Assembly (NCBI GenBank): GCA_052246995.1
Contig: JBQPWD010000006.1
Location: forward strand, 32,001 to 96,000
From: Candidatus Bathyarchaeota archaeon
Lineage (GTDB): Archaea; Thermoproteota; Bathyarchaeia; Hecatellales; Hecatellaceae
Reading direction: 5' to 3'
DNA length: 64,000 nucleotides
Within the stretch, counting starts at the first letter, position 1; every line of letters starts with the position of its first letter. Positions 1 through 64,000 of the stretch are shown here, piece after piece. The translations under genes were made by a program, and so were the position numbers. The notes under the pieces were generated by a model. The model saw nothing but the letters and a program-made list of their open reading frames with translations, was not told the DNA's origin and did no database searches.

Positions 1-48
1 ATTAGAAGAAAAAGGTAAGAAAGAAATTTTAGTTAACAGGCGTCATAA

Positions 49-846
49 TTGTGGAAACAAGTTTTTTCTCAGAGAAAACTTTACAATGCCATATATGAGG
101 TTAGTGATGACTCTTTTACAATGTCATTTTACGAGTTAACATATATTAACTGGGTGATTGAAAAACTTGAGATTTCAAGTAAAAGTACCATTTTAGATGT
201 TGGTTGTGGGTCTGGTAAAGTTTTAACCTTTATATGTTGTTTAAAAGGATGTTACGGTGTGGGGGTTGACATATCCGTTAAAGGCTTAAAAAAAGCGTAT
301 ACGTATGCTAAGGAGTTAAATGTTAAGAATAAATGTGACTTTGTTGTTGCTGATGTAAGGTTTCTACCTTTTAGAAGAAACATTTTTACTTCCATCATTT
401 GCAACCATGTGCTTGAACATGTTGAGGATGATTTTAAAGTTATGGAGGAGGCAGTTTCATCCCTAAATTTTGGTGGTAGAATGTATGTTGCCTCTCCAAA
501 CACCTATAAACGTGCCTTAATACTTATCCAGCTAGAGTATAGAGTTGGAGACAAGCACCATGGACATTTAAGACACTATAAAGCTGAAACTTTAACAACC
601 TATCTTTCAAAGCTTAATACAAGGGTTTTAGAGGTAGCCTACTACGACAACCTAATAAGGAAAATAGCATTTACCCTACCAAAAATTGGAGGCTTTGAGC
701 AATATTCTCTCAATAGCACAGGTTTAAGAAAAAGATTTAGTGAAGCATTATGGCTTGTTTCGGAGAAAATTGAAAAAAAGATAAGACGTATACCTACAGG
801 TTTAAACCTTTATATTGTAGCCGTAAAGAGTAAGAGTTTAAACTAA
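49..846 (+). CDS. Class I SAM-dependent methyltransferase
   Basis: Motif I ILDVGCGSG, GVDIS, ADVRFLPF, HVLEHV. Confidence 0.85.
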   Translation: MWKQVFSQRKLYNAIYEVSDDSFTMSFYELTYINWVIEKLEISSKSTILDVGCGSGKVLTFICCLKGCYGVGVDISVKGLKKAYTYAKELNVKNKCDFVVADVRFLPFRRNIFTSIICNHVLEHVEDDFKVMEEAVSSLNFGGRMYVASPNTYKRALILIQLEYRVGDKHHGHLRHYKAETLTTYLSKLNTRVLEVAYYDNLIRKIAFTLPKIGGFEQYSLNSTGLRKRFSEALWLVSEKIEKKIRRIPTGLNLYIVAVKSKSLN

Positions 847-899
847 CTGAAAACTTAAAAGAAAGAGTGTAGGCTTAACAATTCTATGGTGGGAAGGTT

Positions 900-1106
900 C
901 TACTTTTTCTTAGAAAGCCACCATTTTAGGTACTCGCTTTTCTCTCTTTTCTTTTCTTCATCAACGCTAGATTTTGCAATGTTCCTTTTTCTAAGTTCTT
1001 CGATCTCGTGGTAGTTTAACGTTAAACCGCAAACCTTGCAAGAATAAAGCTTTGTTTTTACATCATAAAACATTTCCCCACCACATTCAGGACAGTATTG
1101 AACCAT
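900..1106 (-). CDS. Small zinc-ribbon protein
   Basis: CPECGG...CKVCG pair followed by a charged helix ending YLKWWLSKKK. Confidence 0.7.
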   Translation of the reverse strand: MVQYCPECGGEMFYDVKTKLYSCKVCGLTLNYHEIEELRKRNIAKSSVDEEKKREKSEYLKWWLSKKK

Positions 1107-1228
1107 TTTTCCCTTTTACCCCGACCAATATTATGATGTTAATAAAGTACATGATAAGTATTTTGAGATACCGAAACCTTAAACTACCCAAACACGTTGT
1201 CATATGTAGGTTAAGCCTAAATTTTTAG

Positions 1229-2281
1229 GTGAATTTCTTGATTGTTGAAGCTAAACTGTATGAAAAGTTTAAGGATTCTATTGTTAGATGTAAAGTTTGT
1301 CCTAGAAGATGTTATATAGCTGACGGGAAAAGGGGGTTTTGCGGAGTTAGGGAAAATAAAGGTTCGATTCTTTATGCTTTAACTTATGGTAAGCTTACAG
1401 CTTTAAATGTTGACCCTATAGAGAAGAAGCCTCTTTTTAACTTTTGGCCTGGAAGCTACACTTTCTCGATATCTTCTGTTGGATGCTCCTTTACCTGTCC
1501 GTGGTGTCAGAATTGGAGTATATCTCAAGCCAAGCCTGAAGAAGTTTCTATGGAAGAAGTTTCATCTGAAAGTGTTGTTAGGTTTGCTAAAAATTATGAC
1601 TGTATCTCTATAGCTTATACCTATAATGAACCTATAATATGGTTTGAATATGTTCTGGACACATCAATAATAGCAAAAAAAGAAAAGCTTCTAAACATCC
1701 TTGTAACCAATGGTTATGCCACGGAAGACACCATAAATGAGTTTTCACCCTATATTGATGCCGCTAATGTTGATGTCAAAGCTTTCAATCCTGAATTTTA
1801 CCAAAAATACTGTAAAGCAAAGATGGATGATGTATTAACTGCAATCGAAAAAATGGTTGAAAAAGGCTGGCATGTTGAGGTAACCTACCTTATAATTCCA
1901 AGCTTAAATGACAACTTTGAGGAGATAAGGAAAATGGCTAGATGGGTTGTAGATAAGCTTGGACCAGATACTCCTACTCACTTTAGCAGATTTTTTCCCA
2001 TGTATAAGATGATAAAATTACCGCCAACACCATTAAACCTTATAATTAGAGCTAGAGAGATAGCGTTGAAGGAAGGTTTACGCTACGTTTACACCGGAAA
2101 CGTTGCTGGACATGAGGGGGAAAACACTTATTGTCCGTCATGTGGAAAAACGCTTGTTAGAAGAGTTGGTTTTGAAGTTTTAGAGTGGAATTTAAAAGAG
2201 GATAAACGTTGTCCACAATGTGGTGAAAAAATTGTAATTAAAGGTAAATTTGAGCGTGTAAGAAAAACAAGATTCTGGTGA
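1229..2281 (+). CDS. amrS: AmmeMemoRadiSam system radical SAM enzyme (PFL-activase-like)
   Basis: N-terminal CKVCPRRC, DPIEKKPL, CSFTCPWCQNW radical SAM motif, C-terminal CPSCG/CPQCG. Confidence 0.9.
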   Translation: MNFLIVEAKLYEKFKDSIVRCKVCPRRCYIADGKRGFCGVRENKGSILYALTYGKLTALNVDPIEKKPLFNFWPGSYTFSISSVGCSFTCPWCQNWSISQAKPEEVSMEEVSSESVVRFAKNYDCISIAYTYNEPIIWFEYVLDTSIIAKKEKLLNILVTNGYATEDTINEFSPYIDAANVDVKAFNPEFYQKYCKAKMDDVLTAIEKMVEKGWHVEVTYLIIPSLNDNFEEIRKMARWVVDKLGPDTPTHFSRFFPMYKMIKLPPTPLNLIIRAREIALKEGLRYVYTGNVAGHEGENTYCPSCGKTLVRRVGFEVLEWNLKEDKRCPQCGEKIVIKGKFERVRKTRFW

Positions 2282-2416
2282 AAAGAAGTTTTTTATGGTT
2301 ATCTTCACCTAAAAATTTTCATTTTTCCGTTAAATCTAGAGTTAATTAAGACAATTTTTCACCTTAAAATATTTAGCTTGGATTGTTTTTAAACAAAATT
2401 AGGTTGGTGGTTTAAT

Positions 2417-3268
2417 TTGAAGTTTGGAATAGCTTTTTCAAACATGCAACGAGGTTTAATTGACAGACTTAAAATTTTAGATGATATTGTAATTGAAGCT
2501 GAGAAGCTTGAGTATGACTCTTTTTTTACAATGGACCATTACATGCTTCCATGGGGTAACGAAACCTTTGAAACATGGGTTTATTTATCCTACCTTGCAG
2601 GCAAAACGTCTAAAATTAGGCTTGGAACATGTGTTACACCCATACCTTTTAGACCTCCAGCCATACTTGCAAAGATGGTTTCAACTTTAGACATAATTTC
2701 AGGTGGAAGAGTTATTGTTGGAGTTGGTTTAGGATGGTATCAAGCTGAATTTGAAGCATACAGTAGCTGGGATTCTAATGTTGTAAGATTTGAGAAAACT
2801 AAAGAGGCTCTAGACATTATGAGTAAACTCTGGGTTGAGGAAAAGGTTAACTTTGAAGGAAAATATTATAGGGTTAAGGATGCTGTTCTTCAACCAAAAC
2901 CAATTCAAAAACCATACCCACCATTATGGTTTGGAGGAACAGGTAAAAAAATGCTTAAACTTACAGCTGAAAAGGGTAGTGGGCTGGTTAGTGTTGGACC
3001 AAGATGGGCTCCAAACTATGTAACAAGTGAGAATTACCATAAACTTACTGAAAAAGTTAAGAAAATTAGGGAAAAGATGGGGAAAACAAACGATTTTACA
3101 TTTGCATGTATCATGGCTCAACATGAAAACTTTAACGAGTTTGTAAAAGAAATCGAAGAATACAAAAAAGCAGGAATGAACTATCTTATTCTTGGGATAG
3201 TAAGAGTAAGGGATGGAGTAACCCTCCTTAAAAAATTTAGGGATGAAATTGTTTTAACAATCACATAA
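2417..3268 (+). CDS. LLM-class (luciferase-like) flavin/F420-dependent oxidoreductase
   Basis: DHY, TSKIRLGTCVT, RPPAILAKMVSTLDIISGGR, PKPIQKPYPPLWFGG. Confidence 0.9.
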   Translation: MKFGIAFSNMQRGLIDRLKILDDIVIEAEKLEYDSFFTMDHYMLPWGNETFETWVYLSYLAGKTSKIRLGTCVTPIPFRPPAILAKMVSTLDIISGGRVIVGVGLGWYQAEFEAYSSWDSNVVRFEKTKEALDIMSKLWVEEKVNFEGKYYRVKDAVLQPKPIQKPYPPLWFGGTGKKMLKLTAEKGSGLVSVGPRWAPNYVTSENYHKLTEKVKKIREKMGKTNDFTFACIMAQHENFNEFVKEIEEYKKAGMNYLILGIVRVRDGVTLLKKFRDEIVLTIT

Positions 3269-3472
3269 GAACTTCAACCTTCACTAGCTTTAATCATAAG
3301 CTTGTTAAACATTATTCACTACAACGTCAACCTTAACAGCTACTAGTAATGAAAAAACATGTTAAATTTAAGGCTAAGAGCTTTAAACTTAACTTTTCTC
3401 ATGAATTTTAGATAGTAACCATTTTTATCTCTTTTCACCTCAAACTTTGCTGTACCTTAAGGAAGGAGTATT

Positions 3473-3901
3473 ATGGCTAACAGCTTAAAGTTAGATAAGA
3501 AGTTAGAAAATCACACCAGTAAGAACTCAAATCCAGCAGCATCCTCAATCAACAAGCATGCATATATTAAAGATAAAAACACGCTTCTCCAACTCTCCTC
3601 AGATTACAGTAGAACGTTTAAATTGCTTCTTGAAACTCGTAAAAAAGTTGTATCCGTAAAAGAGATAACAGAAGAAAATGGATTAAACACAAGTAATAGT
3701 TGGCTTGTTAAAACCGGGCTTTTTCTTATTTTAGCAGTACCCGAACCGTTCATTAGCGACATTATTGGAGCAACTTTATTGTGTGTAGGAGCTTTTAAAG
3801 AAAAAGCAAATAGGAAAAGCTGCATAAAGGATTACTATCGCGAATTTCATGAAAACTTGCAGAATATTTTGAAACTTAAAAAAGAGATTGCAACCCTCTA
3901 A
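3473..3901 (+). CDS. Hypothetical protein with a central hydrophobic hairpin
   Basis: 142-aa ORF with SD-like GGAG upstream; hydrophobic segment GLFLILAVPEPFISDIIGATLLCVG. Confidence 0.6.
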   Translation: MANSLKLDKKLENHTSKNSNPAASSINKHAYIKDKNTLLQLSSDYSRTFKLLLETRKKVVSVKEITEENGLNTSNSWLVKTGLFLILAVPEPFISDIIGATLLCVGAFKEKANRKSCIKDYYREFHENLQNILKLKKEIATL

Positions 3902-3980
3902 ACATAATTTAAATTTAGAATTAGAGTTTTTAGGATGCTAGCTTACCAGCCTACAAACATTTTCTACACTTTTGTTTTTG

Positions 3981-4703
3981 TTAAAAAGCTCCACGATTAA
4001 TGAGCATTCTGCGAATAGCAGGGTTTCTTGATGAAATTTCTTTTAGTACTTCCTCAAAAACTTCATCCTCCCTAAGCCGGTATTTTAAGTATACTCCAGT
4101 CCGTCCAACGTTATCTCTTCTAGTTAAAACTTTAACTCTTTCATTTACAATTTCAACACTAACTCCAAGCATGGATGCAACCTTAGCTTCTCTTCCAATT
4201 ATTGAACTTTCTACATGTCCTTTTTCTGTTGGTTCAATGAGCATCAACCTTTTGTCTACACCAACAACTCTTACATCCTTTTTCAACTCTTCAAACCCTA
4301 CTTCACCACCAAACTTGTAAAACTCTCTTTCATTTTTTGTCATCTTTACAAGTGGAAAGCTTACAACTGTAAGCTCATCCAAGTAAATGTATGCTTTAAC
4401 AACATTCCTAGGTGATGCTTGAACTATAATCCTATCATATATTTTAAACCTTTCAGCTTCAAGCAAGGTTTCAACCTCATAGGATGGAACAACATCAGTC
4501 AATACAACATCAACATCACTACTCTTACTTACATCACCTCTAGCAATACTTCCATGAGTTATTGGTGAAAAACCTCCCTTAACAAAGACTTCCATTATTT
4601 TTAAAGCTTTTAAACGTAAATTTTTAAGAAGAACCCATCTATCTTCGTCGTAGAGGACTTCTCTAAGTTCCCACTTACTTAAAGGTTTTTTAACCTTAAA
4701 CAT
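3981..4703 (-). CDS. Predicted nucleotidyltransferase (pol-beta superfamily, COG2413-like)
   Basis: HGSIARGDV...SDVDV motif; GVDKRL and GRTGV conserved C-terminal motifs; overlaps trpS stop. Confidence 0.85.
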   Translation of the reverse strand: MFKVKKPLSKWELREVLYDEDRWVLLKNLRLKALKIMEVFVKGGFSPITHGSIARGDVSKSSDVDVVLTDVVPSYEVETLLEAERFKIYDRIIVQASPRNVVKAYIYLDELTVVSFPLVKMTKNEREFYKFGGEVGFEELKKDVRVVGVDKRLMLIEPTEKGHVESSIIGREAKVASMLGVSVEIVNERVKVLTRRDNVGRTGVYLKYRLREDEVFEEVLKEISSRNPAIRRMLINRGAF

Positions 4704-5820
4704 TAGCTAAAAAATATTCTTCAACAACATCTTTAGCTTTTTCCCTTCTTTTTTGATGTTCCAGTAAAAATGCTCCAACCTTGTCAGCTAGTAAAGATTT
4801 ACACTCCCCACATAACATGCTGCCAGATTTACAACCACTCCAAATCCTCCTAATTTTACTATCATCCTCTTCAAAAAACCAGTAAAGATAATGGTATACG
4901 CTACAAATTTCAGGTGAACCTCCAAGTTTTTTCTGTTCCGCAACAGTTGGTTGACCTCCTGTAAACGCATTAAACACCTTTTTTCTAGCAACTTCAGGCG
5001 GGTCCACTACAAATATACATGTTTCAGGCTCTGAAGCGGACATTTTACCCTCCCTTCCAAGCCCTGGAAGAAACTTAGAATGTATTTGAGCAGGTTTATA
5101 GTATCCAAGTTTAGAGGCAACATCTCTGGCAACTCTCCAATAGGGATCTTGATCTATTGCTGCGGGAATTAAGCATGGAATGTTTTCTCCTGTTAATTCA
5201 GACTCTAAAAAGCAGGGCACGATTTGAATTGCCGGGAAAAATATTAAACCTATGTTTGTTGAATCCTCAAAACCAAAAACTGCACGAACAACTGAGAAGT
5301 TTATATGTTTAGCCACCTTGATAGCAAGCTTATACATTAAACCCATGTTTTTAATATTCGAAATTATCTTAGTTTTGTTCTTATCAAAACCTATTGCAAC
5401 AACATCTAAAGCATTATCATACATATAGCTTATTGAAGTTTCAACTTCAAAGTTGTGATGAATAAGAAATTTTTCGTCATCAGTCATTTGAAAGTAAAGC
5501 TTAGCATTAAAAGTATCTTGAAGATACTTTGTAAAAACCCATGGAAGTATATGTCCTATATGAACTGGACCTGAAGGCCCCCTACCAGTATAAAGAATGA
5601 ATTTTCCACCCGACATGTAAAAATTTAAAATCCAGTCAAAATCTCTATGACAGAAGAAGAAGTTTCTTCTTAAGAGAAAATGTAATTCTCCAGAGTACTT
5701 TTTAACCTTGTCTAAAATTTCCCCTACTAATGGTTGGGTACCAAACTTTTTTATAAGCTTCTCATAATCTACCTTACCAGAAACTTTCCATGGAGTTACA
5801 ACCATTTCCTCCTCTGCCAC
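4696..5820 (-). CDS. trpS: Tryptophan--tRNA ligase
   Basis: YTGRGPS, HIGH, AIDQDPYWR, KMSAS. Confidence 0.97.
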   Translation of the reverse strand: MAEEEMVVTPWKVSGKVDYEKLIKKFGTQPLVGEILDKVKKYSGELHFLLRRNFFFCHRDFDWILNFYMSGGKFILYTGRGPSGPVHIGHILPWVFTKYLQDTFNAKLYFQMTDDEKFLIHHNFEVETSISYMYDNALDVVAIGFDKNKTKIISNIKNMGLMYKLAIKVAKHINFSVVRAVFGFEDSTNIGLIFFPAIQIVPCFLESELTGENIPCLIPAAIDQDPYWRVARDVASKLGYYKPAQIHSKFLPGLGREGKMSASEPETCIFVVDPPEVARKKVFNAFTGGQPTVAEQKKLGGSPEICSVYHYLYWFFEEDDSKIRRIWSGCKSGSMLCGECKSLLADKVGAFLLEHQKRREKAKDVVEEYFLANV

Positions 5821-5922
5821 AACAATCCCCCAGTTATTTTAAACATCAATGTTTAAAAGTTAACTTGCTTATAAATTGAAGGATAAGCATCTAGTAACTA
5901 GGTTTGAGGGTAGAAAAAGAAG

Positions 5923-7431
5923 TTGTCCATAGACAAAGTTTCTTACGATATTCTAACCGTTTTAAAGGAAAGAGGAGGAAGCTTAAGCTTTGACAATCTT
6001 AAAGAAACTTTAAATCTTGATGAATCTTCGCTTACACGAAACATTTTAAGCTTAGAGAAAAAGGGTTATGTTAAAACATTTGAAGAGAAAAAAACTTTTT
6101 ACAGTTTAACTGATGAAGGTAGAAGTTGTGTAAGTGAAGGGTTACTTGAAAGAAAAATCTATGAGGTTGTAGCTAGCCTTGGCGGAATTCTTCCAGTAGA
6201 GAATATCACTAAACACTTGGATATGCCAGAAAAGCTTATAGATGCCGCCTTAGGTTGGCTTGTGAAAAAAGGTTGGGGTAAAATTTTAAGGGAGGATAAA
6301 ACTGTTAGGGTTGATCCATCCATTAAGCCTGTTGAAGGTTTGGATGAAAAACTTTTAAAGAGAATCTTTGAAGAAAGAGAAATTGAGGATAAAAATCTTA
6401 GTAGTGAAGAATTTAAAGTTGTTTTGGAGCTTAAAAAAAGAGGACTTGTTAGGGAAAAAACTGCTTCATTAAGGTACGTCCAGTTAACTAATGAAGGATT
6501 AAACTACGTTGAAGAGGTTAAAAAAGCCGAGTTTAAACCTAAACCTGAAATCTCTATTTTAACAAGTGAAATTATTACTTCTGGCAAGTGGCGTGAAGTT
6601 GAATTTAAAAAATACGATGTAACAGCTCAGCCACCAACAATCTATCCTGGGAAAAAACACTTCTTCCTAGAGTTTATTAGGCAACTTAAAAACATACTTG
6701 TATCCCTAGGTTTTGAGGAGGCTGACGGACCCTATGTGGAGCTTGAATTTTGGAATTTTGACGTCTTATTTCAACCTCAAGATCATCCTGCAAGGGAGAT
6801 TCATGACAGTTACCAGGTTAAAAATCCAATGTATGGTGTGTTAAAAAATGAAAACTTAGTTAAAAAGGTTAAAAAAACACATGAAAATGGTTGGATTACA
6901 GGTTCTACCGGTTGGAGATATGAGTGGAGTTTTGATGTCGCCAGAAAACTTGTTATGAGAAGTCAAACAACAGCTGTTTCTGCAAGATTCCTTTTTGAAA
7001 GAAAAAAGGTTCCAGTAAAAATGTTTTGTGTTTCAAGGGTTTTCCGTCCTGATGTGTTGGATGCTAAACATGCTATGGAGTTTTACCATTGTGAAGGAAT
7101 AGTAGCTGATGAAAACTTAAACTTTAAACACCTACTTGGAATGTTAAAAAAAATTGTTAATGCGTTAGGAATTGAGAAAGTTAAATTTAAACCTGGATAT
7201 TTCCCATTTACAGAACCTAGTGTTGAGGTTTTTGTTTACCATCAAAAAATAGGTTGGATGGAGTGTGCTGGTGCAGGCTTATTTAGACCGGAAGTAACTC
7301 TTCCACTTGGAGTTAAATGCCCTGTTTTGGCGTGGGGTATAGGTGTTGATAGGCTTGCTATGGTTAGGCTTGGTGTTGACGATATAAGGGAGCTTCATAC
7401 TAGAAGGCTTGATTACCTTAGAGCAAGGTGA
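5923..7431 (+). CDS. pheS: Phenylalanine--tRNA ligase alpha subunit (archaeal long form)
   Basis: WNFDVLFQPQDHPARE, YFPFTEPS, AWGIGVDRLAM; N-terminal winged-helix extension. Confidence 0.97.
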   Translation: MSIDKVSYDILTVLKERGGSLSFDNLKETLNLDESSLTRNILSLEKKGYVKTFEEKKTFYSLTDEGRSCVSEGLLERKIYEVVASLGGILPVENITKHLDMPEKLIDAALGWLVKKGWGKILREDKTVRVDPSIKPVEGLDEKLLKRIFEEREIEDKNLSSEEFKVVLELKKRGLVREKTASLRYVQLTNEGLNYVEEVKKAEFKPKPEISILTSEIITSGKWREVEFKKYDVTAQPPTIYPGKKHFFLEFIRQLKNILVSLGFEEADGPYVELEFWNFDVLFQPQDHPAREIHDSYQVKNPMYGVLKNENLVKKVKKTHENGWITGSTGWRYEWSFDVARKLVMRSQTTAVSARFLFERKKVPVKMFCVSRVFRPDVLDAKHAMEFYHCEGIVADENLNFKHLLGMLKKIVNALGIEKVKFKPGYFPFTEPSVEVFVYHQKIGWMECAGAGLFRPEVTLPLGVKCPVLAWGIGVDRLAMVRLGVDDIRELHTRRLDYLRAR

Positions 7432-7440
7432 AATCAAAGA

Positions 7441-9147
7441 ATGCCAACCGTAAATATTTCATATAAGGATGTCTGCAGGCTGGTAGGTAGAAAGCTTAAA
7501 CTGGAAGCCCTAGAAAAGGTTTTGCCTTTAATTAAATGTGAAGTTAAATCTGTTACTGGCGAGTCTATAACTGTTGAGGTTAACTCTGACAGGCCTGATA
7601 TGTTTTCGGTTGAAGGAATTGCTAGAGTTTTTAAAGGATTTTTATCAATAGAAAAAGGTTGTCCTAGATATAAGGTTAAGAAAAGCAGTGTCACAATTAA
7701 TGTTGATGAAAAGGTTAAAAACGTCCGTCCATTTGTTGTTGGAGCCGTAATTAGAGATGTTAAGCTGGATGATGATGGATTTCAGCAGCTTATCCAGCTT
7801 CAAGAAAAACTTCATGAAACTATTGGTAGAGGACGAAGAAGGGTGGCTATTGGGGTACATAATTTTGATAAAATTAAGCCTCCAATAACTTATACAGCTA
7901 TCCCACCCGAGAAGATAGTGTTTACACCTTTAGATGGAGATAAACCCTTAACAGGAAGTGAAATTCTTGAAAAAACCTTTCAAGGTAGGAAGTATGGATA
8001 CATAATTGAAAAGTATTCTTGCTATCCTATACTTTTAGATGCTAAAAACATGGTTTTGTCAATGCCTCCAATAATAAACGCGGAGGATACAAAGGTTAAA
8101 CCTGAAACAAAAAAACTCTTTCTAGACATTACTGGATGGAGTTTTAATGCTGTAAACCAAGCTTTAAACATTCTTACTACAAGTCTTGCCGAACGTGGAG
8201 GAAAAATTGAAGGTGTTAAGGTTGTTTACCCTAGAGGCTATAAACCAAGAGTTTTTTGGGCTGGTGAGCTAAACCCAACCAGAATTAATGTAAGCCTAGA
8301 TTATATTAATGCCGTTTCAGGTTTGAATTTAAGTCTTAAAGATGCTGTTAAACTTGCTGAAAAATCACGCTTTGATGTTAAAGTTGAAAAAACCAAACTA
8401 AATTTAACAATTCCACCATACAGGTTTGATATTCTACATCCAGTAGATGTTGTTGAAGACTTGATAATAGCTTATGGGTATGATAAGGTTAAACCTGAAG
8501 AACCTAAAACATTTACAGTAGGAAAACTTATGCCTAAAACTTTATTCATGGATAAAGTTAGGGATTTAATGGTTGGCTTCGGTTTCCAAGAAATTGCAAA
8601 CTATGTTTTAACAAGTAAGGAAAACCAGATTTATAGGATGAACTTAAAAGATGAGGATGTAAAACTTATTGAACTTTTAAACCCTAAAACACTAGAATTT
8701 TCAGTTGTTCGCGGATGGCTTATTCCAGGACTCTTAATCTTTCTATCACACAACACGCATGTGGATTATCCACAAAAAATTTTTGAATGTATGGATGTTG
8801 TTGTGTTTGATGAAGAAGCTGAAACTAAAACCAGAAACGAGTTAAGAGTTGCAGCTGCAATCTGTAACTATAAGGTAAGCTATGAAGATATTCAATCCAT
8901 ACTTTACATGCTACTTAAAAACCTTAATATTAATGATTGGATTGTTGAGGAAACCACTCATCCAAGCTTTATTCCTGGAAGAGTGGCAAAAATAAAGTTT
9001 AATGGTGAAGATTTAGCAGTTTTAGGAGAAATTCATCCAAAGGTTCTTGAAAACATTAACTTACCAAATCCCGTTGCAGCTTTCGAGTTAAACTTGATGA
9101 AACCATTAAGCATATATTTAACCATGAATCAATCAACGTTTTACTAA
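7441..9147 (+). CDS. pheT: Phenylalanine--tRNA ligase beta subunit
   Basis: NSDRPDMFSVEGIAR, PPIIN, PPYRFDILHPVDVVED, GEIHP; follows pheS. Confidence 0.97.
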   Translation: MPTVNISYKDVCRLVGRKLKLEALEKVLPLIKCEVKSVTGESITVEVNSDRPDMFSVEGIARVFKGFLSIEKGCPRYKVKKSSVTINVDEKVKNVRPFVVGAVIRDVKLDDDGFQQLIQLQEKLHETIGRGRRRVAIGVHNFDKIKPPITYTAIPPEKIVFTPLDGDKPLTGSEILEKTFQGRKYGYIIEKYSCYPILLDAKNMVLSMPPIINAEDTKVKPETKKLFLDITGWSFNAVNQALNILTTSLAERGGKIEGVKVVYPRGYKPRVFWAGELNPTRINVSLDYINAVSGLNLSLKDAVKLAEKSRFDVKVEKTKLNLTIPPYRFDILHPVDVVEDLIIAYGYDKVKPEEPKTFTVGKLMPKTLFMDKVRDLMVGFGFQEIANYVLTSKENQIYRMNLKDEDVKLIELLNPKTLEFSVVRGWLIPGLLIFLSHNTHVDYPQKIFECMDVVVFDEEAETKTRNELRVAAAICNYKVSYEDIQSILYMLLKNLNINDWIVEETTHPSFIPGRVAKIKFNGEDLAVLGEIHPKVLENINLPNPVAAFELNLMKPLSIYLTMNQSTFY

Positions 9148-9223
9148 AAAACGTTTTTTAACTCAAAACTTGTGTAAACCTCCACGTTTAAGTTAAAATA
9201 TTAATTAACCAATAATTTTTTAT

Positions 9224-9351
9224 GCTGAAACCACCGTTCTCCAGAAACCCGCGGAGACGGTTCCAACCTAGTAAGCGTTCGTTCTTAAGGAACGCTATCG
9301 ATGAGGAAGGAAAAAACCCAGCCGTGGAACATGGAGGATGGTGGCAGCAAA
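9224..9351 (+). ncRNA. Putative H/ACA pseudouridylation guide RNA (target 23S U2586, E. coli numbering) enclosed in a BHB-closed stem
   Basis: GC-rich island in an AT-rich spacer. GCUG/CAGC helix flanked by AAA bulges; 13-bp stem 9231-9243/9332-9344 whose G-U pairs favour the + strand; lower stem CCGCGG/CCGUGG; ACA at 9329-9331; pocket strands GACGGUU and AACCCAGC complementary to the conserved 23S sequence GCUGGGUU-UA-GACCGUC; K-turn-like loop near the apex. Confidence 0.75.
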
Positions 9352-9359
9352 AAGTCAGC

Positions 9360-10283
9360 TTACACTATCAAGGATAAAAGGCCTCTTTGAAGGTGAAGTC
9401 TATTTTCAGCTTGAAACCATACAACAGACCATGGACCATCGATAACTTCATTAGTAACTTCCCTTCCGCGGTCAGCTGGTAAGCAATGCATGAAAAGACA
9501 ATCTTTTTTTGCGTACTTAAAAAGTTCAACAGTAACCTGGTACTTTGGTAGAAAGTCTTTAAGTCTTTTCTCCATTTCAGATTCAAAACCCATCGAAACA
9601 AACGTATCAGTATAGATTATGTCAGCATCCTTAACAGCATCCTCAGGTTCTGAAGTTAACTCTATTTTTGAACCTGAAGCTGTTGCAAATTCTTTAGCCA
9701 GTTTTAAAACTTCACTTTTAGGTTCATAACCTTTTGGACATGCAATGCTCATATCTAAACCAAATTTTGCACAACCTATAAGCAAAGACTGGCAAACGTT
9801 GTTTCCATCACCAATCCATGCAAGCTTTAAACCATTTAATCTACTCTTAATCTTGTAGATTGTTAGGAAGTCGGATAAGGCTTGACATGGGTGGTAAAGG
9901 TCTGATAAGGCATTAATAACTGGAATTGTAGTGCTTTCTGCAAGCTTAACAAGAGTTGCATGATTTTTAACTCTAGCAACTATACAGTTAACATAACGCT
10001 CAAGAGTTTTACCGGTATCATAAATAGTTTCACCTCTGCTAAGCTGGGATTCGCTCCAATTAAGTGTAATAGTATTTCCACCAAGCTGTTTAACAGCAAC
10101 CTCAAAAGAAACTCTTGTTCTTGTTGAAGGTTTCTCAAACAACAAAACAACAAATTTACCGGAGAGTTTTCTTGAAAATTTTTTAAGATTTTTCTCTATT
10201 CTTAAAGATTCCTTTAAAAATTCCCAAAGCTCTTCAACAGAAAAATCTGCTAATGTTAAAAAATCTCTACCTTTAAGATTCAA
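9360..10283 (-). CDS. argF: Ornithine carbamoyltransferase
   Basis: FEKPSTRTRVSF, HPCQ, GDGNNV, FMHCLP, QAENRLH. Confidence 0.96.
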   Translation of the reverse strand: MNLKGRDFLTLADFSVEELWEFLKESLRIEKNLKKFSRKLSGKFVVLLFEKPSTRTRVSFEVAVKQLGGNTITLNWSESQLSRGETIYDTGKTLERYVNCIVARVKNHATLVKLAESTTIPVINALSDLYHPCQALSDFLTIYKIKSRLNGLKLAWIGDGNNVCQSLLIGCAKFGLDMSIACPKGYEPKSEVLKLAKEFATASGSKIELTSEPEDAVKDADIIYTDTFVSMGFESEMEKRLKDFLPKYQVTVELFKYAKKDCLFMHCLPADRGREVTNEVIDGPWSVVWFQAENRLHLQRGLLSLIV

Positions 10284-10299
10284 GTTACTCTACCTAGAC

Positions 10300-11214
10300 C
10301 TAAAATTTACCAAGCAACTGATTAACAAAAATTTTAGGGTCAAAAGGTTGTAAATCTTCATACCCACTTCCAACACCAACAAAAATTATTGGCTTTTTTG
10401 TTATGTACGAGATTGATATAGCCGCTCCACCTTTAGCATCTGCATCCATCTTAGTTAAAATTGAAGCATCAATAGGAACATATCTATTAAATTCTTCAGC
10501 TTGAAAAACGGCATCATTCCCAGTTAAAGCATCACCTACAAAAATTACAAGGTCCGGTTTAACAACCCTAACAATTTTACGCATTTCCTCCATAAGGTTT
10601 ACATTTGTTTCCATTCTTCCAGCAGTATCAATAAGAACAACATTTATCCCTTTTGCTTCAGCATGAAAAACTGCATCAAAAGCTACAGACGCTGCATCAG
10701 AACCATAACTATGCTTAATCATTTTAACTCCAAGATTTTTAGCATGATATTCAAGCTGCTCTATTGCACCAGCCCTATAAGTATCGCTACAGGCAACAAC
10801 AACAGAAAAATTGTTATCCAGGAAAAATTTTGCAAGTTTAGCTAGAGTTGTTGTTTTTCCACTACCATTAATACCAACAAAAACTATTGTAAGTGGTTTT
10901 CTTTCCATTCTTTTTTTCTCAGCAAGTTTTAAAAGCTCAATTTTTTCTCCACCACACGTAAGAACTTCAATTAAAACGTTCCTAACTAAGTCTTCAACAA
11001 CCTTTTTCTTATTGTCAAATCTTTTAACCTTAATTTCGCTAATCTTTTTAGCTGTTTCATCGATAATTTTTTCTGCAACTTCGAATGCAACGTCGTTCTC
11101 GATAAGTGTTAGCTTAAACTCTTCAAGTAGTGGTTTAACATCCTCTTCTGAAAGGCTTGTTGTTGAAACTTTATCAATAAAAGAGTTTAAAGCCTTCTTA
11201 AGTTTTTCAAACAT
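10300..11214 (-). CDS. ftsY: Signal recognition particle receptor FtsY (NG domain only)
   Basis: GINGSGKTTT, DTYRAGA, DTAGR, TKMDADAKGG; start taken at MFEKLK. Confidence 0.95.
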   Translation of the reverse strand: MFEKLKKALNSFIDKVSTTSLSEEDVKPLLEEFKLTLIENDVAFEVAEKIIDETAKKISEIKVKRFDNKKKVVEDLVRNVLIEVLTCGGEKIELLKLAEKKRMERKPLTIVFVGINGSGKTTTLAKLAKFFLDNNFSVVVACSDTYRAGAIEQLEYHAKNLGVKMIKHSYGSDAASVAFDAVFHAEAKGINVVLIDTAGRMETNVNLMEEMRKIVRVVKPDLVIFVGDALTGNDAVFQAEEFNRYVPIDASILTKMDADAKGGAAISISYITKKPIIFVGVGSGYEDLQPFDPKIFVNQLLGKF

Positions 11215-11222
11215 ACAAAAAT

Positions 11223-11666
11223 TCACGCTTTTAAGGCGCCAGCAACTTTTTCAGCTTCTCTTCTTAAAATTTCCATTCTTTCCAGTACATTTGAAAGTTG
11301 TTGTTGAAGCGAACTTCTTACATTGTTAAGCTCATTTGCCCTACTTTCAAGGAAAGATACGGCATCTTTAGTAGACTTTTCAATTACAACACCACCGCCA
11401 ACACCAACAAGAACCCTTTCAACGTTGGAAATTTTTGCTATAACATAAGAATTTGCACCAGTAGGTATAAGAAGTTCATCACCAACCTTAAGTTTTTCAA
11501 GGTTTTGAATAGTTGTAGCAGCTATGCTAAGCTCTCTAAGCGCTGAATCCACGATTCCGATTCTAACCTGCAACTCATTACTAACGTTTTCAAGCATTCT
11601 AAGTTCAACAACAAGGTTTCTTAGCTTTTCTTCTACATCCTTTTCCTGACTATATTTTTCACTCAA
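11223..11666 (-). CDS. pfdA: Prefoldin alpha subunit
   Basis: Coiled coils flanking ELLIPTGA and VLVGVGGGVVIEK; conserved position upstream of ftsY. Confidence 0.92.
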   Translation of the reverse strand: MSEKYSQEKDVEEKLRNLVVELRMLENVSNELQVRIGIVDSALRELSIAATTIQNLEKLKVGDELLIPTGANSYVIAKISNVERVLVGVGGGVVIEKSTKDAVSFLESRANELNNVRSSLQQQLSNVLERMEILRREAEKVAGALKA

Positions 11667-11905
11667 CGAAGCTCAACTCCCGCAATCATACGTATAAGAG
11701 GATTCCTAGCTTCTGCAGGATTTATCTCCTCAACCTTAACAATTTTTATCTCATTCCTTTTAAGCTTATTCTTGCTACCAATATCGCTGTAAACTTTTTC
11801 TAAAGCTTCCTTCAAACTTAAACCCCGAACCTCTTTACTAAAAAATAAAACTTTAAAGTTAACTTTAGCCTTGCACACAACCCTAAACGTTTTAACCTCA
11901 CTCAT
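11663..11905 (-). CDS. rpl18a: 50S ribosomal protein L18Ae/LX (eL20)
   Basis: FSKEVRG...EKVYSDIGSKNKLKRNEIKI; conserved synteny with pfdA-ftsY; start at MSEVK. Confidence 0.9.
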   Translation of the reverse strand: MSEVKTFRVVCKAKVNFKVLFFSKEVRGLSLKEALEKVYSDIGSKNKLKRNEIKIVKVEEINPAEARNPLIRMIAGVELR

Positions 11906-11958
11906 CAAAGACAACCCCACAAAAAGTAGGAGCAACATCATTTAAAATTAATGTTAGC

Positions 11959-12316
11959 GCGGTGGGTCCTAAGGCTTGACGCTCATACTACACCAAACCC
12001 CTTCAATCCTTCTCACACCCGCACTCCCCTAAGCGTCAAGCGTCCAGGTTTAGGTTGCTCCTTCCGGAGAGGTAACATGGAATACCTCTTCTCCCGGGCC
12101 TAGCCAGGTTCACCTGGTTAGATGGTTACCCAACCCCTACAGGTTGAGCAACCATCTCCGCCGACCCTAGGGGACAGGTGTTCATGGAAGGTTTTGGAGG
12201 AGTTTGATGTAGCTGTATGCGCCTCACCTTAGCTTTCGGCCCGCCGTATAGGGGGTTTGCGGTCGAACCCTTACGGGTTCTCAGGGAACCCCTAGCTCCC
12301 CGCCTAGACCCACCGC
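11959..12316 (-). ncRNA. ffs: Archaeal SRP (7S) RNA, intron-containing
   Basis: Terminal helix GCGGUGGGUC/GACCCACCGC; Alu loops UAGGG/CCCUA complementary; helix 6 with GUAG loop; helix-8 SRP54-binding symmetric loop CUAGG...AGCAACC; long helix 5. Confidence 0.93.
12062..12090 (-). other. Putative 29-nt BHB intron in SRP RNA helix 8
   Basis: Bulges AGA and AAG; central helix CGGG/CCGG (3 Watson-Crick pairs plus G.G); 7-bp inner stem AGAGGUA/UACCUCU; excision gives CUAGG-CCC-GGGA-GGG-AGCAACC. Confidence 0.75.
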
Positions 12317-12366
12317 AAAAGAATATGGTATAGAAAGTTTAAGATAAATTTTCCTTTAACTTTTCA

Positions 12367-13461
12367 TTACATCTTGTTAAACTTTAACTTTTTTTCTAAC
12401 GTCTTTTTTAGTTTATCTATTGTTTTTACTGGCGTTGGGTTTATTTTGTTTATAACTGCAAGGTAGAAGCTTACATAATCGCCGATGTATGTTGTTGAAA
12501 GCATTTTTGAAAGTTTACTTTTACCTTTGCCGTAAACCTCGAAAACTTTCTCTGTTTTTTCTTTCAAAATTTCCTTTAAGATTTCTATTCTAACTTTAAT
12601 CTCTAAAGGTTCATCGTTATCTCTTAAAAGTATAACTGAAAGAAAGTTTAAAAGGGGAGGTTTAATGTTTTCCCAACCTACAACCTCGTTATGGTTTAAT
12701 TCTGGAAGAATATCGTGTTTACAGAATACCTTACTGTTTTCGTTTATCTGAGTTTTCCACCTGTAAGCTACACTACTAAGCCATCTAAATCCGTAAATTA
12801 CTGGAAGCTTGTCTTTAAGGTTTAAAGCTAAAATTTTAGCTTCATTATGGTGTAGAGGTGTTGAGGGTTTTAAATCTTCATAAAGGCTTCTTAAAACATT
12901 TAATGCTTCCATGAATTCACTTCTAAACCCCTTAACTAACCCAAGCTTTTCCAGAATTAATGCTGGCGGTATAAAAAGGTAGGGTAAGGCAAGTCTGGGT
13001 TGAAAACCTGAAGGAACTTTAATATGTTTAACATTAAACCTTAAACAGTATTCTTCAAGTAGCCCACCTGAGCTTAAACCGATAATTGTGCAACCCTTTT
13101 TTGATGCTAAGGAAAAGCTATTCAAGGTTTCTTGAGTATTGCCAGAATAGCTTATGGCGAAAACAAGAGATTTGCTGCCTAAGTACCCTGGAATTATAGA
13201 GTCTCTGCAAACTTCCATGGATAAAGTAGCCTCCTCATAACACCAATCTTTTAAAAGGCTTCCACCAATAGAGGAGCCTCCCATGCCAAGGAATACAACA
13301 TTTAAAAAATCCTTGTTTTTAAGCCACTCCACATCAAAATTTTCAGCCAGCCTAAAAGCATCTTCATAGTAGTTGGGAGTAGATTTTAAGGCATCAGCCA
13401 TCCTAAAGCTATCAATTGTAGAAATAAGCTCAATATTATCTAAGTCATCTTTTAAAGACAA
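12367..13461 (-). CDS. Bifunctional phosphoglucose/phosphomannose isomerase
   Basis: GMGGSSIGG, SYSGNTQET, QPRLAL, RWKTQINENSK, PELNHNE. Confidence 0.93.
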   Translation of the reverse strand: MSLKDDLDNIELISTIDSFRMADALKSTPNYYEDAFRLAENFDVEWLKNKDFLNVVFLGMGGSSIGGSLLKDWCYEEATLSMEVCRDSIIPGYLGSKSLVFAISYSGNTQETLNSFSLASKKGCTIIGLSSGGLLEEYCLRFNVKHIKVPSGFQPRLALPYLFIPPALILEKLGLVKGFRSEFMEALNVLRSLYEDLKPSTPLHHNEAKILALNLKDKLPVIYGFRWLSSVAYRWKTQINENSKVFCKHDILPELNHNEVVGWENIKPPLLNFLSVILLRDNDEPLEIKVRIEILKEILKEKTEKVFEVYGKGKSKLSKMLSTTYIGDYVSFYLAVINKINPTPVKTIDKLKKTLEKKLKFNKM

Positions 13462-13638
13462 AAGTTGTCACCATAACAGTTTTTACTTCAAGTAAGTAGA
13501 ATCTATACTCAATTTATAAGGTTAAGTTCTGAAAGCGGTTAAAGTTGAATCTTCCACTAAATGTTTAACTTATCAATTTTCTGGATTTGAATTTAAGCAT
13601 AATCTTTTAGTTTAAGTTTATGTTTAGATTAATCCCTA

Positions 13639-14526
13639 TTGAAAATGTTCCCAGTAAATCCTCCTAAAAGAAAAACGTCAATAATTGTTGCAATTCCTGC
13701 ATCAACAACCGCAGATGTACCACATTTACGTGAAAAAACGTTTAAAACAGGCTTTATTGGAAGAGTATTAGCAATTTTTAGGGTTGAGGAAGTTTTGATT
13801 TACAAAGATAAGGATAATAATGAAGATGTAAGGTATAATCAAGAGCTTAAGCTTATTGGAGAAATTTTAAGCTACATGGCAACACCCCAATACCTAAGGA
13901 AAAGAGTTTTTAAAGTTTCACCTAATCTTCTGTATGCAGGAATTCTTCCACCGTTAAGAACACCAGACCATCCACTAAAAAAAGGGTTGGATAAAGTTTT
14001 GAATGGTGAGGTTAGAAAGGGGTTGGTAATTAAATCTTTTAGGGAAAATTCGATTATTGACGTTGGGCTTGATAAGCCTGTAGAGGTTGAAGGGAAATTT
14101 AAGCTTGGAACAATTTTAAATGTCAAACTTTTTAAGGTTAATGGTAAGGTGAAGGGGAAGGTTATTTCTTTAGAGGAAGTAAAAGCCTACTGGGGTTTCA
14201 AGGTTAAAGCTCTAAATAAGACATTGGATGAAGTTGTTAAATCTGAGAAATTTGACCTTAAAATTGCAACTTCAAGATATGGAGAACAGCTATCCTCCAT
14301 TGTCAATATAATTGTTGACAGGTGGATTAAGTCTAAGAGGGTTCTTTTAGCTTTTGGTTCACCAACAGAAGGGTTAAGAGAAATAGTTGAGCGTAGAGGA
14401 TTTAAACTTGAAGAGCTATTTGATTTTACAGTTAACACCATACCCAATCAAGGAGTTGAAACCGTAAGAGTTGAGGAGGCTTTAGCTTCAACCTTAGCAT
14501 TATTTAACTACCTAGTTAATGATTAA
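13639..14526 (+). CDS. SPOUT-family RNA methyltransferase (DUF171/COG2106, SPOUT1-like)
   Basis: TPQYLRK, GILPPLRTPDH, FGSP, NTIPNQGVETVRVEEA. Confidence 0.9.
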   Translation: MKMFPVNPPKRKTSIIVAIPASTTADVPHLREKTFKTGFIGRVLAIFRVEEVLIYKDKDNNEDVRYNQELKLIGEILSYMATPQYLRKRVFKVSPNLLYAGILPPLRTPDHPLKKGLDKVLNGEVRKGLVIKSFRENSIIDVGLDKPVEVEGKFKLGTILNVKLFKVNGKVKGKVISLEEVKAYWGFKVKALNKTLDEVVKSEKFDLKIATSRYGEQLSSIVNIIVDRWIKSKRVLLAFGSPTEGLREIVERRGFKLEELFDFTVNTIPNQGVETVRVEEALASTLALFNYLVND

Positions 14527-14551
14527 AGTTTAGTTGTGGAGGATTTAATTC

Positions 14552-15166
14552 TTGGTTAGAGGTGTTTTAATAGCTATTGAAGGGATAGACGGGGCTGGAA
14601 AAACAACCCAAGCATATATGCTTGTTGAGAGGCTTAGAAGTATAGGGTTAAAAGCTGAATACACAATGGAGCCAACTTATGGGCGTATAGGAGATATTTT
14701 AAGACTACATGTGTCAAGGATGAGGCGTAGAGAACCTATTTACGAAGCCCTTCTTTATGCCGCTGACAGGTTTGAACATGTAAAATTTTTTATTAAACCT
14801 AAATTGAGAAATGGGTGTATAGTGGTTTCAGATAGGTACTTATACTCTAACATAGCTTACCAAGGAGCTGCTGGTGTAGATGAAGAATGGATTAGAAAAT
14901 TAAATTTTTTTGCACCAAAACCAGATTTGACAATATACATTGACATTAAACCTAGGGAAGGGTTAAAAAGAAAGAAAGGTGAAAAAAGTGTTTTTGAAAA
15001 GTTGGAGTATGAGGAGAAAGTGAGAAAAATTTACTTAAAAATTGCTAAAAGTGAGAAGTTTATCATTGTTGATGGTGTAAAAGACGTTAAGGCGGTTCAT
15101 GAAGAAATTTTCAGGAATGTCTGCAAACTTTTAAGGAAAAAAGGTTTTAGTGTCCAACAATTTTGA
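14552..15166 (+). CDS. tmk: Thymidylate kinase
   Basis: EGIDGAGKTT, LLYAADR, SDRYLYSNIAYQG, PDLTIYID. Confidence 0.95.
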   Translation: MVRGVLIAIEGIDGAGKTTQAYMLVERLRSIGLKAEYTMEPTYGRIGDILRLHVSRMRRREPIYEALLYAADRFEHVKFFIKPKLRNGCIVVSDRYLYSNIAYQGAAGVDEEWIRKLNFFAPKPDLTIYIDIKPREGLKRKKGEKSVFEKLEYEEKVRKIYLKIAKSEKFIIVDGVKDVKAVHEEIFRNVCKLLRKKGFSVQQF

Positions 15167-15686
15167 CAATTCTTAAAGGTTTAAAACCTTCCACCTTTAA
15201 CCTCTTATTTATAGTTTGAATAAGCTTCTTTATTAGAATGTCAAGCGGAATCTTTCTTGTACCCTTAAAATGGTTAATAAGAATCTTAAATTTATTATGC
15301 TCTTCAAACATGAATCTTACATAGTAAAAGTCTGACCAAAGAGAAATTTCCTTTTCACCTTTCTTATACTTGTAAAGTGTACGGACAAGGAAATCTATAT
15401 TTTTAACAGAATCCCTTTTAACATACTCCTTAAACTTTTCAACCTCATCTTTACCTAAAAAAATGAAAGTTGTGCCTTCAGCAATACCAACCTCAAATAT
15501 ACATTTTGAGCGGGGTGTTGGAGTTAAAATTTTTGGAGTTAAAGTTTCTATGCACCCGTTTAATTCTTTAAAAGCTTCAACTATAAGGATTTGAAGCTTC
15601 TCTAATGGAATTTTATACTCCACCTGCGAAAAAGCTTGAACAATGTTTGGAAATACTTCAAAGTTTCCAAACATTGGATTCTTCAA
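15147..15686 (-). CDS. Conserved hypothetical protein
   Basis: 179-aa ORF with genome-typical codon usage; FEVGIAEG and DFYYVRFMF segments. Confidence 0.6.
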   Translation of the reverse strand: MKNPMFGNFEVFPNIVQAFSQVEYKIPLEKLQILIVEAFKELNGCIETLTPKILTPTPRSKCIFEVGIAEGTTFIFLGKDEVEKFKEYVKRDSVKNIDFLVRTLYKYKKGEKEISLWSDFYYVRFMFEEHNKFKILINHFKGTRKIPLDILIKKLIQTINKRLKVEGFKPLRIVKIVGH

Positions 15687-15731
15687 CCTTAAATATTACT
15701 GGAAAAGTTACTAATATATGGTTTTCAGGTA

Positions 15732-17990
15732 ATGGTGGATTATTTTACTCATCCATTAATTAAGAAAAACTGTGTAGAAAGCAGGCAGTACCAGCAAAAC
15801 ATTGTTAAAACATGCCTTAAAGGCAATACGCTTGTTGTCTTACCTACAGGTTTAGGTAAGACGTTAATAGCCGCAATTCTAACAGCCGAAAGACTTTTAA
15901 GGTTTTCCTGGGGAAGGTGTTTTATTCTTGCACCCACAAAACCGCTCATACTTCAACACTACCAAGTTTTTAAAGATGTTTTAAACCTTGAAACAAAGTA
16001 CTTCACCATGTTTACAGGTGAAACTTCCCCGTCAAGAAGGGTTTTAGGGGAAGCTAAAGTAGTTTTTATGACACCGCAAATTCTGGAAAACGACATTATT
16101 ACTGGAAGGATAAAACTTGAAGATGTTGTACTCCTAGTTTTTGATGAAGCTCACAGAGCTGTTGGAAACTATCCCTATGTTTTTATAGCAGACATTTACA
16201 TGAAAACAAGTAAAAATCCACTGATATTAGGTTTAACGGCATCTCCAGGTTCATCTATTGAAAGAGTTGAGGAAGTTAAAAGAAACCTTAAAATATCTTT
16301 TATTGAAGCAAGAACTGAAACTAGTCCAGACGTAAAACCCTATGTTAAGCCTATTAAAGTTGAGTGGGTTGAAGTTAAACTTGATGAAACTCTTGAAAAA
16401 ATTAAGATAAACCTTGAAAGTTACATTAAAGATAAGATTAAAACCTTTCATAAAGAAAATTTGCTTGAGAAGACAAGGTATAAGCTAACATTTAAAAAGT
16501 TTTGTGAAATTAGAGATAAATTTAGAAAACAAATTTCTGAACAACCTAAACCGCCTGAAAACCTTAAACATCTACTTTTAGATTTAATGTGTGTAAGATA
16601 CGCTTCCCAAGCTTTAAATTTGCTTGAAACTCAAGGTTTAACAGCATTAAAAAACTTTCTTTTAAGAGTTGAGGAAAAATCTAGAAGAAGCGGATTTTCT
16701 TCAGCAAAGGAGTTTATTTTGGATGGTAGAATACAAGACATATTAAATCTTAGCGTTATTTATGAGGATGTTGGTTTAGAGCATCCTAAGCTTGCCAAGC
16801 TTAAAGATGTTATTCTAAGGGAAATTTCCACTGGAGCTAGGAGAATAATAGTTTTTACAAATTACAGGGAAACAGCAAAAAAGCTTGTAGAAACATTTAA
16901 CGATGTTGAATGTGTAAAAGCTGTTAGGCTTGTAGGTCAACTTAATAAGCCATATGATTCAGGTTTAACCCAAAAAGAGCAGGCTGAAATACTTTCAAGC
17001 TTTAAAGATGGAAAGTATAATGTTTTAATTGCAACCCAAATTGGTGAGGAAGGAATTGACATATCTTCATCTGATGTTGTTGTTTTTTATGATAATGTTC
17101 CAAGCGCTGTAAGATTTATTCAAAGAAGGGGGAGAACTGGAAGAAGCGCTCCTGGAAAGGTTGTTATTCTTGTAACTAAGGGTACAATGGATGCCGTGTA
17201 CTACTATCTAGCTAAAAGGAGAGAAAAGGTTATGAGGGATATTGTAGGAAGAATTCAGGTTAAGAGTTTTCAAGATTTAGGACAACAAAATATTGAAAAA
17301 TTTGTTTTGGAGGAAAAAAGCATGAGGTATGGTGCAGAAGCAAATAAAAACTTACTAATCATTGTTGATAGTAGAGAAAGGAATTCTTCCGTTATTAAGG
17401 AGCTTATCAAGTTTGGGGTAAATGTTAAAGTTGAGAATCTTACAATAGGAGACTATGTTTTATCTGATAAAGTTGCTGTTGAAAGAAAAACAGCTCAGGA
17501 TTTTGCATCATCAATAATTGATAAAAGACTTTTTTTTCAAGCAAAAAGCCTAATTTCAACTTATAAAAAACCGTTAATTGTAATTGAAGGTGAAGATTTG
17601 TATACAGCTTCAAATATAAATGCAAATGCTATTAGGGGAGCCATTTTAAGCCTTTTAATGGATTACGGAATACCAATAATCTTAACAAAAAACCCGTCAG
17701 AAACAGCATTCTTCCTACTATTGATAGCTGAGAAGGAACAGGTTGAAAGGGCCTCCTATCCTTCAATTCGTGGAGAAAGGAAGCCTTTAAGTTTAGCTGA
17801 ACAACAAGAATATGTTGTTGCAAGCCTACCTAACGTTGAATTAACTTTGGCAAGGAGGCTTCTAAAAAGATTTGGGTCAGTTGAAGGTGTTTTTAATGCT
17901 TCAAAAGATGAGTTAAAAAATGTTCCAGGTATAGGGGATGTTATTGCTGAAAAAATTAGAAAAGTTATAACTGAAAAGTATACTGGATAA
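15732..17990 (+). CDS. hef: Hef: DEAH helicase fused to ERCC4/XPF nuclease and HhH domain
   Basis: LPTGLGKT, DEAHR, LTASPG, QRRGRTGR, VDSRE, GDY...VERK, C-terminal VPGIG. Confidence 0.95.
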   Translation: MVDYFTHPLIKKNCVESRQYQQNIVKTCLKGNTLVVLPTGLGKTLIAAILTAERLLRFSWGRCFILAPTKPLILQHYQVFKDVLNLETKYFTMFTGETSPSRRVLGEAKVVFMTPQILENDIITGRIKLEDVVLLVFDEAHRAVGNYPYVFIADIYMKTSKNPLILGLTASPGSSIERVEEVKRNLKISFIEARTETSPDVKPYVKPIKVEWVEVKLDETLEKIKINLESYIKDKIKTFHKENLLEKTRYKLTFKKFCEIRDKFRKQISEQPKPPENLKHLLLDLMCVRYASQALNLLETQGLTALKNFLLRVEEKSRRSGFSSAKEFILDGRIQDILNLSVIYEDVGLEHPKLAKLKDVILREISTGARRIIVFTNYRETAKKLVETFNDVECVKAVRLVGQLNKPYDSGLTQKEQAEILSSFKDGKYNVLIATQIGEEGIDISSSDVVVFYDNVPSAVRFIQRRGRTGRSAPGKVVILVTKGTMDAVYYYLAKRREKVMRDIVGRIQVKSFQDLGQQNIEKFVLEEKSMRYGAEANKNLLIIVDSRERNSSVIKELIKFGVNVKVENLTIGDYVLSDKVAVERKTAQDFASSIIDKRLFFQAKSLISTYKKPLIVIEGEDLYTASNINANAIRGAILSLLMDYGIPIILTKNPSETAFFLLLIAEKEQVERASYPSIRGERKPLSLAEQQEYVVASLPNVELTLARRLLKRFGSVEGVFNASKDELKNVPGIGDVIAEKIRKVITEKYTG

Positions 17991-18202
17991 AAACCAGTTC
18001 ACACCTAAAACAGCAAAAAATGCTAAAGTAGCTACTTTAATATTTTTAATGCTTTGGCATTTTGATGTCAAACAGTCAAAGTTTTTATTTTCTCATATTT
18101 TTACAGGCTTACCAGTTTTCTTAAAAGTCTTAAAATCTTAATTTCTAAACCATTTTATTTTAGCTTTCCAGCGGCTTTTTAACATGGTTTTTAAATTCCG
18201 GG

Positions 18203-18547
18203 TTAATCTCCAATCTTCTTAATCTTTTTAAGGGCTTCTAAAGTGCTAATTGTTAAGTCTAGAAGGATTTTAAGGTTGTTTAAATCCTTCTCCTCCCTAA
18301 TTTTTTGCTCTAATTGTTGAAGCTTAACCACCAATGATTCCTCAAGTCTTATGAGAGTTGATGGAAGATTTGCCCTTAAAGCTTCCTCGTCGGATTTTAC
18401 AATAACAACTTTCCTGTCACAGGTAAAGCAGTATATTTCCTCTGATGGAAGCTTAAAAAGTGGAGAGCTACATTGAGGGCAGGATTGGTTAAGCATTGTT
18501 GCACCAGTTTTAAGGGCTTCAGCCATCCTTTTAATGTTCCTATCCAA
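18203..18547 (-). CDS. UPF0148 / Sjogren's-scleroderma autoantigen-1-like zinc-ribbon protein
   Basis: MAEALKTGATML..SCPQCSSPLF...YCFTC. Confidence 0.85.
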   Translation of the reverse strand: MDRNIKRMAEALKTGATMLNQSCPQCSSPLFKLPSEEIYCFTCDRKVVIVKSDEEALRANLPSTLIRLEESLVVKLQQLEQKIREEKDLNNLKILLDLTISTLEALKKIKKIGD

Positions 18548-18679
18548 CTTTTCACCACTAAAACTTATTTATAAAGTTAATATAAGATTTTTAATGTAAG
18601 GTAGTTAGTACCGGACAGGTTATAAGCTAATAACTTATGAGATTATCCTATATTTAGGTTATTCCTGTTAAAACCATAC

Positions 18680-18976
18680 TTGGTGGTGGTTATCTTGTCT
18701 AAACGTAAACGTAAAGCAGAAATTTATGAACAAACCATAGGTCAGGCTTTAACCATACTTAAAGACATCTCTGAGGATACAACAACCCCAAGAAACATTA
18801 GAAGGGTTGCAAAAACTGCAATGGATACTCTTCAAGATACCTCAAAAACTTATGGTGTTAGGTCTGCAAACGTTATTTCCATGCTTGATGAAATTTCTCA
18901 AGATCCAAACATGCCCCCCTATACAAGAACAAAAATTTGGAATGTAGTAAGCTTGCTTGAAACAATAAAAGATTAA
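18680..18976 (+). CDS. UPF0147 family protein
   Basis: DTTTPRNIRR, LDEISQDPNMPPYTRTKIWNVVSLLE. Confidence 0.9.
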   Translation: MVVVILSKRKRKAEIYEQTIGQALTILKDISEDTTTPRNIRRVAKTAMDTLQDTSKTYGVRSANVISMLDEISQDPNMPPYTRTKIWNVVSLLETIKD

Positions 18977-18980
18977 TTTT

Positions 18981-19793
18981 TTAGGATTTAAAAAGCTTAA
19001 AAACTTTTTCTAAAAGATTAGGGTTTGCCGCTGAAACAACCGTTGTACGTCTTGTAGGTAGGTCTGCGGGTATATCAAGTTCTTTACCATCACCATCAAC
19101 AATCAATCCTCCTGCCTCCTTAAGAATAAGGTATGCTGCCGCCAAATCAACAACCCTAACTCTACCTTTAAGGTCTACATGCACATCTATCATTCCAGCA
19201 GCTATATAGCAAACTTCAAGAGAAACTGCTCCAAGACGTCGTAGATGGTTTGAATTTTTAGCTATTTTTAAGCTTTTTTCTAAGGCTTCACCAGATGGGG
19301 GGATATCAACAGATATAATTGCATTCTTAAAATCTTCAACACTTGAGGGTTTAATTCTTTTACCATTTAACCATGAACCCTTACCTTTTTCAGCATAAAA
19401 AAGTTTACCACTTGAAACCTCAAGAACAACAGCAGCATAAACTGATGAGAGAGTAGGTTTTTCAGCTACAGCTAAAGAAACAGCATAAAACGGTATTCCA
19501 CGTAAAAAATTGTTTGTACCGTCAAGACCATCAACAAGAACATATGCTTCAGGAGGTTTTTCATCAAAAATTTTTATAACACCGTTCTCTTCACCAACAA
19601 AAACACAAGGTTTACCGTAATTTTTCAGCAACCTTATAACAGTTTCCTCGGCAACAACATCAACATACCTAGATTCGTCTCCACCAGCACCAACACCAAT
19701 AACCTTGAAAGCCCTCTCAGAACCAGATAAAAGCTTAATTTCTTCAGCAACTTTTAATGAAACATTCTTCAAAAATTCTAAACCTATACTCAT
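18981..19793 (-). CDS. suhB: Inositol monophosphatase / FBPase family protein
   Basis: GEE, DGLDGTNN, RRLGA, DLAAA motifs. Confidence 0.88.
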   Translation of the reverse strand: MSIGLEFLKNVSLKVAEEIKLLSGSERAFKVIGVGAGGDESRYVDVVAEETVIRLLKNYGKPCVFVGEENGVIKIFDEKPPEAYVLVDGLDGTNNFLRGIPFYAVSLAVAEKPTLSSVYAAVVLEVSSGKLFYAEKGKGSWLNGKRIKPSSVEDFKNAIISVDIPPSGEALEKSLKIAKNSNHLRRLGAVSLEVCYIAAGMIDVHVDLKGRVRVVDLAAAYLILKEAGGLIVDGDGKELDIPADLPTRRTTVVSAANPNLLEKVFKLFKS

Positions 19794-19879
19794 GGTAAAC
19801 CAGTCCCAACAACAAGTTTAAGAACTACTATAAACAAAGTATTCTAAAGAGAAAAAATTTTTCTAAAAAAGTGAAGTAC

Positions 19880-19998
19880 GCGGGGGTCGCCAAGCCTGGT
19901 CAAAGGCGCAGGAGCCTATAAGAAGAAGCTTGTAGGCGGCGAAAATGAGGATCCTGTCCCGTAGGGGTTCGTGGGTTCAAATCCCACCCCCCGCACCA
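19880..19998 (+). tRNA. tRNA-Leu(GAG) with 31-nt intron at position 30/31 (19913-19943); CCA encoded
   Basis: Acceptor GCGGGGG/CCCCCGC, D-loop AAGCCUGGUCAAA, long variable arm CCCGUAGGGG, T-arm GUGGG-UUCAAAU-CCCAC; anticodon 19947-19949 after splicing. Confidence 0.92.
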
Positions 19999-20219
19999 TT
20001 ATCTCTTGTCCTGGTGTAGTTACCATCTCTCCAATTTTTAAGTTCACAAATATGAGTACGCCATGAACATAAAATGCCAATACTGCAAAAGGCTTCATGG
20101 TTTAAGCGTTGTTAGTGGGAGTGAGAAGGTTTTTAGGTTAAACCTGCAATGTTGTTAACATAAGAAAATGTTAAGACTTATAGGTCAAGTTAAAAAAGGT
20201 TTAAGAGATTAATTTGTCA

Positions 20220-20789
20220 TTAAAGGGTTCCTCTGTAGTGGATTGTTGTTGGACATCCTACGCATTTTCCGTTAATGTATCTTGTGCATGGTTTGCAGTC
20301 CACACGGCATGGTGCTGTTTTCCTTTCCTTACGGACAAGGTGTTCTCTTACTGGGAGGAATGGTGAAAAATGGATTTCACCTATGGGGTAAAATTCTGAC
20401 CTTCGTATACCCGTGCTACTTCTTAAGGAACATTTTTCAATAGATATGCTTTCTAGCGTGTCTTGGTTTTCAGCTATAACTAGGGCAATTAGATTGTAAC
20501 CACCTAGTGTCTTAAAAATTTGAACCACCCTTGGACAATCCTTGAAGCGTTCAAGCAGTTTTTGCATCGCCTCAGCGTTTTCCATTTCCATCAGAACTAT
20601 AGCGGGAAAAAGCTTGAAAAAATATGGGTTTAGTGAAGCAGACACCTTGATGGCGCCTTGTTGGATAAGCCTTTGCAACCTTTTCTTAACTCCCATGCTT
20701 GTGAATTCAACATTCTTGGCAAGTTCTTCTAAAGTGGCTCTACCGTCTATTTGAAGCTGGGAAATTATTTTCCTGTCAACTTCGTCCAA
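20220..20789 (-). CDS. Lrp/AsnC-family regulator with C-terminal Cys cluster
   Basis: MDEVDRKIISQLQIDGRA HTH; C-terminal CRVDCKPC...CVGCP. Confidence 0.88.
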   Translation of the reverse strand: MDEVDRKIISQLQIDGRATLEELAKNVEFTSMGVKKRLQRLIQQGAIKVSASLNPYFFKLFPAIVLMEMENAEAMQKLLERFKDCPRVVQIFKTLGGYNLIALVIAENQDTLESISIEKCSLRSSTGIRRSEFYPIGEIHFSPFLPVREHLVRKERKTAPCRVDCKPCTRYINGKCVGCPTTIHYRGTL

Positions 20790-20819
20790 AGCTTGATTCT
20801 CCGTTTATTTTCTAAACAA

Positions 20820-20852
20820 AAACTATTTAATATAGTTTACGTATTAAACTAT
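20820..20852. promoter_or_regulatory. Palindromic operator candidate in the divergent Lrp/Mrp promoter
   Basis: AAACTAT-N5-ATAGTTT overlapping ATAGTTTA-N5-TAAACTAT. Confidence 0.5.
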
Positions 20853-20904
20853 TTAGCTTGACCAGAACAGATAATCAACAAGAAAGAAGCATAGAGGAAT
20901 ACGT

Positions 20905-21804
20905 ATGAGTGTGAAATGTGACGGTAAATGCGAATCCTGCTCAAAGGTGAATGAATGTTCAGACCCACGGAAGGAAAGGTGGGAAGAACAACAGAAGCTA
21001 AAGCAGAAAATGGGTAAAATCAAGCATAAAGTAGCGGTTATAAGTGGAAAAGGAGGAGTTGGAAAAAGCACTGTAACAGCGAATCTTGCAATAGCTTTTG
21101 CAATGCATGGCTATATAAGCCGAGTAGGAATATTGGATGCTGACATTCACGGTCCAAGCATTCCAAAGATGCTTGGTTTAAAAGGGCAAAGGTTTCAAGT
21201 TCTTGGTAGTGGAGCAGTTTTCCCTGTTATTGGCCCTCTAGGAATAAAAGTTGTCTCCATGGACTTTCTGCTTCCAAGCGATGATTCACCAGTAATCTGG
21301 CGTGGACCATTAAAGATGAGAGCTATCCAGCAGTTCTTATCTGATATTAATTGGGGAGAGTTGGACTTCCTTTTCATCGACCTCCCACCTGGGACGGGAG
21401 ATGAACCGTTAAGTGTTATGCAGCTTATTCCAGATATGGACGGTGTGGTCATAGTTACCATACCATCCGAGGTTTCACAAATTGTTGTAAAAAAAGCGGT
21501 AGTGTTCGCTAGGGAGCTAAACGTTCCAGTAATAGGCATAATTGAAAACATGAGCGGTTTCGTTTGTCCAAAGTGCGGAGCGGAAATAGACATCTTTAAA
21601 ACGGGTGGTGGAAGAAAAATTGCTGAAGACTTAGGCATCCCATTCCTAGGAAGAATACCAATAGACCCTAAAATATGCGAAGACTCAGACAACGGAAAAC
21701 CATTCATAGTTTGGCAACCAGATTCACCATCCTCGAAAGCATTTACAGAAATTGTTAAGAAAATTGAGCACTACCTTAAACAAAAAGATGCGCGAATATC
21801 ATGA
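20905..21804 (+). CDS. Mrp/NBP35 Fe-S cluster carrier ATPase
   Basis: SGKGGVGKST, DADIHGPS, VIWRGP, DLPPGTGD, ENMSGFVCPKC; N-terminal CDGKCESC...C. Confidence 0.95.
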   Translation: MSVKCDGKCESCSKVNECSDPRKERWEEQQKLKQKMGKIKHKVAVISGKGGVGKSTVTANLAIAFAMHGYISRVGILDADIHGPSIPKMLGLKGQRFQVLGSGAVFPVIGPLGIKVVSMDFLLPSDDSPVIWRGPLKMRAIQQFLSDINWGELDFLFIDLPPGTGDEPLSVMQLIPDMDGVVIVTIPSEVSQIVVKKAVVFARELNVPVIGIIENMSGFVCPKCGAEIDIFKTGGGRKIAEDLGIPFLGRIPIDPKICEDSDNGKPFIVWQPDSPSSKAFTEIVKKIEHYLKQKDARIS

Positions 21805-21845
21805 TGGTAAATGACCAATAAATTTTAGATGGAGGAGATGGTTAG

Positions 21846-21908
21846 ATGAAAATTTGTGTTTCAGCCACCGCGGGTGACTTAAATGCCCCGCTAGCCCATA
21901 AAACCTGA
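21846..21908 (+). pseudogene. 5' remnant of a NifB/NifX-family (dinitrogenase FeMo-cofactor-like) protein
   Basis: SD GGAGG, then MKICVSATAGDLNAP, which resembles the family N-terminus; truncated before the RFGRC motif. Confidence 0.55.
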
Positions 21909-22097
21909 AACATGCAAAACATAAAAAATTCTGGCAGTGAAAACGATCAAGCAACAATTTTTGCGCTAAACTATGTAAGGTTATGTGATTTACTAGACTA
22001 AAGAAAAATCATGAAGGATTGTTCTGGCAAAAAATTAAAGTCTTTTTTTAGTCTATATCCAGCCTTTTTCATTTCAGCCTTGAGGTTTTGCGTTTCT

Positions 22098-22502
22098 CTA
22101 GCCTATGTTATGTTTTGCTCGTTCAACCATTACACAAACACCATATATCACATCAATGCCGTTTTCCTTGCAGAATTTTATCGCCTTTTCCGATTCTGAG
22201 CCTGGTTGTATCCAAACCTTTGTAATTCCAAGTTTCTTGCAAGTTTTTACTAAATTCTCTGTTACTTCTGGAGGAACTACAACATTAACAACGTCAGGTT
22301 TTACAGGTAACTCTTCTAAACTTGGATAACACTTGTCGTCCAAAATTTCCTTTACATTAGGGTTTACAGGGTAAACCTTGTAACCAGCACTTTTAAGATC
22401 TTCATAAACTTTATAACCATATTTTCGAGCATCACGGCTAGCTCCCACAACAGCAAAAACGTTTCTCTTGTCCAAAAACACGTTAATTAACCCTTCACTC
22501 AT
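22098..22502 (-). CDS. CoA-binding protein (YccU-like)
   Basis: AVVGAS...KYG, YPVNP, VWIQPGSES, CVMV. Confidence 0.9.
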   Translation of the reverse strand: MSEGLINVFLDKRNVFAVVGASRDARKYGYKVYEDLKSAGYKVYPVNPNVKEILDDKCYPSLEELPVKPDVVNVVVPPEVTENLVKTCKKLGITKVWIQPGSESEKAIKFCKENGIDVIYGVCVMVERAKHNIG

Positions 22503-22796
22503 TTACTGTCACTACTTTTAAGTTCAATAGTATCTTGTATGAAAGACTTGTTATAAAAGTTAAACCAGCTACCTAGAACAGGCCAAACCCTAACCCCGAG
22601 AAAAAATCTTTTGTTTGTACTTTACAAAAATATTTTCACTTCACCATACCTTTATACAACACACGGGCTGACTTAGAAACAAGAATAGAGACAAAAAGTG
22701 ATGAAAATCAACAGTAAAAATGGAATGTAAGAAAAATGACAGAATCAACCAACTAAAAAAAATTGAACCTAGTTTAGTAGTTGTCTTAAAGTTTTG

Positions 22797-23213
22797 TTAG
22801 GTTTGTAGCTTAAAAATCGGTACAACTCTTTTTTCCTTATCGGCTAAGTAGTGTCCCTTACTAGGGAGCTCTACTCCCTCTATGGTAACCTTTTTTCCCA
22901 AAAGCTCTACACCAGCCTTTTCAGGCGGGATGTCAAGTCTTCCAGTCAGCCAAGGTCCATCATCAGTTTCAATTTCGCATACAACGTATGGTGCTTCATC
23001 TTCCAATCCTGTAGGTGCAACATGAATAACCGTAAAAGTCTGTATTACACCGCTTTTTTTCATCTCAACAACCTCTAAATCCTCCCCGCCACACTCTTGA
23101 CATACTGTTTGCGGTGGACATGTTACCTTACCGCATGTTTTACATTTTAAGCCAAGAAGTTTACCGTTTTTTAGGCTATCAAAAAACTCTTTAAACGTTA
23201 ACTTGCCAGTCAT
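22797..23213 (-). CDS. DUF35-family Zn-ribbon/OB-fold protein (thiolase partner)
   Basis: CKTCG...PP...CQECG, TFTVIH, PYVV; immediately downstream of thiolase. Confidence 0.9.
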   Translation of the reverse strand: MTGKLTFKEFFDSLKNGKLLGLKCKTCGKVTCPPQTVCQECGGEDLEVVEMKKSGVIQTFTVIHVAPTGLEDEAPYVVCEIETDDGPWLTGRLDIPPEKAGVELLGKKVTIEGVELPSKGHYLADKEKRVVPIFKLQT

Positions 23214-23215
23214 GG

Positions 23216-24436
23216 TTAAGCTTCACCTCTTCTTTCTCTGCCAAGTATTATGTTACATATTGTTGTAAAGTCCCCACCTAACGTGTCCGTCATACCTATT
23301 TTTGCACCATGAACCTGTAAATCTCTATGTTCAACTTCATTTCTTAACTGTTTAACTATACAATATATTTGTGAAACACCAGTTGCACCAACGGGATGAC
23401 CCTTGCCTATCAAGCCTCCTGAAGGATTTACTGGAAGTTTACTACCAATCTGTGTTTTTCCTTTTTCAGTTGCATCCGCCGCTGTGCCAAACTCAAAAAA
23501 TCCCATTGCCTCTAAAGCTATAATCTCAGCTATAGTGAAACAATCATGTAACTCTACAACATTAACATCTTCAGGTGTTACTCCTGCTTGTTTAAAAGCC
23601 TCCCTTGAAGAGTTTACTCTAGCCTTAGGTACGGTAATATCCTTCTGTCTGTAGAGAGCTCCTGCAGAGCTTTGACCTACACCTAAAACATAAACAGGTT
23701 TAGTGTGAAACTTTTCAGCTATGTCTGCTGAAGCTAAAACACATGCAGCAGCACCATCAGTCATGGGACAACAATCTAGAAGAGTTAAAGGATAAGCTAT
23801 CATCCGCGAATTTACTACATCTTCAGGTTTAAGGTCACCATATTTTCCGTAAAATTGTGATAGCGGGTTTTTTGCCCCATTTTTATGGTTTTTAACGGAT
23901 ACATGAGCCATCTTAACCCTTAACTCATCCAACGGGATCCCATACTTTTTTGAGTAAAAAACTGCGGCCATGCCGAAAACACCTGGAAACGTTAACCCTA
24001 CATTACCCTCATACACACTATCAACAGAGGTTGCAAGAGCTTTGGTACCCAGCGCTGTACCTGCGGAAAGAAGCCTTTCAACTCCTCCAACCAAAACTAC
24101 ATCATAAACACCAGCAGCAACAAGTAGGTATGCTTCTCTAAAAGCAACAGCGGATGATGCGCATGCGCCCTCATACCTAACAGCTGGAACACCTTGAATA
24201 CCAACTTCAGTACTTGCGAAACCTGCTACGTTTGAGGCACCATCTGTAACCTCGCCAACATGCTGCCCTAAAAACAATGCTTGAATCTGCTTTTTATCAA
24301 TATTTGATTCTTTTATCGCCTTTATTGCAGCTTCACCAAACAAATCCATAAGCGACTTATCTGGATGCCTACCAAACTTTGTATGACCTACACCTAAAAC
24401 TGCTACATCCCTAAACTTCTTCAAAACAACCACCAT
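23216..24436 (-). CDS. Archaeal (SCP-x-type) thiolase-domain protein
   Basis: EGACASS, DCCPMTDGAAA, VELHDCFT, NPSGGLIGKGHPVGATG. Confidence 0.93.
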   Translation of the reverse strand: MVVVLKKFRDVAVLGVGHTKFGRHPDKSLMDLFGEAAIKAIKESNIDKKQIQALFLGQHVGEVTDGASNVAGFASTEVGIQGVPAVRYEGACASSAVAFREAYLLVAAGVYDVVLVGGVERLLSAGTALGTKALATSVDSVYEGNVGLTFPGVFGMAAVFYSKKYGIPLDELRVKMAHVSVKNHKNGAKNPLSQFYGKYGDLKPEDVVNSRMIAYPLTLLDCCPMTDGAAACVLASADIAEKFHTKPVYVLGVGQSSAGALYRQKDITVPKARVNSSREAFKQAGVTPEDVNVVELHDCFTIAEIIALEAMGFFEFGTAADATEKGKTQIGSKLPVNPSGGLIGKGHPVGATGVSQIYCIVKQLRNEVEHRDLQVHGAKIGMTDTLGGDFTTICNIILGRERRGEA

Positions 24437-24729
24437 TACCTTATTTATAGGATGAAGTTAATAAATTTCATGGAAAAATCATGCACTTAAATTTTTTATG
24501 CAAAATGCTTTTATCAACAACAAACTAAGGGTTAAAAATGTAAGCAGCAAAAAATCTTCTTAGTTGAAAAGAAATTTGCTTTATACAACCTTAGTTAACA
24601 CAACATTGACGGTAAGCTTTACAGCACCTCTATTCATACCCAATTAATTAATGAACACAACTTTCTACCAGTTATGGCGAGTTCACTAACTCAAAACTAA
24701 ATTTTCAGGTTTTCTTAAGCCCTATTCTG

Positions 24730-26379
24730 TTATAGAAATTTTTGTGCTGCTTCTTCAGCCACTTTTTTTAGTTTTTCTTTCTCTCTGGCTCTTAGCATAT
24801 ACTTCATTTTTTTGCCAGTTGACGTCCAAGGTATCTCTCCAAATTCAACTTCCTTCGGAACCTTAAAATGAGCTAATCGTTCTCTACACCATTGAATAAT
24901 TTCCTCAGCCGTAGCTTTTGCTCCTGGTTTTAATTCGACAAGGGCTTTAGGTACTTCACCCCATTTTTCATCTGGTTTTGCAAATACAGCAACATCCTTA
25001 ACAGCCGGATGTTCGTAGATTACATTTTCAACTTCTATGCTTGCAATGTTTTCACCGCCACTAATGATTATGTCTTTTAACCTATCTACAATTTCAATAT
25101 AACCATCTGGATGAACTACAGCAGCATCTCCGCTATGGAACCATCCTCCCTTGAAGGCTTCTTCTGTCTTCTCATGATCTTTAAAATACCATAACATGAC
25201 ATTGTTACCTTGCATAACAATCTCACCTTGAGTTTTTCCGTCACGCGGGACATCATTCATGTTTTCATCTACAACCCTAACAGGAGTCCAAATAACGTAG
25301 GGCACACCCTGCCTGGCTTTAAGAATTGCACGTTTTTCCAAAGGAAGGCTATTCCACTCACTATGCCATTCACAAACGGTATGTGGACCATAAACTTCTG
25401 TTAAACCGTAAACGTGAACTATTTCTATTCCAATACTTTCAGCATCCCTAATAATTTTTGGAGATGGTGCAGCACCCGCAATAAATCCTCGAATTTTATT
25501 GGGAAATTTAAGGTTGTGCCTTATCATGTATTCTGTTATTGTAAGGTAAACTGTTGGAGCACCACACATATTTGTTACGTTTTCTTCTACAGCAAGTTTA
25601 TAGATAGTTTCGGCCCGTACAGCGTCTAAACATACATGTTTTGCTCCAACAGCGGTTACAGCCCAAACAAAACACCATCCATCACAATGAAACATAGGTA
25701 AAGTCCAGAGGTAAGCACTATCAGAGTTCATTTGGGCTTCAATAACCTCTCCAAGAGCATTTAAGTAGGTTCCACGATGGGTATAAACACATCCCTTAGG
25801 AAGCCCGGTTGTGCCGCTTGTATACACTATGCTTAACATATCCATCTCGTCTTGAACGGGAATATCAAGGGAGTTGCTTGAAGCTTGATTTAAAAAATCT
25901 TCATATTCAACTCCAGGAAGCTCTTTATCTAAACCTTTATCAGGGTCTGGAATGTTTACAATTTCTTTGACAGTTTGCAATTCTCTTATAATTGGTATTA
26001 CGGTTTTTGCATAAGCATGATCAAGAAATAAAATTTTACTTTCAGAATGGTTTAAAATGTATGCAACTTCTTTAGGTGAAAGCCTAACATTGATTGGTAC
26101 GCTAACTCCACCAGCCATTCCAATACCGTAAAAAGCCTCTAACATTGCATTGTTATTTCTACACAACATAGCAACCCTATCATCTTTTTCAATACCTCTT
26201 GTCTTTAGTGCGTTAGCCAGACGGTAGACTCTTTCAGCAAAATCTTTCCATGTATAGCGGACAGTCCTATAAACTACAGCTGTTTTATTTGGGAAAACGT
26301 ACTCGCTTCTTTTAAGAAAGGATAAAGGTGTTAAAGGGTTAAAACATACACGTTTATATTTTTCTTTTATACTTTCCAT
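24730..26379 (-). CDS. Acyl-CoA synthetase (AMP-forming)
   Basis: YTSGTTGLPKG, YGLTE, GWFHSGD, DRLKDIIISGGENI. Confidence 0.95.
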   Translation of the reverse strand: MESIKEKYKRVCFNPLTPLSFLKRSEYVFPNKTAVVYRTVRYTWKDFAERVYRLANALKTRGIEKDDRVAMLCRNNNAMLEAFYGIGMAGGVSVPINVRLSPKEVAYILNHSESKILFLDHAYAKTVIPIIRELQTVKEIVNIPDPDKGLDKELPGVEYEDFLNQASSNSLDIPVQDEMDMLSIVYTSGTTGLPKGCVYTHRGTYLNALGEVIEAQMNSDSAYLWTLPMFHCDGWCFVWAVTAVGAKHVCLDAVRAETIYKLAVEENVTNMCGAPTVYLTITEYMIRHNLKFPNKIRGFIAGAAPSPKIIRDAESIGIEIVHVYGLTEVYGPHTVCEWHSEWNSLPLEKRAILKARQGVPYVIWTPVRVVDENMNDVPRDGKTQGEIVMQGNNVMLWYFKDHEKTEEAFKGGWFHSGDAAVVHPDGYIEIVDRLKDIIISGGENIASIEVENVIYEHPAVKDVAVFAKPDEKWGEVPKALVELKPGAKATAEEIIQWCRERLAHFKVPKEVEFGEIPWTSTGKKMKYMLRAREKEKLKKVAEEAAQKFL

Positions 26380-26667
26380 TATTTTTCCCTACTATTATTG
26401 TATAAAAAACTAAAAAAATTAAGTTTTTTGAGAAAAATCAAATTTTCTTAAACTATAACCATTTTGAAATATACGTGTTTTCTACCAGCTTATGATAGTC
26501 CACTAGCAAGTTTTCATGATTTTACCTTATTAGTTTAGGTTGGGCTTAGAAAGTAAAGAGTAAGTCGGTTATGAGATGGCTTCTAGGAAGTTTACTCATT
26601 TTTTATGGGAAGTTTTAAGTATAACAACTTTAACTTTAAAGTTTATAGCAGATAAGGTGATGTTAAG

Positions 26668-26895
26668 TTGCCCGTGGTGATATATGTCTTAATTGTTTGT
26701 GAAATTGGTAAAGAATCTGAAATCAGGAGTGCGCTAGAAAAGATTAGAGGTGTTACCGAAGCTAGAACAGTTTACGGTGAATATGATGTTGTTGTTAGAC
26801 TTGAAACCCAAAGCCTTAGAGAGCTTGATGAAATAGTAACAAGTATACGTAAAGTTCCAGGTATTGTCAGGACAATAACATTAATTTCAGCTTAA
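26668..26895 (+). CDS. Stand-alone Lrp/AsnC ligand-binding (RAM) domain protein
   Basis: VYGEYDVV...IRKVPGIVRTITLI; SD GGTGA. Confidence 0.85.
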   Translation: MPVVIYVLIVCEIGKESEIRSALEKIRGVTEARTVYGEYDVVVRLETQSLRELDEIVTSIRKVPGIVRTITLISA

Positions 26896-26899
26896 AACT

Positions 26900-27823
26900 T
26901 TAGACATTTACATCCTTAAGCAACTCTTCAAGGCTACCGTACATGCCCTTTGGAACATTTTTTAAAACTTTCTCAACAGCAACCTGTTTTCCAGGTTCTA
27001 AGTCAAAAAGTTTCCATCCATACTTTTTGATAAGCATACTTTTAGAAACGGGAAATTTAACATTCTCTAAAACTTTTTTAAGAGATTCTAGGCCATAGCA
27101 TCCTGTTAATCCTGGAAGGCTACCAGTTTTAACAAGTGTAAGAAATCTTAAAGCATCAGTAAACATTAAAAGATTGTTAAAAAAAACGTAAGCCTCATCA
27201 ACAACCCCCTTAAAATCTTCAACAACACTTAAAAGCTTTTTAAGCTCCCCATCTGAATGCTGATAGTAGTATAACCTTTCACCTAAACCATGAAGACGGA
27301 AATATGCAAAATCCTTAACAAAGATTGGAAACTCCTTTAAAGGATCAACACAATGAGAAACATTAAATTTTTCTAAAATTTTTTTAAGCTTAACTTTAAC
27401 TTCAGGTTTAAACCACTCATCTCCTCTTGTTTCCCAAGCATATTTAAGTTTACCATTCTTTACAGCAAAACTAAAAAACTTTTCAACATTATCTAAAACT
27501 TCCTTAGAGGGTTTTAAAGACCCTGGTGTTTGAATTAAAAGCATTTTAGAGTTTAAATTTTCACATGCCTCACTCATCAACTTTAAAGATTTTAAACAAT
27601 CCTTGGTAGGCTTAAGCCTATGCTTATGACTTATATCCTGGTGAGCCTTTAAAACAAATTCAAAGTCTTCAGGGGCTTCCATTTTCCACTTAGCTAAAAC
27701 TGAAGGTTTAGGGTAATTGTAAAATGTAGAATTAACCTCAACAACCTTAAAAGCTTCATAGTATCTTTTTCTTGCAACTGGAAAACCGCAACAACCAACC
27801 TTTACAATCAAACATTCCACCAA
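26900..27823 (-). CDS. DUF72 family protein with C-terminal extension
   Basis: VGCCGF, VEVNSTFY, LKAHQDISH, QTPGS, WETRG, YFRLHG, YVFFNN. Confidence 0.88.
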   Translation of the reverse strand: MVECLIVKVGCCGFPVARKRYYEAFKVVEVNSTFYNYPKPSVLAKWKMEAPEDFEFVLKAHQDISHKHRLKPTKDCLKSLKLMSEACENLNSKMLLIQTPGSLKPSKEVLDNVEKFFSFAVKNGKLKYAWETRGDEWFKPEVKVKLKKILEKFNVSHCVDPLKEFPIFVKDFAYFRLHGLGERLYYYQHSDGELKKLLSVVEDFKGVVDEAYVFFNNLLMFTDALRFLTLVKTGSLPGLTGCYGLESLKKVLENVKFPVSKSMLIKKYGWKLFDLEPGKQVAVEKVLKNVPKGMYGSLEELLKDVNV

Positions 27824-28197
27824 AAATTCCTAAACAAGAGTATCCTAATTAAATTTACCGAAAAATTCCATTATCTTAAATTTTAAACTTAAACATCGCT
27901 AAAACTTCAATGCGACGTTTACCTTTCCAATCTAAGAAAACTGTTTATTGACTTTGCAATTAATGTGAAAATGTCAAACCTTTCTCATTGTTTCCTAATT
28001 TCTATAGCCACCTTAAGGGAGGTTATAGCTTAAGTTAAAACAGAGATGTATAAAAGAAAACAATTCAGAAAACATTAAAAACTGACCAAAGCATAGAGTA
28101 GAAATTTTGTCGATTATGAGTGTATTTTGCGGATAATTTAAGGTTAGAGAAACGAGGAAGAACAAGATTTAACAATTGGTAGTTTAAGGCTTTTCAG

Positions 28198-28671
28198 TTA
28201 TTCGCTTATATCCTTAACCTCACCGTTTGTTAACTTTTTTATGTCAGCTGGACTTATCTCGAGAAGTACATTAATTTCCCCGCCGCCTCCGATAACTTTA
28301 TCGTACTTCATAACTTTTTCATCGATAAAAGTTTTTATACGCTTTTTATGTCCAACTGGAGGTACACCGCCAACATGGTATCCTGTGACTTCCTTAACCT
28401 CGCTTGGATTAGCCTTCCTAACTTTTTTAGTTTTACATGCTGCTGCAAGCTTTTTTTCACTTACTTTTTTATCTCCAGTAACTATGGCTAGAATGGGTAA
28501 ACCCGCATCATCCATGAAAAGTATGCTTTTTACTATTCTATCACGAGTTACACCTAAACGGTGAACTGCAGCATCCACAGTCATTGTATGTTCTTCAAAC
28601 CTGAAAAACCTTACATTAACATTGTTTCTTTTAAGATAATCCTCCAAAACTTCTAGGGTCAACTGCACCAT
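28198..28671 (-). CDS. YbaK/EbsC aminoacyl-tRNA deacylase family
   Basis: IVKSILF, TGYHVGGVPPVG, GGG. Confidence 0.92.
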   Translation of the reverse strand: MVQLTLEVLEDYLKRNNVNVRFFRFEEHTMTVDAAVHRLGVTRDRIVKSILFMDDAGLPILAIVTGDKKVSEKKLAAACKTKKVRKANPSEVKEVTGYHVGGVPPVGHKKRIKTFIDEKVMKYDKVIGGGGEINVLLEISPADIKKLTNGEVKDISE

Positions 28672-28797
28672 TCCATCTAAGTTAGTGATAAACCCTTTTT
28701 AATTTTTGCATAACGATAACCATCCCTCCCTATTACACAGTTGTATATTTTAACATAATTTTTAAGCGGGGATGAGTTTGACACCATTTTGCCAAGT

Positions 28798-29478
28798 TTA
28801 AGGAGACTGTAGCCTCTTAAGGTGGGCTTTGATGTACCTTTCTACTTCATCTCTTGGTTGATAAATCCCGAAGTGTCCTTCGCAAAGAATGTCTGATTTT
28901 AAATCGATAAGTTTTTGTAGAGAAGCTTTGGCTTTTTGAGGGTCTGAACCTGGAAGATTGTAAGGACCGTGGACATCTTGTCCAAATAATACTCTTTTTC
29001 CACCAACATCAAGATAGCAGGCTATACTTCCAACAGTATGACCTGGAATGTGTAGGAGCTTTAACTCATACTTTCCGATGGTTAAACTGTCTTCATCCTT
29101 ATCCATCTTTATATCCACTTGACAAGGTTCGTAGCTTACACCATACCATTCAGCACCAACACCTACTCCGCTCTCTATCTTACTTGCATCTAAGCTGTGG
29201 GCTAGTATCTTTGATCCAAATCTTTTTTTAAATTTTGCCAAGGAGCCAATATGGTCGATATGAGCATGTGTTGCAATAACCAGTTTAATATTTTCAGGGT
29301 TAAAACCTAAGCTTTTAACATTTGCTATTAAAGTTTCAAAGCTTTTTCCAACACCAGAATCAATCAAAACCAATTTTTGTTCAGCATTAAGGAGATAGAT
29401 TGAACAATCATCAAAACTGGAAATATTCGACCCTCCAACCTGATAAATGTCCTGCCAAACTTTTACAGCTCTCTTCAT
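28798..29478 (-). CDS. Metallo-beta-lactamase-fold hydrolase
   Basis: THAHIDHIG, PGHTVGS, FGQD, CEGH. Confidence 0.9.
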   Translation of the reverse strand: MKRAVKVWQDIYQVGGSNISSFDDCSIYLLNAEQKLVLIDSGVGKSFETLIANVKSLGFNPENIKLVIATHAHIDHIGSLAKFKKRFGSKILAHSLDASKIESGVGVGAEWYGVSYEPCQVDIKMDKDEDSLTIGKYELKLLHIPGHTVGSIACYLDVGGKRVLFGQDVHGPYNLPGSDPQKAKASLQKLIDLKSDILCEGHFGIYQPRDEVERYIKAHLKRLQSP

Positions 29479-29962
29479 CTTTACACTCCTCTTATTTTAG
29501 CCCTACTATCGTTGTTTTCCTGTCTTTATGTTCAGTTTCTTGATATTTTAGCTTTAACTACCAATATCACATCCAGGAAAAATTTTCACCTGAGTGATGT
29601 TTCTTTTCCAAAGACGGTGAAGATGTGTTTAGGCCTAGGTGGGTTAAATTGGCGTCAAAGTTAGAAAAAACATTGAGTAAGCATGCAGGATTAGAATTAG
29701 AGGTTATGTTCACCAAGGTTTAGGGTTCAAGAACTTTTGGTTGCGTAAAAACTAGTCAAGATTCTAAAAATCTACAATCTTAGAGTTATAAATTTATTGA
29801 GTTGATGAGAGAGAGGGTGATAAATTCATACTTAAAGCTACTAGGTCGTTAAACGAGGCAAAAAGCTTAATTAAAAACTAGTTTGAATTATGTATGTAAA
29901 ATGGAAGGTTACAAACTGTTTAGGAAAAGAAAATAAGGCATGTGGTACTTGTCCATTCCTGT

Positions 29963-30038
29963 GGGGCAGTCGTCTAGCTTGGTCTAGGATCCCAGCCTGG
30001 GGCGCTGGAGGTCGGGGGTTCAAATCCCCCCTGCCCCA
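29963..30038 (+). tRNA. tRNA-Pro(GGG), no intron, CCA not encoded
   Basis: Acceptor GGGGCAG/CUGCCCC, anticodon arm CCAGC-CUGGGGC-GCUGG, T-arm GGGGG-UUCAAAU-CCCCC. Confidence 0.95.
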
Positions 30039-30093
30039 TCAAAAAAAGAATTCCATCCTTTTCGTTTTTAAACAAATTTATGGCTTGTTTTTA

Positions 30094-30426
30094 TTATGTT
30101 CTCCAAGGAAAGAACCAAGGCATTGTTTCTGCGGGATGAGGTACTTGACCCTTCTCTTTGTATGTTTTACGTTTTTTACGCGTGTCCACCTTTAACACTT
30201 GTATAATTTTCCGGTTAACTATAACTCCCTACTTCTCCGAAAAACCTTTATGATGAAGATAACGTTTGAGGCTTGCCTTTACATCTCTAATTCTAATCGC
30301 ATTGTTTGAATCTTCTATGAGCAGTACATTCCCGTTTATTTTGACTGATGTCTTAAGTTTTGACTGGAGAAATTCAGCTAACTCATCTTTCTTATTTTTT
30401 ATTTCACTAACATCTACAGTTATCAA
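30094..30426 (-). pseudogene. eL22 (L22e)-like protein interrupted by an in-frame TAG at 30229-30231
   Basis: ITVDVS...LAEFL...LKRYLHHKG resembles eL22; frame stays open 44 codons past the TAG (GVIVNRKIIQV...PWFFPWRT*). Confidence 0.55.
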
Positions 30427-30616
30427 AAATCTTCCTTACAAAAGAATATTAAATTAGAAACCAATAAGGATGTTGTTTGTACAGTAAAGCAAGAAAGGTA
30501 GGAACATGTTTTATCATAGTAGTTATGTCGAAAACAGAATTCTAAAGGTTTAAAGAAGCAACTTTACATTCAAATGGCATAAAAATGCCTATAGTTTCCT
30601 AGAAAAAGTTTAATCT

Positions 30617-31195
30617 TTATCTAATCAACCCTAACGTTGGTTGAATGTTTAGAAAAATTGAGGTTAAACGTTTAAAGTCTAGTTTCTCATAGTTTGTTAA
30701 ACATCCACCAACAGCGAAGGTATATTCAGAGTTCCAAACAATTTTCTGCTCCAAAAACCTGTTAAGCTTTTCTGAGTCTAAACCTACAGCCGTAAAAGAA
30801 TATCTCATCTCCTCCGGATGGATACAAGGCTTACCATCTTCAGCCTTACACCTTTCACAAAGCCTACATTGACCAGCTATAAAACATGTTCCATTAAGCT
30901 CTTTTTCGATTTTTTTACCATACTCATAGGTTAATTTAGCTAAAAACTCCCAGTTTTCTTTGGTTCTACCGTAAACATAAAATAGGTAGACTAAAACGTT
31001 TTTATGTGGAAACTGGTTTATTGTTGGCGCAAAAGGTGGACATGCATAGTTTTTACCGTAGTTTGACTTGTCAACCCTACATCTTTCTCTTACAGTTTCA
31101 TCCGTAATCAAACTCTTTTCCACAAGTAGAAGTTCATAACCTACTTTTCTACCAAACCTAAAAAATTCACCTTTATAACGCTGGTTTACAGCCAT
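30617..31195 (-). CDS. DUF2284-family metal-binding protein
   Basis: NYGKNYACPP, AGQCRLCERC, CIHPEEMRYS. Confidence 0.8.
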   Translation of the reverse strand: MAVNQRYKGEFFRFGRKVGYELLLVEKSLITDETVRERCRVDKSNYGKNYACPPFAPTINQFPHKNVLVYLFYVYGRTKENWEFLAKLTYEYGKKIEKELNGTCFIAGQCRLCERCKAEDGKPCIHPEEMRYSFTAVGLDSEKLNRFLEQKIVWNSEYTFAVGGCLTNYEKLDFKRLTSIFLNIQPTLGLIR

Positions 31196-31434
31196 ACCTA
31201 TAATTAAAGATTATCAATTTTAATAACTTACAAGTTAACTGTAAAGGGCTACTTTGAAGCGTTAAAACATTAGGACGCCAACTATGGTTGCCGTGAAAGT
31301 GGTAGTAGCATGTTTCTGCGTTTCTACTCTAAGATGTAAGTAGAATGAGAATCTAGACTAGAAAACTTAACGTAACTGAAGAAAAGATTCATTAAAAACG
31401 TCTGGTTAACATTAATTCTGAGGAGAATACTTGT

Positions 31435-31935
31435 ATGAGTACTGATGATGTTGTTAAAAAAGTAGGTGACCTAGCCTATTACTATGAGCTTACATATCAT
31501 GGATGTTCACAATGTGTACTAAAGGCTATACAAGATAGTTTGAATGTTGGGGATAACTTAACATTTAAGGCTGCAACAGCATTTGCTGGTGGAATTGCAA
31601 GAGCCGGAGAGGAATGTGGAGCGTTAATGGGGGGAGTTATGGCTATTAGCGTAGTTTATGGAAGGGATAGGCTGGAGGAAACAACAGTATCTGAGGGATA
31701 CCTCAAGGCGATGGAGCTATCAATAAGACTATACGAGGAATTTAAAAAGGAATTTGGAAGCGTAAAGTGTCGCAATATTCAAGAAAAACTATTTGGAAGA
31801 AGCTTTAACCTTAGAAGTGAAGAGGATAGAATGAAGTTTAAAGAAGCAGGAGCATATGGACCATCAGGATGTGCTCAAGTAGTAAGGAAGGGAGCAATGC
31901 TAGCCGCCAAGATAATTTTAGAAAATTTAAAATAA
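31435..31935 (+). CDS. C-GCAxxG-C-C family redox protein
   Basis: GCSQCV, GGIA...ECGALMGG, GSVKC, final C. Confidence 0.88.
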   Translation: MSTDDVVKKVGDLAYYYELTYHGCSQCVLKAIQDSLNVGDNLTFKAATAFAGGIARAGEECGALMGGVMAISVVYGRDRLEETTVSEGYLKAMELSIRLYEEFKKEFGSVKCRNIQEKLFGRSFNLRSEEDRMKFKEAGAYGPSGCAQVVRKGAMLAAKIILENLK

Positions 31936-31960
31936 CCGTTACAAGAAACACTTTATATTG

Positions 31961-32200
31961 CTATTTAAGGATTCCTGCATGTAAAAGTACGTAGAAAATG
32001 TAAATTATTCCAGCTATTATTAGTATTGGTGAGGTAGCAATCCAAAAGTTATCTTTACGGTAAACCCATAAAAGAATCCAGGGGACATGTTCTAAACGTA
32101 TTGAAGGCAAATATTTGGCAATTATTGGAACTACAATAAAAACTATACCGAGCAGGATAAGGAAAAAACCTAAACCAATAAAAAGCTTCTCCGAAGACAT
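31961..32200 (-). CDS. Small two-TM membrane protein (DUF2905-like)
   Basis: Two hydrophobic helices separated by PWILLWVYRKDNFWIATSP. Confidence 0.65.
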   Translation of the reverse strand: MSSEKLFIGLGFFLILLGIVFIVVPIIAKYLPSIRLEHVPWILLWVYRKDNFWIATSPILIIAGIIYIFYVLLHAGILK

Positions 32201-32396
32201 TTTCCATCCTCAAACGTTAATAACCTAAACTCCATTACATACTATGTAGTACTTTGAAATAAATAGTAATAGGTCGTACTTTTAAACAAACGGAGTACTA
32301 AAGCTTATGTAAACTGGTTTTGAGGGGTATTTGGGTTTACTGTAAATTTAGCCAGTTAAGTTTTGGTTTAGAAAGCTACAAAAGATTTCTTTGTTT

Positions 32397-34061
32397 TTAT
32401 GTTTCACTTTTAACTTGTTTTTCATAGATTTCCTTTATTCTATTTATCGTATCTATCTCTTCCGGCGTTTTATCCCATCTAATTTTTTTTATTCTTGGAA
32501 ACCTTAGCGAGTAGCCGCTTGGGTAAGATGGGGATTTTTGCACCTCTCCAAACGCAACCTCAACAACAATTTTAGGTTGAACTATAAGTTTTCTACCCTC
32601 ATCTTTAACAGTTATACTTTTAAAAAGCTTTGTCATCTCCTCAATTTCCTTATCAGTTAAACCACAGTAAGCTTTAGCCACAGGAATAAGTCTACCATTC
32701 TCATCTTTAGCTGCAAAAGTATAGTCAGATAAAACTTTAGCTCTTTTTCCATGCCCATACTCTACAGCAACAACTACAAGGTCTAAAGTTTCAGCTTCAC
32801 CCTTAAATTTAAGCCAGCCTAAACCTCTCCTACCAAGAGTATATTTTGAGCTTGGATCTTTAATCATTAAACCTTCAAAGCCTTGTTTTAAAGCTTCTTC
32901 AAAAAATTTTTTAGCTTCCTCAACATTTGATGTCAAAATACCCCTAGAAACTTCAACGTATCTGCTTGAACTAAAAACCTCCTCAAGCCTTTTTCTTCTC
33001 TCGACCAGGGGTAGGTCAATCAGGGAGACGCCATCTAAATATAGTAGGTCAAAAATGTAAAGCTTGACAGGAATAAGTTTAGCGTACTCTTCAACATCAT
33101 ACTTTCTTCTTAATCTTCTAATAAGATACTGGTAAGCTTTAGGCTTTCTTTCAAAAGGTACAACTTCACCATCCAGGATAAAGGAGTGAGGTGTATTTTT
33201 AACCTCTTCAACAATTTCAGGTAAAGATAAAGTGACGTCTTCACATCTTCTAGTAAAAATTTTAACTAAACCATCCTCACCTTTATGTACGGTTAACCTT
33301 GCCCCGTCATACTTAAACTCAAAAAAAGCCTTACCATACCTTTCAAAACCATTCTCCAACCTTTCAGCTGTTTCCGCAAGCATATGTTTAACAGGTATTC
33401 CAGGCTTAATGTTAAGCTTTTCAAGCATTGTAGGATTGGCTTTTGCAAGCTGTGCAACATAACCTATATCGGATGTTACCATGTAAGCTCTTTTAACAAG
33501 GTCTAAGTTAACTGTAAAGGCTTTTGAAATAGATTCTTCAAGCAACCCCTCCTTAAAACCATACCTCATCTCTCCAGTAACAATTTTAACTATAAATTTT
33601 GCTTCTTCAGGCGAAGCTTTACCCAGCAAGTTTACTATAATTTTCTGCTTCCTTTTTAAGGAACTTTCACCTTTAATCTCAGCAATTTCCAGTAAAGTAT
33701 TGTATGTTTCTTCAACAGTTAAAGGCGTCACATCCAAGCTTAACATACCAACCTTACGCTTAACCTTAAAAACATGTTCAGCAGCCAATCCCAGATCACC
33801 AAACGTGTTATAAGCCTCCACCAGCTTATCCTCACTTACATTAGCAGCCTTTAAAATACAGCCCCATAACGTTGACCATCCAACATCCAAATCCTTCGAG
33901 GAATACTCAGGAAAAATGCTTCCTTTAAGCATGTAACAAACAGCTGATAAAAGTTCTTCAGGAGTATTCTTTAAAAATTCAGCTACAACATCAACTTTTC
34001 TAAGCTTTTCGGAGAAACTTGCAACTTTGCTGTAAACATCTACAAGCGTTCTAAGCAACAT
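32397..34061 (-). CDS. lig: ATP-dependent DNA ligase
   Basis: EFKYDGAR, LDGE, FDLLY, EGLMIK, WLKFK, SLRFPR. Confidence 0.97.
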   Translation of the reverse strand: MLLRTLVDVYSKVASFSEKLRKVDVVAEFLKNTPEELLSAVCYMLKGSIFPEYSSKDLDVGWSTLWGCILKAANVSEDKLVEAYNTFGDLGLAAEHVFKVKRKVGMLSLDVTPLTVEETYNTLLEIAEIKGESSLKRKQKIIVNLLGKASPEEAKFIVKIVTGEMRYGFKEGLLEESISKAFTVNLDLVKRAYMVTSDIGYVAQLAKANPTMLEKLNIKPGIPVKHMLAETAERLENGFERYGKAFFEFKYDGARLTVHKGEDGLVKIFTRRCEDVTLSLPEIVEEVKNTPHSFILDGEVVPFERKPKAYQYLIRRLRRKYDVEEYAKLIPVKLYIFDLLYLDGVSLIDLPLVERRKRLEEVFSSSRYVEVSRGILTSNVEEAKKFFEEALKQGFEGLMIKDPSSKYTLGRRGLGWLKFKGEAETLDLVVVAVEYGHGKRAKVLSDYTFAAKDENGRLIPVAKAYCGLTDKEIEEMTKLFKSITVKDEGRKLIVQPKIVVEVAFGEVQKSPSYPSGYSLRFPRIKKIRWDKTPEEIDTINRIKEIYEKQVKSET

Positions 34062-34268
34062 CTCTTACTCTTCTAAAAATATTAAAGCAAGGTAACGTAA
34101 AACTGTTAAAGCAATGAAAGACAAACTTAAACTAGGAGGTTTGGAAATAAACGTTTCATGTTCTAACAGGAAAAATTAAGATTAACATCAACCATCTATA
34201 AAAATTAGCGTAAACATGTTAAAGTATCTAGGTATTTAGCAAATAATGCATATGGCAGACTAGTAAAG

Positions 34269-35021
34269 GTGTTAAAAATGAATAACAACGCTAAAAAGGT
34301 GAGAATGGAAAGTTTAAAACAAGAGTGGGTTGAAAAATTTAAAACGATATTTTTAAGGTTAAGAGATAACGAAATAAGCATAAGCCAACTTCAAAAAATT
34401 TTAGGTAGTAAAGGTAAGCTAAATCTTTCACCTAACATGGTAAACTTAAACTTAAAAATTTTCGGGTTTAATATCAATTTAACTTACGATTTTCAGACAG
34501 ACAGTTTAAACATTGATTTTGAAGACCTTATCAGCAAAGGTGAAGATTTAAACCATCTACTCTTCACCTATACAAAAATTTTAAATCAAAGGGTTTTAAA
34601 TCCTCCTTTAAACCAAGAAGAAAAATTTACCAGTATATCCATGCTACATGGAGGTTTTACTGCTAAAACTTACGAGAAAAGAATTGTTAACTTTATTGTC
34701 GACGAAGTACCTGATGCAGATAAAACTTTAATGTTAAAGATAAGCAAAATTATGGATGGATACGTTGTTCAACATTTAACAGCAGACTGGGCTTTTGAGT
34801 TGGAAGTATTTAACGGTTTTAGAGTTAGATTAGCCTACTGGAAAGGTGAAAATGGAATACCACCTACTGCATCCATTCTTTACGGGGTTGAAATTTTAAA
34901 AACAGGTTTACCTGTAGAGGATATAATAGTATTAACAGAAATTTTTGTTAACAGATTTGTTGCATGCTACAGAAAGATTACAGGAAAAAAACCAAGAAAG
35001 ATAGAATCGTTGTACAGCTGA
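34269..35021 (+). CDS. Hypothetical protein with DUF3786-like C-terminal domain
   Basis: RVRLAYWKGENGIPPTASILY...LPVEDI resembles the DUF3786 C-terminal pattern. Confidence 0.55.
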   Translation: MLKMNNNAKKVRMESLKQEWVEKFKTIFLRLRDNEISISQLQKILGSKGKLNLSPNMVNLNLKIFGFNINLTYDFQTDSLNIDFEDLISKGEDLNHLLFTYTKILNQRVLNPPLNQEEKFTSISMLHGGFTAKTYEKRIVNFIVDEVPDADKTLMLKISKIMDGYVVQHLTADWAFELEVFNGFRVRLAYWKGENGIPPTASILYGVEILKTGLPVEDIIVLTEIFVNRFVACYRKITGKKPRKIESLYS

Positions 35022-35039
35022 ACCTTAGCTAAGATGAAA

Positions 35040-35543
35040 CTAAACTTTTAATTCTTCACCAACCCTATAAAAAACGTTTTTATGATGGTGAAGAAGAGGT
35101 TTAAAATCTAAGGTTTTAACATGCTCCTCAACAACCTTTCCAACCACCACGTAATGGTCGCCAAACTCTCCACAAAACTCAACAACACCCTCAAGCTGAA
35201 CAGGACACTCCCCTATTCTTGGAGGTTTAACTTTAACACTCTTAACAATTGTAAGCCCGGCTAAGCTAAACTTATCCTGCCTTCTTCCTGAAACTGTTCC
35301 ACAAATCCAAACTTTTTCCGCTAAACTTTCATCTGGAATGTTTAAAACAAACTCTTTAACCTCACTTAAATTTGAAAATGTCAATCTTGAAGGCGCAACA
35401 GAAAACGCAACATATTTGGGGTCAAAGCTTACAGGCATAAGAAAAGAAAATGCAGCCACATTTGGTTTCTCATCTTTACTGCACGTAGTTATTAACCCTG
35501 TAACTCTTGGAAAAATAAGTTTACTAATCCACTCTTTACTCAA
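35040..35543 (-). CDS. Flavin reductase family protein
   Basis: PNVAAFS, EFVLNIP, CGTVSGR..DKF, GDH.VVVG. Confidence 0.9.
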   Translation of the reverse strand: MSKEWISKLIFPRVTGLITTCSKDEKPNVAAFSFLMPVSFDPKYVAFSVAPSRLTFSNLSEVKEFVLNIPDESLAEKVWICGTVSGRRQDKFSLAGLTIVKSVKVKPPRIGECPVQLEGVVEFCGEFGDHYVVVGKVVEEHVKTLDFKPLLHHHKNVFYRVGEELKV

Positions 35544-35654
35544 AGTAAAGCTACCTCCAAGTTTTAAAGGTTAATTGAGCTGTTAGAGAGGCACACTATT
35601 TAGCTATATATATTGTGCCTATCAGAATAATTAGGTATTAAAACAGTAAAAGCT

Positions 35655-36146
35655 TTATGTTAACTTTTCTTCTACATAATGCTTAACTTTAACAGCGACA
35701 CCACGCTTAAAAAGTTTCATTTCCCTCCCAGATAAGATAGCTTTACCCACAGCTAAAATATTATCTTGCTTATCTACAACTACAACCTCATCTTTAGGTC
35801 TAATATTTGTATCAGCCTCATCAACATGCTTAGCAAAAACATCTCCACCCCTTTTAACAAAATCTTTAACCTCATCTTGAACTATAACTCTAAATCTTGG
35901 AGGTTTAAATGTTTGGATAACTCTTTTAAATCCTTCAATTGTTAAATTTAAACTTCCTGTTGTAGGCTTTAGGGTTGCAAGAAGCTTACCATTAAGATAA
36001 ACTTCTCTAACCCTTCCAGTTTTTTTTGAAAATTTTAGAGAAACATCTTCAGGAAAAAGTACTTTCCCTACACCTAAACCAAACTGGTAATCTGCAATAC
36101 CCCTAATCTTTCTTAAAAACCATTCCTTACTCTTAAACCAGTTCAA
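35655..36146 (-). CDS. PUA-domain protein (TGT C2 + PUA; split ArcTGT C-terminal-like)
   Basis: IADYQFG, SKKTGRVR, VFAKHV, IRPKDEV, GVAVKV. Confidence 0.88.
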   Translation of the reverse strand: MNWFKSKEWFLRKIRGIADYQFGLGVGKVLFPEDVSLKFSKKTGRVREVYLNGKLLATLKPTTGSLNLTIEGFKRVIQTFKPPRFRVIVQDEVKDFVKRGGDVFAKHVDEADTNIRPKDEVVVVDKQDNILAVGKAILSGREMKLFKRGVAVKVKHYVEEKLT

Positions 36147-36309
36147 AATCTAATCATCCTTTAATTAAAAGGATCCACTTCACCTTAAAATTTTCTGGTC
36201 ACTGTTAAACGGTAAACTATAATATGATGAAGAAACTAAAACATTAAAAACTGAGAAAAAACAACTGCCTTAAAGTTTAATTAAATTTTAGATTAATGGT
36301 GAAATTTAA

Positions 36310-37818
36310 ATGAAGAATTGGCTTTTAGCCGGAAGGGTTGGTAAAAAACTTTCAAAGGAGGCTTTAGACTTTCTTGTTTCGGATGATGTTGAATGTGATA
36401 AGTTTATTGTTGAGGAGGATATTACTGGAAATGAAGCTCATGTCCTCATGCTGCTTGATAAGAAAATAATATCCAAAGATGAAGCAAAAAAAATACTTCA
36501 AGCTTTAGAAGAAGCCAGAAAATTATATCGTGAAGGCAAGTTTACCCTTAAACCTGAACTTGAAGATGTACACTTAAATATTGAACAGTTTGTTGTTGAC
36601 AAAGTTGGAGTTGAAGTTGGAGGCAAAATGCATACGGGTAGAAGTCGAAATGACCAAATAATGTTGGATTTAAGACTTTACCTTAGGAAAAAAGTTAACA
36701 ATATTTTAGGTCTTCTCTTAAAGCTTATTAGAATTCTTCTGGATAAAGCTGAAAAGAACTCTAAAACAGTTTTACCAGCATATACCCACCTACAACATGC
36801 ACAACCTACAACATTAGCTCACTGGCTTCATGGATATGGTGAAGCACTTTTTAGAGATTATGAAAGAATTAGGGATGCCTACACAAGGCTTTTAAACCTA
36901 AACCCCTTGGGCGCATGCGCAATTGCAGGTACAAGCTGGCCTATTGACAGAGTTAAAACATCCAACCTACTTGGCTTTAAAGATGTTCAGGAAAATTCTT
37001 TTGATGTTATTTCATCAAGAGGTGAAGATGCCGCTGAACTTTTATTCTCCCTAACTCTCACGCTAATCCATCTTAGCAGACTTTCTTCGGATATTATTTT
37101 ATGGACAACTTACGAGTTTAGGTTTGCTGAAATTGACGACTCTTATGCTATGGTTAGTAGTGTTATGCCCCAAAAAAAGAACCCTGATGTCGCAGAGCTT
37201 ATACGTGGAAAGACAGCTTCAGCAATATCCCAACTTACATGCGTTTTAGAGTTGATGAGAGGCCTTCCATCAGGATACTTTAAAGACCTTCAAGAATCAA
37301 AAATCTCAACATTAAAGGTTGTTGATGATTCTTTAAAAATTTTAAGAGTTATGGTTGGGTTTATTTCAACTTTAAAGTTTAATAAGAGTAGAATGCTGGA
37401 GCTTACCAAAGAAAACTTTTCAACAGCCGTGGATTTAGCAGATATGATTGCAAAAAAGACGGGGCTACCTTTTAGGTTAGCTTACAGGGTTGTGGGAGTT
37501 CTTGTAAAAAACAGTCTAAAAGAGGGCAAAAAACCACAAAATGTTACAATTGAAGACCTAAACAAAGCTTCAATCAAGGTTTTAGGTAAAAAACTTAACA
37601 TGGATGAGAAAGAGCTTAAAAAGGTTTTAGATCCTCTAGAAAGCATAAAGCTTAAAACATCACTTGGAAGCCCCAACCCTAGGGAAGTTTTAAGGATGAT
37701 TAGAAAAAGTAGAGTTAGGCTTAGAATAGAGGAGAAAAATTTAAAAGAGGAGGTTAAACGGTTAAACGTGGTTGAAGAAGAACTTCAGAAGCTTGTATCA
37801 AAAGTTGCCATGGAGTAA
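36310..37818 (+). CDS. argH: Argininosuccinate lyase
   Basis: HTGRSRNDQ, YTHLQHAQP, SSVMPQKKNPD. Confidence 0.96.
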   Translation: MKNWLLAGRVGKKLSKEALDFLVSDDVECDKFIVEEDITGNEAHVLMLLDKKIISKDEAKKILQALEEARKLYREGKFTLKPELEDVHLNIEQFVVDKVGVEVGGKMHTGRSRNDQIMLDLRLYLRKKVNNILGLLLKLIRILLDKAEKNSKTVLPAYTHLQHAQPTTLAHWLHGYGEALFRDYERIRDAYTRLLNLNPLGACAIAGTSWPIDRVKTSNLLGFKDVQENSFDVISSRGEDAAELLFSLTLTLIHLSRLSSDIILWTTYEFRFAEIDDSYAMVSSVMPQKKNPDVAELIRGKTASAISQLTCVLELMRGLPSGYFKDLQESKISTLKVVDDSLKILRVMVGFISTLKFNKSRMLELTKENFSTAVDLADMIAKKTGLPFRLAYRVVGVLVKNSLKEGKKPQNVTIEDLNKASIKVLGKKLNMDEKELKKVLDPLESIKLKTSLGSPNPREVLRMIRKSRVRLRIEEKNLKEEVKRLNVVEEELQKLVSKVAME

Positions 37819-37923
37819 GTAATGTTTCAATCCGGCAGTAAAGTTAATTAGGACTAAGCTTTAAGGAAAGTTTAAATTCTAAACTTCAAATTTTTTTAGG
37901 AGGGTTACAAGTTTCCAGCAAAC

Positions 37924-39039
37924 ATGGTTAAAGAAAAAGTTAGAAAAGCTATCCTTGTACTTGAAGATGGCACAATAATTACTGGTTATGGTTTTGGCTC
38001 AACTTCTAAAGTTTATGGGGAGGTTGTTTTTAATACTGGAATGGTTGGTTATGTTGAATCTATAACAGACCCATCTTACCATGGACAAATTCTTGTTCAA
38101 ACATACCCGTTAATAGGTAACTATGGAGTTTGTCCTGAACATTTTGAATCAGATAAACCCAAGATTGCAGGATACGTTATTAGGGAGTTATGTTTAGAAC
38201 CAAACCACTGGGCTTCAAGAAAAACACTGGATGAATGGCTTACAGAAAACGGGATACCTGGAATCTACGGGGTTGATACTAGAATGCTCACAAAAAAACT
38301 TAGAGTTAAAGGGGTTATGCTTGGAATTTTGCAGGTTTATGAGCATAATGAAGATATTGACGTAGAAAAACTTGTTAGAGAGGCTAAAAACATACCTGAC
38401 CCCAATAAAAGAGACCTTGCAAAAGAAGTTTCAACCAGACATGTCATCAAACATAACGTTAACGGAAAGTGTAATATTGCGCTTATAGATTGCGGAGTTA
38501 AAAGAAGTATTATAGAAAATCTATTAACTAGAGGTTTAAACGTAATCCAGTATCCAATAGAAACCCCTGCAGATGTCATAATTTCAGATAAGCCTAACGG
38601 AATACTAATATCCAATGGTCCTGGAGATCCTAAAATGGTGCCATACCTTTTTAAAAATGTAGCAAAGCTTATTGAAACAGGAATTCCTATCTTCGGCATA
38701 TGTCTGGGAAGCCAGGTTTTGGCTTTAGCTTTTGGCGGAAATACCTACAAGCTTAAATTTGGGCATAGGGGTCAAAATCACCCTGTACTAGATTTAAATG
38801 ATGGAGTAAGATGTTATATTACAAGTCAAAATCATGGTTATGCAATAGACCCCTACAGCCTTCCTTTTGATATTAAAATTACGTTTATAAACGCTAACGA
38901 TAAAACTGTTGAAGGAATTAGACACAAAAGTTTACCAGTTTTTGCAGTTCAGTTTCATCCTGAAGCCTCGCCTGGACCTTATGATACAGACTTTTTCTTT
39001 GATGAGTTTGTAAGGGAAGTTAAAAAGTTTGGGGGGTAA
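37924..39039 (+). CDS. carA: Carbamoyl-phosphate synthase small subunit
   Basis: GEVVFNTGMVGY, SNGPGDP, GICLG, FGHRGQNHP, QFHPE. Confidence 0.97.
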   Translation: MVKEKVRKAILVLEDGTIITGYGFGSTSKVYGEVVFNTGMVGYVESITDPSYHGQILVQTYPLIGNYGVCPEHFESDKPKIAGYVIRELCLEPNHWASRKTLDEWLTENGIPGIYGVDTRMLTKKLRVKGVMLGILQVYEHNEDIDVEKLVREAKNIPDPNKRDLAKEVSTRHVIKHNVNGKCNIALIDCGVKRSIIENLLTRGLNVIQYPIETPADVIISDKPNGILISNGPGDPKMVPYLFKNVAKLIETGIPIFGICLGSQVLALAFGGNTYKLKFGHRGQNHPVLDLNDGVRCYITSQNHGYAIDPYSLPFDIKITFINANDKTVEGIRHKSLPVFAVQFHPEASPGPYDTDFFFDEFVREVKKFGG

Positions 39040-39048
39040 AAGGTTCAA

Positions 39049-42000
39049 ATGTCTCTGAGAGAAACACCTAAAAAGGTTTTAATTATTGGAAGTGGCGGTA
39101 TAGTTATTGGACAAGCTGCGGAGTTTGACTATAGCGGTTCCCAGGCTTTAAAGGCTTTACGTGAGGAAGGGATTGAAACCATTCTTGTAAATCCTAATGT
39201 TGCAACAATTCAAACAAGTTTAAGATTGGCTGATAAAGTTTACCTTGAACCTTTAACACCTGAAGTTGTTGCTGAAATTATTAGAAAAGAAAAACCTGAC
39301 GGAATTTTACTTGGTTTTGGAGGGCAAACAGCCTTAAACATTGGAGTTAAACTGGATGAAATGGGAGTGTTAGAAGCAGAAGGTGTTAAGGTTTTTGGAA
39401 GTTCTATTGAAACTATAAGAAAGACTGAAGATAGAGACCTTTTTAAAAAGGAAATGATTGAAGCCAATGTTCCAGTACCTATAAGTCACGCAGCATACTC
39501 AGTTGAGGAGGCTGTTAAAATTGCCAGAGAAATTGGTTATCCAGTAATTCTTAGACCTGCCTACATTCTTGGAGGATATGGTTCAACAGTAGTTTACAAC
39601 GAGGAAAGTCTTAAAGATGCTGTGTTAAAAGCTATTGGATTAAGCTTAGAAGGTCAAGTTCTTGTTGAACAATACCTTGAAAATTGGAAGGAAATTGAAT
39701 ATGAAGTTATGAGAGATTATGCTGACAACTGTATAACTGTTGCAGCCCTAGAAAACTTTGACCCTTTAGGGATACATACAGGAGATAGTATTGTTGTTGC
39801 CCCAACCCAAACGTTAACAAACAGAGAATACCATCTTCTTAGAAGTGCAGGGATTAGGGTTGTTAAGAAGTTAAAGGTTGTAGGCGAATGTAATATACAG
39901 TTTGGGCTTAGCCCTCGCGGTGAAGATTATGTTTCTATCGAAGTTAACGCTAGAATGTCTAGGTCTAGCGCCTTAGCATCAAAAGCTACAGGGTATCCTT
40001 TAGCCTACATTGCAGCTAAGCTTGCTATAGGATATACCCTACCTGAACTTGTAAATAAGGTTACAGGTGTAACAACAGCATGCTTTGAACCTGCCCTAGA
40101 TTATGTTGTTGTTAAAATTCCAAGATGGGATTTCCAAAAGTTTCCAGGTCCTGTAGATAGAACCCTAGGTTCACAAATGAAGTCTGTTGGCGAGGTTATG
40201 GCTATTGGAAGATGTTTTGAGGAGGCTTTACAAAAGGCTATCCGCGGCCTTGAAATAGGCAAAATAGGGCTTGTATGCAACAAGTCAAACCCTGTTAAAA
40301 GGTCTAAAGAAGAAATCGAAAAACTATTGCGGCATCCAACTGATGAAAGAATCTTTGTTATTGCTGAGGCATTGGAAAAAGAATTTTTTGATGTTGATGA
40401 AATCTCTAAGCTTACAGGGATTGACCGTTGGTTTATCTGTAAAATTAAGAATATTGTTGAGATAAAGAAAAAGCTGGAAAAGCTTTCTCTTGAAGATGAG
40501 GAGTCTGTTGAAGTTATACGTGAAGCAAAAAAATATGGTTTTTCAGATAGTCAAATAGCGGTATGCTTAGGAATTAGTGAAAAAGAGGTTAGAAGCTTTA
40601 GGAAAAAATTTGGTATTAAACCTTCATTTAAAATCATAGACACCATGGCGGCGGAGTGGGCTTCCAAAACAAACTATTGTTATGTAACCTATGGAGATGT
40701 TGAAAATGATGTTGATTTTTCGGAGAATAAGAAAAAGGTTCTAATTCTTGGTGCAGGATGTATAAGAATTGGAAGTAGCGTTGAATTTGATTACTGTACA
40801 ATGAATACAGCATGGTCTTTAAAAGAGGAGGGAATTGACGAAATTATAGTTTTAAACAACAACCCTGAAACAGTTTCAACAGACTATGATATGTCCGACA
40901 AGCTATATTTTGATGAAATAACGCTTGAAAGAGTTTTAGACATAGTTGAAGCTGAAAAACCAATAGGTGTTGTTGCGAATGTTGGTGGGCAAACATCAAA
41001 TAACCTAGCTTTACCGCTGGAAAAACATGGAGTTAAACTTTTAGGCACTTCTGGAGTAAAAGTTGATAGAGCTGAAGATAGAGCTAAATTTAGCGCCCTA
41101 CTTGATAAACTAAACATACCTCAACCAAAGTGGAGTAGTGTAACCTCACTTGAGAACGCTAAAAAATTTGCTGAAGAAATAGGTTACCCTGTTTTAGTAC
41201 GTCCATCTTATGTTCTTTCAGGTGCCGCTATGAGGGTTGCTAATGATGAAAAAGAGCTTTTAGAGTATATTAGAAACGCAACATTAATTTCACCGGAATA
41301 CCCGGTTGTTATCAGCAAATTTATTGAGGACTCAAAAGAAGTTGAGGTTGATGCTGTTTCTGATGGTGAGGAAACCCTTATAGGGGCAATAATTGAGCAT
41401 ATTGAGCTTGCAGGTACCCATAGTGGAGATGCAACAATGATTATTCCGGTACAAACGTTAACAAACGAGGAAACAGAAAAAATTAAGAATTATACCAACA
41501 TGATTGCAAAGGAAATTGGCATTATAGGACCATTTAACATTCAATTTTTAGTTAAGAATGGTGAAGTTTACGTTATTGAGCTTAACCTTAGAGCCAGTAG
41601 AAGCATGCCTTATACGAGTAAATGTACAGGAATGCCGCTAATTTATATTGGCGGAAAAGTTATGATGGGTAAAAAAATTGGAGAGTTAAACATTAACATA
41701 AATAGTGACTATAAAAACAACAGGAAAATAGTTGGAGTTAAAATGCCGACGTTTTCATTTCTAAGAATTAAAGGGGCAGATCCATTTTTAGGTGTTGAAA
41801 TGACTTCGACTGGTGAAGTAGCATGCTTGGATGATAGTGTTGAAGGTGCACTGCTGAAAGCTTTTCTAGCTTCAGGTTTAAGTATACCTAAACCAAAAAA
41901 GTTTATCCTTATTAGTGTTCGTGAAAAGGATAAGAAAGATGCTTTAGAAATTGCAAGATACGCTAGAGAAATAGGATATCCATTAATTGCAACCAATGGT

Positions 42001-42321
42001 ACAGCAAAAATTCTTCAAGAGGACGGTATGGAAGTTCTTAGCTTAGGAAAGATTAGTGAAGGCATTAGAAGTATACCAAAAATGATTTCAGCCGGAGACA
42101 TAGGCTTAGTTATAAACACACCTACTCCGACAAAAGAAAAAACTATAGATGATAATTATATTATCAGGCGTACCGCTACAGAGTTCTCGGTTCCAGTTTT
42201 AACAAGAATTGAAACTGCCAAAGCATTTATGAGGGCTTTAGCCGAGAAAAGCTGCTCAAAACTTAACATAAAATCGCTAAACGAGTACCATAAAGAAAAC
42301 CCGTGGTTAAAGTATGTTTAG
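39049..42321 (+). CDS. carB: Carbamoyl-phosphate synthase large subunit
   Basis: IGQAAEFDYSG, HTGDS, SRSSALASKATGYP, NNNPETVSTDYD, MGS domain. Confidence 0.98.
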   Translation: MSLRETPKKVLIIGSGGIVIGQAAEFDYSGSQALKALREEGIETILVNPNVATIQTSLRLADKVYLEPLTPEVVAEIIRKEKPDGILLGFGGQTALNIGVKLDEMGVLEAEGVKVFGSSIETIRKTEDRDLFKKEMIEANVPVPISHAAYSVEEAVKIAREIGYPVILRPAYILGGYGSTVVYNEESLKDAVLKAIGLSLEGQVLVEQYLENWKEIEYEVMRDYADNCITVAALENFDPLGIHTGDSIVVAPTQTLTNREYHLLRSAGIRVVKKLKVVGECNIQFGLSPRGEDYVSIEVNARMSRSSALASKATGYPLAYIAAKLAIGYTLPELVNKVTGVTTACFEPALDYVVVKIPRWDFQKFPGPVDRTLGSQMKSVGEVMAIGRCFEEALQKAIRGLEIGKIGLVCNKSNPVKRSKEEIEKLLRHPTDERIFVIAEALEKEFFDVDEISKLTGIDRWFICKIKNIVEIKKKLEKLSLEDEESVEVIREAKKYGFSDSQIAVCLGISEKEVRSFRKKFGIKPSFKIIDTMAAEWASKTNYCYVTYGDVENDVDFSENKKKVLILGAGCIRIGSSVEFDYCTMNTAWSLKEEGIDEIIVLNNNPETVSTDYDMSDKLYFDEITLERVLDIVEAEKPIGVVANVGGQTSNNLALPLEKHGVKLLGTSGVKVDRAEDRAKFSALLDKLNIPQPKWSSVTSLENAKKFAEEIGYPVLVRPSYVLSGAAMRVANDEKELLEYIRNATLISPEYPVVISKFIEDSKEVEVDAVSDGEETLIGAIIEHIELAGTHSGDATMIIPVQTLTNEETEKIKNYTNMIAKEIGIIGPFNIQFLVKNGEVYVIELNLRASRSMPYTSKCTGMPLIYIGGKVMMGKKIGELNININSDYKNNRKIVGVKMPTFSFLRIKGADPFLGVEMTSTGEVACLDDSVEGALLKAFLASGLSIPKPKKFILISVREKDKKDALEIARYAREIGYPLIATNGTAKILQEDGMEVLSLGKISEGIRSIPKMISAGDIGLVINTPTPTKEKTIDDNYIIRRTATEFSVPVLTRIETAKAFMRALAEKSCSKLNIKSLNEYHKENPWLKYV

Positions 42322-42342
42322 AAAAAGTAGTTAAGTAATTTT

Positions 42343-42966
42343 TTAACCTTTAAACTTTAAAATAAGGTTTAAGAAGTATTCATGAAACCTTAAATCATCT
42401 GTAAGCTCAGGATGAAATGCTGTTGCTAAAAGATTTCCATTTTGGACAGCGACAATTTTTTCCTCGTATTTGGCTAAAACTTTAACATTACCCCAAACCT
42501 TTTCAACTATAGGGGCTCTAATAAAAACAGCTGGAAAAGGTTTTTCACCTAAAAGAGGTATCTCAAGGTCAACTTCAAAAGATTCCCTTTGTCTTCCAAA
42601 AGCATTTCTAACAACCCTAATATCCATCAAGCCAAAGGTTGGCTGGTTAACAACACCAATTTTTGCATCATAAACCTCCTTAGCTAAAAGTATTAAGCCA
42701 GCACACGTACCAAAAATTGGGGTACCGTGTTTAGCTTTCTCAACAATCTTACTACTCAAATTGGTCTTTTCAGCCACACGACCAACAGTCGTGCTTTCAC
42801 CACCAGGAATAATAAACCCATCAAGGTTGGTAATATCATCAGCCTTTTTAGCTGGAAAGACAGAACCTTCAACATTGCACTTTTTAAGTGTTTTTTCCAT
42901 AACATTAATATGCTCTGAAACTGCGCCCTGAATTCCTAAAACGCCAATTAAAACTTTAGCCATCAC
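42343..42966 (-). CDS. pdxT: PLP synthase glutaminase subunit
   Basis: PGGESTT, GTCAG, RNAFGRQ, FHPE. Confidence 0.96.
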   Translation of the reverse strand: MMAKVLIGVLGIQGAVSEHINVMEKTLKKCNVEGSVFPAKKADDITNLDGFIIPGGESTTVGRVAEKTNLSSKIVEKAKHGTPIFGTCAGLILLAKEVYDAKIGVVNQPTFGLMDIRVVRNAFGRQRESFEVDLEIPLLGEKPFPAVFIRAPIVEKVWGNVKVLAKYEEKIVAVQNGNLLATAFHPELTDDLRFHEYFLNLILKFKG

Positions 42967-42998
42967 AAACCCAACCTAACAAGTTAAGAATAATTTAG

Positions 42999-43898
42999 CT
43001 ATAATCCTCTTACCTGCATAAGTTGCTCAGGCTTTAAAGTTTTGATATCAACACCAACCATAGATTTTCTTTCACTAACCATTCTTGAGGCTTCAGCAAC
43101 CACCTCAGGTTTTTCCCAGTAAGTTGTGGCTAAAACGATGGCTTTTCCTCTTTCTAGCGGGTCTTCAGATTTAAAAATCCCTGAACCAACAAACACTCCA
43201 TCAGCCCCAAGCCACATCATCAAAGCTGCATCTGCAGGAGTGGCTATACCGCCAGCTGCAAAGTTTACAACGGGTAATCTTCCAAGTTTAGCTGTTTCGT
43301 TTACAAGTTCAAATGGAACCTTAAATTCTCTTGCAACATCCAAAAGTTGTTCTTCACTCATTCCTTGAAGTTCCCTAATTTTACCCATAACAAGCTTCAT
43401 ATGTTTTACAGCTTCACAAACGTTTCCAGTTCCAGCTTCACCTTTAGTCCTAATCATTGCGGCGCCCTCAGCTATTCTTCTTAAAGCTTCTCCAAGGTCT
43501 CTTGCACCATTAACAAATGGAACCTTAAACTCCCACTTATTAATGTGGTGATGCTCATCTGCAGGTGTTAAAACTTCACTTTCATCTATCATGTCAACCC
43601 CTATAGCCTCAAGAACTTTAGCCTCCATGTAATGGCCTATTCTACATTTAGCCATAACAGGTATGGTTACATGGTCCATAACTTCTTCAATAACCTTGAT
43701 GTCACACATCCTAGCAACTCCTCCAGCTTTTCTAACATCGGCTGGGAGTTTATCTAACACCATAACTGCAACTGCACCAGCATCCTCGGCAATTTGGGCC
43801 TGCTCAACATTAGTAACATCCATAATGACTCCGCCTTTTTGCATTTTAGCAAACCCGCGTTTTAAGATGATTGTGCCATAGATAGGCTTGGAAAACAT
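42999..43898 (-). CDS. pdxS: PLP synthase subunit PdxS
   Basis: [41 protein letters not shown]. Confidence 0.97.
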
Positions 43899-44473
43899 GC
43901 TTTACAATCCCCCGCGTTTTTCACCCTTTTTAATTAAATTAACAGTTAATACTAATTCTACTATGCATGTGCACTAAGATAAAGCTAAATTCAGAATCCC
44001 TATATAAGGATTTAATTTAAAAGCTAACTTTCCTCCTGTATGATAGGCTTGGTGAAACTTTGATAGATTGGTAGTTTCCTTTTCCAACCCAGTTTGAAAG
44101 TATAACTCTGCTTTTCACCCTACTTTTATGTGAATCATAGCCAACCAAGAGAACTAGATGTCCGTTTCTGGTTCTGGAGGAGAAAATTGTTGCATAACGT
44201 TTTAACCTACATTTAAGCCTATGAAGCTCAATCTTCCGGAGAGGAGGTAAAATTTCCCTCCAAACTTCAAGCTTACCTTTAAGTTTCTGCGCAACATCTC
44301 CAACTTTTAACCCTCTATGCATATCTTAAAATCCTCCAAACTTAGCTTCAGCGACAAAAAAAGTTTTAGCAACCCAAATATATAAGCAGTATTTAACGGC
44401 TGTAAAACTATAAAACAAAAAATTTTTAACCTGCATTTGTAGATTCACATTATTTAAAAAAAGGGTTTAAACA

Positions 44474-45616
44474 ATGAAGAGCGTAGCCAAAAGAGAGTCA
44501 ATGATTGAGAGACCAGCCTACAGAGTCATAAGAGATTATGCAGCCAGACTGGGGTATAAGGACATAATATATCTAAATGTTGGAGAACCCGACTTTCCAA
44601 GTCCACCAAACGTCGTCGAAGCAGCTAAAAAAGCTATGGATGAAGGATTTACACACTACACTGAAGAAAGAGGTTTAAGTGAGCTTAGAGAAATTTTAGC
44701 ATTAAAGATTAGCGGCGAAAGAGGGATTGAAGTTGATGCTGATGGTATACTTATAACAAACGGTAGCGCTGAAGGCATATTTGTAACCTTGATGACTATT
44801 GTTGACAACGATGATGAGGTAGTAATTGTTAAACCTTACTATCCTCCCTACCTTTATTGTGTTAGAGTTTCCTCAGGAAAACCTGTTTTTGTTTCACCGG
44901 AAGATGAAACATTAACACCAAGCGTGGAAAGCATAAAAGCTGCTGTAACAAATAAAACTAAAGCTATAATTGTTAACAGTCCATGCAACCCTACAGGAGT
45001 TGTCTACGGTGAAGAAGTTTTAAAAACAATCAACGACCTTGCAGAAGACTACGGGTTCTATGTTTTATCAGATGAAGTTTATGATAAATTTGTTTACGAA
45101 GGGGAACATCGTAGCATAGCCTCCTACGACAAAACCATTGAGCATACAATAATTATCAACAGTTTCTCAAAGACTTATGCAATGACAGGTTGGAGGATAG
45201 GATATCTCGCATGTAGAAGCGAGATTACATCGAAAATACTTAAAATTAAAAGTGCTGTAAATGTCTGTGCAAACGCTATTTCCCAGAAAGCTGCGATTGA
45301 GGCTTTAAAAAATTCTGATAGCTATGTTAAAATGATGCTTACAGAATACAGAAAAAGGAGAGAGATTGTTTTAGAAGCATTATCAAAGCTTCCAAAAATT
45401 AGGGTTCCAATTCCTAAAGGAGCATTTTACGTTTTTCCAGATATATCTCAAATAGAAAAAGATTCTTTAAAGTTTACAATGTGGCTACTTGAAAAAGCTC
45501 ATGTCGTTGTGGGTCCTGGTGTGGCGTTTGGTATGGATGGTTACATCAGAATTTCCTATTCAAATTCAATAGCCAACCTTAAAAACGCAATGGATAGGAT
45601 TGCTAGCGTACTTTAA
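44474..45616 (+). CDS. PLP-dependent class I/II aminotransferase
   Basis: GEPDF, NSPCNPTG, SDEVY, SFSKTYAMTGWRIG. Confidence 0.95.
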   Translation: MKSVAKRESMIERPAYRVIRDYAARLGYKDIIYLNVGEPDFPSPPNVVEAAKKAMDEGFTHYTEERGLSELREILALKISGERGIEVDADGILITNGSAEGIFVTLMTIVDNDDEVVIVKPYYPPYLYCVRVSSGKPVFVSPEDETLTPSVESIKAAVTNKTKAIIVNSPCNPTGVVYGEEVLKTINDLAEDYGFYVLSDEVYDKFVYEGEHRSIASYDKTIEHTIIINSFSKTYAMTGWRIGYLACRSEITSKILKIKSAVNVCANAISQKAAIEALKNSDSYVKMMLTEYRKRREIVLEALSKLPKIRVPIPKGAFYVFPDISQIEKDSLKFTMWLLEKAHVVVGPGVAFGMDGYIRISYSNSIANLKNAMDRIASVL

Positions 45617-45640
45617 ATCAGGCTGTTAGGGAGATGATTT

Positions 45641-46216
45641 ACGGAGGATAAAGTTTTTTTAATACTTAACAATAATAGTGAAACCATAGACAACCTTTAC
45701 CGGATACTTAAAGAGTTTAATGTAAAATTTGAAGTTAAAAGTCCAGGTCAGTATTTCAACCATGAAAACTATTTAGGTATAATTATTTCAGGCGGGTTCT
45801 TGCCAAGAAACAAGTACAAGGAGCTTTTAGCATGGTATGGAAACCTTTTATCTCTAACAAATCTACCAATTTTAGGTATATGTTTAGGGTTAAAGATTTT
45901 AGGATACCAGTATGGTGCCAGAATTAGGAAGATGAGTGAGGGTGAAAACGGTATAGTTAAAATTTTTTTCCATAAAGATTATCCATTAGCACCTAATATT
46001 AAGGAGCTTAAGGTTTACGAGCTTCATGATTATGAGCTAATTTCAATTGGAGAAGGTTTAGAGAATTATGCAAGCTCAGAAAAATGTAAAATTCAAGCAG
46101 TAAAACATAAGATTAAACCTCAGTATGGTGTTCAATTTCATCCAGAGGTTAGTGATAATAATGATGGTAAAATAGTGATTAAAAACTTTATAGAAAAATG
46201 TTTTAGAAAATCATAA
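45641..46216 (+). CDS. Class I glutamine amidotransferase (GMP synthase A-like); probable ACG start
   Basis: GIIISGG (upstream of the annotated TTG), PILGICLG, YGVQFHPE; frame open from 45638. Confidence 0.75.
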   Translation, partial: TEDKVFLILNNNSETIDNLYRILKEFNVKFEVKSPGQYFNHENYLGIIISGGFLPRNKYKELLAWYGNLLSLTNLPILGICLGLKILGYQYGARIRKMSEGENGIVKIFFHKDYPLAPNIKELKVYELHDYELISIGEGLENYASSEKCKIQAVKHKIKPQYGVQFHPEVSDNNDGKIVIKNFIEKCFRKS

Positions 46217-46303
46217 AAACAAATTTAGGATATGCTTAAGTTTTAGCTTTATTACATAATTACATATAATCTAAGTTTAAATTTTTTAAACTGGTTAGAG
46301 AGG

Positions 46304-47092
46304 TTGGAACTTATAAATAATGGTACCTATGTCTTGCTTTATCTTGATGAAAAAAGAAAGTTTTTGGTTAAGGTTGAGAGTGGAAAGGTTTTCCATACTC
46401 ATAAGGGATATATTAAGCTTGAAGAACTTATAGGTAAACCTTATGGTGTCAAAGTTAAAAGTAATATGAATACCAGTTTTATAGCTTTAAAGCCAACCTT
46501 GAAAGATTATCTTATAAGAATAGCAAGAAAAACCCAAATTCTTTATCCTAAGGATATGGCATTAATCCTGCTTTACACCAACACTAGTTCAGGTTCAAGG
46601 GTTGTTGAAGGTGGTACTGGTAGTGGAGCATTAGCATCTCTACTAGCTTTTTACGTTAAACCTAATGGTAAAGTTTACAGTTACGATGTTAACAAAGAAT
46701 TTTTAAGAATTGCAGAAAGGAATCTTGAAAAGCTTGGTTTAATTGATTACGTCATTTTAAAAAACTTAGATTTAACAGAAGGAATAGAAGAAGTTGATGT
46801 TGACGCTGTTATACTTGACATGCCAACTCCATGGCTTGTTGTTCCCCATGCCTATAAAGCATTAAAAAATACTGGAGTTTTTGCATCTTTTAGCCCAACT
46901 ATTGAGCAAGTTATAAAGACGGTTGAAGCTATGAAAAAGGAAGGGTTTACCAGTATTGAAACTGTTGAATGTATGGTTAGAGAATATCAAGTAGAAACTG
47001 GACGTACAAGACCCAAAACTTTAACAGTGGCACATACAGGCTACCTAACTTTTGGGAGGAAGATGTTGAGTGAGGATGACCGTAGCGGGTAA
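46304..47092 (+). CDS. trmI: tRNA (adenine-N1)-methyltransferase
   Basis: FHTHKG, RKTQILYPKD, EGGTGSG, LDMPTPW, HTGYL. Confidence 0.95.
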   Translation: MELINNGTYVLLYLDEKRKFLVKVESGKVFHTHKGYIKLEELIGKPYGVKVKSNMNTSFIALKPTLKDYLIRIARKTQILYPKDMALILLYTNTSSGSRVVEGGTGSGALASLLAFYVKPNGKVYSYDVNKEFLRIAERNLEKLGLIDYVILKNLDLTEGIEEVDVDAVILDMPTPWLVVPHAYKALKNTGVFASFSPTIEQVIKTVEAMKKEGFTSIETVECMVREYQVETGRTRPKTLTVAHTGYLTFGRKMLSEDDRSG

Positions 47093-47093
47093 A

Positions 47094-47708
47094 TTACTCA
47101 CCGAAAAGAAGCTTTGCTATATCCCTTCTCATGGCTGTTTTAACCGCCTTAGCCCTCTCCTCCAATGTTTCATTTATCCTTATTCTTCCATCCAATGTTG
47201 ATAGGATAAAGCCTCCAATACTGTTTATTGGATGGTTATCAAATGTTATTTTAATGTTTGCAGGAAGGTTAAGCATCCTAAGTATAGCATCTTTATGTTT
47301 AAGGTCTCTATGGTTTAGAGATATCTTTAAATTGGTTTCACCAAGCTGGGGAGCTATGGTTTCAATAAGTTTCGATAAGCTTTGAGTGTATAATTCTGTT
47401 TCAACAATTTTTTTAAGCCGATTTAACGCTTCATTAAAAGCTTCTTCAATAAGCTTGTTTTTTTCTTCTAGGATTTTTAATGAAAACTGACGTCTAGCTT
47501 CACTAAGTTTTCTAGCTTCTATGAACCTTGCCTCTTCCACCACCCTAACCTTAATTTTTTCAGCCTCATTCTCTGCTTCAGCTTTAGCCTTGTTAACTAT
47601 TTCCTCAGCCTCCTTCTTAGCTTCTTCAATCCTTTTTTGGGCTTCTGCTTGTGCTTCAGCAATTATTTCTTCACTAATTTTTGAAATAACAGTTAAACTT
47701 GAGCTCAT
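47094..47708 (-). CDS. atpE: A/V-type ATP synthase subunit E
   Basis: Long N-terminal coiled coil; C-terminal IGGFILSTLDGRIRINETLE. Confidence 0.85.
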   Translation of the reverse strand: MSSSLTVISKISEEIIAEAQAEAQKRIEEAKKEAEEIVNKAKAEAENEAEKIKVRVVEEARFIEARKLSEARRQFSLKILEEKNKLIEEAFNEALNRLKKIVETELYTQSLSKLIETIAPQLGETNLKISLNHRDLKHKDAILRMLNLPANIKITFDNHPINSIGGFILSTLDGRIRINETLEERAKAVKTAMRRDIAKLLFGE

Positions 47709-48040
47709 ATTTTCCCACCTAAAACTTCTTCAACTATTTTTTTAACAGCCTTATCCATATTTTTAGATGCTCTTTCTCTGAGGGATGAGATTTTTATGGT
47801 TGCTTCCTTCTCTAGTTCCTTAAGCTTTCTTTCAGCTTCCTCTTCAGCCTTTTTTAGCATTTCACTACTCTCAACTTTAGCTTTCTTAACAATTTCTTCC
47901 TTAACTTTTTCAGCCTTCATCGTGGCATCTAGTCTTATTCTGCTGGCTTCAGCTTCAGCTTCCTCTATTATTTTACGTGCTGCATCTTCAGCTTCTCTAA
48001 TTTTTTTAATCACTTCAACTGAAGACAATTTCCTCTCCAC
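47705..48040 (-). CDS. A/V-type ATP synthase subunit H (G-like stator)
   Basis: IKKIREAE..A..IIEEA coiled coil ending NMDKAVKKIVEEV; overlaps subunit E. Confidence 0.75.
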   Translation of the reverse strand: MERKLSSVEVIKKIREAEDAARKIIEEAEAEASRIRLDATMKAEKVKEEIVKKAKVESSEMLKKAEEEAERKLKELEKEATIKISSLRERASKNMDKAVKKIVEEVLGGKI

Positions 48041-48129
48041 AATCTTATGCTTTTATTAGCAAAACAAAAATTAGCTTACTATGGTATATAAATTATTGGT
48101 TAACACCTTAAGTTAGGGATACTGGTAAA

Positions 48130-49398
48130 ATGCTAATAATCGCGGATTTGCATCTCCACTCCAAGTATTCACGTGCAACAAGCAAACAAATGGACTTGAA
48201 TGGTCTATCCTTAGGTGCAAAGATGAAAGGCTTAACTCTGCTAGGAACTGGAGATATAACTCATCCCGCATGGTTTAATGAGTTAAAATCTAAGCTTGTC
48301 GAGGTTGACAACTCCGGAATATACGCCTACAATGGGGTATACTTCACGTTAAGCGGGGAAGTTGCAACATATTTTGAGTTTGAAGGAAAAAGTAGAAGGG
48401 TACACCATGTAATACATTTACCATCGTTTGAGGAAGCTGAGCAATTAAATGAAAAGCTTTCAAAGTATGGAGAACTGTCCATTGATGGTAGACCAGTATT
48501 GAACATCAGCAGTCCAGAGCTTGTTGAAATCTTAATGGAGGTGGATAGCAAAATCTTAATTTACCCTGCACATGCATGGACGCCTTGGATGAGTTGTTTA
48601 GGCAGTAAATCAGGGTTTAACTCATTAGAAGAATGTTATCAAGACCAAGTAAACCATGTTTTTAGTCTTGAGACAGGGTTAAGCAGCGATCCTGCAATGA
48701 ATTGGAGGGTTTCAAAACTTGACAAGTTTACTCTTCTTTCAAACTCTGATGCACACTCACCAAGTACTTTACGTCTAGGACGAGAGGCAAATGTTTTTAA
48801 CGTTGGAAAGCTTTCTTACATGGAAGTTTATGAGGCGATTAAAAACAAGGATAGAAGTAAGTTTCTTTTTACAATAGAAACAGATCCAAATTATGGCAAG
48901 TATCACTATGATGGACATAGAGAATGTGGTGTAAGTTTAAGTCCTAGTGAAGCAAAAAAGTTAAACAACATTTGTCCGAAATGTGGGAGAACATTAACTG
49001 TAGGCGTGCTACATAGAGTTGAAGAGTTAGCAGATAGACCTGAAGGATTTACCCCTGAAAATGCTATACCGTTTAAATCTTTACTTCCACTTTACGAGAT
49101 AATCTTCTTCACCTTCGGTGGAAAGGTTACAAGTAAAGCAATTCTTGAAGAACAAAATAAGCTTATAGGTAAATTTTCTAACGAATTAAACATCTTACTT
49201 AATGTTCCAAAAGAGGAGCTTTTAAAGATAACGCATAAAAAAATTGCTGAAGCAATAATTAGGGTTAGAGGGGGAAAAATAAGGTACATCGCAGGTTATG
49301 ATGGTGTTTACGGTAAACCAATAATCTCTTCTGAAGAAGAAGAGGGAAAAATAGTTAAAACTAGGAAATATTCTAAAAGTTTAGAAGAATTTTTTTAG
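48130..49398 (+). CDS. Endonuclease Q family (PHP domain + Zn finger)
   Basis: DLHLHSKYS, GTGD, PAHAWTP, ETGLSSD, SNSDAHS, GKYH..GHREC, CPKCG, GYDGVYG. Confidence 0.9.
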   Translation: MLIIADLHLHSKYSRATSKQMDLNGLSLGAKMKGLTLLGTGDITHPAWFNELKSKLVEVDNSGIYAYNGVYFTLSGEVATYFEFEGKSRRVHHVIHLPSFEEAEQLNEKLSKYGELSIDGRPVLNISSPELVEILMEVDSKILIYPAHAWTPWMSCLGSKSGFNSLEECYQDQVNHVFSLETGLSSDPAMNWRVSKLDKFTLLSNSDAHSPSTLRLGREANVFNVGKLSYMEVYEAIKNKDRSKFLFTIETDPNYGKYHYDGHRECGVSLSPSEAKKLNNICPKCGRTLTVGVLHRVEELADRPEGFTPENAIPFKSLLPLYEIIFFTFGGKVTSKAILEEQNKLIGKFSNELNILLNVPKEELLKITHKKIAEAIIRVRGGKIRYIAGYDGVYGKPIISSEEEEGKIVKTRKYSKSLEEFF

Positions 49399-49964
49399 GT
49401 TTTTGTTTGATATCTTCTATTAAATAGAAGTTTACTTTCCTTCTTTTTACCGAAAAAATAGGAAAAACAAACATTAAAAGAAAAACCAGTAAGGCTAAAG
49501 TTCTCCAGCCAAAAATTTCTAAATCTGATTTCCAGCTTAAAACCTCAAAACTAACATCTTTAACAACTTTCCCATTAACTAAAAATATAAACCAGTATTT
49601 TCCCGGGGGGAAGCTCACCTAAATTGTAAGTGTAAGATTTTTCCGTTATAACCTGAATTGAAGGCCCTGTCCACATATCAACTTTACTGTCGCTATAAAA
49701 TGTTAAGCCTTCTTTTTTAAGAGAACCCCACTCAACATTAAAACCTCCATGTGGAAAAATTATGGATATCTTAACTTCTACAAGCTTATTGTACACCGCA
49801 ACATCAATGTTAACCGTATCGGAGCTTGGAGTATAAGGAATCCATTTATCAGTATAAGGTAAGGGTTGTTGTATTGGTGTTGTTAAGAAAAAGGATATGG
49901 CCAGTAGGAATAACGTAAAGATTGTTTTATGAAACAACATTTTCCGATGTAGATTGTAACACAT
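49373..49964 (-). pseudogene. Exported protein with signal peptide and C-terminal TM anchor, split by a frameshift near 49600
   Basis: Two overlapping ORFs both read PPGK at the CCCCCCGGGAAAA run; joined product is LGELPPGKYWFIFLVNG...TM. Confidence 0.6.
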
Positions 49965-50036
49965 GCAAACTAAATAAACTTTAAACAGCCAAAAAACAGA
50001 TAAACATTAAAAACTAAAAATTTTCTGACAACCTTT

Positions 50037-51005
50037 ATGAGCATTAAACCTGAAATTTTAAGGTCAAAATTTATTGGTTCACTTTTAGGTTTAGCTGTAG
50101 GAGACGCTTTAGGGATGCCTGTTGAAGGTTTAACTGCCGAAGAGATTAAAGTGAAATTTGGAGTAGTTAAAGAGATGATGGATGGAAGATTACCAGCTGG
50201 ATGCTACACTGATGACACTGAAATGATGATAGGAGTTGCAGAGTCGCTTATAGAAAATAAAGGGTTTAATGGTGAGGATATGGTTAAAAAATTTATTAAA
50301 AATTTTAAACCTTGGAGAGGATACGGTTACGGGCCTACTAAAGTTTTAGAATTAGTTAAAAAAGGAGTTTCATGGGAAAAAGCTGCTGAAAAACTTTTTG
50401 GAGGAGAGGGATCATATGGTAACGGTGGAGCTATGAGGATAGCACCTGTAGGATTGCTTTACCATGATAATGTTGAAGTGTTAAGAAATGTTGCCTACAG
50501 GGTTGCTAAGATTACACATGCAAATAAGCTTGGAATGGAGGGTGGGGCTATTCAAGCTTATGGTGTAGCTTTAGCTGTTACGGAGAAACCTTATAAAAAC
50601 TTGGAAGTTGAAGCTTTTGCCACAAAACTTTGTACATTTAGTTGTGAAAACATTTTTAGGGAGAAGATTATGCTTGTTAAACAGTTACTTAAAAAACGTG
50701 TAAATAATTCTGAAGTTGTATTCAAGCTTGGAAATGGTATTGAAACATTTAACTCCGTAGTAACAGCTTTATACTGTTTTCTAGCAAACTATAAAAGTTT
50801 TGAGGATGCTGTTGTTTACGCTGTAAATTTGGGAGGAGATGCTGACACCATTGGAGCAATGACTGGAGCTGTAGCAGGAGCATACCATGGAGTTGAAGCT
50901 ATACCTAAGAGATGGCTGGCTAGGTTGGAGGGTAAAACGTATATTGAAGGTTTAGCTGAAAAGTTATGGATGGTCAGCATAACGAATAGAAAAAATGAAG
51001 AATGA
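50037..51005 (+). CDS. ADP-ribosylglycohydrolase family protein
   Basis: AVGDALG, YTDDTEM, SYGNGGAMR, GGDADT. Confidence 0.93.
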   Translation: MSIKPEILRSKFIGSLLGLAVGDALGMPVEGLTAEEIKVKFGVVKEMMDGRLPAGCYTDDTEMMIGVAESLIENKGFNGEDMVKKFIKNFKPWRGYGYGPTKVLELVKKGVSWEKAAEKLFGGEGSYGNGGAMRIAPVGLLYHDNVEVLRNVAYRVAKITHANKLGMEGGAIQAYGVALAVTEKPYKNLEVEAFATKLCTFSCENIFREKIMLVKQLLKKRVNNSEVVFKLGNGIETFNSVVTALYCFLANYKSFEDAVVYAVNLGGDADTIGAMTGAVAGAYHGVEAIPKRWLARLEGKTYIEGLAEKLWMVSITNRKNEE

Positions 51006-51059
51006 CTGCTTAATAGATAAAAAAATATATGTATAAGTACAAACAGTCTTTATATTGCC

Positions 51060-52772
51060 ATGGAAACTCTTTCTCATGACCTTGTAATTGTAGGTTCAGG
51101 TCTTGCAGGTCTTAGAGCTGCTATTGAAGCAGCTTACACCTCAAAATCTAAGCTGGATATAGCAATAATATCTAAAACTCACCTTATGCGTGCGCATTCT
51201 GTTTGTGCTGAAGGTGGCACAGCAGCTGTTCTAAGGCCCGAAGAAGGAGATAGTTTTGAGCTTCACGCATGGGATACTATTAAGGGAAGCGACTTTCTTG
51301 CTGACCAAGATGCCGTAGAAATATTTGTTAAAAGCATGCCTGAAGAAATATTTCTACTTGACCATTGGGGAATTCCTTGGAGTAGGAGAGAAGATGGAAA
51401 AATAGACCAAAGACCTTTTGGAGGTCATAGCTTTAACAGGGCTACCTATGCTGAAGATAGAACAGGATTCTATGAAATGCATACCCTTTACGACATTCTT
51501 CAAACATTTGAGAACGTAAAGGTTTACGAGGACCACTATGTAACATCCCTAATTGTTGAAAACGGAGAATTTAAAGGTTTAACAGCTTTAGACCTTAAAT
51601 CAGGTAAATTTATTGCTTTTAAGTCTAAAGCTGGAATAATCGCAACAGGTGGAGGGGCAAGATGTTACGCTTTCACAACATATTCACATCCAGCTACTGG
51701 CGATGGTATTGTTATGGCTTATAGAGCCGGAGTACCCATGAAAGATATGGAGTTCATTCAATTCCACCCTACGGGGCTTGTCCCCTCTGGAATACTGATA
51801 ACAGAGGCTGCAAGAGGTGAAGGTGGCTATTTAATCAACAGCAAGGGTGAACGTTTCATGAAAAAATATGCACCTGAACGTATGGAGCTTGCCCCAAGAG
51901 ATATTGTTTCAAGGTCAATCATAAGAGAAATTGAGGAGGGATGTGGATTTAAAGGACCTGATGGTTTAGATTATGTTCACCTAGACCTTACACACTTGGG
52001 CAAGGAAAAGATAGTTGAAAGGCTACCTCAAATACGTGAAGTTTGCCTTAAGTTTTTAGGAATAGATATTGTTAACGAACCTATACCTATCAGGCCTGCA
52101 GCCCACTACAACATGGGCGGTATCCATACAGATATTAACGGAGCTACACCGGTAAAGGGTTTATGGGCTGCGGGAGAGTGTGCATGTGTAAGTGTACATG
52201 GGGCAAATAGGCTTGGAACAAACTCCACTGCGGAATGCTTAGTTTGGGGTAAGATTACTGGTAGGGAGGCAGCAAAATATGCCATGTCCCATGAATCTGA
52301 ATCAAGCTTAGCTGGAGAGATGTTAAAAAGAGAGGAGGATAGAGTTTATGGTTTTATGCGTAAGGAAAGTGGAGAAAACAGTTATGGAATTTTAAGGGAG
52401 CTTAGAAGCCTTATGGATAGATATGTTGGAATATTTAGGAAGGGGGATGAGCTAGAACTAGCCGTAAAAAGGATTAAAGAGTTGAAGGAGAGGTTTAACA
52501 ATGCCACAGTTTATGATAAAAGTAGCGTTTACAACACAGACCTTATAGCTATGCTTGAACTTGACAACCTACTCACTATAGCTGAAGTTGTTGCGACTGG
52601 CGCCCTTCTTAGAAAGGAGTCTAGAGGAGCTCACGCTAGACGAGACTATCCTAAACGTGATGATGAAAATTGGCTTAAACATACATTAGCATACTGGAGG
52701 GTTGATGGGATTAGATTTGAGTACCTACCTGTAACGATTACAAGGTGGAAACCTGTAGAAAGAAAGTACTAG
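51060..52772 (+). CDS. sdhA: Succinate dehydrogenase / fumarate reductase flavoprotein subunit
   Basis: GSGLAG, RAHSVCAEGG (covalent-FAD His), QFHPT, ELAPRD, HGANRLG, ESRGAH. Confidence 0.93.
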   Translation: METLSHDLVIVGSGLAGLRAAIEAAYTSKSKLDIAIISKTHLMRAHSVCAEGGTAAVLRPEEGDSFELHAWDTIKGSDFLADQDAVEIFVKSMPEEIFLLDHWGIPWSRREDGKIDQRPFGGHSFNRATYAEDRTGFYEMHTLYDILQTFENVKVYEDHYVTSLIVENGEFKGLTALDLKSGKFIAFKSKAGIIATGGGARCYAFTTYSHPATGDGIVMAYRAGVPMKDMEFIQFHPTGLVPSGILITEAARGEGGYLINSKGERFMKKYAPERMELAPRDIVSRSIIREIEEGCGFKGPDGLDYVHLDLTHLGKEKIVERLPQIREVCLKFLGIDIVNEPIPIRPAAHYNMGGIHTDINGATPVKGLWAAGECACVSVHGANRLGTNSTAECLVWGKITGREAAKYAMSHESESSLAGEMLKREEDRVYGFMRKESGENSYGILRELRSLMDRYVGIFRKGDELELAVKRIKELKERFNNATVYDKSSVYNTDLIAMLELDNLLTIAEVVATGALLRKESRGAHARRDYPKRDDENWLKHTLAYWRVDGIRFEYLPVTITRWKPVERKY

Positions 52773-52789
52773 TTTTTGAGGGGAGGTAA

Positions 52790-54373
52790 ATGAGTACGGT
52801 AAAAGCTGAAAAAGTTGTAAAGTTTAAAATTCAAAGGTTTGACCCCTCAAAAGATGAGAAACCATATTTTATAGAGTATGAAGTCCCGATTGTTAAAGGA
52901 ACAACAATACTTGATGCTTTAATATATATAAAGCAGAACCTTGATAGTACGCTATCCATGAGATATTCGTGCAGAATGGGCATCTGCGGCTCATGTGCAA
53001 TGATTATTAACGGAATTCCTAGGCTTGCATGTGAAACACAAGTGCTTCAACTTGGAGAAGATGTTGTAGAAATTCAGCCGTTATCAAGTTTTCCACATGT
53101 AAGGGATCTTATCACCGATTTTAAAACGTTCTTTGCTAAGCATAAAAAGGTTAAAAGTTTCCTTATAAGGAAAGATGTTAAAGAACAGTTTAACCCTAAA
53201 GCTGAATACCTACAGCCTAAGGAAAAATTGAAGGAAATTTTGCCCTATACTAGATGTATTACGTGTGGAGTGTGTTATGCGTCATGCCCGGTAATAATTA
53301 AGAATGAAGGTTTCCTTGGTCCGGAAGCGTTAGCTAAGGCTTACCGCTACATTAGTGATTCTAGAGATGAGGGTGTTGAGAAAAGAATACCGACCTTGGA
53401 AGAGTATCCCCATGGCTGCTGGAGTTGTACAACCTGTTCAACATGTAAATTAAATTGTCCTAAAGAGGTTAGCGGTGTTGACTCGGTTATTAACATAAGG
53501 TCAATAATGACAGAAAAAGGTAAAATTCAGCCAACTCTTAGAGATGCGTTGGAAAGCATGTATCTACATGGTAACCCTTGGGGTAGGATTAGAGATAAAA
53601 GGTCAGCGTGGATACAGGACCAGAATCTAAGTATAAAGGATTTTTCAAAGGGTGAAAAAGCAGAATTATGTTGGTTTGTTGGTTGTACTCCAGCTTATGA
53701 CCCAAGAGTTCAGCAGGTTGCAGGAGCATTAGCAAGGATTTTACAAAAAGCTAACACTAATTTTGCTGTTCTGGGGAATGAGGAAAGTTGCTGTGGTAAT
53801 GAAGCTTATAATGTGGGGGAAATGGGGTTGTTCGATGAATTAAAAGAAGCTAATTTAAAACTTTTTGAGAAGTACAACATAGGTAGAGTTATAACTACAA
53901 GCCCACACTGTTATAATGCCTTTAGGAGTAGGTATGGTAAAATAAGTTTTGAAGTTCAACATTACACCCAATACTTAGCTGAATTGATTGAGAAGGGTAA
54001 ACTTAAATTTTCAAGGAAAGTTGAGAAAGTTGTAACTTACCATGACCCATGCTACCTTGGAAAAATTAATGAAGTTTACGAGGCGCCAAGGAAGGTTATT
54101 GAAAGTATTCCAGGAGTTAAATTTAAAGAACTACCTAGGTCTAGGAGAATGAGTTTATGCTGTGAAGGAGGAGGCGGGCTTATGTGGATGGATGTTCCAA
54201 CACCAAGACTTGGGGAATTTAGGGTTAAAGAGGCCATTGAAGTTGGCGCTGAGGTAATTCTTGTTTCATGTCCATTCTGCATGATAAACTTGGAGGATGC
54301 TGTTAAAACCACGGGCAATGAAGATAAGATTAAAGTTTTAGATGTGGCAGAGTTTCTTCTTGAAGAAATCTAA
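52790..54373 (+). CDS. SdhB/FrdB Fe-S subunit fused to two CCG (HdrD-like) domains, TfrB-like
   Basis: CRMGICGSC [2Fe-2S]; two CxxCxxCxxxCP motifs; ESCCG and YHDPC...CCEGGG...SCPFC. Confidence 0.88.
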   Translation: MSTVKAEKVVKFKIQRFDPSKDEKPYFIEYEVPIVKGTTILDALIYIKQNLDSTLSMRYSCRMGICGSCAMIINGIPRLACETQVLQLGEDVVEIQPLSSFPHVRDLITDFKTFFAKHKKVKSFLIRKDVKEQFNPKAEYLQPKEKLKEILPYTRCITCGVCYASCPVIIKNEGFLGPEALAKAYRYISDSRDEGVEKRIPTLEEYPHGCWSCTTCSTCKLNCPKEVSGVDSVINIRSIMTEKGKIQPTLRDALESMYLHGNPWGRIRDKRSAWIQDQNLSIKDFSKGEKAELCWFVGCTPAYDPRVQQVAGALARILQKANTNFAVLGNEESCCGNEAYNVGEMGLFDELKEANLKLFEKYNIGRVITTSPHCYNAFRSRYGKISFEVQHYTQYLAELIEKGKLKFSRKVEKVVTYHDPCYLGKINEVYEAPRKVIESIPGVKFKELPRSRRMSLCCEGGGGLMWMDVPTPRLGEFRVKEAIEVGAEVILVSCPFCMINLEDAVKTTGNEDKIKVLDVAEFLLEEI

Positions 54374-54480
54374 ATATTTAACATTTTTTACATTAAGTAA
54401 AAAAAGCTGTCGGTAAATAATGACAAGTTAACAGAAACTGTTTATAAAAATTAATAAACTTTTAGAAACTATTTAACTGT

Positions 54481-54894
54481 ATGCCTCTTCCAAGCTTTAC
54501 GTTAACATTTTACATAAAGCTTTTCGCGTTTTTAGTGTCATGGGTAATAGTGTCCTTAGCAGTTTACTTTGCAGGAAGGGTTATCGTTGGCGAAAAAGCA
54601 AAGTTTACCCGTTCGCTGCTGTTAACACTCGTAGGTGTAGTTATAATTAGTCTTTTCGCCATATTTACCATAACATTGCTTGGAAGGGTTATAGGTTTTA
54701 TACTAACTATGATTATTTGGCTTTGGTTAATAAGATACTTTTTTAATACAGGTTGGCTTGCAGCTTTAGGAGTTGCTGTTCTCTCAGTTTTTATGTTTAT
54801 AGTCATACTACTAATTTTAGGGTTTATTTTAGGCTTAACAGGGTTGTTAACTCTAACTTACCAACCTGGAGGTTTACATTTACCATGGATTTAA
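54481..54894 (+). CDS. Four-TM membrane protein
   Basis: Almost entirely hydrophobic; F.TGWLAAL motif. Confidence 0.7.
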   Translation: MPLPSFTLTFYIKLFAFLVSWVIVSLAVYFAGRVIVGEKAKFTRSLLLTLVGVVIISLFAIFTITLLGRVIGFILTMIIWLWLIRYFFNTGWLAALGVAVLSVFMFIVILLILGFILGLTGLLTLTYQPGGLHLPWI

Positions 54895-54908
54895 ATACAT
54901 AAGTAGGG

Positions 54909-55625
54909 CTAGGTTAGGTCGCCACACGCACATTTAACCTCATAAAGCATTGTTAAAAGTTCATTAAACCCATTCCAAGTTTTTGCTGAAACTAGGGGTA
55001 TCCTTTGAGGAGGAAAAAACTTTTTAACTATGTTTGCAACCTCAAAATCTAGTTCTTCCCTTAAACTTTTACTTCTTTCAAATAAAAGAAGGGGGTTTTC
55101 AAGAAACATCCTAGTCTTTTTGACTTCATCTTTGCTTAGAAGGTCAACTTTATTCAATATAACAATAGATTCAACATTTAACGTGTATTTTGCTACAAGC
55201 GAGTAAAGATAAAAACCTATAAGATTTTGTCTTGAGGCTGTAAGGTCGACAATAAAGATAGAGGTACAGTCGTTAAGTTTTTCAACAATTTTTCTTCCAG
55301 AGTCTCTAAAAATAAATGGTTCAAGCTGCCCAGGAGTGTCAACAAAAGTAAAATCTACATTATCAAAGCTTGGAAAGCATACATCAGCAAGCATATCCAT
55401 AGCCTTAATAATAGCACCGTTAGGCCCCAAACCATCAGTTCGCATAATCTTTTCAACAGTAAATTTTTCACGAATATCAAAGTCAGGGTTATAGGGAGTT
55501 TCAAGAACCCCTGGGTCCAGATTTATATACTTAACACTATAACCTTCATTTTCAAGATAAAGACCGAAATTTTTTGTTAACAAACTTTTACCTGAACCTG
55601 CGGGTCCCAAGATAAGGATGTTCAT
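54909..55625 (-). CDS. GPN-loop GTPase
   Basis: GPAGSGKS, NLDPG, GLGPNG, DTPGQ, NKVD. Confidence 0.92.
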   Translation of the reverse strand: MNILILGPAGSGKSLLTKNFGLYLENEGYSVKYINLDPGVLETPYNPDFDIREKFTVEKIMRTDGLGPNGAIIKAMDMLADVCFPSFDNVDFTFVDTPGQLEPFIFRDSGRKIVEKLNDCTSIFIVDLTASRQNLIGFYLYSLVAKYTLNVESIVILNKVDLLSKDEVKKTRMFLENPLLLFERSKSLREELDFEVANIVKKFFPPQRIPLVSAKTWNGFNELLTMLYEVKCACGDLT

Positions 55626-55696
55626 TTTATAGGTTTAAAGTTGCTCTTACTCTTAAAGTTTATAAAATAAAAACTTACAATTATTGAGAGAATAAA

Positions 55697-56128
55697 TTGA
55701 TTGGAAGTTACATATTAATTTTAAGTTTAGGGAAAGATTGCAGGTTAAAAATTGGAAGTTTAGGTTTTTTAAACTTTAAAAAAGGTTATTACTGCTATGT
55801 TGGTTCAGCTTTAGGTAGAAACATCAGCATAGAAAACCGTGTTGAAAGATATAAAAAAATTGCTGAAAAGAAAAATGGAAGGGTAAGGTGGCATATAGAC
55901 TACCTTCTCGTTTGTAAACACACAAAACTTTTAGAATCTATACTTATACCATCCAAAACTAGAATTGAATGTAAGGTTTCAAAGATAGTTGAAAGTTTGG
56001 CTGACAAGGTTATACAAGACTTTGGAGCATCAGATTGCAGGATGGGCTGTAAAGGACACCTATACTACTTTAAGCATAATCCATTAACAATTTTAACCAA
56101 AATAGGATGGAAACGTTTTAAACTTTAA
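55697..56128 (+). CDS. GIY-YIG (Uri/DUF123) nuclease family protein
   Basis: GSYIL, GYYCYVGSA, RWHIDYL, EC, FGASDC..GC..HL. Confidence 0.88.
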   Translation: MIGSYILILSLGKDCRLKIGSLGFLNFKKGYYCYVGSALGRNISIENRVERYKKIAEKKNGRVRWHIDYLLVCKHTKLLESILIPSKTRIECKVSKIVESLADKVIQDFGASDCRMGCKGHLYYFKHNPLTILTKIGWKRFKL

Positions 56129-56184
56129 AAGGTAAAAAGTTAAGGTTAAGGTTTCTCTTACTTAATTTTATAGTCTTCCACGAA

Positions 56185-56475
56185 CTACGCTGACGGCTTC
56201 TCTACGGATATTTCTATTATGCTTACGTTTGATTTCTTGCCTTCTCTTTCAACAACTTCTGTTCCAATGTTTATGTCTTTGACAACAAGGTCTTTTATGA
56301 AAGCTCTTTTCAAAAGTTCGACAACATCTACAGCTTTACTTATTGCTGCACCTCTAGCTTTCAAAACAACGTTTGTAATACCTTGGTTGAAGAACGTTAT
56401 ACATGCAACAACATAGTTCATTACAGGTTTTTTACCAACTAAAACAACATTTGTTTTTGATTCTTGCTGAGACAT
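56185..56475 (-). CDS. albA: Chromatin protein Alba
   Basis: [29 protein letters not shown]; start at MSQQ after SD GAGGTGA. Confidence 0.95.
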
Positions 56476-56636
56476 AACATTTCTCACCTCTTTCTAGTTA
56501 TTTTGAATTTTTGAGTATTCTACCAATGACCATTTATCCACAGCTAGGTCTTATCCTAAGGTTTATAAGGACTATTTATTTAAAGTTTACTTTTAAGCTT
56601 ATTTATGGTCTAAAAATTATGGGTTTTAAGCTTAAA

Positions 56637-57815
56637 TTAACCCTCCCTTTCAAGTAAAGTTGCAACCCCCTGCCCTCCACCAACGCATGCTGCGGCTACA
56701 CCATACCTTGCACCTTTAAGGTTTAATATTCTAGCTAAAGTTCCAACAATTCTTACACCTGTCATACCTAGCGGATGGCCTAATGCTATAGCACCACCTT
56801 TAATATTCACCTTTTCATAAGGGATTCCTAACTCTTTGATAACATGTAATGTTACAACAGCAAAAGCCTCATTAACCTCCCAAAAGTCTATATCACTAAC
56901 GCTTAATCCAGTTTTAGATAGAAGCTTTTTTACAGCTTCAGCAGAACCTTTACCCATAAGCGTCGGGTCAACACCAACCCAACTCATTCCCTTAATTTTT
57001 GCTAAAGGTTTAACCCCGTACTCTTTAGCTTTTTCTTTGGACATCAAAAGGATAGCGGCAGCACCGTCATTTAATGGTGAAGAATTTCCTGCAGTAATTA
57101 CACCTCTAGGTTTAAATGCTGGGGGTAAACTTGAAATTTTTTCAAGGGTTGTATCAGGTCTAACGCTTAAATCCTTATCAACAACTATTTTCCGTCCATC
57201 TGGAAGGGAAACTTCTATGGGAATTATTTCTTCTTTAAAATATCCTTCTTCATAAGCTTTTGCGGCTAATTGATGGCTACGTAGAGACCATCTGTCCATC
57301 TCCTCTTTACTGATATGAGATTCTTCAGCAAGTTTTTCAGCGGTTAATCCCATACTTATACCTATAGACCAGTCAAATCTTTTTTCTTCGTTAACAAATT
57401 TCTGGTTAATGTTTACATTATAACCCATAGGTATATGGGTCATATGTTCATACCCTCCAGCAATAACAACATCAGAATATCCACACATAATCTCCATAGC
57501 ACCTACATGAATTGCTGACATTGAGGAGCCACACTGTCTATCAATAGCCATGGCAGAGGTTTTTAACGGTAACCCTGCCGCGAGACTGATAAGTCTTCCA
57601 CCATAACTCCATTGTTCTGCCGTCTGATTGGAACATCCAAGAATACATTCATCAACATCTTCAAGTTTAATATCTACTTTCTTAACAAGCTCCTTAATAA
57701 CAGTCACGATAAGCTCGTCTGAGCGTATCCAGTTAAACAAGTCTCTTTCAGGTTCTGTTGGACGAGCCCTAGAAATTGGAGTTCTTAGATAGGAAACAAT
57801 TACCGCCTCCTTCAA
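56637..57815 (-). CDS. Acetyl-CoA C-acyltransferase (bacterial-type thiolase)
   Basis: RQCGSS, TAGNSSPLNDGA, EVNEAFA, GHPLG, CVGGGQG. Confidence 0.95.
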   Translation of the reverse strand: MKEAVIVSYLRTPISRARPTEPERDLFNWIRSDELIVTVIKELVKKVDIKLEDVDECILGCSNQTAEQWSYGGRLISLAAGLPLKTSAMAIDRQCGSSMSAIHVGAMEIMCGYSDVVIAGGYEHMTHIPMGYNVNINQKFVNEEKRFDWSIGISMGLTAEKLAEESHISKEEMDRWSLRSHQLAAKAYEEGYFKEEIIPIEVSLPDGRKIVVDKDLSVRPDTTLEKISSLPPAFKPRGVITAGNSSPLNDGAAAILLMSKEKAKEYGVKPLAKIKGMSWVGVDPTLMGKGSAEAVKKLLSKTGLSVSDIDFWEVNEAFAVVTLHVIKELGIPYEKVNIKGGAIALGHPLGMTGVRIVGTLARILNLKGARYGVAAACVGGGQGVATLLEREG

Positions 57816-57877
57816 TTTAACATAACCTCCAATTAAATAGCGGGTTAATTAAAGTTTAAAATAGTATCCTTTTTTCA

Positions 57878-57894
57878 GGAGAAAACTTTTCTCC
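57878..57894. promoter_or_regulatory. Perfect 8-1-8 inverted repeat in a divergent promoter
   Basis: GGAGAAAA-C-TTTTCTCC. Confidence 0.45.
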
Positions 57895-57959
57895 GTAAAC
57901 TTGATTAGCAAATTTATCTATAACCTTTAACAATCCTTACTTAGCATTGTTGACAGGCA

Positions 57960-58646
57960 ATGTTTACCAGCCAGATGATAACGCTATCGGTACTAACATT
58001 TGCTACTCTGCTTTCAGTTATACCCGCTTTGCTAGTGTTTATTTTAATTGCAAAAAGAAACAAAAATTTATGGTTTTCATTTATTTTCGGCGGGTTTGGA
58101 TGGGCTGGAGCATTAATCTTGCGTTTAATTCCTCTTCAAGTTCCAATTCTTTTTTACGACACATCTTTTCTCATCTCCAGTATATACTATTTTGCCTATA
58201 CTGCATTGTTGGCGGGGTTTTTTGAAGAGGTGGTACGTTACATTTTACTTAGTAAAGTTAAGCTTACAAGGTTAAGTTTAAAAAACGTTTTATCCTTTGG
58301 TTTGGGTTGAGGGTTCATGGAGGCGTTGCTTGTTTATGTTTTTGGACTTTTACCGCTTCTTTATCTTGGATACAACTTAACATTAATGGATATTTTACCA
58401 GGAGTGGTTGAGAGGAATATCGCAATACTTTTGCACATATCTTTAACGTTTATAGTTTTTAGTAGTTTTTTTGCAGGTAGGAGACTTCTTTTAATTGCTG
58501 TGTCTTTTCACAGTATGGTAGACTTTATAGCCTCATACCTTTTCCGCATCATAAATTTACCTTTATGGTATGTTGAACTAGTAATCTTGCTGGCAGCTTT
58601 GGTTATAACTGTTTATGCATATACCCTTGTAAGAAGGTTAAAGTAA
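57960..58646 (+). pseudogene. YhfC-family intramembrane metalloprotease interrupted by an in-frame TGA (58308-58310)
   Basis: AGFFEEVVRY, then GLG*GFMEA, ER...H, H...D motifs, all in one frame. Confidence 0.75.
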
Positions 58647-58772
58647 AAGTAAACCTTCACTTAAGTTTGGTCAACATCGTCAATAAAAGCTAATATAAGG
58701 ATGCTATAAAAATAGCAGGCTATGAATACCGCAAAACCTCTCTTGAAAGAGATGCAGACTGTGTTAAGTAGC

Positions 58773-60029
58773 CTAACCAGGCTTCTTTCCTAAGTACTCG
58801 CATATCCTCTTCGAAACCTTAACAGCCAAAGCCATTATAAGCAGTATTGGCGGCTTTCCAAGCGGTGGAGGTATTAAGCTAGCATCAGCTACAAACACAC
58901 CATCACAGCCATTTATAGTCAGATCACTAGAAACTACGTAGCCTATTGCTGCCGTTCCACCTGGATGAGCTCCCCTTACATGAGTCAGGACAACATCCTC
59001 ATCCTTAACACCTAATTCAAAAAGCAAGTTCTTGGCTTTTTCAATTCCCATTTCAAGGATTTTTATGTCCCTCCTCGACATGTAAGGTTCAACAACTCCG
59101 TCAGGCCATACCACCCCCCTACCTTCATCAGCCACCTTTACCATAACGGATGCAATACTCTTACCCTCATGGTCAATACCCTTCATTGTCAGCTGAGACG
59201 ACAAAAGACCTGAATAATGAGGTGAGAGTAAGAAGTTACCGCAATCAGCGTAGGCAGCCATTGGAATTCCGTTACTTGCAGAAGGTCCATCATAAGGTCC
59301 ACCTACTGTAACAAACGGATCTATGAAGAGGTTTTTTCCAATATTCTCATCATTATGAAGTTGAGCTAGAAGTTGAGGTGTTTCAATCGCACCAGCAGCT
59401 AAAACAAGAGCCTTACACTTAATTCTAACCCTCTCATCCATCATAACTCCTTCCACAACTATCTCTCCTTGACCGGACTTGTGTAGCCTGTCAACCGTAA
59501 AACGGTTTAATAAAACTAAACCATGTTGTACACTCATCCTGACAAGGTCAAGAGCAGTATACTTTGCGTTTTTCAGACAGCCATAAGCACATTTACCGCA
59601 ACCAACACATTTGATAAAGTCAATAGACTTCGGCATAATTCTTGCTTCCAGCCCAATCCTCTTGCTAACCTCGATGAACTTAACAGCAAACAATGGCAAC
59701 TTATCCGGGGGAATATTAGCAACGTGCATAAGCCTACATACCTCATCAACCTCAGCCGTTAAGTCGATGCCAAGCCTCTTAAACCTGCTAATTAACGCTT
59801 TTGTGGTAAGCATGTTTCCAAACGATACAAGTGTTGAACCTCCTACACACTTACACCTAAGTATCTCGATTGGAGATAGAGTAGGGTGGTAGCCTAAATG
59901 TGCTTTTTCGAGACCTACATCCCCGCTTGACTCTAGTAGAGCTACCTTAAACCCCCAACGTGTAAGCTTGTATGACACGGTACTACCTCCAGCACCACTA
60001 CCCACAACACTCACATCAACGTTCATCAT
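58773..60029 (-). CDS. GMC-family oxidoreductase with 4Fe-4S motif
   Basis: GSGAGG, VGGST, CVGCGKCAYGC, LAAGAIETP, HPGGT, VADAS. Confidence 0.88.
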   Translation of the reverse strand: MMNVDVSVVGSGAGGSTVSYKLTRWGFKVALLESSGDVGLEKAHLGYHPTLSPIEILRCKCVGGSTLVSFGNMLTTKALISRFKRLGIDLTAEVDEVCRLMHVANIPPDKLPLFAVKFIEVSKRIGLEARIMPKSIDFIKCVGCGKCAYGCLKNAKYTALDLVRMSVQHGLVLLNRFTVDRLHKSGQGEIVVEGVMMDERVRIKCKALVLAAGAIETPQLLAQLHNDENIGKNLFIDPFVTVGGPYDGPSASNGIPMAAYADCGNFLLSPHYSGLLSSQLTMKGIDHEGKSIASVMVKVADEGRGVVWPDGVVEPYMSRRDIKILEMGIEKAKNLLFELGVKDEDVVLTHVRGAHPGGTAAIGYVVSSDLTINGCDGVFVADASLIPPPLGKPPILLIMALAVKVSKRICEYLGKKPG

Positions 60030-60292
60030 GATTTAACCACTCATATAACATAGTCTACAAAAAACTATATGAATATCAAAGTTACACCTTTTATAGCTAC
60101 TCGAGAATAAACAGCATCCCTAAACTTAAAAAAAAGTCTACTGCTTTAAGCACCTTAATTTTCCATGCCCACACCGTAGTATTTGCTGATGCTTTATTTT
60201 GTGTACCGTTCAAAAAGTTTTAACAACAATTTCAAGCCTTGTTTGAAGTTGATGAATTGAGTTGCCTTTTTAATTGGTTTAAAATTAGAGGT

Positions 60293-60478
60293 TTAGCTTG
60301 TTAAATAGTTGATTTTTAAACGTTTTCTTTTTACAGCTACAATTCTCTCCTCTTCTCCTATCTTTTTACCGCATCCTCTGCATACGATAGTTTTCTCACT
60401 ATTTAGGTAGCCACAGTGGATGCATGGAAGATAAGCAACCATCAGGTTTTCCCTTAAGTGGTAGGATAAAACTACCAA
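60293..60478 (-). CDS. Small zinc-ribbon protein
   Basis: CIHCG...CRGCG; true start may be the internal ATG (MVAYL). Confidence 0.5.
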   Translation of the reverse strand: MVVLSYHLRENLMVAYLPCIHCGYLNSEKTIVCRGCGKKIGEEERIVAVKRKRLKINYLTS

Positions 60479-60747
60479 ATCACTATATCATTAAACAATT
60501 ATATTAATGGTTAAAACATCAAAAGCTATGTTTTAAATCTAAAAGTTGGTTAAGTTAGGCTTATTTAAGACAAGAAGTTTAAAAAATAGTTAGGTAAAAA
60601 TGTTAAAGTTTTATAAGATTAAGATAATCATGAACTTAAGTGTAAGGGTTTATGGTTCATCTCTCTACAACATGTACCTATGAAAAATGTTGTATACATC
60701 TGTAAGTTTTAGCATAACCAGGTTGGAGGGGTTGAAAAACTTTTTCA

Positions 60748-61395
60748 TCAACCTTCTAACAAGTCTTTCATAGTGTCTATTGCTTTCCAGTAACCATTAA
60801 ACATGTATCCGTTTATTCTGACTTTTGGAAAAGTTTCTTTTTCTATATCACCTTTATCTGGAAGTTTATCAATAATGGATTCGTTAACCAAGTATATTCC
60901 TCCATTTATCCAGTATGGTAGTTTTGGCTTCTCTCTAAATCCTAGAACTACACCATCATTTGAAACTTCAACAATACCATAAGGGCTTGTAAGTGGTACA
61001 AGAAGCATTGTAACTTCAAACTTCCTCTTTCTATGAGAACTTATAAAATCATTTAAATCTAGGTTGGTGATGATGTCACCGTTTAAAATCAAGTATTCGT
61101 TTGATGGAAAACTTTTCATCGCCTTTTTTATTCCACCACCAGTTCCAAGCTTTTCCTCCTCTACGGAATAATAAATGTTTACATTAAAATTTGAGCCGTC
61201 ACCAAAAAATTCCCTAATTTTTTCCCAGCGGTAGCCACAAGCAAAGATAACATCCCTAACACCATAACCTGATAAATACTCGATTTGATACTGACTTAAA
61301 GGTTTTCCCTTATACTGCACAAGAACTTTAGGAACTCTTTCAGTTAACGGTCTTAACCTAAGACCCAACCCTCCGGCTAGAATGATAGCCTTCAA
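60748..61395 (-). CDS. Sugar-phosphate nucleotidyltransferase family protein
   Basis: ILAGGLG.RLRPLT..PK, LGTGG, NGD, FREKP, INGGIY. Confidence 0.92.
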   Translation of the reverse strand: MKAIILAGGLGLRLRPLTERVPKVLVQYKGKPLSQYQIEYLSGYGVRDVIFACGYRWEKIREFFGDGSNFNVNIYYSVEEEKLGTGGGIKKAMKSFPSNEYLILNGDIITNLDLNDFISSHRKRKFEVTMLLVPLTSPYGIVEVSNDGVVLGFREKPKLPYWINGGIYLVNESIIDKLPDKGDIEKETFPKVRINGYMFNGYWKAIDTMKDLLEG

Positions 61396-61409
61396 GAAAG
61401 ACTCCCCAA

Positions 61410-61445
61410 AAATTAAGCATAAATTCCACCCAAATTAAGCATAAA
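61410..61445. repeat. 14-bp direct repeat, 22-bp period
   Basis: AAATTAAGCATAAA at 61410-61423 and 61432-61445. Confidence 0.55.
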
Positions 61446-61689
61446 AACTTGTTTATAAATTTGCCTAAAGCATGTTATAATTGGTTTTATTAAAGGTTTA
61501 CCTGTAGTTTAGACGTGTTTAGTGATTACAGCATAAAGCATCTATGTAGAAAACGGTTTTGATCGAAGAATCAGAGTTTCCAAGAAGCTATGAAAAAGAT
61601 GTCCTTTCTACCATCTAACCCGTTTTTGTTGAGAAATGTTGAGTTAAATTTAAAACTGGCTGAATGATAAAAAAATTACATTTTTTTAC

Positions 61690-62028
61690 TTACTTTTCAG
61701 GTTTGTAGTATACTAGCTGTTTCTGGTAGGCTGGAGGTTGGTAAGCTGGTTCAGCCTTTATTGCTTTTTGAAGACAATTTTCAACACAAACATGGCAGTA
61801 TATACACTTGTAGGGGTCATAGGTTATAGTTTTAGCTTCAGGGTCAACTTTTATAGCTACAGGCGGACATAAACGTTCACAATCTTGACATAAATCACAT
61901 TTTTCCATGTCAAAAACTATTATTCGTCCTCTATGTTCAGAGAAGGGTTCCCTTCTGATGAAGGGATGTTTAACTGTTGCAGGTTTTGAGAAAAGGTTTT
62001 TCAGTATGTTTGGAAGCATCCAAACCAT
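61690..62028 (-). CDS. echF: 2x[4Fe-4S] subunit of group 4 hydrogenase (EchF/NuoI-like)
   Basis: NLFSKPAT..P, CDLCQDCERLCP, CIYCHVCVENC. Confidence 0.85.
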   Translation of the reverse strand: MVWMLPNILKNLFSKPATVKHPFIRREPFSEHRGRIIVFDMEKCDLCQDCERLCPPVAIKVDPEAKTITYDPYKCIYCHVCVENCLQKAIKAEPAYQPPAYQKQLVYYKPEK

Positions 62029-62030
62029 TC

Positions 62031-63158
62031 CTAAACCCCTCCATCTTTTTTAACATGGATTATACGCTCAGTACAAGCTAAACATGGGTCTATAGATAGA
62101 ACTATTACAGGTATGTCTGCAATCTCATATCCTGGAAGCATAGCAAGAAGGGGTGGAATGTTTGCAAGGGTTGGTGTTCGAATTTTAACCCTTTCAAGCC
62201 TATTTGTTCCATTTCCCTTAACGTAGTAGAAAAGTTCACCTCTAGGTTGCTCAACCCTAGCTACAGCCTCACCTTCAGGCCATTTTTCAGGTTTAACAGC
62301 AATTTCACCTTCAGGCATGGTTTTTAATGCTTCAAGGATTAAGTCTATAGCTTGATATACTTCATAAAGCCTTACAAGTGTTCGTGCGTAAGCATCACCA
62401 TCCTTCTCTACTATAGGCTCAAATTTAAGATGCTTGTATGCTTGATATCCCTCAAGCCTAATATCCTTCGCTACGCCACTTCCACGTGCAGTGGGACCTA
62501 CTGCTCCAAGCCTTAAAGCATCGTCATAAGATAAGAAGCCCTTACCCACTGTCCGTTTTTTAAATGCAGGATCTTTGAGAATTACTGGAGCAAGCTTGTC
62601 GACTCTTCTTTTAAGGTCTAACATACTTTCCTTAAAATGCTCAACCAATGGACCTGAAATATCTCTTCTAACCCCACCAACTATGCATGTTGAAATTATA
62701 ACCCTGTTTCCGCTTGTGCGTTCTTGGAGGTCCATTACAATCTCCCGGTCTCTCCAGAACTGCATAAAGAGACTTTCAAACCCCATAGCATCAGCAAAAA
62801 GGCCTAGCCATAAGAGGTGGCTTTCAAGCCTGTTAAGCTCAGCCCATATAACCCTTAAATATTTAGCTCTTTCAGGAACTTGAACATTTACAAGCTTTTC
62901 TAAAGCCATACAGTAGCATAAAGCATGCATAAAGTTGCATATTCCACAAACTCTTTCACATAGGTATACATTTCGTTGATAATCGTTAAGTTCACAAGCC
63001 CTCTCAATACCACGGTGGACGTAACCTATATTTACACCTACATCAACAATTTTCTCCTCGTCAACCATAAACCTAAGCTGAACTGGTTCAGGTAAAACTG
63101 GGTGCTGAGGGCCAAAAGGTAAAACGGTATACTTTCGCGTAGTTTTACCTTCACTCAT
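62031..63158 (-). CDS. echE: Group 4 [NiFe]-hydrogenase large subunit (EchE-like)
   Basis: PFGPQHP, GYVHRGIE, L1 ERVCGIC, EQPRGE, L2 DPCLACTER; start at MSEGK overlapping the upstream stop. Confidence 0.9.
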   Translation of the reverse strand: MSEGKTTRKYTVLPFGPQHPVLPEPVQLRFMVDEEKIVDVGVNIGYVHRGIERACELNDYQRNVYLCERVCGICNFMHALCYCMALEKLVNVQVPERAKYLRVIWAELNRLESHLLWLGLFADAMGFESLFMQFWRDREIVMDLQERTSGNRVIISTCIVGGVRRDISGPLVEHFKESMLDLKRRVDKLAPVILKDPAFKKRTVGKGFLSYDDALRLGAVGPTARGSGVAKDIRLEGYQAYKHLKFEPIVEKDGDAYARTLVRLYEVYQAIDLILEALKTMPEGEIAVKPEKWPEGEAVARVEQPRGELFYYVKGNGTNRLERVKIRTPTLANIPPLLAMLPGYEIADIPVIVLSIDPCLACTERIIHVKKDGGV

Positions 63159-63999
63159 ACCAATCACACCTCCAACACCTTTTAGCTTCCTTAACAGCCT
63201 CCTCAACACTATAACCTAACTCAACTTCACTAAAACCTCTAACTCTCACTTCTACTGGAAGAAGTTTTATGGGGACCTTACTTAACTCTAAAACTTCTTC
63301 AACGTTAACTCTTGGAATAAGTTCTTCAATAAGCTCATACTCTTTAAGCCCACTTCCACCTAGATACCTGTCAATGGCGTTAGCAGCTTTCCATCCTGCA
63401 CCCACGGCTTCGGTAACTGAGGCTGGACCTGTTACAACATCACCACCAGCAAAAACTCCGCGTATGTTTGTTTCCAACGTTTTAGGGTTAACTTCAACTT
63501 GTCCACGCCTATCTAGTTTAAGCCTAGAAGTTTTAGGTGGTGTTGCAACTTGACCTATGGCTTTAATAAACGTGTCAGCTTCAACAGTAAACTCGCTTCC
63601 AGCTATGGCTTCAGGTCTAGGTCTGCCTGAAGCATCAGGTGCACCAAGTCGCATTCTTATAAACTCCATTTTTGCAGAAGAGCTTCCACCTAAAACTTTG
63701 GTTGGAGCGACAAGAAATTCGAATTTAACACCCTCAGCCTCAGCCTCTTCAACTTCTCTTGGTGATGCAGGCATCTCCTTCCTAGTCCTTCTGTAAAATA
63801 CTGTTACATCTTTAACTCCAAGCCTTAAAGAGACTCTAGCAGCATCCATAGCACTATTACCCCCACCAATAACAACAACTTTTTCACCAAGTTTAGGTTT
63901 TTTACCGTGGAGATTGACTTCCATTAAAAGTTGAAGACAGCTTAAAACTTTTGGATGGTCTTCACCCTCAATACCGAGCCTAGCATCCTGGTGTGCCCC
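63151..63999 (-). CDS. GltD/SudA/NfnB-like NAD(P)-dependent flavoprotein (5' truncated by the window edge)
   Basis: VIGGGNSAMDAAR, YRRTRKEMPA, AIGQ, GVFAGGDVVTGP, EAKRCWRC; frame open to the window end. Confidence 0.88.
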   Translation of the reverse strand, partial: GAHQDARLGIEGEDHPKVLSCLQLLMEVNLHGKKPKLGEKVVVIGGGNSAMDAARVSLRLGVKDVTVFYRRTRKEMPASPREVEEAEAEGVKFEFLVAPTKVLGGSSSAKMEFIRMRLGAPDASGRPRPEAIAGSEFTVEADTFIKAIGQVATPPKTSRLKLDRRGQVEVNPKTLETNIRGVFAGGDVVTGPASVTEAVGAGWKAANAIDRYLGGSGLKEYELIEELIPRVNVEEVLELSKVPIKLLPVEVRVRGFSEVELGYSVEEAVKEAKRCWRCDWYE

Positions 64000-64000
64000 T

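Follow-up and report, generated by a model that had tools for sequence, protein, structure and literature searches.

The closest described system comes from Thermoproteus tenax and T. uzoniensis, for which Plagens et al. (2015, eLife, PMC4731332) reported a permuted SRP RNA: the product is circularised with its junction at the tip of helix 8, and the gene has a 23-nt leader and a TTAATA box. In that paper, maturation is assigned to a bulge-helix-bulge (BHB), a heteromeric endonuclease and RtcB, and an ancestor with a simple BHB intron is proposed. Archaeal H/ACA guide sRNAs, which act in Cbf5-Nop10-Gar1-L7Ae RNPs, are single hairpins with a lower stem, a pocket, an upper-stem K-turn or K-loop for L7Ae and an ACA box immediately 3' of the lower stem; their two guide strands pair with rRNA on either side of an unpaired U-N, some 14-16 nt from the box. 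Non-canonical tRNA introns, which lie outside position 37/38 and have a relaxed BHB, reportedly accompany an (alpha-beta)2 endonuclease in Thermoproteota, as Sugahara in 2008 and Fujishima in 2010 are said to have described. A pre-mRNA intron in the cbf5 gene of Desulfurococcales and Sulfolobales was described by Yokobori et al. (2009, PMC2738675), whose list gives none for Thermoproteales, two ammonia oxidisers and Korarchaeum.

Here we examine three RNA genes in a window of 64,000 nt from a Candidatus Bathyarchaeota archaeon (assembly GCA_052246995.1, contig JBQPWD010000006.1, positions 32,001 to 96,000; genome G000). Positions are those of the window, and a caret marks a splice bond. It is likely that the SRP RNA and tRNA-Leu(GAG) genes are both interrupted by BHB-type introns and that the RNA at 9224-9348 is a linear H/ACA guide.

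The SRP RNA gene and its insert

The only SRP RNA match in the genome lies at 11960..12315 on the minus strand (pre-RNA, 356 nt), where Rfam model RF01857 aligns over model positions 1-317 with 163.7 bits against a cut-off of 96.5 and leaves 31 letters unaligned in the loop of helix 8. An alignment with 25 relatives shows an insert of 29 nt (12062..12090, minus strand; AAGAGG...CCGGAA) that interrupts the tip of helix 8 precisely where ...CCCGGGAG adjoins GGAGCA.... Exon 1 (12091..12315, minus strand) ends in ...AGGCCCGGGAG and contains the 5' strand of helix 8, the GGGA tetraloop and the first closing G; exon 2 (11960..12061, minus strand) starts with GGAGCAACC, the SRP54-binding strand of helix 8. 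The borders of the intron follow from the relatives, from folding and from a comparison with a genome of the same genus (G001), and that of exon 1 also from an RNA contig of run X8 that is described below. When the insert is removed the sequence is the same as the consensus of the intron-free relatives.

In this genome the intron folds into a 7-bp inner hairpin with a 3' bulge, AAG. The central helix can be read as CGGG/CCGG, in which one pair is a G.G mismatch, or as CCGG/CCGG, in which case the 5' bulge has 4 nt, and the outer helix consists of just one or two Watson-Crick pairs followed by the non-canonical loop of helix 8. The BHB is relaxed and not of the textbook form, in which a 4-bp central helix has a 3-nt bulge 3' of each of its strands and a further helix on either side. 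In G001 the BHB is strict (CGGG/CCCG, bulges AGA and AAG) and is visible in an unconstrained minimum-energy fold. The two genomes agree at 17 of 30 intron positions versus 312 of 327 exon positions, and the inner helix is maintained between them through compensatory changes.

Inserts at the same bond were found in 10 genomes from six families and range from 15 to 101 nt. Inspection of the helix-8 tips identified them in 8 of 66 SRP RNAs in the class sample and in 2 of 20 from other classes of the phylum, and each of the 10 genomes has a single SRP RNA match. The 5' border reads ...CGGGAG^A in all 10, and the 3' border is CCCGAA^G in six, CCGGAA^G in G000, CCCGAA^A in G029, CCCGAU^G in G017 and CUCGAA^G in G255. 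The BHB frame that is strict in G001 can be read in the same way in the eight other intron-bearing genes.

The tRNA-Leu(GAG) gene

A tRNA-Leu(GAG) gene with an encoded CCA lies at 19880..19998 on the plus strand (C6:51880-51998). It was missed by ARAGORN with default settings and by Rfam, and was identified by aragorn -i with a 31-nt intron from gene position 35, i(35,31). With the help of the intron-free orthologue in G007 and the intron in G001, this non-canonical intron can be placed at 19914..19944 (plus strand), between positions 31 and 32; an alternative placement is 19913-19943, between 30 and 31, as a shared A makes the cut site ambiguous. In its relaxed BHB three of the four central positions pair (CGCA/GGCG), the bulges are GG^A and AA^A, the inner helix is GCCUAU/GUAGGC and there is no outer helix. 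The G007 orthologue is identical over the splice junction, ...GGCGCAGGA^ATGAGGATCCTG..., and the exon halves also abut in the orthologues of G011, G009, G008, G003, G002 and G004. The intron of G001 is 33 nt in length; its ends are kept, and its hairpin is kept through compensatory changes.

Additionally, 16 of the 44 genes called by aragorn -i across 1.53 Mb carry introns, and two further tRNA-like genes carry inserts in the D-arm. In having many interrupted tRNA genes, including D-arm inserts, and an intron with a relaxed BHB outside position 37/38, this genome resembles the Thermoproteota with an (alpha-beta)2 endonuclease. The tRNA-Leu intron is ordinary for such lineages, and there is nothing notable in how it differs.

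The H/ACA guide RNA

The RNA at 9224..9348 (plus strand, 125 nt) folds better than all 200 of its shuffles (z = -5.9) and is conserved in seven other genomes, with compensatory changes in 13 of 35 consensus pairs; it has no match in Rfam. An alignment of the eight homologues and a target in the genome's own 23S rRNA define an H/ACA hairpin at 9249..9331. It is composed of a lower stem, CCGCGG (9249-9254) with CCGTGG (9322-9327), a 5' guide GACGGTT (9256-9262), a K-turn strand ATCGATGAGG (9297-9306), a 3' guide AAACCCAG (9314-9321) and an ACA box (9329-9331), all on the plus strand. All eight homologues have the same CCGTGG-N-ACA, the same GATGA core in the K-turn strand and the same CCCAG core in the 3' guide; the opposite strand of the K-turn, read by eye, ends in GA in five of the eight and in UA in G000 and G001. 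The sequence CTGGGTT-TA-GACCGTC at gene position 3071 of the 23S rRNA is complementary to the guides AACCCAG and GACGGTT, and 14 nt separate the ACA box from the pair adjoining the target U. The RNA is predicted, by eye, to guide the conversion to pseudouridine of the third U in GGGUUUAG, a residue of the 23S peptidyl-transferase loop that we take to correspond to E. coli U2586. Haloarchaea have a known guide for the equivalent 23S site. Cbf5, Nop10 and Gar1 are all encoded in the genome.

The RNA shares its single hairpin, lower stem, pocket, K-turn, ACA box and 14-nt spacing with other archaeal H/ACA guides. Unlike them, it has no hit to an Rfam family, and its 5' and 3' ends pair in a closing stem of 16 bp, which carries a conserved bulge of 3 nt and leaves the ACA box within an internal loop. 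The 5' strand of this stem (9224..9242, plus strand) pairs with 9333-9348, as covariation indicates, and is made up of a 4-bp terminal helix GCTG (9224-9227), the bulge AAA (9228-9230) and the 12-nt strand CCACCGTTCTCC (9231-9242). The terminal helix covaries (U-A to C-G), and several pairs of the closing stem's outer helix are compensatory. A linear guide would not by itself account for the conserved AAA bulge.

The earlier note had proposed that an H/ACA-like guide excised as a circle, an SRP RNA with a cis intron and a tRNA-Leu with a non-canonical intron each carry a BHB. All three RNAs lie where it had put them, and two of the three proposed BHB substrates hold: removing the SRP insert restores the conserved sequence, and the borders of the tRNA-Leu intron are confirmed by intron-free orthologues. 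The excised circle was not supported. The RNA has one conserved 3-nt bulge only, with neither a second bulge nor an outer helix: pairing of the flanks at the position of an outer helix reaches 47.5% of cells, compared with 47.7% for shuffled sequences, and is equalled or exceeded in 317 of the 500 shuffles; RNAalifold predicts no pairing of the flanks.

One form of this idea is that EndA cuts at the AAA bulge and at the purine-rich tail, a half-BHB or bulge-helix-loop, and that RtcB then circularises the RNA. The polarity is that of a BHB, as on the 5' strand the 4-bp helix precedes a bulge of 3 nt; the bulge is AAA in six of the eight homologues and AAU in two, the three bases 3' of the helix's 3' strand are purines in every homologue, and heteromeric endonucleases accept relaxed motifs, according to PMC4731332. 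Yet registers slid along the flanks do as well as the proposed outer helix, and the module is unique in the genome, where the pattern has 11 matches and is GC-rich in this one only. The terminal helix is preceded by a conserved promoter-like box (AAAAAGCTTAA in G006, G009 and G011), whose first base is 36-38 nt upstream of it. With the typical archaeal distance from TATA box to start, this spacing suggests that transcription begins at the 4-bp helix itself or no more than a few bases from it, so that no 5' leader would remain. Cleavage of the half-BHB is therefore improbable, and the RNA would be an ordinary linear H/ACA guide that is not a BHB substrate.

Proposed splicing of the SRP RNA

In the mechanism that we propose, the SRP pre-RNA would be transcribed with the 29-nt insert, and a longer hairpin would take the place of the GGGA tetraloop of helix 8. 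In this precursor the exon sequence CGGG would pair with the last CCGG/CCCG of the intron, which would place the 5' bond, G^A, and the 3' bond, A^G, each in a bulge, with four pairs between the two bulges. A heteromeric splicing endonuclease, with a catalytic alpha and a structural beta subunit, would then cut at both bulges. BHB cleavage occurs after the second bulge base on both strands, so the product would be CCCGGGAG^GGAGCA, the relatives' consensus; RtcB would ligate the exons to CCCGGGAG-GGAGCA, with the tetraloop and closing pairs of the intron-free relatives. The tRNA-Leu(GAG) would be matured likewise, by removal of the 31-nt intron after position 31. Two PF01974 paralogues are encoded in the genome: an EndA alpha of 183 aa that aligns to the model's catalytic half, and a beta-like paralogue whose alignments are to the structural half and, weakly, to models of beta subunits. 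RtcB is also encoded (601.6 bits).

The RNA data were examined as assembled contigs. A contig of 172 letters from RNA-Seq run X8, with a depth of 1533, matches 12091-12259 perfectly and ceases to match exactly at 12091, the last base of exon 1; three letters of the contig are unaligned, at an end that the match table does not name. The depth of X8 over exon 2 (bin 11669-12035) is only 0.46, and the joint 12091/12061 is not listed among the RNA contig matches. In runs X1-X3 the SRP RNA is unspliced, but these runs look DNA-like and may represent the source sample. The contigs contain no spliced junction for any of the three RNAs, and the H/ACA RNA has no RNA cover. The contigs give a weak hint of splicing; cleavage and ligation of the SRP RNA are what we infer.

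The lack of a junction read among the contigs, the imperfect BHB of this genome and the way in which the insert prolongs helix 8 as a hairpin would also suit a lineage-specific extension of helix 8 that is retained in the mature RNA. Such an extension, however, would abolish the GNAR-type tetraloop, which is kept in 76 of the 86 inspected SRP RNAs, i.e. in all that lack an insert, and which, according to PMC4731332, makes tertiary contacts for SRP19 that are strictly conserved. The inserts vary in length and sequence, yet the bulge-helix-bulge frame is kept in 10 of 10. The insert is gained or lost within a single genus, being present in G060 and absent from G030 and G105, and its bond is a proven endonuclease site in Thermoproteus. 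Retention is thus very unlikely, and removal of the insert as a BHB-type intron is preferred. The unspliced SRP RNA would be non-functional, and because the sole SRP RNA match carries the intron, assembly of SRP would depend on the tRNA-splicing enzymes.

Other interrupted genes

BHB introns are also found beyond the window. The 23S rRNA has a 359-nt intron with a strict BHB, and the mRNA of cbf5, the gene of the H/ACA enzyme, has a 21-nt intron that is also strict, with a 13-bp outer helix, a central helix CUCU/AGGG and bulges UGA and AAA. The latter splits the codon of the catalytic Asp after its first letter (CTTG^AAAC...GGGAA^ATCCC). This is the same Asp-codon site as in Desulfurococcales and Sulfolobales; unlike the cases in PMC2738675, and compared with that 2009 paper alone, the intron here occurs in another class. 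The RNase P RNA (304 nt) and the 16S rRNA (1500 nt) have no room for a sizeable insert.

As SRP RNA, tRNA-Leu, 23S rRNA and cbf5 each have a tRNA-type intron, the tRNA-splicing enzymes serve many RNAs. The proposal that EndA and RtcB form a general maturation system for non-coding RNA was therefore largely right, by way of the 23S rRNA and the cbf5 mRNA and not of the guide. If splicing gates rRNA modification, as was also suggested, it would do so through cbf5 and not through the guide RNA. Further BHB substrates had been expected genome-wide; the 23S rRNA, the cbf5 mRNA and the two tRNA-like genes bear this out, and RNase P RNA, which had been named as a candidate, does not.

All three genes lie within 11 kb, which would suit a functional island in which the SRP RNA, the H/ACA RNA and tRNA-Leu, as RNAs that depend on splicing, are kept together so as to be co-regulated. 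Such an island is scarcely credible, as the H/ACA RNA is no BHB substrate, the genes lie on differing strands with unrelated genes between them (carbamoyltransferase, FtsY, prefoldin, sugar isomerase, RNA methyltransferase, thymidylate kinase and helicase-nuclease), intron-bearing tRNA genes are common in this genome, and the 23S rRNA and cbf5 introns are located on other contigs. Their proximity is probably due to chance and has no evident meaning.

Relation to the permuted SRP RNA

Three genomes of one genus of the same phylum (g108) carry permuted SRP genes, which start with GGAGCA after a leader ending in CCCCGAA or CCCCGAC, end in ...CCGGGAG and are processed at the same bond at which the insert lies here. 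They fit the published Thermoproteus case in having their junction at the tip of helix 8, a leader of 23 nt and a TTAATA box. The gene of this genome shares with Thermoproteus the host RNA, the helix-8 tip, a BHB (here relaxed), the heteromeric endonuclease and RtcB. Unlike the permuted genes, it is colinear and its BHB flanks a cis intron, and a linear SRP RNA with normal ends is therefore expected. The cis intron has the form of the "simple BHB intron" ancestor that PMC4731332 put forward as a hypothesis only. No paper describing a cis intron in SRP RNA was found.

In one genome (G195) the leader of the permuted gene, AGGCCCGAGAG-GCCGAC, matches the gene's own 3' end and trailer, AGGTCCGGGAG-GCCGAC, at 15 of 17 positions, and the permutation may have come about by tandem duplication of an intron-bearing SRP gene. 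We tentatively propose, as a possible rather than a probable course of events, that an intron at the tip of helix 8 directly preceded the permuted, circular form that SRP RNA has in Thermoproteus and that the 23-nt leader of the permuted genes is a decayed copy of the exon-1 tail and a 12-nt intron. If this is true, the intron or its insertion site would be old or recurrent across Thermoproteota and beyond, and SRP biogenesis in these lineages would be obligatorily coupled to EndA and RtcB.

The SRP RNA gene and its probable intron

The SRP RNA is universal and essential. Rfam at its gathering thresholds gives two RNAs in the window, an archaeal SRP RNA (11960-12315, minus strand; 163.7 bits against a cut-off of 96.5) and a tRNA-Pro, the latter also being the only call of ARAGORN in its default mode. 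The genome, G000, has 1.53 Mb in 17 contigs with about 36% G+C, and the stretch is present in runs labelled hot springs metagenome. The window gene is the single SRP RNA match in the genome, and the Rfam alignment leaves 31 letters unaligned in the loop of helix 8. The G000 gene was aligned with 25 full-length relatives, drawn from 29 matches in 31 genomes with three partial matches left out. The tip of helix 8 reads AGGCCCGGGAGGGAGCA in the relatives and AGGCCCGGGAG, 29 nt, then GGAGCA in G000. In window coordinates, exon 1 ends at 12091, the predicted 29-nt intron occupies 12062-12090 and exon 2 starts at 12061, all on the minus strand.

In a congener, G001, this bond is interrupted by 30 nt. 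The central helix is formed by CGGG and CCCG between the bulges AGA and AAG, with a 7-bp inner hairpin, and this bulge-helix-bulge (BHB) frame is visible in the unconstrained minimum-energy fold. The motif of G000 is relaxed because one substitution, CCCG to CCGG, leaves either a G.G mismatch in the central helix or a 4-nt bulge. The two genes are identical at 312 of 327 exon positions and at 17 of 30 intron positions, and compensatory changes maintain the inner helix of the intron. A 23-nt extra hairpin in the 5' domain was also considered as an intron and was rejected as a lineage feature, since it is present in nearly all aligned relatives.

The SRP RNA heads a gene cluster on the minus strand (10303-12315), whose further members encode ribosomal protein L18Ae/LX, a subunit of prefoldin and, at 308 aa, a GTPase of the SRP54 type that is FtsY-like; the RNA of the particle is therefore encoded close to its receptor.

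Distribution of the SRP RNA insert

In a class-level sample, an SRP RNA match was found in 134 of 151 genomes. The helix-8 tips of 66 genes were inspected (26 from the relatives' alignment, a further 20 chosen as the longest of the rest, and 20 that measure 320-323 nt), several of them with looser patterns or by eye; the remaining 68 genes are all 319 nt or shorter. Eight of the 66 have an insert at the helix-8 bond: G000 and G001 in family f1 (29 and 30 nt), G017 in family f5 (17 nt), G029 in family f15 (18 nt), G060 in family f11 (60 nt), and G067, G038 and G043 in genus g29 of family f14 (101, 101 and 91 nt). Two congeners of G060, G030 and G105, are without the insert. In a phylum-level sample, with SRP matches in 144 of 151 genomes, 20 genes from other classes were inspected; in two of these, from G255 and G227 of family f53, this bond is interrupted by 15 nt.

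All ten inserts start in the same way, CGGGAG/A (the slash marks the boundary). At the 3' end six read CCCGAA/G, and the others read CCCGAA/A (G029), CCGGAA/G (G000), CCCGAU/G (G017) and CUCGAA/G (G255). Apart from a few end bases common to some of them, the inserts are unrelated in length and sequence. Each of the ten genomes has one SRP RNA match. The long introns of genus g29 (91-101 nt; loci L075-L077) are well structured, with fold energies of -43 to -56 kcal/mol when flanks are included, and may encode a separate small RNA. No paper on SRP RNA genes interrupted by a BHB intron in cis was found in the full-text literature, the coverage of which excludes most subscription journals.

Transcript data

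The transcript data consisted of Logan contigs rather than reads. In three DNA-like runs (X1-X3) the SRP insert is colinear with the window; these runs may be the source sample and give no independent support. Two of them, X1 and X2, are labelled metatranscriptomic and were treated as DNA since they cover 98% and 97% of words evenly. In X8, a true RNA-Seq run from another study, a 172-letter contig with a depth of 1533 matches 12091-12259 over 169 letters without a difference, and the match ends exactly at the predicted last base of exon 1. Three letters are unaligned at an end that the table does not name, by the usual convention beyond 12091. No SRP splice joint is listed among the X8 contigs, and the rest of exon 2 has a depth of 0.46. 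The H/ACA region is uncovered in X8. The break at 12091 fits a spliced SRP RNA running into sequence common to other organisms and is a weak hint of splicing.

Apparent tRNA-Leu joints at 19909-19960 were rejected as splice junctions since they also occur in the DNA-like runs with other letters, and are attributed to intron-free Leu genes of other organisms. The joints 9815/10753, 11299/16490 and 18804/18887 were disregarded for their short sides.

Relation to permuted SRP RNA genes

The only earlier link known to us between SRP RNA and the tRNA-splicing machinery is the permuted gene of Thermoproteus. According to Plagens et al. 2015 (PMC4731332), the SRP RNA of Thermoproteus tenax comes from a permuted gene that begins and ends at the helix-8 tip, and the BHB formed by leader and trailer is cut by the heteromeric endonuclease, after which ligation of the ends restores the loop.

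In the phylum-level sample, an SRP match was found in none of the five nearly complete genomes of genus g108. A permissive search of three of them (G195, G265 and G272; loci L146, L147 and L148) recovered permuted SRP genes, in which a leader ending in CCCCGAA or CCCCGAC is directly followed by GGAGCA and the 3' end reads ...GGTCCGGGAG. The junction is the same bond as that of the cis intron of G000. The leader of G195 is 23 nt long and is preceded, at a distance of 26 nt, by a TTAATA box, an arrangement that fits the description of the Thermoproteus gene in PMC4731332. The G195 leader is AGGCCCGAGAG-GCCGACCCCGAA, and 15 of its first 17 bases agree with the 3' end and trailer of the same gene (hand count). 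The leaders of the three genes read like a decayed exon-1 tail plus an intron of 12-13 nt before GGAGCA (12 nt in G195). This resemblance suggests that the permuted gene may have arisen from tandem duplication of an intron-bearing gene.

One genome, G077, has two SRP RNA genes on the same strand 1.3 kb apart (C44:3279-3591 and 4913-5230; 165.9 and 119.5 bits), an arrangement that could yield a permuted gene. Genus g15 was considered as a second permuted lineage, since an SRP match is absent in six of its seven genomes. Of five genomes tested, three had pieces at or near contig ends and two had no match, and the absence looks like an assembly gap.

Other BHB introns in the genome

The earlier note had claimed that an H/ACA-like guide (as an excised circle), the SRP RNA and tRNA-Leu(GAG), all within 11 kb, depend on BHB splicing. 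The inserts in the SRP RNA and the tRNA support this, and the guide RNA at 9224-9348 does not, its outer helix being unsupported. The clustering within 11 kb is probably chance. Apart from the L18Ae/prefoldin/FtsY cluster that the SRP RNA heads, the surrounding genes have no relation to these RNAs.

The tRNA-Leu(GAG) gene lies at 19880-19998, and ARAGORN with the intron search places an intron of 31 nt behind gene position 34, equivalent to position 31 of the tRNA. Intron-free orthologues are present in several relatives, that of G007 being identical across the junction ...GGCGCAGGA/ATGAGGATCCTG..., and the cut is ambiguous by one base (30/31 or 31/32) owing to a common A. In the G001 gene the intron is 33 nt long, its ends are unchanged and the hairpin is preserved through compensatory changes. 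The BHB is relaxed, with three of four pairs in the central helix (CGCA with GGCG), bulges GG/A and AA/A, and no outer helix. This intron is ordinary for the genome: ARAGORN with -i reports introns in 16 of 44 tRNA calls, 4 of those 16 being 5' of the anticodon, although several of the 44 seem erroneous, such as a 'Pyl' tRNA and a call whose intron would span 741 nt. Scanning for T-arm and acceptor found two tRNA-like genes with a CAT anticodon that ARAGORN -i missed (C4:121265-121356 and C7:2882-2993, both minus). In one of them about 18 nt interrupt the D-arm; the second carries two inserts, of which one is in the D-arm and one precedes the anticodon loop on its 5' side.

The expectation that more BHB-processed RNAs exist genome-wide holds for 23S rRNA and cbf5, and fails for RNase P RNA, which has no room for a large insert. 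The 23S rRNA gene (L070, C5:189101-192517, outside the window) has 3417 nt versus 2987 in the model. In three relatives (G002, G003 and G015) the sequence passes from query position 1934 to 2293, across a 359-nt insert in G000. This intron, at gene position 1934/1935, has a strict BHB (UGUU with AACA, UAAU with GUUA, bulges AAA and AGA) and no long ORF. A separate insert of about 784 nt interrupts the 23S rRNA of G003 at a different site (query position 2417). The RNase P RNA gene (L094, C5:192640-192943) follows the 23S rRNA gene on the same strand after 122 nt and is possibly co-transcribed with the rRNA operon. Neither RNase P RNA (304 nt) nor 16S rRNA (1500 nt) of G000 has room for large inserts.

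The cbf5 gene (L136, C2:208822-209796, minus strand, outside the window), for the catalytic subunit of the H/ACA RNP, covers positions 5-321 of the Cbf5 model with an in-frame TAG. A 21-nt insert splits GGTL/D/PAVTG after the first letter of the catalytic Asp codon, with a strict BHB and a 13-bp outer helix. The site is that of the intron in Desulfurococcales and Sulfolobales (PMC2738675). In the class-level sample, a cbf5 match was found in 137 of 151 genomes. Sixteen full-length matches have one or two in-frame stops and about 68 (hand count) begin only at model position 64-71; all four late-starting matches inspected have a 17-26-nt insert at the Asp codon. A genome-wide search for new BHB RNAs in GC-rich islands, as the earlier note proposed, gave 543 islands with 60-nt windows at GC >= 0.55 and is far too unspecific.

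The H/ACA guide RNA

The RNA at 9224-9348 has a fold z of -5.9 and homologues in seven other genomes, from four genera of the family. Compensatory change is seen in 13 of the 35 pairs of its consensus structure. The lower stem (CCGCGG with CCGUGG) is followed by one base and then the ACA box, which is invariant in 8/8 sequences, and the hairpin has a K-turn with an invariant GAUGA core. The pocket strands GACGGUU and AACCCAG pair with CUGGGUU-UA-GACCGUC in G000's own 23S rRNA, with 14 nt from the ACA box to the pair adjoining the target U. The predicted pseudouridine target is the third U of GGGUUUAG in 23S rRNA, which corresponds to U2586 in E. coli numbering; the equivalent site is pseudouridylated in haloarchaea. 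Cbf5, Nop10 and Gar1 are all encoded in G000. At E <= 10, Rfam gave no H/ACA family at 9000-9600, only chance-level matches.

The closing stem consists of an 11-12-bp helix, a conserved 3-nt bulge and a 4-bp terminal helix that covaries from GCUG/CAGC to GCCG/CGGC. The bulge (9228-9230; columns 13-15 of alignment A2) is AAA in six of eight sequences and AAU in two, and the stem is followed in every case by three purines. A BHB requires a second bulge closed by a helix of the flanks. The flanks pair in 47.5% of cells versus 47.7% in shuffles, and slid registers do as well. A promoter-like box, AAAAAGCTTAA (G006, G009 and G011), is conserved and starts 36-38 nt upstream of the terminal helix. 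With the spacing from promoter to start that is typical of archaea, the transcript would start at or just before the terminal helix, and therefore without a 5' leader. Additionally, a pattern scan of the genome for the closing module gave 11 matches, GC-rich only at the known site, so the module is unique. The excised circle is not supported because the flank helix is at shuffle level, the promoter spacing leaves no leader and the module is unique. A cut of the RNA at the half-motif that the conserved bulge and terminal helix present is judged improbable.

Splicing enzymes and implications

G000 encodes two paralogues of the PF01974 splicing endonuclease (EndA). One, of 183 aa, aligns to the catalytic half of long EndA models; its paralogue covers the structural half and shows a weak match to models of the beta subunit. 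The ligase RtcB is encoded and uninterrupted. An architecture of catalytic and structural subunits is associated with relaxed and non-canonical BHB substrates (PMC4731332).

The SRP RNA intron is the valuable part of these results, as it recurs at one bond, the very bond that is processed in Thermoproteus. Found in at least 10 genomes of 6 families, a plain cis intron at this position provides the intermediate that Plagens et al. had put forward as a hypothesis (PMC4731332), and it makes the origin of RNA gene permutation testable. Annotation is affected as well, since in these lineages the genes for SRP RNA, tRNAs and cbf5 are apt to be miscalled or to score low. With introns in SRP RNA, 23S rRNA and cbf5, translation, protein targeting and rRNA modification would all depend on one endonuclease-ligase pair within a single small genome.

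Follow-up and report, generated by a model that had tools for sequence, protein, structure and literature searches.

Several described archaeal RNAs invite comparison with the locus reported here. In Haloferax volcanii, the 5' stem-loop (SL1) of sR-h45 guides Psi2605 of the 23S rRNA, at a run of U followed by a non-U, and its 3' stem-loop (SL2) guides Psi1940/1942, with both stem-loops acting independently in vivo. Productive Pyrococcus guides combine a 10-bp GA stem with 14-15(16) nt and typically have a lower stem of 9 bp, reviews place the ACA box 14-16 nt from the target, and in archaeal sRNA genes box A lies ~26 nt from the start. For the formation of RNA ends by the splicing endonuclease, a splice site requires a bulge between two helices, and the relaxed hBH/HBh' units are used with heteromeric endonucleases. 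Elsewhere, an Rnl-type ligase circularises C/D box sRNAs. We found no literature on H/ACA RNAs that are circular or bounded by a bulge-helix-bulge (BHB), some of which the supplements of circular-RNA surveys might list, and none describing H/ACA RNAs of Bathyarchaeota.

Here, we analysed a 64,000-nt stretch of a Candidatus Bathyarchaeota archaeon genome, hereafter the window, for which a preliminary description had proposed a stand-alone H/ACA-like guide RNA framed by a BHB and released as a circle. Based on sequence comparison, we conclude that positions 9224-9348 of the + strand quite probably constitute the gene of a single-hairpin H/ACA guide for a uridine of the peptidyl-transferase centre (PTC), representing the split-off first hairpin of a two-hairpin RNA, with clamped ends and in linear form.

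Genomic context of the locus

We observe that the letters U-GCUG-AAA ... CAGC-AAA-A read exactly as had been described, and both the 4-bp GCUG/CAGC helix and the 13-bp stem are confirmed by sequence and fold. The strands of the 13-bp stem, CCACCGUUCUCCA at 9231-9243 and its partner UGGAGGAUGGUGG at 9332-9344, include two G.U pairs, G9236.U9339 and U9238.G9337, which would be mismatches if the opposite strand were transcribed, which assigns the RNA to the + strand. For this strand, the predicted folding energy is -57.3 kcal/mol (z = -5.9), a value equalled by 0 of 200 shuffled sequences, and the fold of the minus strand has a z-score of -3.0. The locus forms an island of 53% G+C, the surrounding DNA being ~33% G+C, and it is flanked by the PheRS-beta gene (7441-9147, + strand) and by a convergent carbamoyltransferase gene (9360-10283, - strand). 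A surrounding tRNA or rRNA exon is absent, as the preliminary description had stated, with no tRNA or rRNA found near the locus by Rfam or ARAGORN. Additionally, ARAGORN detected no tRNA at the loci of 11 relatives, and Rfam returned nothing relevant at the locus, whether at the gathering score or at E<=10, or at the loci of 8 relatives.

Upstream of the RNA gene we find an A/T-rich TATA-like box, a putative promoter, which together with the ~26-nt rule from box A to the start predicts a start at ~9222-9226, about G9224. This base is a purine following a pyrimidine, and with a start there U9223 probably lies outside the RNA. The upstream region of the SRP RNA gene in the window has a layout similar to that of the putative 9193-9208 promoter. 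The SRP RNA gene (11960-12315, - strand) is itself adjoined by an FtsY-like SRP receptor gene (10300-11226, - strand). A 51-codon ATG ORF, at 9222-9377 of the window, overlaps the RNA gene, and we judge it to be spurious because of the 1-2-nt indels and compensatory stem changes in homologues. The locus was present in four sequencing runs, all belonging to one hot-spring metagenome study, whose contigs are DNA-like, contain no joints and are silent on expression and circles.

A conserved RNA family in Bathyarchaeia

When 61 related genomes were searched by BLAST, clear homologues were identified in five, which are MAGs of Bathyarchaeia/Hecatellales. A covariance model, R1, built from six sequences, detected exactly one copy each in 32 of 151 Bathyarchaeia genomes and, within the organism's own family, copies in 11 of 13 genomes. 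Across the 30 aligned copies used for the conservation counts, in an alignment fitted to the model, 86.5% of the cells are paired, compared to 66% in shuffled alignments (0 of 500 reach the observed value) and 43-49% in slid controls. The lower, 4-bp upper, apical and outer stems are each 91-94% paired, with nearly every pair varying on both sides. Specifically, the clamp stem is 91% paired (11 of 11 pairs change on both sides), the lower stem P1 93% (6 of 7), the upper stem 93% (4 of 4) and the apical stem 94% (8 of 8). Several bases are invariant or nearly so, with A, C and A of the ACA box each found in 30/30 copies, ACCCA of the 3' pocket strand in 30/30, U9302, G9303 and A9304, the U-G-A that follows the apical hairpin, in 30, 30 and 29 of the 30 copies, respectively, and A9270, which precedes this hairpin, in 30/30.

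An exact 18-mer scan of genome contigs returned 64 stretches, five of which are the known archaeal homologues; the remaining ones, one from Methanosarcinales and 58 from bacteria, look like chance matches and were set aside. A scan of metagenomes returned five contigs, all of them from known species, and did not widen the diversity. Together, these copies make up a previously unannotated family of H/ACA guides in Bathyarchaeia, a large and uncultured class of archaea; no Rfam model fits the family.

Architecture of the hairpin

The reading of the element as an H/ACA-like guide, already made in the preliminary description, was strengthened by the comparison. We consider the locus to be a well-supported candidate for a genuine H/ACA guide RNA, given the covariation, the invariant ACA, the K-turn, the agreement with the spacing rules, a PTC match that is the best in the rRNA, and the protein genes of the machinery. 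The latter comprise TruB_N/Cbf5-like, Nop10, Gar1 and two L7Ae-family genes in the same genome. The only TruB_N (Cbf5-like) match, L135 (G000:C2:209284-209646), has one TAG within the matched stretch, in a 345-aa open frame, which may reflect a border effect, a split gene or read-through. The parts of the RNA are listed in Table 1.

Table 1. Parts of the predicted guide RNA and its surroundings, in window coordinates.
Feature	Position	Strand	Pairing or basis
A/T-rich TATA-like box TTAAAATATTAATTAA, putative promoter	9193-9208	+	sequence
Base 5' of the terminal helix, U	9223	+	sequence
Terminal 4-bp helix, 5' strand GCUG (central helix H of the preliminary description)	9224-9227	+	pairs with 9345-9348
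Bulge AAA, between terminal helix and clamp stem; the sole true bulge	9228-9230	+	
Clamp stem, 13 bp, 5' strand	9231-9243	+	pairs with 9332-9344
Internal-loop strand GAAAC, opposite A-ACA	9244-9248	+	fold
Lower stem P1, 5' strand CCGCGG	9249-9254	+	pairs with 9322-9327
Pocket, 5' strand AGACGG	9255-9260	+	target scan, conservation
Upper GA stem, 5' strand: UUCC, AA mismatches, CC	9261-9268	+	covariation; UUCC with 9309-9312, CC with G9305 and G9306
K-turn, non-bulged strand: U9269 (2n), A9270 (1n)	9269-9270	+	conservation of A9270
Variable apical hairpin, K-turn C-stem	9271-9299	+	stem 9274-9280 with 9290-9296
K-turn, bulged strand: G-A-U (L1-L3), G9303, A9304	9300-9304	+	conservation
Upper GA stem, 3' strand GGAAGGAA	9305-9312	+	covariation
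Pocket, 3' strand AAAACCCAG	9313-9321	+	AACCCAG pairs with CUGGGUU of 23S rRNA
Lower stem P1, 3' strand CCGUGG	9322-9327	+	covariation
One unpaired base and ACA box (ACA at 9329-9331)	9328-9331	+	conservation
Clamp stem, 3' strand, beginning directly after ACA	9332-9344	+	
Terminal helix, 3' strand CAGC	9345-9348	+	sequence, fold
A5 run (3' bulge and outer A of the preliminary description)	9349-9353	+	stable partner absent in fold

At the outer end of the RNA, the terminal helix has 4 bp in 10 of the 12 sequences of family f1 and 3 bp plus an A.C in two, and the 5' bulge measures 3 nt in all 12 (AAA, AAU, AGU or GAA). To judge from the fold, the A5 run behind the terminal helix is most likely single-stranded, either a 3' tail or a trailer. 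Within the pocket, G9259 of the 5' strand occurs in 30/30 copies and ACGG is near-invariant, with GACGG, U9261 and U9262 pairing with (GA)CCGUC of the 23S rRNA; two A residues of the pocket are spare here. The GA stem has ten levels, the two K-turn pairs included, and A9311 in its 3' strand is an extra base present in 2 of 30 sequences. At the level of sequence, the K-turn pairs are G9303.A9270 and A9304.U9269, the second being A.U here and A.G in 18 of 30 copies; the base at position 2n is accordingly G in 18 copies, U in 10 copies and A in two, with U in the own genome. From the K-turn G to ACA there are 26 nt here and 25 nt in 19 of 30 copies, a count for which a few of the other copies were mis-picked by the script at a second UG[AG], and ACA is separated from the target position by 14 stacked guide bases. 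The lower stem, at 6 bp, is shorter than the Pyrococcus-typical 9 bp, and this counts against the H/ACA reading, as do the U at position 2n, the two spare A residues of the pocket, the 26-nt distance and the helix that directly follows ACA in place of the textbook free tail. Two further readings of the same letters were rejected, namely a C/D-box reading of CUGA and GAUGA, in which box order and spacing are wrong, and a CCU/AGG helix suggested by RNAalifold, which is 58% paired, poorly supported and replaced by the K-turn reading.

Predicted target in the 23S rRNA

The own 23S rRNA carries GCUGGGUUUAGACCGUCGUGAGACAG, and the best match of the pocket in this rRNA is GCUGGGUU[U]AGACCGUCG, where 7+7 pairs can form. 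When the own 16S and 23S rRNA were scanned under the anchoring requirement that the 3' guide duplex stack on the lower stem, the top site was LSU U3078, GUGAGCUGGGUU[U]AGACCGUCG, with a score of 13.5 that was reached by 0 of 300 pocket shuffles. The runners-up were a neighbouring U (12.5) and, as the next unrelated site, one scoring 9.5. In a relaxed scan, the score of LSU U3078 was reached by 1 of 200 shuffles. With the 3' pocket strand paired as in Table 1, the target U is position 15 from ACA. The predicted target, one uridine of the peptidyl-transferase centre (LSU 3078), is well supported by these scans. We take this position to be the equivalent of Haloferax 2605 and E. coli 2586. The prediction would tie the guide family to a highly conserved rRNA pseudouridine in the peptidyl-transferase centre.

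Judging from the family as a whole, we propose that L7Ae would bind the two K-turn pairs, that Cbf5-Nop10-Gar1 would bind the 6-bp lower stem and the ACA box, and that the pocket strands would pair with the 23S rRNA around the third U of GGGUUUAGACC, which would thereby be presented at its 15-nt distance from ACA and converted to pseudouridine.

The 23S gene itself (L138 5102-8518; G000:C5) is 3417 nt long, compared to a model of 2987 positions, and an A+U-rich stretch near LSU 2100-2190 (L138 about 7210-7290) may be an rRNA intron or insertion. An RNase P RNA gene in the same orientation (L138 8641-8944) follows the 23S gene at a distance of ~120 nt and may share an operon transcript with it.

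A second hairpin and its separate gene

Upon reading the individual loci, we observe a second H/ACA hairpin ~20-45 nt downstream in 27 of 30 of them (20 were found by a regular expression), in which the pocket is formed by GAGAGAG on the 5' side and by a GUGUUAGU-like strand on the 3' side, and which also has a K-turn of its own, a lower stem and ACA. The loci that have no adjacent second hairpin are those of the own genome (G000), of a congener (G001) and L122 (G016). In G000, the second hairpin is located on another contig (C3:164741-164827, 83% identity), where it stands alone as a gene and has a clamp of its own, AAGGGG/CCCCUU (minus strand of L126, about 1490-1600), and in G001 the two hairpins are likewise on different contigs. 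The separate contigs in both genomes indicate that the two-hairpin guide is split into two genes here. The RNA would thus have originated as the first hairpin of a two-hairpin H/ACA RNA, which the genus would then have divided. The lone first hairpin of L122 (G016), from another family, may be an independent split.

The AAGAGAG of the 5' pocket strand of the second hairpin can pair perfectly over 7 bp with CUCUCUU, which lies next to the helix-69 loop, GUAAC[U]CUGACUCUCUU, on its 3' side, and guidance of the helix-69 region by this hairpin is plausible on the basis of this complementarity. When this hairpin was used in the anchored scan, helix 69 was not recovered (180 of 200 shuffles were as good), and the relaxed scan ranked the helix-69 site third, with 28 of 200 shuffles as good, which is not significant.

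In the families other than f1 (L106, L109-L112, L114, L116-L121, L123), a conserved GGCGAUGA-like, box C-like element precedes the RNA, about 25-30 nt after a TATA-like box. The two-hairpin RNAs of these families end with a ..CGAUAA-like element, and the two elements may combine into a terminal K-turn, by which the ends of the whole RNA would be tied together. Additionally, the leader of L106 (G144), CUCUCCGG, is complementary over 8 bp to the second hairpin's 5' pocket strand, CCGGAGAG, and this complementarity could mask the guide or have arisen by chance.

The clamp helix and the ends of the RNA

The ACA box is internal, as the preliminary description had pointed out, and is not part of a single-stranded 3' tail; it is unpaired within an internal loop, and the 3' strand of the 13-bp clamp begins directly behind it. 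In at least 19 of 30 copies, the 5' end is paired, over no fewer than 5 bp, with a strand that begins 0-3 nt past ACA; this count is a lower bound, as 8 copies escaped automatic parsing. In other families, a 6-7-bp terminal helix closes a three-way junction with a small 5' hairpin. The clamps of the other families and of the second hairpin indicate that a clamped ACA is a class-wide trait and not a peculiarity of this locus. Furthermore, the terminal helix occurs as GCUG/CAGC, GCUG/CGGU and GCCG/CGGC, which is covariation. The mature RNA is most likely linear, with its ends held by the clamp helix beyond ACA, and end protection and folding in a thermophile would be the simplest reading of this clamp. 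The 13-bp clamp and the terminal 4-bp helix, with its conserved 3-nt bulge, would pair the RNA ends and would not form a splicing-endonuclease site. Such a clamped ACA poses the question of how the PUA domain of Cbf5 reads the ACA.

The preliminary description had interpreted the same ends as a two-bulge BHB of relaxed form, in which EndA would cut after 9229 and 9350 and RtcB would join the excised piece, so that the guide would be a 121-nt circle. We regard this as unlikely. The 4-bp helix, the AAA on both strands and the correct BHB handedness are all present, the 5' site is a proper H-B-h' unit that is kept in 12/12 family members, and the genome encodes two EndA-domain proteins (184 and 274 aa) in the layout of the broad-specificity heteromeric enzyme, together with RtcB; in other archaea, EndA and RtcB circularise excised pieces. 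There is also no oligo-T terminator directly after the stem, and some 3' processing is consequently needed. At the 3' site, however, the interpretation falters. Helices flank the 5' AAA on both sides and make it a true bulge; the 3' AAA, in contrast, belongs to the A5 run. The proposed outer pair can be drawn as U9223-A9352, followed by an A.A mismatch, yet it is absent from the MFE and centroid folds (the centroid lacks the outer helix entirely) and involves a base that may precede the predicted start of the RNA. We searched the relatives with a purpose-written BHB finder, for which the own 23S processing stem served as a positive control and was detected as a textbook 5 + 4 + 13 bp arrangement (uuugc-GAUG-aug-13 bp ... 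13 bp-CAUC-auu-gcaaa). The homologous geometry with at least one outer pair was present in 6 of 30 copies (G000, G001, G002, G006, G009, G008) and with at least two outer pairs in 3 of 30, with none outside family f1. GCUG/CAGC and the 13-bp stem covary in relatives, as the preliminary description had proposed to check, but the BHB geometry is mostly missing from them. An outer helix of 8 bp can be drawn in G006 and G009, and one of 2 bp in G008, but the former was rejected as BHB support, since its 3' strand AAAGGGG is the 5' strand of the second hairpin's clamp, an identification that follows from the AAGGGG/CCCCUU of the stand-alone second hairpin of G000. Furthermore, members of the family differ in the length of the spacer between the 4-bp helix and the clamp of the second hairpin, which is 0 to 5 nt, and around the whole two-hairpin RNA we found no conserved BHB, only scattered weak matches; a better-looking match of this kind in L107 competes with a conserved upstream hairpin and was discarded. 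With its 3' site having no second helix, and with neither spacer nor geometry kept in relatives, the 121-nt circle is not supported, which removes an appealing, though weak, case for a circular guide made through a BHB. A search of the 100%-complete genome for an Rnl-type ligase (PF09414) gave no match.

One observation speaks for the circle. The separately encoded second hairpin of G000 and G001 has the same pattern as the first, g-CAAG-aaa-GGGG ... CCCC-CUUG-aaa-c, with the competing pairing absent in G001, and the chance of such a 4-nt match is estimated at ~1 in ten. It is conceivable, though doubtful, that after the gene split the relaxed helix-bulge ends, retained or newly acquired by both halves (GCUG-AAA...CAGC-AAA and CAAG-AAA...CUUG-AAA), became substrates of heteromeric EndA and were sealed by RtcB into circular H/ACA guides. 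If true, this would provide exonuclease-proof circular guides by a route that we found described, in the literature surveyed, only for C/D sRNAs, tRNA introns, rRNA intermediates and omega RNAs. Cutting by EndA at the 5' H-B-h' unit only, with loss of six leader bases, a 5'-OH at A9230 and no circle, is very unlikely, as is the accompanying formation of the 3' end by other nucleases. It would agree with a 5' bulge that lies between the 4-bp and 13-bp helices and keeps its length in 12/12 sequences, and with the independent HBh' sites described for archaea with heteromeric EndA; yet it would deprive CAGC of its partner, although the terminal helix covaries, and in other families a strand of the three-way junction takes the place of the bulge. 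The element follows the stop codon of PheRS-beta by 77 nt, shares the strand of this gene and is spanned by an ATG ORF, which could finally suggest a stability or termination element of the PheRS-beta 3'-UTR, or a coding function of the 51-codon ORF. We find either highly improbable, as relatives carry the element in other gene contexts and fused to the second hairpin, the 1-/2-nt indels and compensatory stem changes form a non-coding pattern, and the invariant ACA, the K-turn and the rRNA complementarity would be left unexplained. The linear, clamped H/ACA guide hence remains our preferred reading.

Comparison with known systems

Among the described systems, the BHB-derived circles of archaea (tRNA introns, 16S/23S intermediates and the permuted Thermoproteus SRP RNA) share with this locus a 4-bp helix, a 3-nt bulge and a long stem, and the EndA and RtcB genes are present here as well. 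In these circles, both bulges lie between helices, whereas here the 3' half is missing and the arrangement is not conserved.

The 159-nt H/ACA sRNA of Nanoarchaeum equitans is a compact two-hairpin RNA with two K-turns and a box A ~26 nt upstream. Only ACA separates its hairpins, and clamp helices are not mentioned for it. The Pyrococcus H/ACA sRNAs (Pab/Pf; RF00058, RF00060, RF00064, RF00065) share with the RNA reported here the 10-level GA stem, the distance of 14-16 nt to ACA and the orientation of the K-turn or K-loop. They differ from it in that no Rfam match is obtained here at E<=10, the lower stem is 6 bp and not mostly 9 bp, and there is no free ACA tail.

The likeness to Haloferax sR-h45 SL1 extends to an H/ACA stem-loop with a K-turn, a pocket, an ANA box and the UUU-A stretch of the PTC as the target. 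Additionally, in relatives the hairpin is the 5' member of two stem-loops, and the pocket of the 3' one may fit the helix-69 loop region. In contrast to sR-h45, the two stem-loops are encoded here by separate genes, located on different contigs, a long pseudoknot spacer is lacking, and each hairpin has an extra clamp helix beyond ACA. The likeness lies in the target and the hairpin order, the target positions being likely equivalents by their numbering. The locus would represent a natural split of a two-hairpin guide, which fits the independent action of the stem-loops in Haloferax.

Follow-up and report, generated by a model that had tools for sequence, protein, structure and literature searches.

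Within the window, a 64,000-nt stretch from the genome of a hot-spring archaeon of the Bathyarchaeia (1,530,043 bp in 17 contigs, completeness 100, contamination 0.54), the SRP (7S) RNA gene is interrupted in the tip of helix 8 by 29 nt which, on comparative sequence evidence, are highly likely to be a BHB intron that would be removed by EndA and RtcB before SRP19 and SRP54 bind. Splicing is supported because this is the sole SRP RNA gene of the genome, inserts recur at one site in distant lineages, the stem inside the insert covaries, the predicted product equals the tip of uninterrupted relatives and the enzymes are encoded. From these observations we infer cleavage, ligation and a mature RNA lacking the 29 nt. 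SRP RNA is universal and essential; its helix-8 tip makes contact with helix 6 and SRP19 and lies next to the SRP54 site.

The gene matched the Rfam family Archaea_SRP (RF01857), which has a gathering score of 96.5, with 163.7 bits (E 3.8e-38), and the match covered the whole model. It was the only RF01857 match in the whole 1.53-Mb genome; the Rfam search of this genome (completeness 100) did not reveal the additional intact copy that a first-pass annotation of this DNA had considered. Genes for SRP19 and SRP54 are present elsewhere in the same genome. The gene and its neighbours are arranged as follows.

11960..12315, minus strand: SRP (7S) RNA gene, 356 nt including the insert, aligned to RF01857 model positions 1-317
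12338..12348, minus strand: TATA-like AT-rich element TTTATCTTAAA, located 23-33 nt ahead of the first base of the RNA, read from the sequence
10300..11941, minus strand: downstream genes, on the same strand as the SRP RNA
11663-11941, minus strand: ribosomal protein L18Ae, downstream of the SRP RNA
11223-11666, minus strand: prefoldin, downstream of the SRP RNA
10300-11226, minus strand: FtsY-like SRP receptor GTPase, downstream of the SRP RNA

The AT-rich element TTTATCTTAAA (12338..12348) is the putative promoter of the SRP RNA, and a scan for bacterial-type promoters gave no match. A T4 tract after the end of the RNA may serve as its terminator. The SRP RNA lies upstream of L18Ae, with 18 nt between its end and the L18Ae start codon. 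A co-directional run on the minus strand (10300-13461) comprises a phosphoglucose-isomerase-like SIS protein, the SRP RNA, L18Ae, prefoldin and the FtsY-like SRP receptor, so that the RNA and its receptor are neighbours.

The presence of a 29-nt insert at 12062-12090 in the helix-8 tip, as the first-pass annotation had proposed, was confirmed by reading the minus strand and by the Rfam alignment, where the apical loop of helix 8 measures 31 nt in the gene vs 2 in the model. The minus strand reads ...CUAGGCCCGGGAG[AAGAGGUAUUCCAUGUUACCUCUCCGGAA]GGAGCAACC..., the bracketed 29 nt running from 12090 down to 12062. The helix-8 tetraloop with its short G-C stem beside the AGG/AGCA loop is absent from the gene as encoded and is present only once 12062-12090 is removed. 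On direct reading the elements follow the order helix-bulge-helix-bulge-helix that makes up a BHB motif.

12091..12315, minus strand: 5' exon, ending ...AGGCCCGGGAG, which contributes the central helix's 5' strand together with two bases of the bulge
12062..12090, minus strand: BHB intron (predicted), 29 nt, consisting of A, inner stem, 8-nt loop, inner stem, CCGG and AA
11960..12061, minus strand: 3' exon, starting GGAGCAACC (SRP54-binding side of helix 8), from sequence and Rfam alignment
12093..12096, minus strand: central BHB helix, 5' strand CGGG, exon, direct reading
12064..12067, minus strand: central BHB helix, 3' strand CCGG, intron, with G at 12065 where the congener has C
12090..12092, minus strand: 5' bulge AG|A, predicted cut between 12091 and 12090
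12061..12063, minus strand: 3' bulge AA|G, predicted cut between 12062 and 12061
12068..12089, minus strand: intron hairpin with inner stem h' AGAGGUA/UACCUCU (7 bp) and loop UUCCAUGU

The 5' exon boundary at 12091 is fixed by uninterrupted relatives. In the central helix, C12096-G12093 against C12067-G12064 forms three of four pairs with one G.G, and the inner stem pairs 12089-12083 with 12074-12068 over 7 bp around the loop at 12082-12075. Direct inspection thereby reproduced the BHB described earlier, with bulges AGA and AAG, helix CGGG/CCGG including its G.G mismatch, and the 7-bp stem AGAGGUA/UACCUCU. The exon-side helix is CC/GG beside the non-canonical pairs of the helix-8 loop. If it forms as in the mature RNA, G12061 of the 3' bulge, which can pair with C12097, is taken up and the bulge shrinks to 2 nt; only with this 2-nt bulge does helix h contain two Watson-Crick pairs, a 3-nt bulge leaving one such pair plus non-canonical ones. 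At least two Watson-Crick pairs in h belong to the definition of the canonical hBHBh' motif in the available text of PMC7714728. The motif is of the relaxed kind, with a strong H, 5' bulge and h' and a weak h, and differs in this from the textbook hBHBh'.

Folding of an 86-nt fragment around the insert gave z = -1.77, with 12 of 200 shuffles folding equally well. The single sequence of the window is on its own no better than chance, and it is the comparison with other genomes that raises it above chance. In the minimum free energy (MFE) fold of the same fragment, the central helix adopted a CCGG/CCGG register shifted by one, with a 4-nt bulge; in that modelled register the 5' cut could move by one base.

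Each bulge is cleaved by the tRNA-splicing endonuclease between its second and third bases, a rule that fits the 7-nt anticodon loop produced from canonical tRNA introns. Cuts placed by this rule, with no free parameter, join the exons as ...CCCGGGAG|GGAGCA... (GGAGCAACC side). The joined tip, CCC-GGGA-GGG-AGCA, is the tip encoded by intron-less relatives, and no other pair of cuts yields it. What the first-pass annotation had called a consensus helix 8, CCC-GGGA-GGG, is indeed the literal sequence of most intron-less relatives. The rule also holds where the tip differs: the relatives of one interrupted genome, G029, have CTC-GGGA-GAG, and its 3' exon starts with A, as required.

We compared the helix-8 tip across a class sample of 151 Bathyarchaeia genomes searched with Rfam, which gave an SRP RNA match in 134, and the tip could be read in all 134. 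It was uninterrupted in 126 of these genomes, where it is a 10-mer, mostly CCCGGGAGGG (CCC-GGGA-GGG) and otherwise CTCGG[GA]AGAG with a few variants; removal of the insert restores this conserved tip. The remaining eight genomes, from five families, are interrupted at one common base, directly after ...CGGGAG, by inserts of 17-101 nt.

G000 (the genome of the window) and G001, family f1, genus g1, 2/2 genomes: inserts of 29 and 30 nt
G017, family f5: insert of 17 nt
G029, family f15: insert of 18 nt
G060, family f11, genus g23: insert of 60 nt
G038, G043 and G067, family f14, genus g29, 3/3 genomes: inserts of 101, 91 and 101 nt

Each of the eight carriers has a single SRP RNA match. Within genus g23 the insert is found in G060 and is missing from G030 and G105; with one member interrupted and two congeners uninterrupted, its presence varies inside one genus. 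The introns of genus g29 (L035 in G067, L036 in G038, L037 in G043) have in common an internal GCCUGA[AG]C and long predicted hairpins. In another Bathyarchaeia genome, two SRP RNA matches lie 1.3 kb apart on one contig (G077:C44:3279-3591 and 4913-5230; L051, L052) with 165.9 and 119.5 bits, and both tips are uninterrupted. Permuted SRP RNA genes were considered for genus g15, in which one of seven genomes has an Rfam match, and were ruled out. BLAST with the one intact SRP gene of that genus found pieces at contig ends in three of the five genomes tried (G021, G036, G041; L153-L155), and these pieces are assembly breaks; an SRP gene repeatedly broken at contig ends explains the six genomes without an Rfam match.

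The first-pass annotation had suggested a survey of relatives for variable inserts at this site, and varied inserts of 15-101 nt are now seen at this one base in no fewer than 16 genomes, which belong to Bathyarchaeia, to another Thermoproteota class and to Asgard lineages. When a single genome of each prokaryotic species was scanned for AGGCYCGGGAGA followed by CCSGAWRGAGCA with 9-39 bases in between, 13 stretches were returned, where roughly two chance matches were expected. Ten of them lay in SRP RNA context, including G001, G017 and G029 from the class sample. The seven new stretches belong to two Baldrarchaeota, Jordarchaeum, two Promethearchaeota and two further archaea; every one is an RF01857 match above the gathering score (113-168 bits), and the five of these genomes that were searched whole contain one SRP RNA match each. 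The other three stretches (Bacteroidota, Myxococcota, Thermoplasmata), without SRP context or Rfam match, were rejected as chance matches. A looser pattern, applied to 400 genomes of the phylum that includes G154, matched 11 times, six of them in SRP context; the five outside it were set aside, and the reversed-pattern control likewise gave five. A scan of 401 Thermoproteota genomes yielded nine matches against eight in its control. Four were true cases (G000, G001, G060 and, from another class, G628), and five were not introns: three uninterrupted tips with a chance downstream match, one tRNA region and one stretch that is not SRP. All these patterns are restricted to the GGGA-type tip and a bounded gap range, those of the species-level and Thermoproteota scans also to an AGGC start, and coverage of every tip type comes from the class sample only.

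Interrupted SRP RNA genes lose score in covariance-model annotation. In G628 (L172 1276-1630), which carries a 15-nt tip insert, the SRP RNA scores 90.6 bits, below the gathering score of 96.5, so standard annotation would miss the gene.

The introns of L034 (G060), L035-L037 (genus g29) and L057, L062 and L063 (Baldrarchaeota and another archaeon) have the common ends AUGG(A)...(U)CCACCCGAA around differing interiors. That families f11 and f14 of the Bathyarchaeia have the ends AUGGA...UCCACCCGAA in common with Baldrarchaeota suggests shared descent or transfer, and constraint could alternatively account for it.

The BHB shape was evaluated on 15 distinct inserts. The inner stem played no role in the selection of any of them, while the seven pattern-scan cases had been selected via the BHB core; constancy of the core is therefore independent only for the eight class-sample cases, found via Rfam. 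The central helix CGGG/CCCG has all four pairs in 14 of the 15 inserts, the copy in the window alone having three (G.G). The 5' bulge is AG|A, 3 nt, throughout (15/15). Twelve of the 3' bulges read AA|G, two AU|G and one AA|A; pairing of the G to an exon C reduces this bulge to 2 nt in several MFE folds. In all 15, an inner stem of 2-7 bp starts at the base directly following the bulge, although its sequence varies by lineage (AGAGGUA, AGGAGUU, GCU, UG, UGGAUG, UGGAG, CGGUG, CAAUU and others). Together these stems sum to 70 bp, compared with 10.1 ± 4.0 (maximum 29) for shuffled interiors, and none of 5000 shuffles reached 70. With the 3' partner shifted by 1, 2 and 3 bases, the stem totals were 0, 2 and 7 bp. 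Single-sequence MFE folding of local fragments recovered the canonical central helix in 8 of 15, and single-sequence thermodynamics is decisive neither for nor against the BHB. The BHB of the window is the least canonical of the 15, given its G.G mismatch and shifted MFE register.

Comparison of G000 with its congener G001 showed how the insert changes. Of 327 exon positions, 15 differ between the two; in the insert it is 11 of about 30 columns, an approximately eight-fold higher rate, and the 7-bp inner stem has undergone three double compensatory changes with all pairs kept. Fast change combined with a preserved stem indicates that the insert evolves like an intron constrained by shape alone.

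These data bear on the proposal that the 29 nt form a retained expansion segment, an elongated helix 8 that the mature SRP RNA would keep. The unspliced RNA of this genome could then even offer a substitute tip CC-GGAA-GG from 12067-12060, and CCGGAAGGAGCA does resemble a 2-bp helix 8 tipped by GGAA; the contigs examined also contain no spliced RNA. We nevertheless consider retention improbable. The congener and all other cases have CCCGAA and thus no GNAR-like substitute tip, the insert is both present and absent inside one genus, and it evolves about eight times faster than the exons around it. Across cases of 15-101 nt the sequence is unconstrained, and all that stays constant is what EndA requires: the 4-bp helix, the bulge positions and the abutting stem.

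The predicted intron has matching machinery in the genome. Two EndA-family ORFs of 183 and 254 aa (G000 C6:127074-127625 and C7:54733-55497) each contain N and C (catalytic) domains, and the pair of paralogues suggests a heteromeric enzyme; RtcB is encoded as well (601.6 bits). The EndA of this host may belong to the heterotetrameric endonuclease family, to which the accessible part of PMC4731332 ascribes the most relaxed BHB recognition. Introns were predicted in 13 of 44 tRNA genes by the intron mode of ARAGORN. Among its calls is a tRNA-Leu with a 31-nt intron at 19880-19998 on the plus strand, missed by default ARAGORN and by Rfam at the gathering score. Two other calls in this genome, a 'tRNA-Pyl(cta)' with an 18-nt intron (G000 C2:139181-139274, minus strand) and a tRNA-Val with a 741-nt 'intron' (G000 C9:6293-7133, minus strand), are probably mis-calls of intron-bearing tRNAs.

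Cleavage need not imply precise joining, and the BHB might be cut with its halves left unjoined or joined imprecisely, giving two base-paired pieces or, in the shifted register, a tip shortened by one base. In favour of this outcome are the G.G mismatch and the MFE register with its 4-nt bulge. We give it only a slim chance: RtcB is encoded, the canonical cuts produce exactly the tip of the relatives and the central helix of the congener is perfect. RNA termini near the helix-8 tip are, moreover, called problematic for SRP RNA function in the portion of PMC4731332 at hand, which also describes an 'Open' (non-circularised) S-domain construct tested in SRP19/SRP54 binding assays. Cleavage at the canonical positions followed by exact ligation is the reading we prefer.

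Contigs of four sequencing runs (X1, X4, X2 and X6) contained no exon-exon junction, those of X6 stopping before the intron and 3' exon. X1 and X4 are labelled as metatranscriptomic WGS and are probably DNA; X2, a DNA run, is a possible source of the assembly. One long X1 contig spans the region unspliced with 0 differences, and separate X4 and X2 contigs cover parts of it, also unspliced. X6 is an RNA-seq metatranscriptome of sediment from a different, single study. One of its contigs (172 letters, depth 1533) matches 12091-12259 without a difference. The match breaks off precisely at 12091, where the predicted 5' exon ends, and the three remaining letters of the contig are unlike the intron. 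The congener differs at nine positions in 12091-12259, which assigns the contig to this species or a very close one. Its end fits splicing and equally an intron-less strain or a graph break, and is not counted as evidence.

An assembly artefact, or a decaying pseudogene that has acquired an insertion, is extremely unlikely. That the genome is a metagenome assembly is all that could be said for it. Three runs gave contigs that cover the whole stretch with 0 differences, although this DNA may itself come from two of these runs, and the congener, which was assembled independently, has an insert of diverged sequence at that base; a pseudogene is at odds with a sole SRP RNA gene that scores 163.7 bits.

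Taken in sequence, the preferred splicing pathway would begin with transcription of the gene as a 356-nt precursor in which the helix-8 tip cannot form, exon CGGG being expected to pair with intron CC(C/G)G to present bulges AG|A and AA|G and the intron hairpin. The tRNA-splicing endonuclease, for which two EndA paralogues are encoded, would then cut after G12091 and after A12062, and RtcB would ligate the exons and circularise the 29-nt intron. The product would be a 327-nt linear SRP RNA with the tip CCC-GGGA-GGG, then able to take SRP19 and SRP54. The linear, cis-spliced SRP RNA put forward in the first-pass annotation thus gains comparative backing from inserts at the same base, the constant core, the covarying stem, the match of the product and the encoded enzymes.

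BHB introns have tRNA, rRNA and cbf5 mRNA as hosts. Like rRNA BHB sites and the cbf5 pre-mRNA intron, the present case is a non-tRNA substrate of EndA and RtcB, here a predicted one; unlike it, BHBs in rRNA serve mostly to release whole rRNAs from their precursors, and the host molecule differs. With archaeal tRNA introns it has in common that the same enzymes are encoded in this genome. Set against the hBHBh' introns of archaeal tRNAs, as far as they are described in the available text of PMC7714728, it agrees in the 4-bp central helix, bulges on opposite strands, the h' helix, a refoldable product and small inserts (15-101 nt), and differs in that the host gene is SRP RNA, the exon-side helix has 2 bp and the 3' bulge can collapse to 2 nt.

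The closest precedent comes from Thermoproteus tenax and T. uzoniensis, whose permuted SRP RNA has its ends at the helix-8 tip and becomes circular; according to the accessible text of Plagens et al. 2015 (eLife, PMC4731332), the leader/trailer BHB is cut by the tRNA-splicing endonuclease and ligation, for which RtcB is proposed, restores the loop. In both systems, judged against that text, the site is the helix-8 tip, which would arise only after BHB cleavage and ligation. They differ in that the gene order is normal here, with the BHB halves flanking an internal insert, and the expected products are a linear RNA and a small circular intron, not a circular SRP RNA. The hosts differ too, Thermoproteales in one case and Bathyarchaeia in the other. 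A 'simple BHB intron' was postulated, not shown, as the ancestor of the permuted Thermoproteus gene (PMC4731332, in its available part). The first-pass annotation had similarly suggested that the present gene could represent the source state of permuted SRP RNAs. This fits the hypothesis of Plagens as given in that part of PMC4731332, but only in kind, because a host in the Bathyarchaeia makes the gene an analogue and not an ancestor.

No description of a cis-spliced intron in SRP RNA was found in the full-text literature searched, a scope that leaves out most subscription journals and supplements; in the part of PMC6391926 available, SRP RNA appears only regarding nuclear export. The mechanism is already known; the host RNA is very probably new, and to judge from the sequences the intron very probably recurs at one site in Bathyarchaeia, in another Thermoproteota class and in Asgard archaea.

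A wider interpretation is possible, although we think it less likely than not. BHB introns may have inserted at the helix-8 tip repeatedly, and perhaps since ancient times, in both Thermoproteota and Asgard archaea, because the exon already gives half of the BHB there (CGGG and two bulge bases); SRP assembly might be gated by the tRNA-splicing machinery, the SRP19-bound tip existing only post-splicing; and the intron state might be the direct precursor of permuted circular genes such as that of Thermoproteus, by rearrangement within the intron. The genes described here would be numerous real examples, Asgard included, of the 'simple BHB intron' state postulated in PMC4731332 (as far as its available text goes), which makes the path from intron to permuted gene directly testable.

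If the intron is real, SRP RNA joins tRNA, rRNA and cbf5 mRNA as a host of BHB introns, and if only splicing creates the helix-8 tip, these archaea would depend on EndA and RtcB for protein targeting.
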